Of a DNA stretch of 51,777 bases, positions 1 to 51,777 are shown piece after piece. The position numbers and the translations under genes were made by a program. Source of the stretch: Catajapyx aquilonaris (taxonomy: Eukaryota). Below the pieces are notes generated by a model, which searched no databases, was not told the DNA's origin, and was given only the letters and a program-made list of their open reading frames with translations. The DNA lies in assembly GCA_000934665.2 (NCBI GenBank), contig KZ540085.1, positions 1 to 51,777 on the forward strand. The letters run 5' to 3'. How positions within the stretch are numbered: position 1 is the first letter of the stretch; each line of letters begins with the position of its first letter.

Positions 1-2546
1 GGGGGTGTGGGGGGGGGTCCGTTAATTAGGTAATGAATCATATTTTTATGCAATTGGGTACCAATTTGGTTGCCCCATTTATCCGGAATATGTGTTGTTA
101 GTTTGCCCCTAATTATGTTTATTGAGAGGTAACTCTGCTGATCGCAATGGAGATAAAGCGGAATTTTTGCCAGACGGTCACTATGGCGCCAAGTGACCAC
201 GTCTCGACCGCGTCTGACCCGTAAAATTCTGAGTGATCTTAATGGCTGACCAAGATGGCGGTCGTGATGCCACAATATGGAGGCGGCCATCTTGGTCGTC
301 CGATTAATTCAAAATGGCGTGTATTTTCCAAGGCCTCTCTTTTTGAGGTCTATTGTGCGCGACTTTGTGAGCAGGAGCTGCCATCCTGCGGGGAACTTTC
401 CTCCAATCCTGGGAAGAATCCTCATTAGGATCCAGCTGTGCCTTTTAGACACGGCTTGGGTAATCACGATGGGCCGAGATAGGATGAGCTACACATTCTG
501 TTATCACAAGTAGAGAATGTTGGGGGCAATCAAGCTTCATTACGAGCCAAGCCGGGCCCTCCCTAGCTTTGTTGGCAGGGGCTTCAAGAAGCTACGGAGA
601 ATAAGAAGAGAGGCACTGCCTTTATACAAAACTTGTGCATGTGCATGTGCCCCTTTTATGCCAAACTTTGCACACTGTTGGGGCGTCAGATAACATTGAC
701 GACCCAGTGTTTTTGTAAGAAGTGGGGGTTCGAACGAACCTATAATGTAAGTTTCTTGTCCTTCTCAGGTGACCCTTTGGCAGCATGAATGGTTGGCTAC
801 TGTGCAAGCAAGCAAGCCCCTGAAAAGTAAGTCTCCCTTGAAGCATGTGGCGGGAATCCTTTGTCCTCCGGGGGCATAATTATATCCCGCCCCCTTGTTA
901 TCCCGCAGCGGGGGTATTTTATTAATAATGATCATGTAGCCAAGTAGTCCTTCTCGCTGGCGCAGGAACGAGACGATAGGCCGCTAATTAGGCCCTTGTC
1001 GCCGGGTTGAGCCCAGGCAGCCAGGCACAAGCGGCAGCCAGCGTAATTAAACAGGGTGGGTGGTGGGGGGTTGGGACCAGGAGTGGGAGAGTTCTGATGT
1101 TGTTTCTGCTGCCGTCGACTTTGCTCGTCTCTTCTCTCGTCCCGTCACTTTCTTCTGGGGGCATCAACAGCTGGGCAGGCCCTTTGGAACCTTTGGAGAG
1201 TCTATAAGGATCTCTCTCTCTCTCAGGCCTATCGGTTTTCAACGAGGGGAGACAGCAGCAGACAGGGGTCGGGGTGGCTATCCAGTTGCCAACTAACTCA
1301 GGCGGCACCAGTAGAGTTGCCAATTTCCGAAATTATTGGCGCACTTGTTTTTCGCCTATTTAGTTTTTATTGGGCAGTCAGGGTCGGAGGCATTAAAACA
1401 GGTGGAGGGCATTGACACGTGCGACAATGAGTGCCAGGGAATGCAAGGGGGTGGTTACATCAGTGCTTGAATTGCGCGAATTAATCCGGGGGAATTGGTT
1501 GGCTGGATTTGCACGCAGAAAGAAAGTATACAGGAGAGTGTGTTTAGGCGCTACTCTGGCCATACCTGGGACTGTTTGTCGTCAGTGAGAACAGACTTTT
1601 TTACAGCCTAAATATCTCCTTGAAAGTGACCAAACATTATGTCAAAAAGCAATCTTTAGGGCTAAAAATAATTGCCAATGTATTTCATGATTACAACCAC
1701 AACTTTGTCTTTCACACACCAGCCATTCAACCAATCATGTCCATCTCCCCTTGCATGTTTTCTGAACCTATCAGAGCAGTCCATCCTCCTCCCCTACCAA
1801 GCCATAATCTGGTAAGTAATCCTACTATACAGGAGAAATCCTGTGCACGTGTCCCCCTATAGCTGCCAGAGTGTATCATGAAAAATGCATGATTATTGTT
1901 GTTTACGTGCCACAGGTGTGGGATATCTTATTACAGTATTATTATTGAGTTGTACATATTATTGCATCTCCCTCTCTCTCCACTCTAATCAGCCGTAAAT
2001 GATAAATTCCTAATGTACAACGTGGCAAATCTAAATGAATAGCGCTATTGATTGAACCACATTTTGAAGGGCTGATAAATAGACTTCTAAGAATAAGTGT
2101 TGGAAAGCAGCACTTCGAGATAAGTAACTTAGAGTGCGAACTGTAATTGCAGCGTATAATCAAGAGTACTTTGGCGTGGTATATATGGCCGGAATTTAAT
2201 GATATAGTTTTACGCCCGCAGAGCAATTTTGATGATGAGAGGTATTTCCCGAGGAAACGGTGACCAAAGCGGTTTTCCCCTCGCACACGCTGAGACTGCA
2301 CTTCCCTACAAAATTAGATGCCGTAATATTATTGTTGCCCAGTCAACCGGTAACGTGCAAGGGCCCAAAGTGTGTATCCAGTTTGTTCTTAACGAGTAGT
2401 TTCACGCTTTGCACTGTTACCTACATATTGGGGAGCAGTTAAAATACCTCCTTCCTTCGAGAGAGGCCTACCCTCTTCTGCACCCATGGCTGACCTAACA
2501 CATTCTAAATTAATAAATGAAATATTAATATTAGTGAAATATAACA

Positions 2547-3107
2547 CAGTTGACTCCCGTTATAACAGCCTCGGCTATAACATACTTTCGGTTACGACAG
2601 ACTCGAAAGGCCGGTCCCGGCAAACTTCCATAAGACCCTTCGTATTTTTACTCCTGATGTAACATACTCATTTTCACCTCACCTTGGCTATAACATATAA
2701 TTTTTTGGCCCCTCAGGGGGAAAAATATGCTGTTTTTGATTACAGCACCTTCCTTCCCCATGCGCAGGATGGCAGAGAACACTCGAGAGGGGGTGATTTT
2801 CGCATCTGTCACTTATCTAAGCTACTCAAAATAATCCTATTTTTGGTATTTTTGGCAACAAGGGGAAGGCAGAAGAAAATTACGATTTTTTTGGCCCTGC
2901 ATAACTGACGGGTGAGCTAATTTTACACTTTCGTGGATATAACTTAGGTTCATTAATGTATGCAGTGTAGTAGGCATTATAAACATAATATGCAAAACAG
3001 AAAACTTGGTGTATTTGTTGCAAAAGTGGCGGTTTGGCTATAACAGACCTAGGTTATAGCATACTTTTCCGTGGTCCCTTGAAGTCTGTTATATCCGGAG
3101 TCAACTG
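2547..3107. mobile_element. Non-autonomous Tc1/mariner-superfamily (pogo/Tigger-like) MITE, 561 bp
   Basis: TIRs CAGTTGACTCCCGTTATAACAG (2547-2568) and CTGTTATATCCGGAGTCAACTG (3086-3107) match at 20/22. TA follows the right end and CA precedes the left. Subterminal GGCTATAACA repeats are typical of pogo-like elements. No transposase ORF. Confidence 0.85.
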
Positions 3108-3109
3108 TA

Positions 3110-3530
3110 ATAAATATTAACTTGATATCCAATACAATGTGTAATGAAATAAATATCATAAATAATAACTAATAAGGTTCGTATGATACAATAAATTATT
3201 AGTAGAGGGCCTAGCCCTAATATGGGGTAACGTAAATAAAATAAATAAAGAAGTAAATAAAATAAATATAAAATAAATATCTCAGACGCCTGCACTGTAG
3301 TCCAATAATAAGTAAAAAATAATATTATAATTTAAAAGTTAAAAATTAATAACATACAGTGTAATAAATATATACATAATAATACGCGTCATATAATATG
3401 AAGCATTAATATAAAATTAAAATTGCAGACAAATATTTCTCTAGCGTAAAATAAAATAAAATCTTAAGGAAAATAACTTAATTATAAATATGAATGTATT
3501 AGGAATAAAAATGTTTCACACAATTATCAC
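3110..3530. repeat. AT-rich low-complexity tract
   Basis: Dominated by AATAA/ATAAA runs, directly after the pogo-like MITE. Confidence 0.7.
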
Positions 3531-6500
3531 GTGACTACAAGAGATGCCAATAGTAGAGTGTCTGTCGCCCGCGGTCGCACGCAATTGCACCGGAAGTGCA
3601 GACGGAAGTTCCGCGAGAGCCAATCGCACCAAGGCACTTCATCACCTTACTTTAATAGTTGACCGTTATTTTTTCCTTGATTTTTTCCTACTTTACGAAT
3701 CACCCTGTGCATCCTTTATTAAGTGCGCGGATAAGATGGCGGCATTTGGTTGATAGAGGCCGACAGGTGGCAGCAGGCGCGATGATAAAACGAGTGGGCC
3801 TGGTGGGGGGTTATAGGTGGGGGTGGGATGCTGGTGGGTTGGTGCTCCCGGCAATATGAAACCAATTGATTTAGCCGATCCCTTCATTTGATGGGTATTA
3901 ATTGCCAGCACACACCTTCGTGCTTTCAATTAGTGGATTGGGAGCTGTACTTCATTCATGATGGAGGTAATTGATTAATGTAATTAAATCATTAAGAATT
4001 ATGGATTTTTAAGCCTAAAAATGCGGAAGAGATGACGTTGTGTGGGTTAAACGGGTTTGGTGGGGATTGTCGGCTACTAACGAGCGTCTACCATGGGGGT
4101 CTATTAGCGCCGCGGGGGCTAATGCGCCACTGGGGGTGGGGGCTTTTTTTTAAAAAAAAAAGGGAGGGTGGGGGGGTTGTTGTGCTTTATGCCGTAATCG
4201 TGCACAAAGACCATTCAATTTGCTCTTTGACTTTTTATTATGCCGCAAGCTGTACTTACACCGTATTCAAGACTAGTCAGCGCATCATACGCAATTAATT
4301 CTCGCTGGCAGATGTAAATGCGCGATGTTTTTGCGGGAATTTATTTCAGGTAGCCTACACGGCAAATCGGTGTATTTTTTAAGAATTACAATTTTTAATT
4401 TTTAAAATATATCAGTGAATTGGAGTCTGACCAGACAATCACGTATATAAGTTTTGGGTAAATCCTTCGTGAATCTCCGGTGAATCAGAGCAAATCTTAT
4501 ACAAATTTTTCTGAATCATCTTGTATATATAAACCGTCCACAGTAGTTGAATTACATTGGATTCAATCGAATCTTTCACAAAAAAATCATTTCGATTCGT
4601 CTAAAATCATTCCATTTCTCCACATTGCAAAATTCCTATGGTATATTTCCTTGTATCGAACTGGTTTTTCCTAAATTCTTTCCAAGTACAGCCGATTTGG
4701 TCCCATGTAATTGGTCCTTCTCTGGGTCCTCCACCCTCCCCCCCTCCTGACATCAGTCCCACTTTTCCATTCGGTAAAAGTGACTCTAATCCAACTTTTC
4801 AGGCCTTTCCAGGGGTCGGTTGAACATTAGCCCGATTATAAATGAAAGCTTTAAGCGCAGCTGACACGAAAGGCAGGGGAGATGTGGGGGGAGAAACTCT
4901 AAAAAAATACGAGAGAGGTGGGGTCGCTGATGACTGAGACACCATGCATTCGATTAGTGGGTACCGAGTACGGCGCAGGTAAATACCATGCTCTGACACC
5001 TCCGATGACAACTTGATGAAAAATACACCACGAGAAGCACACATGTTGTCCCAAATTGATTATATACGCTTGTTTTTTTCTCTCCTAATAATAATCGAAT
5101 CAGTTACTTTTAGAAGTGATCACTGATCACAAATATTAGCTACTAATATTAATGTTTTATAGTTACATTATTGTACAATTAAAGTTTTGGACAGTGGTTT
5201 AAAATCAGGATTACTAAACTTATTGTGGTACTTCACCTTTTCAGTCCCAAGCTTTTCCATGCCCGGGTCTGTAGATTTTTATTGTATTTTTAAAAGCACG
5301 CGCTTTCCAGTGGTTGGCATGTACCATTTACATTGGGCGTAGTTCAACAGCACTCTATTTGAACGTGCTTAATACGAGTTTATACTGCGCTATCATATAT
5401 AATAATAAAAAAAGTTTGCAGGTATGGAATAATAATGGCTTCGGCTGCGCCCTGGCTAAACGAAAACAATTAAAAATATGCGAAAACCTCGTGGTAATTT
5501 TGCAACTTTGCTTAAAAGGAAAACTTTCCCATTGTACAATAATAACAATAGTTGCTTTATGCGTAAATGGCAGGGGGGCTCGAATATATATGCCTGTGTG
5601 AGCTGCTCTGTTTCATTAATGTATATTTTGTTTATATCCTGTATGATTGTGATTTTATAGCTCTCTGTGGGCATAATGTTATCGCAGTTTTCCGTTACAT
5701 GCGACAGATAAACATGATTCTGCATATTTTTGGCAAGAAAATGTCAGTTTTCTACACTTTGTCAAAATTTTAAGAAATTCGTTTTTTTGGCACCGTTTTT
5801 TTGCGATATTTCCATTGCGTTTTCGTGCAGATGCAAGCATTTATTATGACATCACGGATATTTTGGGAGGGGGGGGGGGCGTCAGCTGGAAAAATCTTGG
5901 TACGAGCACAAGCCGGAATTTGAGTGGGGGGGAGGGGGGTTGAGCCGCCTGCCATACTCCCCCCTTTTTACCCCCTCCTCCTCTCCCCACCCACACTCTG
6001 CCCGCAAAAAGCCTGACTGTTTATGCATTCTGTCCAGCCCAGTATGCAGTTTGATATCCTTCATTAGACGTCCCAGCAGGGGTGATTACCATAAATGCAC
6101 AGCACTCAGGCAAATTACAATCTGGCATGTCGAATGTCGCCCTAATTGCTATATAAACAATCCATTTTCCTAATTCAGTGCTCACGCCGCGCTTCTGCAA
6201 TGCACCAGAAACTTTTGGCCTGCTGGATATGGCGAGAGAGCTGACGATATAAGAGACCATACTGTGTGTGGGTCTACCTTTGTTTATTTTTCGTAACAAA
6301 ATATTTTGTACAAAATCACCAGTGCTGGACATTAATGGTGTCGTACTGGTGGCGCCTTGATCCGCTGTCGGCAATAGAGCTAATCGAAAGTTGCCTTCAC
6401 TTGGGTAATTAATCAAGGGAAGGTGGTCATCCGGAGGAAAGGTGAAGGTGCTGGTCATAGAGATGGCAAATTTCGATCTAGTGAAGCGTGAACGTGGTAA

Positions 6501-6833
6501 TATACGGACTGAGGTAACTATCGATTCGCTCTTTTGCCGCCATCGGCTGGTGGCACCAGCAGTACACTGTACATACCCCAGCCGGGACATTCGTTAGCGC
6601 AGTTTTCATTGGCAGAAAAATTTCACGAGCCAAAAACATCCCCCCCGTGACGGATCCACATATATAGGATTCAGAAGCGATGCCTTGTGGTGTATATGGG
6701 AGGAACCCCCAAACCTGTCCGACTTGAGCATGTTCCTCTCCCGGTTGCGGAAATGGTATGGAAGCGGCCATAAATGCAGATCCGCTCATGCCCTCTAGCT
6801 TTTCACCTCCCTCAAATTTTTTTCGGGGGGGGG

Positions 6834-6861
6834 NNNNNNNNNNNNNNNNNNNNNNNNNNNN
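6834..6861. other. Assembly gap (28 N)
   Basis: Run of N between a poly-G tract and a (GA)n tract. Confidence 0.99.

Positions 6862-6920
<59 letters not shown>
6862..6920. repeat. (GA)n microsatellite
   Basis: Perfect dinucleotide run of 59 bp abutting the gap. Confidence 0.98.
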
Positions 6921-6921
<1 letters not shown>

Positions 6922-9900
6922 CAATGAAAAATTGGCGAACAAGTCAAAACCAGCGCCAGACAGAGTTGGAACCTTATTGTTCGGGCCAGGGGAACGCTTA
7001 ATTCAATCCCATTAGGCTACTTGGTGGAAACAGGAAACACCATTAGAGAGCTTCTCTCTGGCTACCTCCCTCCCTCCCTCTGGGGGCCATTGACGCATGC
7101 TTGGGCATTCAAAGCCCCCGCCTGGATATCGCCTCATTGTGGGGATTCCATTAGCCAGGTATTTGTCTTGGTCCGGGTAGCGGGGGCCAGAGTTTTGAGA
7201 GGAGGAGTTAATGCGCGGGATATTAGGCTGCCTGCTGGACCTCACTCTTTTTTTTGGGGGGTCCCAATTGGAAGCTGCTGCCTTTTCCCAAAGAAGTACA
7301 CCCTCTGATGGGCCAAAATGTTCTTAGCAAAATAACTCGGGCGTGGGGCCATCGATCCGAGTATAAACGAAAAATGTGTCTTGGAGCCACTTTTTGGAGG
7401 ACCCCCCAACCTGGCCATGGATGAACCCGACGTTTATCGCTTCCCTTGCCCATTCAATTCCCCCCCCCCCCCCCAACACCAACCTCCCCCCGCAAAAAAG
7501 GGGGGAGAGTGCATCAGTATATAGAGAGGGAGAGGGTATTGTTGCTTTCATCCCCCTCTCTCGATAGGTCAAGGAAATTAATGACAATTGTTGTCATCAC
7601 GAGTATCCTGTCACTCGGCACAATTCGGGGCTCGTCACACGTCTATTGATTTCTCCGGCGCACTCTTGGGTCGGACAGCACTTAATTGATCAGTATATAG
7701 AGAGTGTGCCACACGGCTGTTATACAGATTGCTTTCAGCGCAGGATAATAATAAAAAAATTGTGGAGCTAAAAAATAGTCACGCTACCTCATAGCACTAC
7801 ACTATATAGCTATACGAGTACATTTCAGTGTGAACAACGCCTCGTGAAAATATTCGGACAATTAGATTAGACCAAGTAAAAGGAAGAGTAATAATCCCAA
7901 ACGTGTGGTGCAGGCAACGGGAATAATGAGTGGATGGAAGAGGGCAGGTGCTAATTAACCCTTTCTAACAAATCTTTAGGAGACAGGTGTTTTCTCCAGG
8001 CCCCAGCAGGATCAGTGATTGACAGGAGACCCTGACCTCTTCAGCTGGTTGTGCCTGGGTCACATCTCAAACCGGATTGGGAACTACAAAAATGCCTGGT
8101 GTATAAGGCTTGCAAGGTGAACCAGGAATTAAGTTGATCGCTAAAAATAATATAGCCTATTCAATGTGACAAAATCGTAGATTTTTCCTCCATGTGTTTA
8201 TACAACCGGCCGTTCATCTTTTAAGCTTTATTTTATATAAGTGCATAGTTCATGGTCGTAAGGTAGGTTTGTAAGTAATTGGCAACGTGAAGAGCTCCGT
8301 GATAGTCCCGACGCTTTTCTTGCACGAAATTAAACGCCGAGCACCGTGTAGGTTGAGCCCAGACTTCATTTCCATTTTCCCACGCGGATCGAAAAAAAAA
8401 ACAAAAAAAACGAGTCGAGAAGAAGAATAGAAAAAAAAGGGAGGATGATGATGAAAGATTCCCTTACCCCCACCCTGTTCCTTCTGGTACATTAGTCCAT
8501 TCTTGTTATATGAACAAGAGAGCAAGGATTTGAATCCCTTCGTAATTGGTTCTCACTAAGAAGCCTCTCTATCATGTCTGGCAATTAATTGGCCAGTACA
8601 TGACATGAAAGGCAATTAGGGCCTTCACTTTGGACTTTTTGGCCCATTCAGAATTGGCAATTTAGCTTGTGGACTGGATGGATAGGAATAGAGTCAACCG
8701 AAGGGAGGGGGGCTTTATCGAGTGGATATTTTCTGAAAAGAGGAGAAATCCATCCAAAAAATGATGAAGATTGGTTAGGAAGGTAGCCTCGTCCCTTCCA
8801 AGAGAGAGAGAGAGAGTCCGGCCAGGCAAATTGGCCCTTAGGAATCGGTTGGGGTCAATTGTGAAAATGTCACACCGCCCTGCTGACTCTGAAAGAAGAA
8901 TATACCTGAAGAGGCGATTACTGGGGATATATTTTCCAGCCGGACGAATCTTCCATTGTTGACGAACCTAGGGGGGGAGTCCGGCAATATTTTCGCTGGC
9001 TTAAAATATGTGCTTGTGCCTGGCAGCCAAAAGAGTCTTCTGGAATATATATAAAAAAGAGCCACTCCAAGGACCGTCCATGTTATCCGCTTACGGGACG
9101 CCAGCCCATCTAACAAGCTACTTTGGTAAACGTTATTGGCAAGCTTTTATTATGACTCGTGGCGAAGATGGGAAGGGGGGTAATCGCATCCACTTTTATG
9201 CTGGAAACTAATGGCGGTTGAACTGCATGTAAGGGATGCTGGAGGGACTATAGTCATTCTGATTCAATAAAGTCGTGGAAAGCTCTTAGTGACAACAAGC
9301 TCCTTCTCGAATCAATTTATTTTCATATTTTAGTTGAAGCGCCTAGCGTCCTACACATAGGACCCTTGTCAGTATGTGCTCTTTATCTTCTCATTAAAAA
9401 TTGAACAAAAAATAATTCGGGCACATCTGGCTTAATTCTTAACAGACAGTTAGGCTGATTCAACCAGAGAGACTGTCCCAAGCCCTTCGGACGTATACGT
9501 AATTCCTCTTTGAGCAGACGGCAGTGTCCGATCGGCAACAGAATCGGCCTGAAAAGTAGAAAAGCTTCAGAATGAATAATAATCTGGGTGGAAACGGCAT
9601 TCACCACTCTCTCAACTCTTCGAAGCAAAATTTCTGCAAACATTTTCAGTCGGTGGAGGCTGAGAGGCTTAACGTGTTATTTGCACACACCGAGAAAAGC
9701 CGCTAAAACCAATAGAGCTCTGCCGTTGTGTGTATGTGTCACCGAAAAGGAAACACGTTTATTTCCTTCTCTCCCGGAGTCTTTTGAGTGTGTGATGCCC
9801 GATTGTCCAGCTGCAATCCTCAGCCTTGGGGACTCTGAGCCTCCTTGACTGCTGGAAGACAGCTGGCGAGTGACATCTATGTCGTGAAATTCAACGGTAT

Positions 9901-11318
9901 ACACACCCACTGACAAACTCACCTGTAAGCTTCTCCCATCCGCACCTGTTGACTCTCAACAGTTTTCTTACTATAGGAACATTATTGCACATTTCATCAC
10001 ATACGCTTGATTGGCACGATTGCAATGCATCGCCTTAAGCGCACCTCTTAATGCTCGTGTCTTATTACGATGACGTTTTATTTGGCCGTAATAACTCTGC
10101 TTTTCTGCATCAATAAGAGGGGTGGTCCTAGGGGCAAAAGGGCACTAGTCTCAAATTGCCTTTTGCCAAGAGAGAGACAGCACATATCACGCGGCTTTGC
10201 TCCGAGTGCAGACAAATCTTTCAGGAAGGCAGCAGTGTGCACTTCATAAAGTAAAAGCTTCTCCCCAACCCTCCATGCCTGTAAATGATTTTCCCCCTTG
10301 TGGCTCAAAGTCTTGCCATCAAGTACATCAAGGTTTGCGCAAACAGAAAATTACTTTTATTACCAGCATGCTTGCACCCCCCAAGGCCCTCTCTCTCTGG
10401 CTCTCTAAGGGCAACCTGCATTGCGACTCTTCCGGGCCTGTAACATGTGGTGCTGGATTCAACAATGGTATACAACATCTCGATCGTGTCATTTTTAAAA
10501 TTTTAAATTATTATTCGATATTAATTAATTTCTTGTGTTAGTCGATAGACCTTTCACTTTGCCAGCAGCAGAAGTGTTGTATAGGCCGTGTCTGCACTAT
10601 TTGATTAACACAAATAATGAGCTTCGGACATGAAATGACACCCGTGCATAAAGTGATCCGGAAGTTGGGTCCGAATCATTCGGAAACATCCCGTCGGCTT
10701 TCTTCGCTTCGGTGCTCCGGGTTGATACAAATCAAATGCGGGTGTGGAGAGATTGGTACGTCTTGAGAAAGAATCATGATAGCACGCGAGACAGCTGGTA
10801 GCACAGGGGGCGATTGCTGCTTCTGGGGGTCCAGAACCCACCCACCCCCCCCACCTCCCATAAAGGAATTGGAAGAGTGGGGGTGGGTGGGTGGAGGAAA
10901 CTAATTTTCTTGAGTGCCCTTTTTACCCTATTTTTATAAGTGCGTTGGGATCGTTCCCTTTACCGTCAACTTCCTTACAAGGCCCGACATTTATTATTAC
11001 ACCGGCCTTCTTTACGCTGGCGGATTGTGGGGTGGTTTGGAAGAGGACCGCACCCACCCTCCCTATGGCGACATATCCGACGACCATCGTCGCCTTTCGC
11101 ATCCTTCGCCCAGACCCAACCTCCGCCATTTCCACGCTTCATTCCCCCAGATTTTCCAAGTAACGCCACTCTCAATCCTCCACTCCTTGGAGAGAGAAAA
11201 AATGCCGGCTAATTTAATAACCGACGGACATCCGGTGGCGTTATCGTTTACTTCTACGAGACTAACGCAAAAATATTGTCAGACCCTTTTCATCCGAACA
11301 CGCACTGTATACACCTTC

Positions 11319-11412
11319 GCTCATAGATGGCTCATCTTCCCTCTCTTTACACTACTGCCACTCTCAGGCAGTGGCACTACATGCACTGAGCTCGGACAAA
11401 CAGAGGCACGGA
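11319..11412 (+). repeat. Interspersed repeat family X, copy A
   Basis: GCTCATAGATGGCTCATCTTCCCTCTCTTTACACTACTGCCACTCTCAGG...CACTACATGCAC...ACAGAGGCAC aligns by eye with copies B-F. Confidence 0.7.
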
Positions 11413-13637
11413 CTCAGCATATTCTGGAGTATTTACTCACTCTATCAAACGTATTGCCTGAACCTTGCCCAACTATATACAAGTATTAACCGGTATTAAC
11501 TATGCAACCTTTTAGCAGGAGGAGGGTCCCTGCAGGCCGTTTGCTGTAGCTCGCCATCATTCGATATTCGCGTTTTGCAAAACCGCCTTGAGTCTAGACC
11601 TAAAGGCATTGCTGATGAATTGTGCAAAACTCCAAAATTCACGCGCAAAAAAAAAGAGAGCCGGATCATCAAACTTTCAGAGGATCGAAACTTGCTGGAC
11701 TTTTGCATGCTGGCTAGTCGCGCAATATTAACAACTTGGAACGTAACATATATTCTATCTAGCTCTAGTAATACAGTACTCCATGAACTCGTAATGAGAC
11801 TGGCAAATCGCATGTTTGTGTTCTCAAACTATATAATCCTCCCAACTTAAACCCATTTTTTTTGACACACACAAAAACCAGCGTCGAATATCGGAATTTT
11901 AAAAACACTGGCCCTATACTCACCTTCAGTAGCCGGCAACGTGTAACTGTTGGAATATAGAGGGACTAGTATGTATATATATATTTTGGAATAATTAACT
12001 GGCTGCGGGTCTTGAGCGCTTGGGGTTATGGCGGCTTGAATAGAAGGGCCGGATGATTCTTTGAATGCGGTACAGGGCTTGACCCCCACCCCTCCCTCCC
12101 TCGCCTACTATTCTCTACATAGTCATATAGGTCTGGCTCTTTTATAGGCCTATGTGTGTGCTACCGGTGAAATACGAAAATCCATGCCGCTGCATTGTCC
12201 TCTAGAAGGGCAGAAGGGGTTTTTTCTACCTCATTTTCTACACGCCAAATTATGTTGCAGGCCCTGGAAAAAAATATATAGCAAAGAAAGGTTTGCGGAG
12301 CTACCGCTAGAGGCAGACATGGCCAGATTATTTCTAGAAGTTATTAACGGCTAATAATAATTAAAAATAATAAATGGCCAATGCCTTTAACCCGACTTGT
12401 AACGAAATACAGCAGCCAGAAAGGATTTGGTCCAAAATAGCCCGAAGCGGACGGTACTTCCAAAAATGAGCTGCTGAGGAGAAGAATATGTAATGTGCTG
12501 AGTATGAGGCGCAGGGATCGCAATTATGTGGAAGTAGTCGGCTCCAAAATGGAAGACGTGTAATCAGTGGCGCATTTAATCTGGGTAAGAATGTAAGAGT
12601 CTGGCACGGGGAGGCTTTTACTGCGTTGTGTGCTGTGTATAGAGAGAGAGAGAGAGAGAGGATGCGAGCTTGAGAGATGAATTCTGGGGATAGTGCATCA
12701 GAACATGATTTAAATTGGAAGCTGGATGGATATCGATGCGAGACCAATACCGGGTTCTGTTTCGAGTGACAAAGGGCCTTTGTTGCCTCAGCAGGCCCAG
12801 GGTCGAGAGGTATATAAGGGAGAAGAAGAGAGGAGCAGCCAGGAGACCATTTGGCGGTTCAATTTCCGTAATGACTTGATGCCGTCCAAAATAGCGGAAC
12901 TTGTGAGGAGGGCAAAGTAATGGCGCCGGTCTGTATGCCCCCTTGTCCCGAAAGGGTACCGGAGCGGAATCTGAAAGGCGCTTGTTGTCTTCCCCATGCT
13001 GGAGGCAGAAGCCTGGAGATGCTGCAGATGGACCCTTAGGAAAAAAAAGCGGGTTGCTGGAGCCAACAATCCTGCACCGTGGATTTTGCTGCACAGCATC
13101 CGGCACGCACGCACTTGAGCTGGCACTAATCGGTTGCACGCAATTCTGCTAGCTGCCATTTGGCAATTGTCAAAATTGCACTCAGCCGGCGAGTTAATCC
13201 GGGAGAATAGAGCTCTCCCGTTCTCTCTCTCTCTCTCTCTCCATTTGTCCGTTTGGAGAAGGCGGTGGTGTAGGCATCGGCGATGCAAGCTCCCCCTGGC
13301 TCGCAACTTGGCCATCATTCCGACTTTCTCTCCCACCCACCCCTCCGTTTCGAAGTGCTTTCCTTAAAGTGTTTCCCCGGATTAGTGGAAATGTCCCTCC
13401 GAAGAGCCCCCACGACCTCGATGCAATGGCTTGGGTTTAAAGCCAAAGCGGGGTCCCGGACTGGGGGCCTCTCTCTCTCTCGTGGCGCCCAGTTTTAGTG
13501 TGGCGAACACGTCACTTTCTCCTCCTCTCAAAGGCTACTCCCCATCCCACCACTTGACCTGTGTAATAATGAATGCGGTCCTGTAGTAGGATCCCGACAA
13601 ATTGCATTCGATTCCTCAACACTCAGAGACTCCACTG

Positions 13638-14043
13638 ACCTTCACTTACCTCGACAAGTTTCTTCAACATGCCCAAAATTTCTACAACTATAACAAAATA
13701 AATAATTATGCAAGGATAAGTCCTGCAGTTTTCCACCAGCCGACTTACCTCGACAGCTTCTTTCAACATGGCCAAATTTCAACAACTGTAACAAAATAAA
13801 AATGCAAAGTTAGGTTTGGGTTTAGGTTTAATAGGAACGAGCCAAAGCAACTATAGTTATCTGGCTATCAGAATGCACAAAGGTGTGGGGCAGATGAAGA
13901 GAGAAACGAGAGGAAAATCCTACAATTTTCCACCAGCCGACTTATACCTTCACTTACTTCGACAGGTTATTTCAACGTGGCCAAATTTCACCAAAAATAG
14001 CAAAACATTACAAGGATAAGACCTGAAGTTTTCCACCAGCCGA
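13638..14043 (+). repeat. Degenerate tandem repeat, unit about 100 bp, three copies with an interruption of about 105 bp
   Basis: ACTTAC(C/T)TCGACA...TTCAAC(A/G)TG(G/C)CCAAA recurs at about 13644, 13743 and 13952. TTTTCCACCAGCCGA recurs at about 13729, 13926 and 14029. Confidence 0.85.
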
Positions 14044-16356
14044 TAGTGAAATAAAAATTGCGACTCAGACAATGCGACACTCTGGGCTGTCCGTCCTCCC
14101 CCAACCGACCGGCGCCATCGGAGTTGGGTAGTGTGAGAGAGGGGGGGGGGGACACACAAACTGACTAAATAATTCAGCGAGTCACTCAGCTGGCCCAATC
14201 ACACTCCCAAACTTGCGTCCAATTAGGGCCCAAAACTTGGTGAAAAGCGTCATGTCCATCAATCTTCTCCAAGTGGATACAAGCATGCTACCAGCTCCCT
14301 CTCTCTATCTCTCTTTTTTTGGTGGAGGTTGTGTGTTATTTGATGGCCGTGGAAGTACGTGTGTGTGTGCAGAGAAGAGGGGACCGTATACGCGCCTGCG
14401 TCATCACTAATTCATGACGCAACAATTACCCCCGGACAATTACGGGCAAGCACGTCCTGAGACAAGAGAGGAAGGGGCGGATAATAATCTTGAGTGCCCT
14501 TCGGCATTAGCTGTCCGCTCGGGCACTTGCGCCCACTTGCTCCACAGGGCCTCCTGGGACTCGTAGCTCTCAAAGGAAGAGTAGCTAGCTAGAGCTAGAA
14601 GGTAGTATATACAGGGGAGAGAGAGGAGGGGGAAAGTGGGGAGAGAGATGGACACTTGTTTTTTTAAACAGACGACTCCTGCCGCATGTGTGAACATTAG
14701 CAAGCACCTTTGCTTCCGGACTGGATCTGACTTGAATCTGAATCAGGATCAAATATCTAGAGTGGGTCCAGAGAAGTGCTAGCCTCTCAAAATTAAATAG
14801 TCGACCTCTTAAAAATTTTACACTCCCCACCCCTGTGTCACCCAGTCACTCTGGGAAGGTTAGGTTAGGCTATGCTGCTGGGGACATCCATATGTACAGT
14901 ACTTGTCCCTCCAGAAAAATTGAATCGAGCGTAATTTTTTACGACAATGATCATGCAATCCACATTTATTTCCCAAACAATATTATATACGACACGTTTG
15001 TCCAATCGACTTATTACTCCAAACACAATTCTTTGTCCCGTTATCGCCCGCACGATTCCAAGCGCTGAAAATGCGTATGATAAGTCCGGCTTATCAGTAA
15101 CACGGTAAATATCGTGCACACACCGGTCTACTTTACACGACTTTATGTAGAATTATGGGGGAAAAACCATTAGGGGTAAAGGTGGTGGGTATCAACCTGT
15201 GGCAGGTTCATTCCCTCTTTTCCTTCTGAATTATTGAATGATCCGGCAAAGGTGGAGGGGTGAATAATTCCTCGACCCGAAAGAAGGTCGCACCCTGGGC
15301 CATCTACAGCAAATTGGATAAGACCCGGGATTGGGGGTTCATTTGGGTACAAACCAGCAGACATTAGCCCCCAGTGGAATGAGTGGCAAGCGTCACTAGA
15401 CTGCATGTCCTTATCAGGCGTAAACAACCTGAAATATTCAAAGCCTGATTCGTTTCCGCACGCAGAGGGAATAGTCGCTCGGATAAGAAAAAAAACGGTG
15501 TCTTTTTTTCGGAAAAAAGTTTTGACGTTTCCAGCTCTGGGGACAACTTTTGAGGGGGTTGGAAGTAGGATGGGGCAAAATTCGCGGTAATTTTCCGGGC
15601 ATCGATCGTTGGGGCGTTTATTTTTTCATCTGGCAAAAGGGGGGGTATTGCGTGTGATTTGGGTTAGTGGCAGGTGCGTCCAAACCCCTTGCGTGTTGCT
15701 CCCTCACAATTATGTCATGAATAGTGTAAGAGGAGACAGCGTCGTCGAGTCTATGTTTTTATTTAGGCGTGTGCTTGGCCCACCGTTGCACCAGGGAAAA
15801 ACCGGGACGGTTTAACAAATAGGGGACCTTCCTGTGTTGCATCAACATGTGATTGGCAATTAATGATTGACGGTGTGTATCTAGCTTACCTTACAACTTG
15901 ACAATCCGACCACAATGTCAAACGACTGTTGACCAGGGTGGCTCAAATTAAAAGAAAAGGACTGGAAGTAATTTGATCAAGGCCGGGGTACATTTAGAGC
16001 TGAAAAGCACCTGTTTATTCGTGGGTCAATTTTTCAGCGCTTCATACACTTCCAGTCCGCTTTCTTCCAGGGATCAAAAACACTTCCTTTCCACTTTCCC
16101 AGCTCTTTTTCTCGCTTCTTCGTCGATGGCAAGAGGATTGCTTCGGGGGACAATTAAAAACTGTAAGAAGGGAGATACTATTTTTAAAAAGGTAATTATG
16201 TAAGATGAAGCGATGGTGAAGAGATCTCTCGGAAGAGTAATGAAGCTTGTGGTGTCTGTTTTCAACAGTTATTTTTAGTACAGATTATTATAAATAAACA
16301 TAATTTGTTAAATTAATGTTAAAGTCGGGAAATCTTATGCCAGCCTTGTATTTGAA

Positions 16357-16509
16357 ACCAGGTCAAATCCTAAATTTTGGGTAATTTCCCTAAATCAGCG
16401 GCACGTAAGCCATCCGTGTGCCAAGTTTGAGTACTCTCAGGATTCTGCAAGTGGGTTAGGTACCCTAGACATACAAACAAATAAACCTTCTGATTTATTA
16501 TGTAAGAGA
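16357..16509 (-). mobile_element. 5' fragment of the same Helitron family as 38496-39088
   Basis: Collinear match to 38923-39088 (AAATCCTAAATTTTGGGTA...GTAAGCCATC.GTGTGCCAAGTTT...ACTCTCAG...AGTGGGTTAGGTA...ACATACAAACA). The minus strand starts TCTCTTACATAATAAAT. No 3' hairpin or CTAG end was found. Confidence 0.7.
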
Positions 16510-19500
16510 AAATAATAAGGATGGAGTCCTGCAAGTAGGGGAATGAGGTGTCCGTGATGTCCTGCTTGTATATTTTTTATATTTTATTTTTCATAACGAA
16601 CGTCTTTACAACGGATTTGAGCATGTTGTGGCACAACTACACTGGGTAGAATTTTGGTAGTAATGATATGCTACGCTTTCAATGTTCCTCCCTCGTAAAT
16701 TGGGGCTCATTGTCTTGACCGACATTACAGCCTGCACGGCTCGGTTTTTAAAATATGAGTTCTTCCTCAATCGACTATTTCTAAAGCAAAAAGGGGATGT
16801 TGAGGGGAGGGGGAAGGGCCGGGAAAAAAGGGGGAAGGGTGGGTGGGTGGGGGGGGGGGAACATTAATATCCAATACGTTCTAAAGTATGCAGAAAAAAA
16901 ACAATGGATGGATTCGCTCGGGAAAGATATTGCTATACAGTATACACAGTGAACAACAATGACTGAACACATAATGGGTACGCCCACAGAAAACGGTAAT
17001 TACTCTATAATGGGAGGAGTCACATAGCCAGGGCCCGGGTTATTGATCTACAAGCCGAAAATGTCAGCCAAGAATGTTCCAGGACCATTTTTCTTGTACT
17101 CGTCGAGTCAGGGGGATGGAGGGGATACGGGTTGGAAAAGGCGGAAGGGGAGGATGAGGGGAGGTAAAGGACCAAAAAAAAAATTTGGGGGGAGAAAAAA
17201 CAAGCACATATATAATTTGAAATCTCTTCACATATTTTCACCTAAATTACACAACGTCCGTGTCCATCCGGGGCTTCCATTGTCTCTGCAGGAAAAGCCA
17301 CGCAGACCTAAAAACCGTATATCACGAGAGGTAATACTGTATGATTCCTTTGATGCAAAAAACATTGACAAAGAACTTGGAGAGAGAGGATTTGTGTGTT
17401 TGCGTGTTTGTTGTGTCCTTTTTCTTTTCTTTGTAAAGTGTTGTCTACCACCAAATCACCATTTTTGGATGGGGGAAGGTTTTTTTTGGGGGGAAGAGAT
17501 AAAGGGGGAGACGGCTCAGAAAGGCTGGATCAAGTACGAAAAATCATAATAAACACGTGACAATGCTGGAAAATCACAGTGGCAGTCATCTGCTCGTCGT
17601 CCTCTTCTGTGTGTCTTCATATTTTTTCTCTCTCTCTCGGGGGGAAACTTCTGGCAGACGATGGAGACCGAACCATGCTGTCCTTTGTACAGAGTCATGA
17701 GCAAAAAACGGAGGATCTTTCCGCGACTATTCCGTATTAAAATATACTATTTTTTTCCTTTTTTCTTCAAAGTCTATTGCTTGTTATTCTTTTTATCATC
17801 TGTGGCGCCTTCGCAGATCCAGCCTTCTCATAATTCTAATATCTACCCAGCAGTGTTTATCGTTTAAAACAATTTGTTCAGTTAACACCTACTGCTTTCC
17901 AACATGGACATTTTTACAATGTTTTCACTGTCAGCCTATTTTGACGGGGGGAATATTTACGATAAGGTGATAGTCTCGAGCTGTAGCCAGGACAGTTTTT
18001 AGCGCTTGCTTTAAATAAGTACGACACCTTATAGGAAACGATGAGCAGGGATTTTTTTTTGTGTAGAGTAGGTCCATTGGCCACTTCTAGGCGCCTTCTG
18101 ATATCTGAAAAGAACAAAGAGTACATGTCAGTTCGTTTGACCTTAATGTAAACCAACTTGCAAACATGACTTGCGTGATGTGGCATTGGGGTAGGTTTGG
18201 GTTTCGACTTTCGGAACAGATTTGGTCATTTCGGTGGGAAATGTCTGGAGATGACCACCTGGTCCAGCCATAGGTTATTCAGAACATTTTGCGGTGAGAC
18301 TGACTCGGCTGCGTAACTCGCTCCGGATTTCCCCAAGCCGCAGATTGAAGGCTTTGGTCACCACCCCGCAAGTCGCGGTTTTCCGGGGTCAGAACCATTC
18401 AAAAGGGCAAGTCATCGGGTGATGTGAAGGGTCCAACTGTGCACCAATTGCGTAACGAGCAGCTCCCAAAATATTGTTAATTAAGACGGACTTCTTGTTC
18501 AACACCTTTTCAGCAGCACAAGCGGATAATGGGGCTTTGAACTTGGGCATGGCGTCAGCACCACTATTGTTGTCTCGCTTCTGACCCGGGCCTCTCCTAC
18601 TAATTGCCAGCAAAGCGTCCAAGCGAAAACCTTTCTGCACTTGCCAATTAGTCCATTGTTTGGCCAAGAAAGGTAGCCCAAATATTTGAGAGCGGTCTAC
18701 CCCCCTCCTAATAAACAAAAATAAGTGACCTACACGCACGGTCGGGGGGTCAATTATTCAAGTGGTCGGGTTCTTAAATAATTGACCGGTGACGTCAACG
18801 TATTGACCAACTGGTGCTAACTTGGCAACGTCTGAAGAGGGGTAGCCGCAGGGGTCCAGCAAGAGGGGCAAGGCTGACCCGCAGAGTTCAAGGGTACCTG
18901 CCTTGGTACCCCTGTGTGTGTATACAGGCGTCCCTTCAAGTGGAACCGGACTTGACGCATGCCTGTGTCGAATTGTGATTTGCGTCTCTCCATGCGGTAA
19001 TAAAAATTCTCTCTCCAAAAAAAAATTTGTCAGGGCCTGGAAATGGGCAATCCAGCCGTGCATGCAAATCTCACGCCGCAAAACCAGTTGTCACACTCCA
19101 CTCATCCCCTTTTCGCAGAATCCTACAACCCAACCCACCATCTCTCGCCCCGGTGTGTGATCTACTTAGTGTTATCAAGTGCAAATCTGCTGGCCAAAAA
19201 CCAAAAGCTCCCCCCGTGCATCATACATATAATGACTTTCCCTTTCGGATAAATACTACGTTACTAGCAACATCCCCTCGATTCGAAGGGGTTTTAGCAT
19301 GCACAGGCTCATCCGCAATTCCTGCGGGTTGTGTACACTGTGTTGTCTGCGTTCATGCCTTGGGGCTCCCTACCCCATGCAATTCCACGGGAAAAAAAAT
19401 TGCACGTGTAATGGGATTTCAGTCGACAGAGCCGGTTATGCACGCCGTCAATACCGCGTGTTCGACAACAAATGGAGAGTGTACGACACGTTAAGACACA

Positions 19501-20773
19501 CACCGGAGGGCGCGGGAAAAAAATACGGGCGAATGGGGGTCATATCATACATTTTTGTAAACCCGTGTAAAAATCGTCCCGATTTTTAAATGAATTTTGG
19601 TGTTTTTTGTCCGATGAAATGCGTTTCAGTTTTCGAGTTATGATCGATCAAAGTTCATATTAATTATACGGTACCGTCATGTCCTCTGACGTCACCCGCA
19701 ATAAAATTAGTGGTGCAGAGGCACGAACGCACCCGCACTGCTTTGTACCTTTGTTTTACTTTCGTTCTAAACAATATCGATTTCATTGCTCGGCGATGCT
19801 CATCGCCGATCAATTTGGCCATATGTAAACTCGACCCGACGGACGTCACCCGCAATAGGTAGGAGTGGGAATGCGCCACTTGGGTCACGCCCCCTTTTTT
19901 CCCGCCAATTTGAGAGTGGCTTTTAAACCCACGATAATTGATCGAGGAATGACATTTTGGTGCTGAAAAGTGTGGACGTATGATTGAGCCATTTGGGTAT
20001 ATACAAATTTCCCAAATCCCCGACCAAGGCTATAGGACGCCATTGGCACGTGGATTAGTATAGGATCCAAAAACTGGGTGTCTCCCAGTACAAAATTTAC
20101 CCCCCAAGAACTTTGGTGCACCCAGAGCCCCATGGCTGGAGCTAGTGGGGGGATACTTTGAATAACACAAGTGCCAACTCATTTACTTTGATTGCCCCGC
20201 GAGATTCCGAGGTCAGACTTAAAAACAAGCGTGTTCAATGTTCCGCGACACACATTCCCCCCGAGAGAGGAGGTGGGTGGGGGTAGAGAGGGGTGGGGGA
20301 GGGGGATGGAACTTCACATCTCACTCAATTCTTTCGGCCCATAAAAGTGGTGCTAAACGGCCGAACTCGATTTACTTGCATTGAAAGCTTCCACCTTTAC
20401 GCGCTTCTCCCCCGAAATGGGGAGTGAGTCGAGTTGGTAGTTAGGCTCCCCAATTACAACTAGAGCCATGTGGCTTACGTATTCTCATTTGGGGAGCCCT
20501 GCCCCCGCCTGCCTGCCTGCGACTATACACAGCCCCACAGCATCCAGCCAGAAACAGGAAGAGATCCAACTTCAGTCTGATGCTAGGGAGGGAAGGAGGG
20601 GATTCCATTCCCTCCAACCCCTCCAACACATACGCTCTAATCCTTCAAACATTGCTCCAGAATCTGAAGAAGCGGTTCAAATACGTAGTGGTTAGCGATT
20701 TTGAGCCGGTTAGCTGCTTAATTTTTAGTGGTTATCAAAAAGTATTGTGTAAACCTTGCCAAAACTGCCTGGA

Positions 20774-21121
20774 CCCCTGACTTTCCAATTAGTACCACAT
20801 TCTTCACATAGATGGCGCGTCCTTCCTCTCTACACACTGCTGCCACTCTCAGGGTCGTGCGGAGGAGCGTGGTATATATAGTACGACCACTTTCAGAAAG
20901 GGACGTGACGTGTGATGACGTTTCATCAGGCACCAATCAGAGGTACGATCCACTCACTCCCACCCAATGAGCTTCAAGTATCCCATCTGATCGTGGCTCT
21001 CATTGGTGCTTTATGAAACGTCATCACACGTCGCGTCCCTTTCTGAAAATGGTCGTAGGCTTACTTCACTGCATGCACCTAACTGATGACTCACCGCTGA
21101 CAGAGGCACAGGCTGACGCCA
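20774..21121 (+). repeat. Interspersed repeat family X, copy B (longest; split by the 20882-21057 MITE)
   Basis: CCCCTGACTT...TAGTAC...CATAGATGGCGCGTCCTTCCTCTCTACACACTGCTGCCACTCTCAGGGTCGTGCG [MITE] CACTGCATGCAC...GATGACTCACCGCTGACAGAGGCACAG. Confidence 0.7.
20882..21057. mobile_element. Foldback MITE, 176 bp, with 69-bp inverted arms
   Basis: Arm 20882-20950 (TACGACCACTTTCAGAAAGGGACG...) matches the reverse complement of 20989-21057 at 62/69, around a 38-nt spacer. TA at both ends. Superfamily not determined. Confidence 0.85.
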
Positions 21122-21311
21122 GTTCTGCATATGATTAGAGTTATGCAAAGGTCGTCCTGCCAATTGGGTGGGGTTCAATGCCAATTGAACCAAACATGGA
21201 CAAACAAACAAACAAACCCTGCCGAGTATAAAATGGACGCATGAAGGGAGTGATCATTGGGCACAAACGCTGCCTCTTATAATAGAGACGTTGATGATGG
21301 CGATGCCGACG

Positions 21312-21346
<35 letters not shown>
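21312..21346. repeat. (ATT)n microsatellite
   Basis: Perfect trinucleotide run. Confidence 0.97.
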
Positions 21347-21535
21347 CCCAAAAGCCAGAGTGTATTAGAGTGGGCAATAACCCGTAACTCGGGAATTTAC
21401 TCCCGTATAGAGACAGCGATCTGTCGAGTATACTACCCTTGTGAGTAACGGGCGCCAAATTGAGCGTGGCCGGACTAATCGAGCCAATTTGCGAGGTAAA
21501 TATTCCCGCGGACTCGTTGTGTGCAGTGCGAGTCC

Positions 21536-21566
<31 letters not shown>

Positions 21567-24500
21567 NCTCTCTCGACACCGACGATGACGACGTCGACGA
21601 CAACGACGACGGGAGAAGCGGTTTTCTCGCGTCGCCGTTTCGGGGGGTATTATTTCGCTCGTTGCCGAGGTAACATCAAGGCGCCATAATGGGAATCAAT
21701 TTATAGACAGGCTCAAGATGGCAGAAACAAGAGTGCAGCCAAATGAACGCCCCGATTCATCCTTGGGTGACACCAGTCGGAGTATACGGTTCCCCGTCAT
21801 TATGCATGCACGTGTGGCCATACCGCCGTACATCTAGCATGTGTCGCGTGTCGATATCAATTACTGGACGGATATGCACTGCTTATTAGCAACGGGGGGA
21901 TATCCAGGTCGAGGGGAGTCCACCTGCTAAGGACATTTTGCTCTGGACTAAAAATGGCAACGGAGCGTGACCTACCTTACCCCATATTGATAGCTGATGA
22001 TTACGCAATACGTTTTGTTGACAAGAGTCTCATTATTTGATAATGGAGCGTCGAATATCCGCAGACAAGCTGGAGAAATAACATTGGAAAAATATGTACC
22101 CGAAATGGCGAAATACATGACTAATTGACCATCATTTCAGTTATAATTGGAACCTGTTACTGAATTGAACTTTAAAAATTAATAGAACAACGCCTCCAAC
22201 CACGCATAGTTGCATATGTATATTACTTGTATAATTAACACATAACCTTTCCAGTAACAGGCTCCAATCACAACTCAAATGAAGTTGGTCATGTGGACTG
22301 TGCGCCGCCATTTTTGGTCCCAATATTTGTGATAATATTTCTGCTGTTTTTGGGCGTAGGTCTACATTTTGGCCCATACTGGTACAGATTCACACATATC
22401 CTGATATCCGGATTGGCACACACAATTTCCGGATTTCCTCGTAATGAGGGATCCGAGCAAAATGTCGCAATGTCCATTGTTATAGATCCCTGCCATTCTC
22501 CCCCCTTCGTCCAAATCCAAAGGTTGACCGAGAGCGATTAAGAAGCCTTAATGTCAAAATTGCGTGGGGACTCATTACCGACTGATTTAAGGGTGGTCCT
22601 GGCCTTACTGCTCAGAGTTCGTGCACCGCTCGGACCCCCCTTCCTTTACCACCGCCTCCCACCCTATACCCCCTTTGGCCTTACTCCCTTATTTAATTGG
22701 AAATAAAGCCAACTTTGCCACGGGAGCTTAACTCGCCGCCTCCTGACACCGGACCTCTCTAGCTTCCAGCTCTAGAACTGCTCTCTAAAACTCCGGATTT
22801 AACCGGGCTGTAACTTAACTACCCTCACTCATCTAATGACTAGGCCATTCCAGGGTTCGATCCCCGGCGTGGGCCATCCCTCCAATTTTAGGACATAGGC
22901 TCACCCTACTTGTTTTAAAAAATTGATTTTTACAACAATGCATATAATTTTAGGAAGGCAAGTTGGCAACATTGGTGGGGGCAGGTGCAGTGGGGGGGAG
23001 GGGGTGGAGCGTGATTTATGGGTAGCCTGCTGCTGCAACCCGCCCCCGCCTGTCTGTACCCACCCAACCCCACTCTCGGAGACGTGCATGGGCTGTGGCA
23101 GCTGTGGAGCCCGCATCGCCTCCATGCACGTGCTCTGCACCCACGGGCCTAGAGAGCCGCGACGTGCACCCACCCACCCACATTCGGAGGGTGAGGCAGC
23201 ATTTTTTCCACCCACCCACTCGTGTAACCCACCAGCAGTGTACAGTATGCAGAAAACACTGAACCAAATCAGCCAATAGGAGGCCGGTTTGGAGCACGTG
23301 ACGGAAGGGCCTTCGTAATGGGAGACCGAATGTGGCAGAAGTAGGGGCACGCTGCACCAACCTACTCCATGACCTAACCTTTCCTTCCCGGCGGATCCAC
23401 GCCTATCCTTCAGCGGATCCACACCTATGAGAGTAGGTAAAAGTACGCGGTTTCCCGATGCGAAATCGTAGCCCACGTGACTTGTCTCCAGCCAATCAAA
23501 AGCCGGGGGTAACTTACCCCTTGTCCCTTACTGCTAACAGTGTAATATGTATGTTACCCCCGTAGTCTTCATAATGAAAACTGGTCCTGCGCGGGTTATT
23601 ACTCTGCATAAGAGGTTAGGTAAACTGCCAATATGCCTAAAATGACAGGGTGTCCCGCTGTCTGGAGTATCAGCAATGAATAAAGTTTGAGGAGCTGTAG
23701 AGGGAGAGAGAGAGAGAGCCTTTGTTGGCACATGTGTTGTCTCCGGGACATAAAAGAGCTGCCATTTCATGATCAGCTGAGTGGCAAAGTAAGCAAAGTT
23801 TGCGCGAATATATTCACTCAGGTTTTGCTGGCTATTGATTTGTCCATTACGGCTGATTGCGAGGCTTGCTTGCTTTTGCTTTTGGGTAACGTGCAAGGAG
23901 AGGATTTCTATTTCCTTTTCCTACTATCTCTAAAACGGCGAGAGGCAGTAGTAGTAGCCCTTTGCAAAACCTCCCCCAACTCCTCCTTTTACGCCAGGCG
24001 TGAAAGCAACCTACTTTTCCACCTTGTGTGCAGGTTACAGATTAACTAGGCGCACATAAATCTCCCACTTCTGAGGGACACGGTCTTTGTCCCCACCAGA
24101 GGCTTCGGACTTGCACTAATTAAAAGAGAGGACGACACATACAAGCTAAAGGCACCCTTTCAGGTGATAGGGGGGCCCCTCCTGGAGTTTTCCTTTTCCA
24201 CACATGCACATATGCATCCCCCATCGCTAATTCCGGCTGAAAGCAACCTTGTCAATGGCGTTAAGAAGCAACGTCTATAGCTGGCTCCCATGTTTTCAAA
24301 ATAAATATGTTTCAAAAACCAGGCCCCCGCGTTATGGTTAGCCGCTGATATTTTTCACGGACTGGTTACAGAGTCCTTCGCGGATTTGCAGATGCGTACT
24401 TGGTTTCGGCCCTAACTTTATCTTCCTTCAGAGACGGTATGAACCAGACGGATAATTCGCGACGTGTAATTACACTCGGAGGATTTCGCAATCATATTAA

Positions 24501-27500
24501 GAGCATTACACACGCCCCCCAACAACTTGAAAGAGCAAGTGAATATGAATTGGCTACGGTACTATAGTGAAAAATTCGCACGTTCATTTGTCAATTTTAT
24601 TAATTTTTATTGGCTTTAACTAACGATGTAAACGTTTCTCTATGAACGAGCATCAAATATGCTTACGTAGAAAAGGATGCGTATATTTTGGTCGTATTCT
24701 ATGAATTTTTAATGAATGATAAATGGGCGCGGTGCCATTCGCCTTTCTTGGAGCAACCGGACAAGTCTTGTGAATCAGAGCGTGTCCATGACAAGTCTTA
24801 AAATCCGAGCCCCCGTTTTCTTCTGGAGACACGTGCCTTTCCTCGCACTAATCATATCCTTTGAATAATCACCGTCTGGAACAACATCAACAAAAACCCG
24901 TCCAGGAAACCTTCCTTCTGGACAGTGTCCACAGGCATCGATCGGGGTCCAAGTGGTTCTCTTTTAAATAATGAAATGAGTGGGCAATTCTGCAAGTTTC
25001 CGTGCAAAGCAATCGGAGGGGGTGAGTCCGCACTGCTGCTCTCATATTCACCCGGCCTGAAAACGCCTGTCAAATGTTTTCTCATCTGCTGCCAAGGTGG
25101 GAGATATAAATCCCCCCTCCTCCACCCCACCCAATGGTCCCTCCTTTCTACTTTTTTCCTTGTGTGTCCAGGGGGGGTCGGGGGCCCATTTCCACCAAAC
25201 CCTGGATTGGATTGCTGCAGGCTCAAAATTGGGGGGACTCCTTCGGCCAATGTTCCTTTATTTAGCAACCGAGGTGATGCATTGCGTTGTACAAACTGTG
25301 GGCCAAAAATTTGCCCAAAAAAATCAAGTAAGGCGATAAGTGCTATATACCCAGCAGAACCCAGCCATTGTGTTGGGAGCTGACCGTAACAACAATTGGG
25401 AGAAAGTTTTTGTTGACGACTGTTGGGGTTGCACAGAGAGCGAAACCAGTTAGCGGATCGCAGATTTCGGTTTCACCATAAGGAAAACTGGAGCAGTTTC
25501 GTGACTGTTATGGCTGCATACATCTTGCAGAATACAACGAAATCACTTCAATCTGCAACTGGCTGCAAGTTCCATTGTGCTGCGTCCCCCCCNCCCCCCC
25601 CCCAAAAAAGAGAGATATGGAAAAAAAAATCCGCTCTTCGAAAGCGAATTAAAACATGCAAGCTTGCTGCCTACATCAGTTCCCCTAATTAAGCAAAAAT
25701 ACATCTGGCCTGCGATATATCTACCCAAAAATTTGCATGCCATCGATTGCAGGCTCATTTGAAACACAAATAGGATTTTGGCTTTACACCTTAGTAGCTC
25801 CGTCCATATGAATGATGGGCTGGTGTGCTTTTGTACAGCCTCAGGTGTCTTCGCCAGCTAAAAAATTTCTACGGTTAAAAAGAGCACAGAAGGACATATA
25901 GGATCTGTTATTAATTTGAGTGGTTTTTCACTCTTCATGTACATTCTCTTTGAGTGAAATTTTTCTTCAGCTAATAAATTACTGATTTGAAATATAACAC
26001 ATATAATCAGAAAGGCGGAAAAAGGCTATTTCACAACAAATAGAGCGATTAATTTAGAAAATAATACCCAATAGCAGCCAGTAGTATTCAGGATAAGCAT
26101 GTAAATTAATAGTTCCGCCAGCCAAGTTGGCCAATTATAATTACGACTGTATAATGAGGCGAAAGCGGTCCGTAATGGCCAAACCGAATGGACATATAAT
26201 ATGTAGGTTGGTAGCTTTCTTACACCGTGCAGTCGCAACAAAAGTGCTGAAGTGAACAAGGATTCATTAGCGAGCTGATTATTTATTTTATTTTAATTGC
26301 CCCTCTACCCTCAGTGATGTAGTATATATGGTGGGGGAGAGGCTCGTCCCTTTAAGGGAGAATTAATGAGCGGATAATTGGACAAGTAGAGATACGAAGC
26401 GCATACCGGGAGAAGTCTCATTAATTGTACCGCATCGCTGATGGATGGAAAATCATGCGAGAAGCGACGACTATTTCATATAACACGCAGTATCGTCACT
26501 CCTTGTTGCCATTCAAGCCACTGCACATTCGGCAAAAAAGGACATTTTAACACGATTTTAAATATTTACATATACAATATGCTGGCAGGGGACATCCTAC
26601 GACACTTTCATCGCCTGCTGCCTCGTAGGTTCATCTTTCTTTACAGTTTACAGTACACCACCCACCAGATTTGTCTTAACCAATAGTTGGGTCTAACATT
26701 TGTGGCCCATAAAGTGCGAATAGTGCGCAGCTAGTGCCAGACTTAAGCCTCCCTTCCAAAACCTTGCTGGCCTATGGCGTTTTCCCATGAGCTGCAGGCA
26801 GCCTAGGGCCCATCACTAACCCCCTTCCTTTTCCTTCCCCATCTCTCTTCGGGCGCTCCGGCAACAGTTGGGAAAGTAAGTGGAAGGTCCAGATTCCATG
26901 TAAATCCCTGGCTAGAGCCGGCGAAAACTTCATAATGCAAGGCGGCCGCCTCATTACATGCCACTCGGCCCTCTTTTCCACCATGTCTTGGGACGCCCCC
27001 CCCCCCACATAACCATTATTTCATCCCTACCCTCCCTCCCTCCTTTTTGTTTTGATAAGCTGCGCCCCAANGGGGGGGGGGGGGGGGGGGGGGGGCATTA
27101 AAAGCCCTGGCCAAAACCTTAGAGCCAGCAGCCAAGCTACTCATGCAATATTCACCCAACTCTCTCTCTCTCTCCCAAAGTTCGATTATGCAGCTGGGCC
27201 CAGGGGCGGAGTCTGCTGCTCGGCGCCTTCCTATGCACCCAGGGTGTGCACACATACCGTGCAGGTGCGGCCCCGGGGCAGAACGCACGAAAAGCGGAGG
27301 TGTCTGCCCAGCACAAAGGCCGAACCTGGTCTAGAACCAGCCCAGTAAAATGCAACAGGCCGCCCGGAAATATATATGTAAATAACTTGTACGGTATATA
27401 GACCAGTCTGATATCCAAAAGCACGATAATCCGACCACTATAGAAATGACCAATGACCATAGTACAAAGACATCAAAGGGGCCTGACCGCGCCATGTGCA

Positions 27501-29369
27501 AGATGAAAGGGTATTTTTGTGTATGTGTATCATTTTTCCATAAGCCTTTAGATTCTCTGTCACATAATGTGCTTTTGAAATGTCAGTATTGACCTTCTGT
27601 CCTGATGTGTGACAATGGACATCTCTGCTGTTTTCTACGATGAAAAAAAAACTCGATGGCTACGATAAATTGTCATTTATTCATTTCTCCCAATGAATAT
27701 TGTCCTGGAAACTTGTAGCCTATTTTTGCACTTCATGGCTTCATGTCCACTCCTCTTTAATCGGAGTGATTTAGGCCCTTGACACGAAGTAGCCAGACCA
27801 GCTGTCAATACCGAAATTACTGGGCAATACCCGCTGTAATGCACATCTGGCCCTCTCCATATATTCCAGGGGTGCCAATCCTTTCTCACCAGCAGGCCGC
27901 ACCATTAATTACTCTTTGTCGCCATCAGCTTTTGGCGATATTACGCGCAATTTACATCCCGCGGGACAAGAAATAATACTCAGCTGTCCTCAAGTGGCCA
28001 GGTCCATTCCAAAATTAATAAGCCCTCGAGTCCGGGGGCATTTTCCCTGGTTTTTTGAAGGGGGGGGGAGTGTGGACAGGGGGGGGGGGGGTTGATAAAG
28101 CTGGCACTTGGGCGGAGGTCCGGCGGTTTTGGTCCTCCCCCGATTTTGTAATTGGGAATTCCAGCTGTGTCCAGCCGGTATTAGGAGTTACAATGTTGTC
28201 TGCCAGGACTCCAATGCAGTTTTAATGACTCTACATGCCGTGCCGGCCAAAAGGACTTGCTAGAGTGCGGTCCGCTCCATCAAGAGACTTCCCCCGAAAA
28301 AAATGAGACTCTTTTTTTATGTTTTACGAAAGAAGCCTGTGGCCACCAAAATAATTGCCTAGATGGACATACGTAGCTGCAACAGGAAGAACCCAAGTGG
28401 TCTATGGCTATAGAGTGAACCTTCTAGTTTTAAATGGGATAATTTTAAAAAGATGATGAGGATGGATTGGAGGGAGGCAGCCCACATGGAACTCTCTCCC
28501 CCTACCACACCGCATCCGGAATAATTCATGGCCACAAGAAGTCAAATGCGGATCAAATGCAAATTGGGGGGAAAGAGGATGGAGGATTTTGATCGGAGGG
28601 ATTGAATCCCTGGAAACTAGATGGGATTTCCGGCATTTCCAGAGAGTAGAGGGGGAGAAAAAAAGCCTTGTGGGGACCAACCTGCAGGTCACACCACTTT
28701 TACTCCATTAGTTTTTTCCACGACTATTTTTGCAATCGAGCTTGCTGGAGACGTTAACTGGCCTGCAACATTTCCTTGGGAGGATCCCCACCGATGTGGT
28801 GAGTCTTGGTGTCACTTAGCCGCATAATTGACATGAGGGACTTGACCATCAGCATATTCTCCCCCCTGGCAGCCTTTCTACTTCCAGTGCTCTCCACCAC
28901 ACATTTGCAGAGTGTGTTGACTCAGTGGGCGGCAGAGTGTATTTGCGGCCGAGGTGGAGGAGAATTCAACGATGGCTAAATTAATGATAAGGGACACTGG
29001 GCAGTCCAGCACCACATCACTTGTGGACCTTACATAAGAGGGAGGGAGGGAGGGGGGCCTCGCTGATGGCTCTAGGCGGGAACCACGGTTCAAGCGGTGG
29101 GGGCGCCAAAGAAAGGTAGGTCTACCGGGCAATTCTGACATGAAACGTTCTTGTGTAAACATGTGGGGAGGGAGGGCTCACAGCGCTTTGCTGCCTTCAT
29201 GAATTTCAGAGCGAGCCATATCTATAAGGTCATAGGTGGTGATGCCCCACGGACACGGAGGCGCTGGTGCATACTCTGGGTACACTCGATATATTCCAGC
29301 CCCAGATGCCTCTCGTGGATCACCCCCTCCAGGGTCAGAAACTTTAAACCTTTCCTGCCCATCTGATCA

Positions 29370-29885
29370 ACTGGCCACCTTGGCTTCACTTGTCCCACTG
29401 GCCAAGTACTGTCTACACGACCTAGTCACACTGCTAGTGTCACTTGGTCACCCTGCAACGCATTGGCTATACACGACCTGGACACCTTGTCATGTCACCT
29501 GGCCACCCTGGATGCATGGAGCTGAACACCTTGGAGGCACCACCTGATTACCCTGGCAATCTAGACTTTACCACCTTGGAAACAACCTGGCCACCCTGAC
29601 CTATAGAGAGGCTCTAGGAAGAGAGTCGCCAACTTCTGACTTCACGGTCGACTCCGATTGGCTGGAGTAGTTATACAAGCCTTCTGGCTCCAGCCAATCG
29701 GAGTCGACTGTGACGTCAGAGCCGGCCACTTTTTACATAAAAACGCAAGATGGAGGTCTCCATAGGACAACATAAACAGCCCAAAATGACTCCAGCACAA
29801 CCGTGACATAAGTTGGGACTTTCTTCCTCGAGGCTCTCTACCCTGACCTCATGACCTGGCTACCTTGTCCACCTGAGCACCCAGG
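29370..29885. repeat. Decayed minisatellite rich in CACCTGG/CACCTTG units, interrupted by the 29604-29840 MITE
   Basis: Repeated CTGGCCACC, ACCTGG and CACCTTG motifs on both sides of the MITE. Confidence 0.55.
29604..29840. mobile_element. MITE (hAT- or Mutator-like by TSD length), about 237 bp, with an internal 33-bp hairpin
   Basis: TIRs of about 31 bp: TAGAGAGGCTCTAGGAAGAGAGTCGCCAACTT and AAGTTGGGACTTTCTTCCTCGAGGCTCTCTA. Flanking direct repeat (A)CCCTGACC(T) at 29593-29602 and 29840-29849 gives an 8-10 bp TSD with an ambiguous boundary. Internal inverted repeat 29635-29667 / 29688-29720 matches at 31/33. Confidence 0.85.
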
Positions 29886-32252
29886 CAAAAGTATGCCCCC
29901 CCCCCCCNCAACGTTTAGGTAGTGAGTTTTAGACATGGGGTCAGTTATGTTGGAATAGTGCAAGTAGGGCAGCCCCAGCAGCCTTCGCTCCGCCAGCTTC
30001 CGTCCTGTCGGCCGTTTAACGAATTATAGCCCGTTTGACTAGCTATAAAACGTGCGAATGTGCATCCTGATGAAGCTGGGAGGGAGGCCTGGTCCAAGCT
30101 GGTGTATTATGGGAGGAAGGGTGGGTGGGTGGGTGCAGAGAGTATAGGGATTGAAGCAGCGGCACACATGCGGCTGGTTCACTTGGGATACAAAATTCGG
30201 CGCAGGGTCACTGCCACGGAGGGTCTCAGAATTCAACCATACCCAAAAAGGGGTGGTCGGAAACTACACACTAATTACGTGCACGGATAGAAGAATGACC
30301 TGATGGCGAGAAAAAAAATTTGTCCTTCCGGGGTGGTGGTCACCAATGGCCCGCAGGTGACGCCACCAAGCGCGCGCAATGAATAACCAATTATCGGTAT
30401 TGTTTCTGGACCTGGCTAGTATCGGACGTGATCAAAAAGTCGAATCACATGGGTGGCCCCTTTTTTAAAAAGGTCGAGAGTTGCTGGGTATCAGCAAACT
30501 AAATCTGCAGGTTGCGTGATCAATGGTAAATCAAGAACAAGTGGTTAATCACGTAGAATTAATCACTTGTTATTGTCGATCATTCAACAGGCCATAAAAC
30601 GGCCCAATCTGAATGCGACCCACCCGCGATGACTGAGAGCGATAATAAATATTTCACCTTGCTAGAGTGCTGATGTCAATATGCGTCTGTCCCTTGCTAC
30701 ACATCATCGGTTATTAGTAACAGCTTTGTCTCCGATCGTTCCTCGCCCTATGGGCGGTATTACCACCATCTAAAACGTGTCCCTCCTGAGGTTTGGGGCC
30801 GCAGATTTTCCCAGCCGGTAACTGACTCTCAATTCCGAAATCTGCTGTTAAGCTCCCCGCCCTTTTTCCGCAAAGGTAGTTTTGCAAAGAGTGGAGGGGG
30901 AGATTTTAGCAATGGAGATGAGCCATCCCTCCCTCCACCCCCCTGATGCTGATTAATGCCGCCAGATGACATCACCAAGTTATGGTGGCCATAAGGAAGG
31001 CCTAGTGCCGTTTAATGGGGCATCTAACTGAAAAACACCTCCCAGGATGAGACTGATAATACAATTACTTCCTGGCTCAACTGCAGCCGATGGACACGTG
31101 ACGCTCCAGAGATGAAAGATTTTCAAGCCCAGCTTAAAACCCATCCACCCCCCACTCCTCTTTATTCCCCCACCTAAAAGCAATCAAACGGGACACAAAT
31201 TTCGTCGCCTAAAGTGTGGGACATTTTGCTGCAATCGATAGTCCAGCACCACCCTGCACCCCCCAAAAAATGGGTATTGGGACTGGAAAAGGTTCGGGTG
31301 AGGTAGTGCACAATTGGCGTGCAATTTGGGTTCAGACGGCCCGAGTTGTTTATGTCACTGGTGTTTGCATCAATGGTGCCAACAGAAATCCGCACCGCCA
31401 TTTTTGGTCCAAATCGCGGACATCTCGACCTACTTCTTGCTCACGACCAGTAAGTTGGCTTTAATTTTAGGTTGAGAGGCGGCGTGAATAATCTTCCAGC
31501 CGGAGTCACGTTGTGTATGGAAACAGCATGTACAAAACCGGCGGTACCTCCCAGATATGTAGTACCAGTTGTTAAAAAAGCAGAGCAAAAGAGTCGTGAT
31601 GTGTTGGCAGCGAATCCGTGGCCTGCTCTGGAGGCGCAGCTGTTTGTAAATTTAATGATAACCAGGGGCGTAATGAGATGGACAGGAAGGCAAAAAGAAA
31701 AGAGAGGAGGGGTTTTTTTTGCAAAAAAAAAAGAGTTGTAATTAGGATGGCGGGCTCCGTCAATGGCACCCTTAGAGCAGAGCAGCAATGCGGGGCCTAG
31801 TTACCGGGGGTCTGCCTGCCTGCTTCCTCCAATTATAAGCGGGCCAGGAATGCACGAGTTAACAAAACCCTCTGTTTCTTTCCCCGAGGTGGGATTCTAA
31901 TCCACCTATCCGAGTTGTTAGCTTTGCATCAAAGTCATTAGACCAGCGGGGGCCTCATTAGCACAGCCTTCTCTTACTTACTTTACACTTAAGTGGCTCA
32001 ATATCATATGAAGTAGTAGGAGGGGGTAATGGTGTGATTAACAGTTCCTCTCTCTCTCCCTGCCTCCCTACCCCCACCCACCCACCCTTTCACAGCAACT
32101 CCCCCNCTTTGCCAATTTCACTCCAGGGAATGTCTGGCGCAGTTCGAGGCCTGCTATAGCCCTTCTAGTTATCCCTTTTAGCTAGAAAAATGCGACGGGT
32201 GCTTTAGTAGTCACTAGTGAACTCCTTGTCAAACTTGGCAACACTGCCCGGG

Positions 32253-32335
32253 CCCCCGACTGTCCACCTAGTACCTGATCAAGCTCATAGATGGCGCATC
32301 CTCCCTCTCCGATGCCACTGGTGGTACGAGGAGTA
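32253..32335 (+). repeat. Interspersed repeat family X, copy C
   Basis: CCCCCGACTGT...TAGTAC...GCTCATAGATGGCGCATCCTCCCTCTCC...TGCCACT. Confidence 0.65.
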
Positions 32336-32386
32336 GTGCAGCCCCCTGCAACTCACATTTCCTTATTGTGACGATGGCGTACTTAG

Positions 32387-32579
32387 AGAGTCTCCGCCAC
32401 CCCGGATTTGGTGCTGGTTTCGCCCCAGCGGGTTGCCAGGCGTACTCGGGCGGACGCCTTCTGACACCAACCCCGTTCCAGGTGGTAGCACGTCTGCAGA
32501 TTCAGCCGCCATCCACCCGAGTGCGCCTGGCAACCCGCTGAAGCGACGCCAGCGCAAAATCCGGGGTGGCGGAGACTCT
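32387..32579. mobile_element. GC-rich foldback MITE, about 193 bp, possibly PIF/Harbinger-type
   Basis: Arms of about 70 bp: AGAGTCTCCGCCACCCCGGATTT...CAGCGGGTTGCCAGGCGTACTCGGG and its inverted copy ending ...AAATCCGGGGTGGCGGAGACTCT. Flanked by TTAG on the left and TAA on the right. The superfamily call rests only on the TTA/TAA-like flanks. Confidence 0.8.
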
Positions 32580-33324
32580 TAAGTATACGCTACACCGTAT
32601 CATAGGAGGTGCAGGAGGCTGGAGTATAGTGGAACTATCAGCAATTTGCAAGCCACTATTCAGAGCACGTGGACCAAACAGGGTGTGCCAGGTTCCCCCG
32701 CAAGCAATCACGTTTCTCCAAATGACACATCATTGTCCCTGATTGTATCTGAACTACCAATCAGGTATCGGTCCCTAACCGTATTTTCTCGAACGTGTTA
32801 GTCGAATCAAAGATCACTAAAAATGTTTCCACTCCCATTTCCCCCTCTCCTGATGGACATGCAACCAATTGACAACAAATCGAGGGAACCGGTAAAGACA
32901 TGGGATCCGTGACGCGCCCATTTAACAACCCTTGTAAGGTGGGTGGGTGGGCATACATACCGGGGGTCTACATGATGATTGGGCAAATCCGTCCCGTGTG
33001 CGTGGGGTTCGATTGAAACTCTGCAAATTGCTACTGCCAGTACCTTCAAGTAACCCCCCCACCTCCCAACTAACCCCACTGCGAGCGGAATTTCTGCTGA
33101 CTCGCAAAGGGAGGGGCCCTCCCCGCATTCTAATCCGGGGGCCTCCACCGAACATCTGCATCATTAGTTAGTGACCAAAGAATACACCTTAATTAGCATA
33201 ATCTTCGTTTCTGCATAAACGCCCAGTTACGTTACTAATTAGCGTGAAAATACGGTAGGTGGGCGATGTCGAATTCGCCAAGTCATGCACGCTCCAGCTA
33301 ACAAATGTTTCCCTCCCCCTCTGT

Positions 33325-33325
<1 letters not shown>

Positions 33326-33367
<42 letters not shown>
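33326..33367. repeat. (CT)n microsatellite
   Basis: Perfect dinucleotide run. Confidence 0.97.
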
Positions 33368-33370
<3 letters not shown>

Positions 33371-34991
33371 ATTGTTGGCATTTTTCTGGCTGGAGGCTGC
33401 TGCTGCGAGGGTGGGATCAAGAGCATGGAAGTTTAACTGTAATCAGCTAACTTCGGATCAGATAATCAGAGCGTACGAAATATTTCGCGTCAGAAATAAT
33501 TCCATTGCAAAAAAAAAAAAAAAAAAATCCGTAAGAAAAACGGTAACATAGGATGAACAAAGAACGATTTTTTGTCGCATTAATCAAATTATCATTAAGC
33601 TCATGGTTAATTTCAGTGGTTATCAAAAGTATATTAGGCAAAACTGAACCATGCGCTACCTGCGTATTGTAATGACTGATTGTAACAATTGGCATCAAAC
33701 GTTAATGACGGAATCCATTTTTGCAGGCTTTATAAAGGATTGGTACAAAACATAATATTATAGTAGCTCATACTTTAGATAGCCATTAATGATATGCAGC
33801 TTAGTGCGAACAGCAATCGGACAAGGATTTGACCGAAATCATGATGAACATTTATTGAGAGCATAATATAGCCTACCTTCAAAAGCAGCAATAACGTCTG
33901 AGAGCTAATTCGTTTCAGTTTTGCTGTCGACAACAATGAATAACAAACCTTTCTTCTGGCTCAGCTTTTATCAAAGGAGCTAAAAATAGACGGGAGAGGA
34001 TGAAAGCAATTTCTGTGTTTAATTCGGCCAGCACAAAATGCTAATCGCAATTAATATTTAATACACCCCCTCCTCCCCCATTGCTCTCCCTTATTCCCAT
34101 CCCTTCCCATCCGACATTTTGGAATCAGACATTTGCAAATGCCTTATCACCTTATCTGTAGAGGGAGAGTGGGGGTGTATAGGGGGGGTAGGGGAGGGAA
34201 AAGTAATTCTGGAATCAGCATTCGTGACTTCAAAGGTACGCGATTCGGCAAAGTTGTGGTCTCATTTCAGCTACAGCAGATAAAGGCGGATTTTGAGACT
34301 GTATTTCATTACCCGAACTACTTTATATAATTACCAGTCTACAACTTTGAAAGCTGGGCGAGACGACGCTAAGAGTGGGGTGGGGTGGGGGGANCCCCCC
34401 CACCACCCTCCTTATGTTGAAGAACATTTCGTCATGACTTCGTATAGAAGTTCGCCTTACCTTTGTGAAGGAGGAGCCAGGGAAATGGAACAGAGTCAGG
34501 AATTCAAATACCGCTCACAGACTCATGATTATTATTATGAGGGCACCTTAAAAAGATGGGGGGACCCCATAAGTACTTCGCACTTCCAACTTGCACAGGG
34601 GGGAGAATTCCCAATATCAGGCAGCCATTGTTGGCGACGGAGGCACAAGTTCGGGATCTTGGGATTCGAAAATATTGTATCCATCAGGATTGAAGGAAAT
34701 TATCTTCATCTTATTTATTTTTCCAGGAAGGCAATAATCCAATAATATGCTAATATTTATTTATATACTGTACTAGCGATGTTTACACCGGTAGTCTGAT
34801 AGCAACCAAGTGAAGATAGCTCCTCCTCCCATTGCGCATGCGCAGAACGGGGCCAATAGGAAGCGTCGCGCTAACAATTTACGACGGACCAATCAGAAGC
34901 ATTATGCAAACAACGCAGGATTTCAATTTTATTCATTTATTCCCTTGCTAAAAATTGGCCCCGTCCCTGCCTTTTTTTTATTTTTCTCTGT

Positions 34992-35080
34992 CCCTGACTG
35001 TGGACGTAGTACACAATCACCCATATAGATGACGCACATTACCGATGACTCACCGCGGACATAGGCACAGACCCATGCCA
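34992..35080 (+). repeat. Interspersed repeat family X, copy D (internally deleted)
   Basis: CCCTGACTGT...TAGTACAC...ATAGATGACGCA is joined almost directly to GATGACTCACCGCGGACATAGGCACAG, matching the two ends of copy B. Confidence 0.65.
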
Positions 35081-38000
35081 ATACATGCTATACGTGATTC
35101 ATTACTTCATTGATTCATATATTTATTGCAATATTATTTAGGATGTGAAAATGCTTACTCTCAATCTAATATTAGTGACATCGCTCCATGACGTCGCGAA
35201 ACTACCGGATATAGTTTGTTTGGTCCATAAATCGTCGGAGAGCAAGGAGCGATATATTAGGTCGCCAAATGCTATGTACTTTTTCCTTGGACTCACACTA
35301 ACACTAAACACAATTTTCAAAAGATTGATGATCACTAATTCATTTTCTGGGTTTCTGAACATGGTCGCTCGGGACCTTCGTTTTAAAAAAATAATTAAAA
35401 GAGTAACTCGCTTGAAGTTTGCAAATGCCGTTCTTACCACAACGCGGAACTTGCACCGGGGCGGTTTGCAAAATACGAGGAAATCGATTTTGGTGAGTCC
35501 ATTCCAATAGGCCTATCAGCAGCGCAATATTGTACTAAAACACTCCCCCCCCCCCCCNTTTCCCCCCTGAAACCGTTGTGATGTCCGCTACAAACATTTT
35601 TACCCCTTATTGATTTCGCTCATTACTCCGCATGCGCGACTTTTAAGTAAATCTCTGGATTGTGGCCAAAAATGTCACCAGATCCAACAATAGTCTCGTT
35701 TCTTCTCTTTTTTGTTAAAAAAAATAACTGTCTTGGGGACCAGAGGAAAACTTAAGAGGCTGTAGCACTAAAGAGATGCGAAACGAGGAGAAGTAATAGG
35801 TAATCTCCGCTGAGTGGATTCGGATTAAAGGGGTTCAGCACAGGAATGGATAATTAAATCGACATAATCCGTGCACTGAGCCTAATTCGTTAAAAAAATA
35901 ATTGCGCCCCCCCAGTATTAGTTTGGTGAATTCCTCAGTTATTTAATAGCAGGACACGTGGCTCTTATATGCAGAAAATGATGGCGGTCGTATTATTTGT
36001 GCGCCAATAATAAGTTTAATAAGTTTTATTTACCTGCGGGGCTTTGTGGGCCCTTCTGCATTATTTGTGAGCCAAAAATTGCTCATTTAGCACTTTCAGA
36101 TGACACTATTGCTGATGGCCAAATTTGACGCAATTCAGTGAAACATACACAGAGTTTCCCTCACCTCTTCATCCGATTATGAGAGAGAATTGTCATGACG
36201 GGGCGATACTGTTATTTCCAAACTCAGTTGGAGACCTGATTCAATCATATGTCAGTTCGAGTTCGAAAAAATAAATTACAAAGGGAAAGGGGTTGTTGCT
36301 CCAACGAGAGTTACTTGGTCAATACATGAAATGGCATGATTATCCCCCCCCCCCGTCCCCCTCCCCCTTTTCCAGCCCTCAAATCACGACAGATTTGTCG
36401 CCGATATTGTTTACATAATATAGTAAACGCACCGCACATCCACAGCGGAAACCAATTTGCATACATTGATCTTATAGATTACCAAGCGCAATTTGTGCCG
36501 TTTCTACTCCACGTCACTTTTGCAGCGCTGTTAAATAGGCGGAGCTGTGTAATGCCCGCATTTTAACTTAGGTACTTAGTACTTACAGTTAGTTACACTA
36601 CAGTGTTCAAAATGTGGTCAATTGACACCAAAATTCCACAAAAAACGCATTAATTTTTTTTTTCATGTATCAGATCCACACACGCGTTCGAGAGGTTCCA
36701 TCACGTGTAATGTAAATAAACTAATGTTAACCATACTATAATAACTGTAGATATCGCATATCGCAACTGTGTTGTAGTCAGAAAATTGCGAGTAAATTTT
36801 TTTATGAAAAGAAAAATTAAAATTAGTTCCACGAATAGTTATAGATGTTGTACAGAGTATGCAGTACATGAATGTTCAGTTCACAAGTTGCCTGCGGGTC
36901 CTGCAGGACTGCGTTTCAATTGTCTTTTTCTTTTGTACGCCGCCGACGCGACGTAAAGCAAGCAACGTGATGCATCTGAATATCTGATACATCACAGTCG
37001 ACAGTAACCGTACAGTACCCTATGCTTTAAATTTCAACAATGCGAGGCAGCGAGGGTTATTATTCCACAACAGTGATATTCATGCCAGTCAGTTTTCAAT
37101 AGTCTGCTGAGCCATACACGACGAGTTGCAAATCGTTCTTTACTGTAGTGTCCGTAAAAGTCATAATGACTAATATTTAATTTTAATTTGATATACAACG
37201 GTAATGCAACTCGTGATTTTGAATTTTACTATAATGTACGGTAATTTAATTTAATATTAAATATTTGCTAATCTGCCAACCAGAAAATGGAAACTGCCAT
37301 ATTGGGTCCTGAGAGTCAAAAATAATGTGGTGGGAATTGTCATGTACCGGTACTTATACATTGTTTAGCTATGTAGTACATACAAAGTAGTGCATACACA
37401 CATGGTTCATTTATCTTATAAATATGTAAAATTTACCTCGTTAACTACAATATATCATCATCATGCTGATCTGGACCAAACATGGCGGCGCCCATTTCAC
37501 GTGGCGCTTCTTACTAATAAAGACTTTAACCACCGCAGCGTTGCCAAATCCACTTTTTCTGAACAAGTCGCGCCGGCTGCCTGAAGTGCAGGATAAACAA
37601 GCCGTATATTTAATCCGAGCCAAGTGTGGGTGACGCCATCTCATTACTGCATAGACGCAGTTGTTGCCGGCACATTTCAGGAAGCGAACCAAAAAAAAAC
37701 GAGCTATCTCCGTTGGAAAGGAAAAGCAAAGAAGAGTAAAGTATCTGGCCCAAGTCGACGCCTGCGCAGAACTAGAACCCAAGGTTTTCTAAAACGCCGT
37801 CTCTCTCTCTCTCTCTCCCTCCGACTACTGCAAAGAACTGTCTTGGGCACTTAGTCTAATGAATTTTCTAATCCTTCCCTATTGTGCTGAGGGAAGGGCC
37901 TCCTCCTCCTCCTCCTCCTCCCTAATATAAAAACAATTCACTAATGCTAGGGATACGCACATCAATTTTTCTAATTGCGCCTCCCCTGTATACGTATGCC

Positions 38001-38495
38001 CAAGTTGCATAAACGAAATTAATGAACTAAGGAGGGAGTGGGGGGGATTTCAAAAGGCGAAATCGTAGCCCGAAGAGCACCTTTAATTAAACGTAAGTAC
38101 ACCTCTCCAAAAAGGACTTGTCTGCAACTTCGCCCATTAATTCATGTGACTAGGGGCTTGGGGGGGCCTAGAGGGGACGGTGGTGGTGTGAGGGTGGGAA
38201 AAGGGGGCGCAAGTGCAGAGGTTCCAAGGAACTTCTCTCTTTCAAGGGATGCACTTACACTTTGCTCCAGACTCATGCAGTTATCAACTGTATGGACTCG
38301 TAGTACCTTATTCCATATTCTTATAGCGGAATCAGAATCACTTCGAGTTAGCGATGGAAAAAATTGCTAAATTAAGCAGCTAATATCGGCACATTTATAG
38401 CAATAACATTCTCAACTAATAACCAGCATATTATTAACTAATATTATATAACACATCTGTAGCAAACTTGCCTCTGTATAACTAATATTATGACA

Positions 38496-39088
38496 CTAGC
38501 AGGGGAGCCCTCTTGGCTCTCGCGCAGTCTGTTTAAATGGGCACGAAATTGGGGTAAATGGGTATGAAATGGGCAAACGAACAAACTTTGTCCTATATGT
38601 TTCAACTTTTTTGTCCGAACAGTTATCGGAAAATTGCACTTAGCTGCTACTTTGTAAGCAGTGACTTGCAAACGGTGATTTTTCGGAAGAACGGGGAATA
38701 TTCCCTGCGAATCGTAGGTTGAAGTGGCATACGGTGCTGCCCGCTGAAAATTGAGGGTCAAGCCTGGAAAAAAGAGGGTCACACATGCCATGGGATGTGT
38801 GACCCTCTTTTCCCCCCGTTCCTCCGACAAATCACCGGTTGCAAGTTACTGCTTACAAAGTAGCAGCTACGTGCAATTTTCCGATAACTGTTCGGACAAA
38901 AAAGTTGAAACACCCTGTATATACCAGAAAAAATCCTAAATTTTGGGTATTTAGACTCACTTTTCCCTCAATCAGTGGCAGGTAAGCCATCGGTGTGCCA
39001 AGTTTCAGCACTCTCAGTAACCTGGCAGTGGGTTAGGTAGCTCGAACATACAAACACTTAGAGAAAGTGCCTCATTTTAAAATATAGA
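38496..39088 (-). mobile_element. Short non-autonomous Helitron (about 270 bp core) interrupted by a nested MITE
   Basis: Minus-strand 5' end A|TCTATATTTTAAAATGAG...TGTTTGTATGT...TGAAACTTGGCACAC. The 3' end has a GAGCC-AAGAG-GGCTC hairpin followed by CCCTG-CTAG|T. These are the canonical TC...CTRR termini inserted between A and T with no TSD. A second partial copy lies at 16357-16509. Confidence 0.75.
38598..38917. mobile_element. Mariner-like palindromic MITE (about 320 bp) nested in the Helitron
   Basis: Near-perfect inverted arms of about 100 bp (TGTTTCAACTTTTTTGTCCGAACAGTTATCGGAAAATTGCAC... / ...GTGCAATTTTCCGATAACTGTTCGGACAAAAAAGTTGAAACA). The right end CACCCTG|TA is the TA-CAGGGTG mariner-type terminus; the left end lacks CAGGG. 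A central perfect 17-bp stem is at 38770-38786 / 38795-38811. Confidence 0.88.
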
Positions 39089-41561
39089 TATCTTTATACA
39101 GCTAATAATATTAGCTGCTATGATATTATCATAACAGCTCGTGTAACCAATATGATAACACCTATCAAACTAATATATAAATGTGTTGGCAGTCCCGAGA
39201 TGTGCGACGTTCCTTTCTCCGTCGACTATTGGTTTTACAATGTAATGGAGCTCGAGTAAAAGGAGCGTCTCGAGAAAGAAGAAGAAAAAAAGATGCTGCA
39301 CGGGGGCCCCCCTTTTTCCGGGGACGGATTTTTAGAAACCTGTTGCTTACAGGCCGCGACACCGCCTGTCCTCTAAAGTCTCTTCTCTCTCTCTCTCTCT
39401 CTCTCGTTCCCCCCCCCCCTTCCCCTTTTTTTCTCTCTCTCTCCCCCGCCCGGAGGAAAAGCACCGCTCCGAGCTTGCAGAGTAAATGCTGTGAAAACCC
39501 TCGCCCCCGCTAACATATTGCTGCAGATTTAACCACTGATTTGGGCTTATCTCAACAGGGGCTCAAAGGGGGGAGCTGCATGACCCCCTTCCCTTTAATA
39601 ATGTACGAATTCAATCGACGCCCAATGATCAGGTCTGTAATCGGAGCTCATTTTACTGACATTACGATCAAATCGGCAGGTACTTTTTCATGCCGGAGAT
39701 GCATAACAATGTTCAAATCCTTTTTCCGGACAACATTTTATTTTATAGCAAAAAGTGCCGCAGTGTTAGTCAACAATCGCAACAACCGCTGGAAACTAGT
39801 TAGTGCAATTAGCAACACCAATTTTCTCAGAAGTACACACAAGAGGTGAACAGGCTCGTAAAATTACACGTATATTACAACCTCACGAGTTACTAGGGCG
39901 CTAACACTGCTTCGGGGTCATTTAGGTGACCAATATAAAAGGGCACGAAATATTAATGGCATAATAATTTAATGCAATTCTGTCCGGCAATACACTCCAT
40001 TTTTTCTTTTTTTTTTCTTCTTTTTTTGAAAACGGCTATCACGCTTCGGGATCGCGAAATTCCAAATCGTTTTTCAAGGATTTATGGAGCGGCTCTAAAT
40101 AAATTCCGCGTGATAATTTTTGCATGCGGTTTGCATACTTTCGGGCTTTTGTCGGCCGATGGAAAAATTAGTCGTCCAGCATGCCTCAGCTTGGGAGGGA
40201 AAACGGCAAAAGGTGATCTAGATGATAACTAGTTTTGCTAAGCATCGCCTCGCCATAATGATAATAAGCCAAGATGCCAGCTTACCTTTTATTACTCCCG
40301 CCAACTTGTTAAGGAAACATTTATTAGTAAGCGCCAATAAAAATCTAGGCTATTTACTTCTGGCTATGTCATAAACGAAACTAAATAACTGCTACCTGGT
40401 TTACAACGCGAATAGCAACTATGTATGTATACCGTATACAACTTCAATGTGCGAAGTTGTTTACAAAGGATTGTTTACGCCAAATTCTGCATCCATTTGA
40501 ATTATGAACAACTGCAAATACCTTCTGCGTCCAGACTAGGGTTATCGTAAAAATGTATCGAGTTAAAATTAATAAGTTGTCATAAAACTAAATAGTCTTA
40601 AATGAACTTTGTGTGCCTCAAAATAGTATCCGACGACTTCTTAAAATTGAAAGAAAAATGATTTCAGGTTCTGTGGCCATTTAAACTTGAAAAATAATTA
40701 GCAATACTCTCAGCTCTGGCACAATTGCAATAATTTTTGAGTAGATGTCATTTTAGTGTGCCAACCAGAATGCGTGCCTATGCAGATGACATATCTTAAT
40801 TTCTATCGCTTAATCCAAAATCGGCCTATTTCCAGACGCCACGTGATAGGCGAAGCCTTTTTGCTGCTCCGATTGATGCAAATTGTTCCGCCTTTCCTTC
40901 TTACACTCCATCTCCCTCCTTTTTCCTCTCTCCAATAAATCGTGTCAAGTGTGCGTCCGCTCTTGCATTCCTGTCCCCAAAACTCAATCTTTTTCCTCTT
41001 CAAAAAAATTCCTCAACTCTGAATATCCTGATGTTCCGCAACGCAAAGGTTAATTGGTCGGAAAAGAATTTTTGCGCGGTAAGAAAACAGCAGGGGTGTG
41101 CAACTGCTTCTTTTTCTTTTCTTCTTGATCTTGGGGGGAGGAGGAGGCTCACCCAGCACCTAGCTTGTAACCGAATTCTTGAGTGGCTTGAAACACGCCA
41201 TAGTCGGCATCGATCGTCCAGGCTGACAAGCAAATACCTTCTCACGGAGTGGCTTAATTCGATGGTTATCCACTCCCAGACATGTCGCGGAGATTTGGAG
41301 GCCGACAACCGCTGTAATTGGCGGCCTTTTCAGGGCAGAACACATGCTTTAGGAGGCCGGTACAGACTGGTGAACTGACCCAAGGCTGTCACAAAAATTT
41401 GAATGGAAAGTTTGATATCTGGTCTGGTGGGCATATGTAGTCAAATTAGTTTTCCTGGGTGAGTCAATGTCTATTATATTAAATTGTTAAACTAAAGTAT
41501 CCTTTTCCTAATAGGCTTATTCTCTCCGTCGGTTTCTTGTCTGATCTGATAGTACATCTAT

Positions 41562-41622
41562 CTCTCGCACGACCTGAGTGTGGTAGGAGTCTGCGCCATC
41601 TATACGTAAAGAATATTACTAC
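41562..41622 (-). repeat. Interspersed repeat family X, copy F
   Basis: Minus-strand ACGTAGTAATATTCTTTACGTATAGATGGCGCAG...CCACACTCAGGTCGTGCGAGAG matches copy B. Confidence 0.6.
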
Positions 41623-43429
41623 GTGGTGAATCCAGCGAGCCATCTCATTAAAGTTGTTTCGAGTGTTACTGTCATGCTGATTGTGCGATATAGATTTCGA
41701 CAAATTTTGGCAACCTTCCTCCAGTACTCTGTACTTGGGCATTGCACCACCCTGTTGTACAGTGTTTTAATATATACGCACAGAGGCCCAGTGCAGCAAG
41801 CAGGCATGTCGATGAAATAGAGCAGCAATTGTTCATATCCTCGCGGGACAAGTTAGCAACTCTTGGTCGAACAAATTGAGTTAATTATGCGTCTGGTTTG
41901 TGCGCTAATTTCTGTGCCAATCAGTTGAATGCGTCGTCAGGGGACAAATCACTGCGGGCTTGAGTGCGCGACGTCTGTTTCAGGGGGGACGACTGTTGGA
42001 GACAAAAAGTTCTGGGGGGGTTGGTGTCAAAAATTGGCGAATTGTCCGCATAAGCCATTTAGCTAGGGGTCCTCCTCTCTAGGTAAATTTCGTCGGATTT
42101 TGTAGGACTTTACAACTCGTGGGATTCGTCCCACTTGCCACTTCCTCCAACCCCAAAAAATCCGGGTTTGGCCCCCCCTAGGACAATCCAGCCTTGCGAG
42201 ACTTGTTCCTTGTTGGCCGCTGGCAGAGATTTGGCGCCCGCATCACACTCTCTAAGTAGGGAATGTTTATCCTCTAGGGGGGGTCCACCCATTCACTTAA
42301 TCTCATTGTTCATGCGGTTTTGCGGGGACTGCTCCCTCACTAAGTTTTCCTGGCCGGACAAACCATAGTTGGAAACAGAAAGGAGGTGGGGGTGGGGTTT
42401 GCATTGAAATCCGGGAGTACCGCAGTTATGCCCGGAGAATGCGGCCCCCTTTGCAATAGGTGGCGCTCGAGACTAATTTCCTCACTTACTCTTGTCGTGT
42501 ACTGGCTGCCACCTAGCCAGAAAGACAACAATGCAGTGGCTACACAGAAGGTCACTTAATTCCAGCCTATTTGTCCTCCCTCGTTTTTTTTCTAGCTAAA
42601 AAACTGGGGAGGGCGAAATAGCGGCAGCGGCATTGCTGCTGACTTGTCGCCGTCCAAAACCTTGCTGAATAGACGAATGTTCTTTTGGCGAGTTGGCACG
42701 GCATAATTACGGAGCTTCTGTTAGCTTAGTGCATTAGTGGAGCTGAATTAAAGCTTTGTTACTATTTCCACTAGATTAATTAGGCTTATTAGCTATTCAT
42801 TTTGCAACCTGAAATTGCTCATATAGCCCCCCCTCCCAGCTCGCCCAACCACCCCCCATTAGCCGGTGCCATATAGACGGCGGGCGGCTGTGAGACGACT
42901 AATGATCAATGACGTTGCCTGTTGTCCGCCGGTACACCTTTTCAGTACCCGGGGGTTTGGTTGGGGGGGAGAAAAAACTCAGAATAAATTGAGACTTCGA
43001 TTAGTGGTGGTGGCGGGTTAGCTGGGCGAGTGTGCAGGGATGAAAATGAGCGAATTCCAGCATTTTGCACACATGCCTATAGCCTCTGCTGACGCAAAAT
43101 GACTAAAAAGGAATTGCTCTCTCAACAGCTACTCTGTCACTTGTATGCTAACAAAGGTCCGGTGGTATTGCCGCCACTTGCTAAAACGGACGGCTTCACC
43201 ACAAGTCGACCATTTCCTATATACTGTTTCTAACTAGTGTGTCGTCCGACAGGGAAATAACTCGTCGGCTCTAAACAAGTCGAAAATGTAGAGGTGAGAA
43301 ATTCCGAGGGAGCAACTGGTAACAAGGTAGATGACAAGGAACATTAGGATGCCACTAGACACGCACGACAAGACAGTGTTCACAGCAAAATAATGCTTCC
43401 AAACCGCACTGGGTGTTTCAAAAGGGTGT

Positions 43430-43438
43430 TCTTACCTG
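43430..43438 (-). promoter_or_regulatory. Consensus 5' splice donor (CAG|GTAAGA) in the LMO4 3' region; possible 3'-UTR intron start
   Basis: Plus-strand TCTTACCTG reads CAG|GTAAGA on the gene strand. It sits shortly after the GC-rich, exon-like sequence fades. The partner acceptor was not identified. Confidence 0.45.
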
Positions 43439-43478
43439 GATGGCATGTTGTGTGGAGAAAAGAGCTGGTGACGTATTT

Positions 43479-43712
43479 TCAGCGGAGATGGTGGAGGCAA
43501 TAACGAAAGGCCTGTGCGGCATCTGGGGAATAGATCTCGGGGACGGCGTCGGCCTCTGGGGGCAGCTGCAGGGGCAAGGGCGGGGGCAGGGGCTGTCCCT
43601 GCTGGGGCATGGGCAGGGGCATGGGCATGGGGTGCTGGCTGAACGGGGGCAGGGGCGGGCAGGGCAAGGGCGGAGGGCAAGGGGCCGGTGGAGGGGCAGA
43701 GGGGGTGGGCGG
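43479..43712 (-). other. Candidate stop-codon readthrough extension of LMO4 (77 codons, Pro-rich) ending at a second TGA
   Basis: The first stop is TGA-C. The frame stays open for 77 codons to TGA at 43481-43479. Hand count of G+C by codon position: 60/77, 46/77, 62/77, a coding-like pattern. Confidence 0.45.
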
Positions 43713-44037
43713 TCAGTCCCGACTACGCCTAGGTCGGCCCACCTTCCCCTTTCGCACGGGGCCGCCCTGGGGCGCGCCCACCCCACCACCGGCCACGGCC
43801 GCGGCCGCTGCGCCCTTGAGCAGCTTCTGGCAGTCCTGCTCGCACAGCAACGCACCTTGCACCAGGGCGTATCGGTCCCCAGGGTTTAGCGGCACCTGGC
43901 ACTTGGAGCACACGAAGCACTTGAGGTGGTACACGTAGTGCTGCCCCGGGCCCTGCCCCGGACCCGCCCGCATCACGAACTCGTTGGCTGGTATCATCTG
44001 TCCGCACGCCGTGCACGCCCCCGTGTTGCCGTACAAC
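43713..44037 (-). CDS. LMO4: LMO4-like last coding exon: LIM2 plus basic C-terminal tail, TGA stop at 43715-43713
   Basis: Acceptor GTGTCTTCCTTAG|G at 44038/44037 completes the split Arg codon (AG|G), giving DYIR-LYGNTGACTACGQMIPANEFVMRA...VYHLKCFVCSKC...PGDRYALVQGALLCEQD. This matches the LMO4 LIM1-LIM2 linker and LIM2. No homeodomain follows, hence LIM-only. Spliced CDS is 503+325=828 nt, i.e. 275 aa plus stop. Confidence 0.95.
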
Positions 44038-44963
44038 CTAAGGAAGACACGACATTTTAGTGCACAGTATAGGGTTCAAACAGCAGGGTTACCAGTCACA
44101 GAACCAGGGTAGCCAATCATAAATATATTCAAAGTTAGGCTACCACTCACAGAAACAGCTTTGTCAACAGGGTTGTCATTCATAATTATTTCAAAGTTAA
44201 ATAAATTAAATCCGTGACATCGGGCAATTCAAAACAGTGCGTTCAAGTGACGCCATTTTTACGTCGCCAAAGTTAGCCAACGTCTATGAATTCCGGGCTG
44301 AGGTTGACGTCAGTGGCAGGCAACACCTCCGGGGACTGTATCCGAAGGGTGTGACAGACAAGGTGGCGCAATCTGGGTCTGTCAACGAAGCCGCGTGTGA
44401 AACAAACCGTTTCATTAGTTAACAACCCTGCGTTTCCTTAGACGCAACTTGGCCCGGAGCGGCAAGGCACAAGTAGTCCCCTTTGGGGAATTGATCTCAG
44501 GGCAAAAGGAAATTTCGCATCCCGGAATTATACAGGGAAAAGGAACCCCCGCCTCATGTCTCAAGATATCTTGGGTTTTTGCCCATCGGAAAAAGAGCAG
44601 CCGGGGGTAGGGGATGGTCGGCCTCAAAAATTTGGAGGACTACCAAACGGGCCACTTACAAGGGCTATAAAAGCATTGCGCGTGTCTCCCAGTGTTGCAT
44701 GACTCCGGATCCCATCTTGTTAAAAACCTTCCCCCCCCTCTCCCCATCCCCTACCCCCACCCCAAACAGGCGGAGACTTACTGCTCATAGCCGTTGCCAA
44801 TTTCTGCGCGGTCAAGCCTTCACCGTTTGTGTCACATAAGTATTCATTTGCAGGACAGTCCGCTACAGCAGTCACAGTGTTATACTGTATACAGGGTGGT
44901 CCATCTCACAAATGCAAAAAAAAAAATGAAATTATCATTTGAAATTCTTATTATTATTAGGCC

Positions 44964-44983
44964 TATTATTATTATTATTATTA

Positions 44984-45033
<50 letters not shown>
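44964..45033. repeat. (ATT)n microsatellite in the LMO4 intron
   Basis: Trinucleotide run with one substitution. Confidence 0.97.
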
Positions 45034-45035
<2 letters not shown>

Positions 45036-45676
45036 CTATAATTTCATGAAAATGTCATGTAAAAATATCTAAATGAGTATTTTAATAAATCCACATTTCC
45101 TGAAATCAGCTCTTTTTAATCGTAAGTTTCTAACCGTTATTTTAGTGATTATGAAAATATTATCTGCTTCTATTAGGTTGGACGTACTAATTTTTTGTCG
45201 CAGATAAAATTTCCAGTAAGTTCAACATTTGATTCACACTGTGGCCGAGGCGCGCTCGAAACGTCTCGCCTTGTTATAGTTGTCCAGCACTGCTATAGGA
45301 AATTCACTGGAACTCATTGTCAGTGCATCAACCTATTATTAGCAACTAATTTTTTTTTGACAGCCCTCTAAAATAATGTTAAGATTTTGACCCTGCTTTC
45401 AATGCCGCAGTTATCGTGACTCAACTTATTAATAATAGCTTAGTGCCAAAAATTGCAGACTGAAACGCAGGTTGCTTATCATTTAACTGCTTGCTGGGGG
45501 TAAACAATGCATGATTTCTCTCCCCTGTGGAATTGGGGTGCTTTTGGTCGGTGCACCACCCTGTAGACATAATATTTGGCAACAGCGGCTGGGCCGCCAG
45601 TTAGGCTCCGAAGCCAACTCCTATCCAATCACTCAATTTCTTTGAAAGGTAGTAAAACCCTGATGGTTTTCTGCCN

Positions 45677-45746
<70 letters not shown>
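45677..45746. repeat. (CT)n microsatellite in the LMO4 intron
   Basis: Perfect 70-bp run following a single N. Confidence 0.97.
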
Positions 45747-45751
<5 letters not shown>

Positions 45752-46955
45752 GCTTGCTGTTGCTGCCCCATGCTGTTACGTTGGTTGATTTTGAACCTTC
45801 CGGATGACTCACGCGCTATTTCAAACTCCAATCAGGCTAATTGGCAATCTCTCCTTATTGGCACTCTGACTAGTAGGCAAAGAAAGAAACACGTGTTTCA
45901 TTACTCTGGAGGTCTCTGCCCAACCTTTAGACTTGTTTCCGACTGGAATAACAATCCTTCTCGGAATGGCCTCCTCTCTTCACTTGGGCCCCCCCAGTCC
46001 AAAAAAGAAAGGAAAGAAAAAAAAACTGAGTAGTAGTAGTCCCCTGGCTGCCTCTTACTTCTATTTGGAAAAACACTCTTGTGTGCAAATGAGACTCAGG
46101 CACGCCAACTAAGATCCATTAGAAAACCCTCCTTCTTCTTCTCTGGTCTCACCTTCGTTTTAACTCCCTCAGCTTTCCCGTCCTTCTGCCAGAATTGGCA
46201 TTAATAATATGCATGCATCATTTTTACACCACTTTGTATCATTTCAGCAAGTTTTGGCGGAATATCTGAGTGCAAACGAGGATGCAACCAATAATCCAGA
46301 TGGAAGCCTCGGCATCAGGTATTTTTAAAATAAATATAGGGCGATACTAATCTATTAAATATTCGCACTATATTATAGAGTTACCACTTCCTCTCGCTGT
46401 TTACATCGTAAATTTCACATGTGGTTTTTATGGTTACTCCACTGATAAGATGTCAAGGACAAGGCACCATGTCGCGTAACAAATCTCGCAAAGAAAAAAT
46501 GGTTGTCTTTGTCTCCAGTTCGTTTTGACTGAGGTCCACTAATAGCTAATAAGGTTGATTAATAAATAATCAAATGTAACTGCTTAAAATGCAGTTTATT
46601 GCAAAAAATCGCTAATCATTACGGACAATTAAATTAGGAGTGTTCAAATTGGTGTTCGTTACAGGTCGCAATTTCTCGCACTAAGCGTCTGATTATTAAG
46701 AAATTACTTTTAGCAATATTATGTGCCAATATGATATTAGAACCAGTTATTTAGTCCTGAAACAGTGAATTTTCCGATCAATCCATATCGGCATATTTAA
46801 TGGTTGATCGCATTTTATTGCTGCCCATACTTTATGCAGGACCAGTACAGGATATAATAAAATGTTCGCACCTAATTTCCATTGCAACTCTTAAAATCAG
46901 TTGTTCCTAATTGACTAATAGCCCACGAAAAAGCGAAAGGGATACTAAAGAGGTG

Positions 46956-46994
46956 AATAAACAAATAAACAAACAAACAAATAAATAAATAAAT
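46956..46994. repeat. (AAAC/AAAT)n tetranucleotide tract
   Basis: AATAAACAAATAAACAAACAAACAAATAAATAAATAAAT, adjacent to the intronic foldback element. Confidence 0.85.
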
Positions 46995-47000
46995 TTAATG

Positions 47001-47241
47001 TATTTGAACGCCCTCTTGGCTGAATTTACATTTTGCCAAGTTAGATGTCAGTTTTACCTGGAGATATTTTTGCGATAAGCAATAAGTAATGAAGTGGATA
47101 CAGTAAATGAAAAATAATAACTTCATAAACAAAACAAAAAAATCATAATAACAAGCAACTGTGCGCAATATATCTCCCAAGTAAAACTCGACACCTTTAT
47201 GGAACCCTGTAAATCCGGCCAAGTAAGAGGGCGTTCAAGTA
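47001..47241. mobile_element. Degenerate foldback MITE-like element in the LMO4 intron
   Basis: 47001-47074 (TATTTGAACGCCCTCTTGGCTGAATTTACA...GTCAGTTTTACCTGGAGATAT) is an imperfect inverted copy of 47162-47241 (ATATCTCCCAAGTAAAACTCGAC...TGTAAATCCGGCCAAGTAAGAGGGCGTTCAAGTA). Confidence 0.65.
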
Positions 47242-49495
47242 TGCATCAATTCCGATTGCGCATGTGATTTAGACCCTGGAACACGTCTCCTCGAGTGATT
47301 ACTAACCCTCCCGCCATCTGATTCGCTGCCAGCCAAAAACTCCCCTCTAACAAAAAGTGACAAATTAAACCGTTAGTTAACAAGATAAACACTACAAAAG
47401 AGTACAAAGTGGATGCGGGCCACAGCACACACATCCCAGTAGGCCTCGAGGCACGCCCCGGGGCGACACTCCCTGCCACCTTGACTCCTCGCATCTGTGC
47501 AAAAGCACACAACACCGTTTATTTCTTCTGGGAGGCTTCATCTGGCGCATAGCTTCCGGCTCCTATAGGCTTCTATATAGGCTTCGATTCCCTCCCCCCA
47601 CACCCGAGAGTGCAAAGAAAAGAGAGAATCGCCTGCAGCCAATTGGGCTAATTTTTCTGCAGCTGGCTCCGGATAATAGACGCCCCAATATTGGCCAATC
47701 TATTTGCCTAGAGGGGCTAACGAGAGGGGAAAAAAGGTGGTAGGAAAAGGAGGAGGGAAGTGAGTGGGGGGGCATAAGGAAAATTGGGGAGTTGAAGTTG
47801 GATAACTTAATTTGGGCGCCGGAGCCTATTGCCTGCAACTGGCCTTCCATTCGGAATCAATATTGACTTGCAGGGGGGTCCCCCTTCTCTAGCTAGGTGG
47901 GGTGGGTGGTAGGGTGGGTTGAAGCCCCGAAGAGCCTGCTAACTTCACTCCTAATGGCATTTGCATATATTTGCTAAGGTGGGGGAAATGGCCCGGCTTG
48001 GGTAATAGTTGCGCCAAAATCAATTTGCATCCGTTTACCAATCGTTTATTCCTGATCGCCCGTGATCAAAATTGACGATTTTTGTTGCTTTTACTAGGAG
48101 CAGGCCCTATACTTTTCACACCTGCATAGCTGCTATGCAAACCGCTATTTGAACATGCGAGGGGGGCTGGAAATCGCGGTGCATTATTCGGGAGGAAAAG
48201 AATGGTTATCTATCCTTAGGAAGCGGAACTTGGCAGATGGATTAATTTTCGAAGCCCGTGTCCCTCCCCCCCATCCAATCTTATCCCCTAAAAGCTTCCC
48301 AGGAAGCAATTAGAGTAGGGGACCTCAATTCCAGCTAGGCGGCGCTTAAGCTAATGATTGCTCGCCGTTTCATCGCGATGAGAAAATACACGGCTCCCTC
48401 TCTCCTTTAGAAAACCGAATGGCCCTTCTAAAATTACCGCAGTAACTAAAAGCAATTGTCTCCTTCCCCAACTTATGTTCCTTGATATCTGCTGTGACGC
48501 CTTTAGCATGTTTACAGCCGCTTTTTACGGTACCATTCCCCGAAAGCTTTTAGTCCGTCTGTGTAAAAACAGGCCGTTTGGCGCCGTTGCAAGATTACGT
48601 CAACGCCCGGGACTTTTCCGGAAGGGGGCGGAGGATGTTCGCAATAGTTAGAAAAGCTGATTTGTTTGGCTTGCACAAGGGGTCATTCCACCTGCTGTGT
48701 CAACTAACTGGCAAGAAGCAGCTCATAGACACACGCGGCAACCCACACCAAAATCGGCCGAAAATTGCTGTATACTGCAGGCCAACGAACGTTATCGTGG
48801 CTTTGCCATGCCGAGATGCATTCGGACGCGCTATCTGAACTGTCACGCGCCACTTCGTCTCGTAGGAAAGAGCATCCACCTAACCTAACCTAACCGATGT
48901 GCCTAATTTTTCCCTTCTGAGACTTGATCGCCCTTGCTTCCTTCATCCTTCCCCCCCTGAAGCTCAGGAGAGGACGATAGATCCTTGGCAGCCCTGTGGA
49001 GAAGTGGTTCTAGGCCGGCAATTTGGCGGGATCTAGAAGTTCCGCAATGCTATTGGAAACAGGCTTAGCTCACTCCAACCCAAAATAGGGAGGAAGCCAA
49101 TTGACACATGATGACCCGACTCCTCTTTTTGCGCCGCTTATGGCCTGGAGTGGGGGGGGTTCTACTTCTCCCTCCCTCCCTACCCCTCCCCTCCCACCAA
49201 AGTTTCTGGTCAACATTCATTACCGGAGGATTAAGGCCTGCGTGGTTGCCATAGAACCCGGGGTTTCCAGGATTGGTTTCGACCCCCGGATCACAGGAGG
49301 ATCATATTTTTTTTAAAAAAAAGATGGAACTTGTCTCTAATAATGCGTCATCTCCTGCAAAAATGTCAGCTGTTTTCTGATGGCTCTGCAGGTTGGGAAA
49401 GTCGCTATTCTGCTATTTGCATGTTTGATATTGGCAGTGAAAGTGTGAGCGTCAATATTATTTCCTGATGCGTAGAATGAGGCACCTCGTCTCAC

Positions 49496-49998
49496 CTGAT
49501 GTAGTCCGTTTTGCAGAGGATCATGCCCTCCTTGGTGAAGCATGAGGTGCCCATGTCTGCCAACAGCGAGTTGCAATAGGAGCACTTGAGGCATGCGTTG
49601 TGCCAAAAGCGGTCCAGGGCCTGGAGCAAGAACCGCTCCAGGATCTTCCCCCCACATCCCGCGCACATTTTGATCCCGTTCGAGGGCATCATGTTGGAGC
49701 CGGTCACTCCACCTGGTCCACTACCACCACCACCACCGGGGCCGCCCCCGGGTCCACCCCCAGGACCGCCCCCGGGCCCGCCCATGGAAGGTCCGTGTCC
49801 GTGGAAGGGGCTGCCACTGCCCATTTCTCCGTTGACCACGTTGCCCCTGGCCGAGTGGGGGTCCATCGGGGGGCCGCCCCCGTTGTTGATGTGCCCGTTG
49901 TTCAGCACTCCCCCCGGCCCCCTGTGGTAGCTGCTGTTGTCCACCGGGGAGTGAGGGGAGTTGAGCTGCTGGTGGTAAGGGTGGAAGTGCGGGTTCAT
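49496..49998 (-). CDS. LMO4: LIM-domain-only protein 4 (LMO4-like), first identifiable coding exon: 111-aa His/Gly/Pro-rich N-terminus plus LIM1
   Basis: Translation contains CAGCGGKILERFLLQALDRFWHNACLKCSYCNSLLADMGTSCFTKEGMILCKTDYIR, a complete LIM zinc-ligand pattern (C-x2-C-x17-H-x2-C-x2-C-x2-C-x19-C-x2-D) closely resembling LMO4 LIM1. ATG at 49998 is in a GCCGGCCATG context. Upstream is a long polypyrimidine tract and acceptor (TTCTTGGCAG|, exon start 50035), open in frame to the ATG, so an upstream exon could extend the N-terminus. The exon ends at donor ATCAG|GTGAG (49496/49495), phase 2. Confidence 0.95.
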
Positions 49999-51558
49999 GG
50001 CCGGCACCACCTGGAACTCCTCGGAGCTCGCCCTTCTGCCAAGAAAAAGAAAAAAAAAGAAGAAGAGAATGATAATCAAGAGAGAAAAAACGGGTCCACA
50101 TTACTCATCCTGTAACATACTAAGTACGAGTTTGGGCATGTGCGCGGGCCTGGATAATTTGAGGGTGACTCCGCGGATACCTTCGCGTCCGGCTGGAAAT
50201 TCTTGACCACTGACTCAGGTGAACCCTGGTCAGACGATAAATAACACTGAACCGGATCGGGTGGGGTAGGTCAACAGGGATTCGGCCATGTTTGGCGCGA
50301 ACATTGCCCCAAGATGGCCGCCGGCATGGTGATAAAAAACCGGCGCATGCGAGTACACGCTAGTACGTGACTCACGCATGCGCATACACACCAGTACATC
50401 CCGATGTGCTGTGGTATGCCGACAGGGTGCTTCAGAAATCAAAGGGAGTCCTTCAACAATGCACCTGTGTCCCGCCCAAGAGCAGGTGCTGCCACCCTCA
50501 TTCTAACGGCCAGTATGGCCAGCAAAGCATGCAGTTAGTCAAGCAAGGCCTTAAAACCCGGGGTCCAACCAGACCCAGAAACCAACCTCGCAAGCGGCAG
50601 CAGCGCGGGAGACAAATCGTCGCAAATTTGGCTCCTCCAAGTGGGCCACATCCTCTGGCTGGATGGTATGAACCAGCTGGAGACGCCATTACTCAGCGCA
50701 CCGCAACACAAGCCATGGAGGAGAGAAGACTCCCAACTCACTCTTTGGGCCAGCAAGAGCCTTCTTTTGGGGTCCCCCCTTCTTCGTCTTCTTTTTAACC
50801 CCCCCACCCTCCAATCCCTCTCCTTGCCCACCACCCACCCACTTCTTCTTGGTTCCAAAGCAAGAGAGCTACGTCTTCATTCACCCCGTCCCCCTCTTGG
50901 TTCCCCTCGTAAACAAGCCGCCCTGTAATATTTCAGAGCTCCAACCGGTTTGGAGCCCAATAGGCCGGCTTTTGTACAGATGGACGCGACCTTCACGCTG
51001 TACCTGAGACTCCACAAGAAGAAGAAGAAGAGAAAAACGAAGCTAAAGAAAGAAATATCCCTTGGCTACACGGGCCTTTCCAAATATCTCTGATGTCACA
51101 GGTTGGGTCACTCACCCGACTCGATAGTCTTTTTTTCTTGAAAGACCCTAGTGGTGGGTACATTTTTAGGGTATATTTTGCTTATCGGCCAGTCATGATT
51201 AGGTTTTGGGAATGTCCACGCCAGATGGCAGAGGAGGTAATGGCCATGTCTTACAAGGAAAGGAACGAGGAGACAAACAAAGGGGGCTGCCTGGTTCAGC
51301 TAAATTAACCGCGGATATTGTCACTTACTGCATAATTACCAAATTAGGGTGTGGTTTGTTTACACAACCATTTATAAGAATGGGTGCAGTGCTCTGAACA
51401 GTTCAACAGGAAGGCAGCGAAAGATATTATTGGTTGTTTATCCCCAGAAATCAGAAGCTATTTTGTATAAGATATTGTAATGGGCTATCAAAAAATTCGA
51501 TTATGTCGGGTCGTAGAATTGGCTTGGGAGTGTGCCTCTGTTGTCCGCAGTTCGTCAT

Positions 51559-51617
51559 CAGAAATGTGCAGAGATGGAATATGCGCCATCTATGGGAGAT
51601 ATGCGGTGCTATGGTAA
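51559..51617 (-). repeat. Interspersed repeat family X, copy E
   Basis: Minus-strand TAGCACCGCATATCTCCCATAGATGGCGCATATTCCATCTCTGCACATTTCTG matches copies A and B. Confidence 0.6.
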
Positions 51618-51777
51618 AAATGGGCATTAGTGCAGGAATATTTTTTAAGCGCAATATTACCACAATAACACATTTCCCACTGAATCCATCCATGTGTTGC
51701 TAGATCAGAAAGATACCGCAGCACATGTGCATATCACAGCGTTAATTTAGTCCCCCCAATTTTTTATTCTTTTTTTT

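What the first reader, a model, noticed from the sequence alone, without database searches (positions are those of the whole stretch)
43479..43715. Candidate programmed stop-codon readthrough giving LMO4 a 77-aa polyproline-rich tail
Seen: the CDS ends ...CGG GAC TGA CCG, a UGA-C context. The same frame stays open for 77 codons (PPTPSAPPPAPCPPPLPCPPLPPFSQHPMPMPLPMPQQGQPLPPPLPLQLPPEADAVPEIYSPDAAQAFRYCLHHLR*, 29 Pro). Hand-counted G+C by codon position is 60/77, 46/77, 62/77, the high-low-high pattern of coding DNA, with many C/G-ending codons (CTG, CAG, GCC, GAG, ATC). The last ~25 residues are not low-complexity. Established: UGA-C is the leakiest stop context, and readthrough with disordered low-complexity extensions is common in insect regulatory and neural genes. 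Inference: a second LMO4 isoform in which a LIM-only adaptor gains a Pro-rich activation or SH3/WW-binding tail and the basic motif becomes internal. Caveat: C-rich DNA is stop-poor and the other two frames are also largely open here, so openness alone is weak evidence.
Basis: partly seen in the sequence, partly recalled or inferred. Interest (0 to 1): 0.82.

Follow-up and report, generated by a model that had tools for sequence, protein, structure and literature searches.

The report
Open frame behind LMO4 stop codon
The long open stretch behind this gene's stop codon is most likely just C-rich untranslated sequence, although the same gene in ants, bees and wasps does carry a conserved hidden tail behind its stop.

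Summary
The sequence facts are right. A minus-strand LMO4-like gene (275 aa, two LIM domains) ends ...RKGKVGRPRRSRD-UGA-C, and frame 0 stays open for 77 codons (29 Pro).

The openness is what the composition gives. Shuffles give P about 0.34, all three sense frames and two antisense frames are open, and the tract is degenerate hexamer repeats. Codon scores are not exon-like. There is no RNA structure downstream. No protein among 5.8 billion clusters resembles the tail. No close relative's DNA was available for a conservation test.

In 14 distant pancrustacean lineages the stop varies (9 TGA, 4 TAA, 1 TAG), as do its context and the open length (2-91 codons). The fly and mosquito orthologues are absent from the readthrough catalogue searched.

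New findings:
- RNA contigs place the stretch in the penultimate exon. A 25.3-kb 3'UTR intron starts 43 nt after the second stop.
- Hymenopteran LMO4 orthologues carry a strongly conserved 91-92-codon tail behind an in-frame TGA. The window's tail shows no similarity to it.

Verdict: most likely a C-rich 3'UTR (0.55). Functional readthrough remains possible (0.3) and untested.

The parts
49496..49998 (-). First coding part of the LMO4-like gene: ATG at 49998-49996, low-complexity N-terminus and LIM domain 1. It ends ...DYI-AG before the GT donor at 49495-49494.
   Evidence: Translation. Pfam LIM E 4.2e-14. A spliced RNA contig of run X5 joins this exon to the next (joint 44035/49494 with the cut free by 2).
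44038..49495 (-). Intron 1 (5458 nt), GT..AG.
   Evidence: Joint 'skips 5458' in a contig of run X5. Splice-site letters read.
43716..44037 (-). Second coding part: LIM domain 2 and the conserved C-terminus RKGKVGRPRRSRD.
   Evidence: Pfam LIM E 1.7e-12. The C-terminal motif is invariant in alignment A1.
43713..43715 (-). First stop codon TGA, followed by C at 43712 (UGA-C).
   Evidence: No difference in the DNA contigs that cover it.
43482..43712 (-). The 77-codon in-frame open stretch (29 Pro). It is 72% G+C and 53% C.
43559..43683 (-). Degenerate hexamer repeats inside the stretch (TGCCCC, ATGCCC, TTGCCC on the minus strand).
   Evidence: Tandem Repeats Finder: period-6 arrays at 43559-43593, 43605-43631 and 43657-43683, plus a period-13 array at 43647-43683.
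43479..43481 (-). Second in-frame stop codon TGA, 43 nt before the exon end.
43436..43478 (-). Last 43 nt of the exon (47-50% G+C), ending CATCCAG before GTAAGA.
   Evidence: An RNA contig of X5 covers 43531-43436 and then leaves the local sequence exactly at 43436.
18105..43435 (-). 3'UTR intron of 25,331 nt (GTAAGA ... TTGTTCTTTTCAG).
   Evidence: The 30-letter loose end of the X5 contig at 43436 occurs once in the window, at 18075-18104 (0 of 100 shuffles matched). It sits directly behind a canonical acceptor.
17948..18104 (-). Start of the 3' exon. It is A/T-rich with stops in all frames. The 157 nt carried by the RNA contig imply this range, but only the first 30 nt were matched to the window.
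   Evidence: AATAAA/ATTAAA motifs lie only about 1.5-2.1 kb into this exon, and none lies in the 277 nt behind the first stop.

Best explanation
The 231 nt are the first part of the LMO4 3'UTR. They form a C-rich tract of degenerate hexamer repeats in the penultimate exon, and the tract is free of stop codons because of its composition.

Translation normally ends at UGA 43715-43713. This gives a 275-aa LIM-only protein whose C-terminus (RKGKVGRPRRSRD) is the one kept throughout hexapods and crustacean-like relatives. The mRNA then runs 277 nt further, is spliced across 25.3 kb, and ends in a long A/T-rich 3' exon.

Shown here: the gene structure, the composition effect, and the lack of any coding signal beyond chance.

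Inferred: at a UGA-C stop a small share of ribosomes will leak and make a Pro-rich tail, but as a by-product without selected function. The C-rich tract itself more likely acts at the RNA level, for instance as a platform for poly(C)-binding proteins. That last point is recalled from general knowledge and was not tested.
For: Composition explains the openness:
- Frame 0 is open for 77 or more codons in 33.5-35.4% of 5000 dinucleotide shuffles. The other two sense frames are open for 92 and 91 codons.
- Antisense stop-to-stop ORFs of 176 and 134 aa also cover the tract.
- The tract consists of period-6 repeats.
- Six other tracts with 42% or more C or G lie in non-coding parts of the same window.

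No coding signal:
- Codon log-likelihood per codon, cross-validated: true exons score -0.01 and +0.08 in frame, against -0.39 to -0.59 off frame. The stretch scores -0.36, -0.37 and -0.49 in frame 0.
- G+C falls gradually from 0.80 to 0.50 some 35-90 nt before the second stop, not at it.

No readthrough stimulator: the 116 nt from the stop fold at -9.3 kcal/mol, z +2.28, and 199 of 200 shuffles fold at least as well. Rfam gave 0 matches at gathering score in the whole window.

No relatives of the tail:
- 0 of 246 candidates scored E <= 10 when residues 105-185 were searched.
- hhalign against the hymenopteran tail profile gave probability 0.2%.
- tblastn with composition statistics found no hit at the locus.

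Orthologue survey: 21 of 80 metagenome loci carry the C-terminal motif, falling into about 14 lineages.
- Stops are TGA in 9, TAA in 4 and TAG in 1.
- The base after TGA is G, G, T, C, A, C, A, C, G.
- In-frame open lengths behind TGA are 31, 5, 19, 62, 11, 3, 54, 2 and 91 codons.
- The two crustacean-like mRNAs L008 and L009 are also C/T-rich behind the stop, but they differ by TAA versus TGA and by gaps of 9, 5 and 19 nt.

Catalogues: CG5708 and AGAP007840 are not in Supplemental Data S1 of Jungreis et al. 2016.
Against: - Frame 0 is the best-scoring of the three frames in all three codon trainings.
- The UGA-C context is the one favoured in readthrough genes (passage of PMC7826183).
- The tract has the G+C level of the coding exons (72% against 46% for the window). 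It is the most extreme C-rich tract in the window.
- Hymenopteran orthologues have a conserved tail behind an in-frame TGA, so this gene can be a readthrough gene.
- Several other insects show long or Pro-rich in-frame stretches behind TGA: P0013 with 102 residues, and P0076/P0077. Those ORF calls are biased towards long frames.
- The second stop lies 43 nt before the last exon junction, where normal stops usually lie, while the first lies 277 nt before it.
- The proposed RNA-level role of the C-rich tract is untested.
Confidence: 0.55

Rival explanations
1. Programmed stop-codon readthrough. A regulated share of ribosomes decodes UGA-C at 43715-43713 and adds a 77-residue Pro-rich tail, giving a second LMO4 isoform with an internal basic motif.
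For: - The UGA-C context is present.
- Frame 0 is the best of the three frames by codon score.
- The composition is exon-like in G+C.
- Readthrough is abundant in Pancrustacea (passage of PMC7826183).
- Ant, bee and wasp orthologues carry a 91-92-codon tail behind an in-frame TGA, with 31 invariant columns in 5 sequences and a common ...CD end.
- A Bombus terrestris candidate of matching context and length (TGA-GGTGGC, 92 codons, PhyloCSF 357) is row 18 of Table S21 of PMC7826183. Its identity with LMO4 was not verified.
- The second stop lies 43 nt before the last exon junction.
- Unchecked notes of this scan list other readthrough candidates in the same genome.
Against: - The openness is not beyond chance (P about 0.34).
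- The codon score is not exon-like.
- There is no downstream structure.
- The tail is not similar to the hymenopteran tail or to any protein searched.
- Stop identity, context and open length are not conserved across 14 distant lineages.
- The fly and mosquito orthologues are absent from the 2016 catalogue.
- 'CG5708' was not found in the held supplement text of the 2026 Drosophila preprint.
Confidence: 0.3
2. Alternative splicing rather than readthrough. A donor at the K|V codon boundary (GGGAAG|GTGGGC, intron from 43744) joins an acceptor behind the C-rich tract (...CCCCTGCAG|CTG, exon from 43567). This removes 177 nt that include the stop and joins RKGK in frame to LPPEADAVPEIYSPDAAQAFRYCLHHLR.
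For: - Both sites exist and the join keeps frame 0.
- The C-rich tract would serve as the pyrimidine tract.
- The only RNA contig over the region starts at 43531, downstream of that acceptor, and nothing covers 43532-43985, so the RNA data do not exclude it.
- Gene models of four Hymenoptera bypass their stop with small introns at the same K/G codons.
Against: - No RNA joint supports it.
- It would delete VGRPRRSRD, which is invariant in all 18 sequences of A1.
- The hymenopteran models use two different bypasses, of 36 nt and 78 nt when laid on the ant DNA. The residues inside the longer one are conserved in frame between ant and bee. These bypasses therefore look like predictor work-arounds for an in-frame stop.
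- The two confirmed acceptors of this gene are T-rich, not C-rich.
Confidence: 0.07
3. UGA is recoded as selenocysteine.
For: Only that the stop is UGA and the frame stays open.
Against: No SECIS or any other Rfam family reaches gathering score anywhere in the 51.8-kb window, which includes the start of the 3' exon. Orthologues use TAA or TAG at the same place.
Confidence: 0.01

Closest known systems
Post-TGA tail of hymenopteran LMO4 orthologues (ant-like loci L035/L036/L052/L053/L058; models of Trachymyrmex septentrionalis, Atta colombica, Melipona quadrifasciata, Habropoda laboriosa, Microctonus hyperodae, Leptopilina boulardi)
   Same: It is the same gene and the same place. The conserved RKGKVGRPRRSR[DE] end is followed by an in-frame TGA and a long open frame that starts Pro-rich.
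   Different: There the tail is conserved as protein across ants, bees and wasps: 56-86% identity to the ant tail, 31 invariant columns and a common ...YQ[DE]WS.W...CD end. The context is TGA-G. The tail begins with a second GRPKK motif and has a His-rich core. The window's tail shares none of this (hhalign probability 0.2%) and has no relatives to show constraint.
Catalogued pancrustacean readthrough genes (Jungreis et al. 2016, PMC5100048, Supplemental Data S1), for example Lim3-RB with TGA-T and 35 codons
   Same: A developmental transcription regulator with LIM domains, a TGA stop and an in-frame extension of tens of codons.
   Different: Those entries rest on multi-species coding signatures, and none could be computed here. 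The fly (CG5708) and mosquito (AGAP007840) orthologues of this gene are not in that table.
Readthrough of the Drosophila POU factor Drifter (PMC8417969; only the search listing and the start of the abstract were seen)
   Same: A transcription factor for which readthrough gives a C-terminally extended isoform.
   Different: There readthrough was measured in vivo. Here nothing was measured.
C-rich 3'UTR elements bound by poly(C)-binding proteins (recalled from general knowledge; no call)
   Same: A pyrimidine-rich, C-dominated, repeat-like tract in a 3'UTR with no secondary structure of its own.
   Different: No binding motif was tested and no conservation was shown. This is an analogy only.

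Membership tests
Programmed stop-codon readthrough gene (pancrustacean type) | Leaky stop context (TGA, best with C next) | tested here: met
   TGA at 43715-43713 followed by C.
Programmed stop-codon readthrough gene (pancrustacean type) | In-frame open stretch longer than composition allows | tested here: not met
   P = 0.335-0.354 in 5000 shuffles. The other two sense frames are open to the exon end.
Programmed stop-codon readthrough gene (pancrustacean type) | Protein-coding evolutionary signature behind the stop in related species | not testable with these tools
   No genome is held for the window. The best relatives are 58-63% identical in LIM2. No polymorphism lies in the stretch.
Programmed stop-codon readthrough gene (pancrustacean type) | Stop codon and frame kept among orthologues | tested here: inconclusive
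   Of 14 distant lineages, 9 have TGA, 4 TAA and 1 TAG. Open lengths range from 2 to 91 codons. Stop and frame are kept within Hymenoptera. None of these is close to the window's organism.
Programmed stop-codon readthrough gene (pancrustacean type) | Single-sequence coding statistics in frame 0 | tested here: inconclusive
   Frame 0 is the best of three, but at -0.36 to -0.49 per codon against about 0 for true exons.
Programmed stop-codon readthrough gene (pancrustacean type) | Translation beyond the stop (footprints, peptides, reporter) | not testable with these tools
   No run on record as RNA was listed. The one run with spliced contigs (X5) does not cover the stop.
LIM-only protein of the LMO4 group | Two LIM domains and nothing else, with similarity to LMO4-named proteins | tested here: met
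   One LIM domain per coding part. The protein is 275 aa. The best hits are insect proteins named LMO4, rhombotin or Lhx-like. The C-terminus is identical in 32 of the 44 fetched hits.
Hymenopteran LMO4 tail | Sequence similarity to the conserved tail (QVDVVDVGVG.DPYSPPPPGH ... YQ[DE]WS.W...CD) | tested here: not met
   hhalign probability 0.2%. tblastn with composition statistics gave no hit at the locus or elsewhere in the window.
Selenoprotein gene | SECIS element in the 3'UTR | tested here: not met
   0 Rfam matches at gathering score in the window.

The most novel reading that the evidence does not exclude
LMO4 of this pancrustacean is a genuine readthrough gene. A leaky UGA-C adds a fast-evolving Pro-rich tail to a LIM-only adaptor, as a lineage-specific counterpart of the conserved tail of Hymenoptera. 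The first stop lies 277 nt before a 25-kb 3'UTR intron and the second only 43 nt before it, so reading through would also move termination to the position where a downstream exon junction no longer marks the message for decay. One leaky stop would then set both the protein isoform and the stability of the mRNA.
Probability: 0.25. Interest if true: 0.55.

Novelty: not a real feature. Interest (0 to 1): 0.3.

Why it matters
If the tail were made, a LIM-only adaptor of the Chip/LDB complex would gain a Pro-rich docking segment. CG5708 is named a LIM-only partner of Chip/LDB-SSDP in passages of PMC4571689. That would add a regulated isoform to a developmental regulator.

As things stand, the value is mostly cautionary. 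A C-rich repeat tract behind a stop gives long open frames in nearly every frame, and the high-low-high G+C pattern does not separate coding from such DNA.

Two by-products are worth keeping:
- The gene's stop lies in the penultimate exon, before a 25-kb 3'UTR intron.
- The hymenopteran orthologues have a well-conserved post-TGA tail that gene predictors bypass in two different ways. It is a good, testable readthrough case, possibly the unnamed row 18 of the bumblebee candidate list.

Tried and rejected
- RNA evidence. The look-up of sequencing runs listed no holder on record as RNA. Run X5, of unknown kind, carries spliced contigs but has no cover over 43532-43985, so it says nothing on the stop or on an internal intron.
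- Own genome. None is held, so there was no paralogue comparison and no genome-wide codon model.
- Earlier findings of this scan. Searches by place near the locus, by words and by sequence gave nothing on this locus.
- Protein search with the tail alone found nothing: 0 of 246 candidates at E <= 10, and only proteins of 101-324 residues were searched.
- A G-rich/C-rich hairpin across the stop, noticed by eye, folds at -89.4 kcal/mol but with z -0.27; 70 of 200 shuffles fold at least as well. Rejected as a signal.
- Homology of the P0013 tail to the hymenopteran tail looked plausible by eye in a MAFFT alignment. hhalign gives probability 0.4%. Rejected as shown.
- The same holds for the 'YSP' and C-terminal Cys matches of the window's tail.
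- A separate tail exon elsewhere in the window was sought by tblastn with seven tails. No credible hit.
- Polymorphism. No difference in 43436-43715, against 8 single-contig differences in 42000-43300. About 1.7 would be expected, so this is not informative.
- Literature:
  - 'LMO4' together with 'readthrough' occurs in 4 papers, of which 2 were listed. By their titles and abstract starts neither is about LMO4 readthrough.
  - The held supplement text of Dunn et al. 2013 is only 8,584 characters, so its blank for CG5708 means nothing.
  - The held supplement text of the 2026 Drosophila preprint (one file of about 4.0 million characters, searched by gene symbol only) has no 'CG5708'.
  - The bumblebee Table S21 is cut where stored and gives transcript numbers, not names. 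The identity of row 18 with LMO4 therefore rests only on context and length.
- Slips corrected. A frame slip was corrected. A one-base coordinate slip was corrected.

Full report
**1. What is there.**
On the minus strand the window holds an LMO4-like gene. The first coding part (49998-49496) starts MNPHFHPY... and holds LIM domain 1. It ends DYI-AG before a GT donor. The second part (44037-43716) holds LIM domain 2 and ends RKGKVGRPRRSRD. Pfam finds one LIM domain in each part (E 4.2e-14 and 1.7e-12). The protein has 275 residues. A spliced contig of run X5 joins the two parts across 5458 nt.

The stop is TGA at 43715-43713, followed by C. Frame 0 then runs open for 77 codons with 29 Pro, to a second TGA at 43481-43479. 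G+C by codon position is 60, 46 and 62 of 77.

**2. Is it more than chance?**
No.
- The 231 nt are 72% G+C and 53% C. They consist largely of degenerate hexamer repeats.
- In 5000 dinucleotide-preserving shuffles, frame 0 stays open for 77 or more codons in 33.5% (277 nt) or 35.4% (231 nt) of trials.
- The other two sense frames are open right to the exon end, at 92 and 91 codons. On the plus strand, ORFs of 176 and 134 aa cover the same tract.
- A codon-usage log-likelihood was cross-validated between the two coding parts. It gives -0.01 and +0.08 per codon for true exons in frame, and -0.39 to -0.59 off frame. The stretch gives -0.36, -0.37 and -0.49 in frame 0, and -0.48 to -0.84 in the other frames. 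Frame 0 is always the best, but it does not look like an exon.
- G+C falls gradually from 0.80 near 43575 to 0.50 near 43515, before the second stop rather than at it.
- Six other tracts with 42% or more C or G lie in non-coding parts of the window, though none is as extreme.

**3. RNA features.**
The 116 nt from the stop have almost no structure (-9.3 kcal/mol, z +2.28). The G-rich coding end can pair with the C-rich tract (-89.4 kcal/mol), but no better than shuffles do (z -0.27). Rfam gives no match at gathering score in the window, so there is no SECIS.

**4.
A contig of run X5 covers 43531-43436 and then continues for 157 letters that do not lie nearby. Its first 30 letters occur once in the window, at 18075-18104, directly behind TTGTTCTTTTCAG. 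At 43436 the exon ends CATCCAG before GTAAGA.

The stretch therefore sits in the penultimate exon, and a 25,331-nt intron lies in the 3'UTR.
- The first stop is 277 nt before that exon junction, and the second is 43 nt before it.
- No AATAAA or ATTAAA lies in the 277 nt. Such motifs come only 1.5-2.1 kb into the A/T-rich 3' exon.
- X5 has no cover between 43532 and 43985, so RNA says nothing about the stop itself.
- The three DNA runs show no difference within 43436-43715. With 8 differences in the 1300 nt below, about 1.7 would be expected, so this carries no weight.

**5. Relatives.**
The LIM2 exon plus tail (stop read as X) found 75 proteins among 352 candidates. The best are 62-63% identical, and the identity covers only the part before the stop.

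I fetched 44 of the 75:
- 32 end exactly at RSRD or RSRE.
- 4 (horseshoe crabs and a similar unnamed one) have another end after RKGK.
- 1 runs on after RSRD with L.
- 7 are ORF calls that read the TGA as W and run on.

Those seven show that TGA is common at this place. Their lengths are biased, because a W-reading code is chosen where frames stay open.

The tail alone found nothing (0 of 246 candidates at E <= 10). No genome is held for the window. No close relative appeared among the 80 metagenome loci either; the best is 58.6% identical. The test that would decide the matter, conservation in near relatives, could therefore not be run.

**6. Survey of distant orthologues with DNA.**
21 of 80 loci carry the C-terminal motif, in about 14 lineages.
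- Stops: TGA in 9 lineages (L001, L006, L007, L009/10, L014, L015, L020, L024 and the L035 group), TAA in 4 (L002-4, L005, L008, L011), TAG in 1 (L013).
- Behind TGA the next base is G, G, T, C, A, C, A, C, G.
- The in-frame open lengths behind TGA are 31, 5, 19, 62, 11, 3, 54, 2 and 91 codons.
- The crustacean-like mRNAs L008 and L009 share the window's EQDC signature in LIM2 and are also C/T-rich behind the stop. One has TAA and the other TGA, and they align with gaps of 9, 5 and 19 nt.
- Termite-like loci have TAA followed 4 nt later by ACAG|GTGAGT. Several other genomic loci have GTAAG-type donors within 300 nt of the stop. An intron just behind the stop may therefore be old in this gene.

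They are, however, too distant to judge this lineage.

**7. The exception: Hymenoptera.**
Five ant-like loci are identical downstream of the motif over the 310 nt compared. They read ...RKGKVGRPRRSRE, then TGA GGC GGC, then 91 open codons that look like protein. The tail has a second GRPKK motif, a Pro-rich linker, DPYSPPPPGH, a His run, and ends ...YQDWSSWAQDTCD.

A search of 1.84 billion representatives with this tail found two proteins:
- Microctonus hyperodae KAK0178460.1, which has the LIM2 end fused to the tail.
- Leptopilina boulardi XP_051173794.1, which is the tail alone.

A search among longer proteins found four models, of Trachymyrmex septentrionalis, Atta colombica, Melipona quadrifasciata and Habropoda laboriosa. 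These models join LIM2 to the tail in two different ways:
- ...PVRKG|GNPVGRPKK, which on the ant DNA needs a 36-nt GT..AG gap containing the TGA.
- ...RKGK|PTPAVVP, which needs a 78-nt gap.

The residues directly behind the stop (GGNPVGRPKKVQ) are identical in ant and Melipona. The five-sequence tail alignment has 31 invariant columns, with 56-86% identity to the ant tail.

The simplest reading is a conserved in-frame TGA with a conserved coding tail, which predictors bypass with invented mini-introns. That is the signature of readthrough.

The bumblebee genome paper lists 851 candidates (passage). Row 18 of its Table S21 is TGA-GGTGGC, 92 codons, PhyloCSF 356.8. This matches the Gly-Gly start and the 92-residue Melipona tail. 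The table gives only a transcript number, so I could not verify that it is this gene.

**8. Does that carry over to the window?**
Only as a raised prior.
- The window's tail is not similar to the hymenopteran tail. hhalign gives probability 0.2%. tblastn with composition statistics finds nothing at the locus or anywhere else in the window.
- The long P0013 tail is not significantly similar to it either.
- CG5708 is named a LIM-only partner of Chip/LDB in PMC4571689 (passages). It and AGAP007840 are absent from the 687-row table of Jungreis et al. 2016. That table does list Lim3-RB.
- 'CG5708' is also absent from the held supplement text of a 2026 Drosophila preprint.
- No listed paper treats LMO4 readthrough.
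- Unchecked notes of this scan list other readthrough candidates in the same genome. This fits the general abundance of readthrough in pancrustaceans but is no evidence for this locus.

**9. Verdict.**
- Most likely (0.55): the stretch is the C-rich beginning of the 3'UTR, open by composition. Termination is at the conserved UGA, with at most an unselected leak.
- Possible (0.3): functional readthrough. The points in its favour are the UGA-C context, frame 0 being the best frame, the exon-like G+C, the hymenopteran precedent, and the position of the second stop 43 nt before the last exon junction.
- Unlikely (0.07): an in-frame internal intron (43744-43568) that would replace VGRPRRSRD by the last 28 residues of the tail. 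It is formally possible but unsupported, and it would delete an invariant motif.
- Close to excluded (0.01): selenocysteine recoding.

Noticed in passing
L035, L036, L052, L053, L058 (e.g. L052:3125-3556): Ant-like LMO4 loci have a 91-codon tail behind RSRE-TGA-GGC. The tail is conserved as protein in ant, bee and wasp gene models, which bypass the stop in two different ways. This is a strong readthrough candidate in its own right. It may be row 18 of the Bombus terrestris list in PMC7826183 (TGA-GGTGGC, 92 codons).
   Followed up: partly
window 18105-43435 (minus strand): A 25.3-kb intron lies inside the LMO4 3'UTR and is supported by one spliced RNA contig. The annotated stop therefore sits 277 nt before the last exon junction, an arrangement that in many animals marks a message for nonsense-mediated decay.
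   Followed up: partly
L002-L005 (about 4 nt behind the stop) and L013, L014, L001, L015: Termite-like loci have TAA followed by ACAG|GTGAGT. Other genomic orthologue loci have GTAAG-type donors 11-280 nt behind the stop. An intron just behind the LMO4 stop may be ancient in pancrustaceans.
   Followed up: no
L001:553-648: An insect-like orthologue has a 31-codon frame behind TGA-G that contains GRPPKLKPS. This resembles the GRPKKVQPS at the start of the hymenopteran tail. It may be a remnant or relative of that tail outside Hymenoptera.
   Followed up: no
proteins P0076 and P0077 (Logan ORF calls): Two related insects share 25-26 residues behind RSRD-W (APPARAPKPPPPQPATPPDFEQVFI) and then diverge. 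That is the pattern expected if an intron begins there.
   Followed up: no
window 43273-43345 and 48775-48853: Two short high-copy repeats. Summed contig depth reaches about 336-490 and about 3300-5900 in the DNA runs, against 15-30 elsewhere, with many loose ends.
   Followed up: no
window 44900-45100: An A/T trinucleotide microsatellite with G+C of 0.15, read as poly-Ile, poly-Asn or poly-Leu in the ORF list. It breaks the contigs of all DNA runs.
   Followed up: no
window 43683-43795: The G-rich coding end (GGCCGGTGGTGGGGTGGGCG) is roughly complementary to the C-rich start of the post-stop tract. The fold is strong in energy but no better than shuffles (z -0.27).
   Followed up: yes
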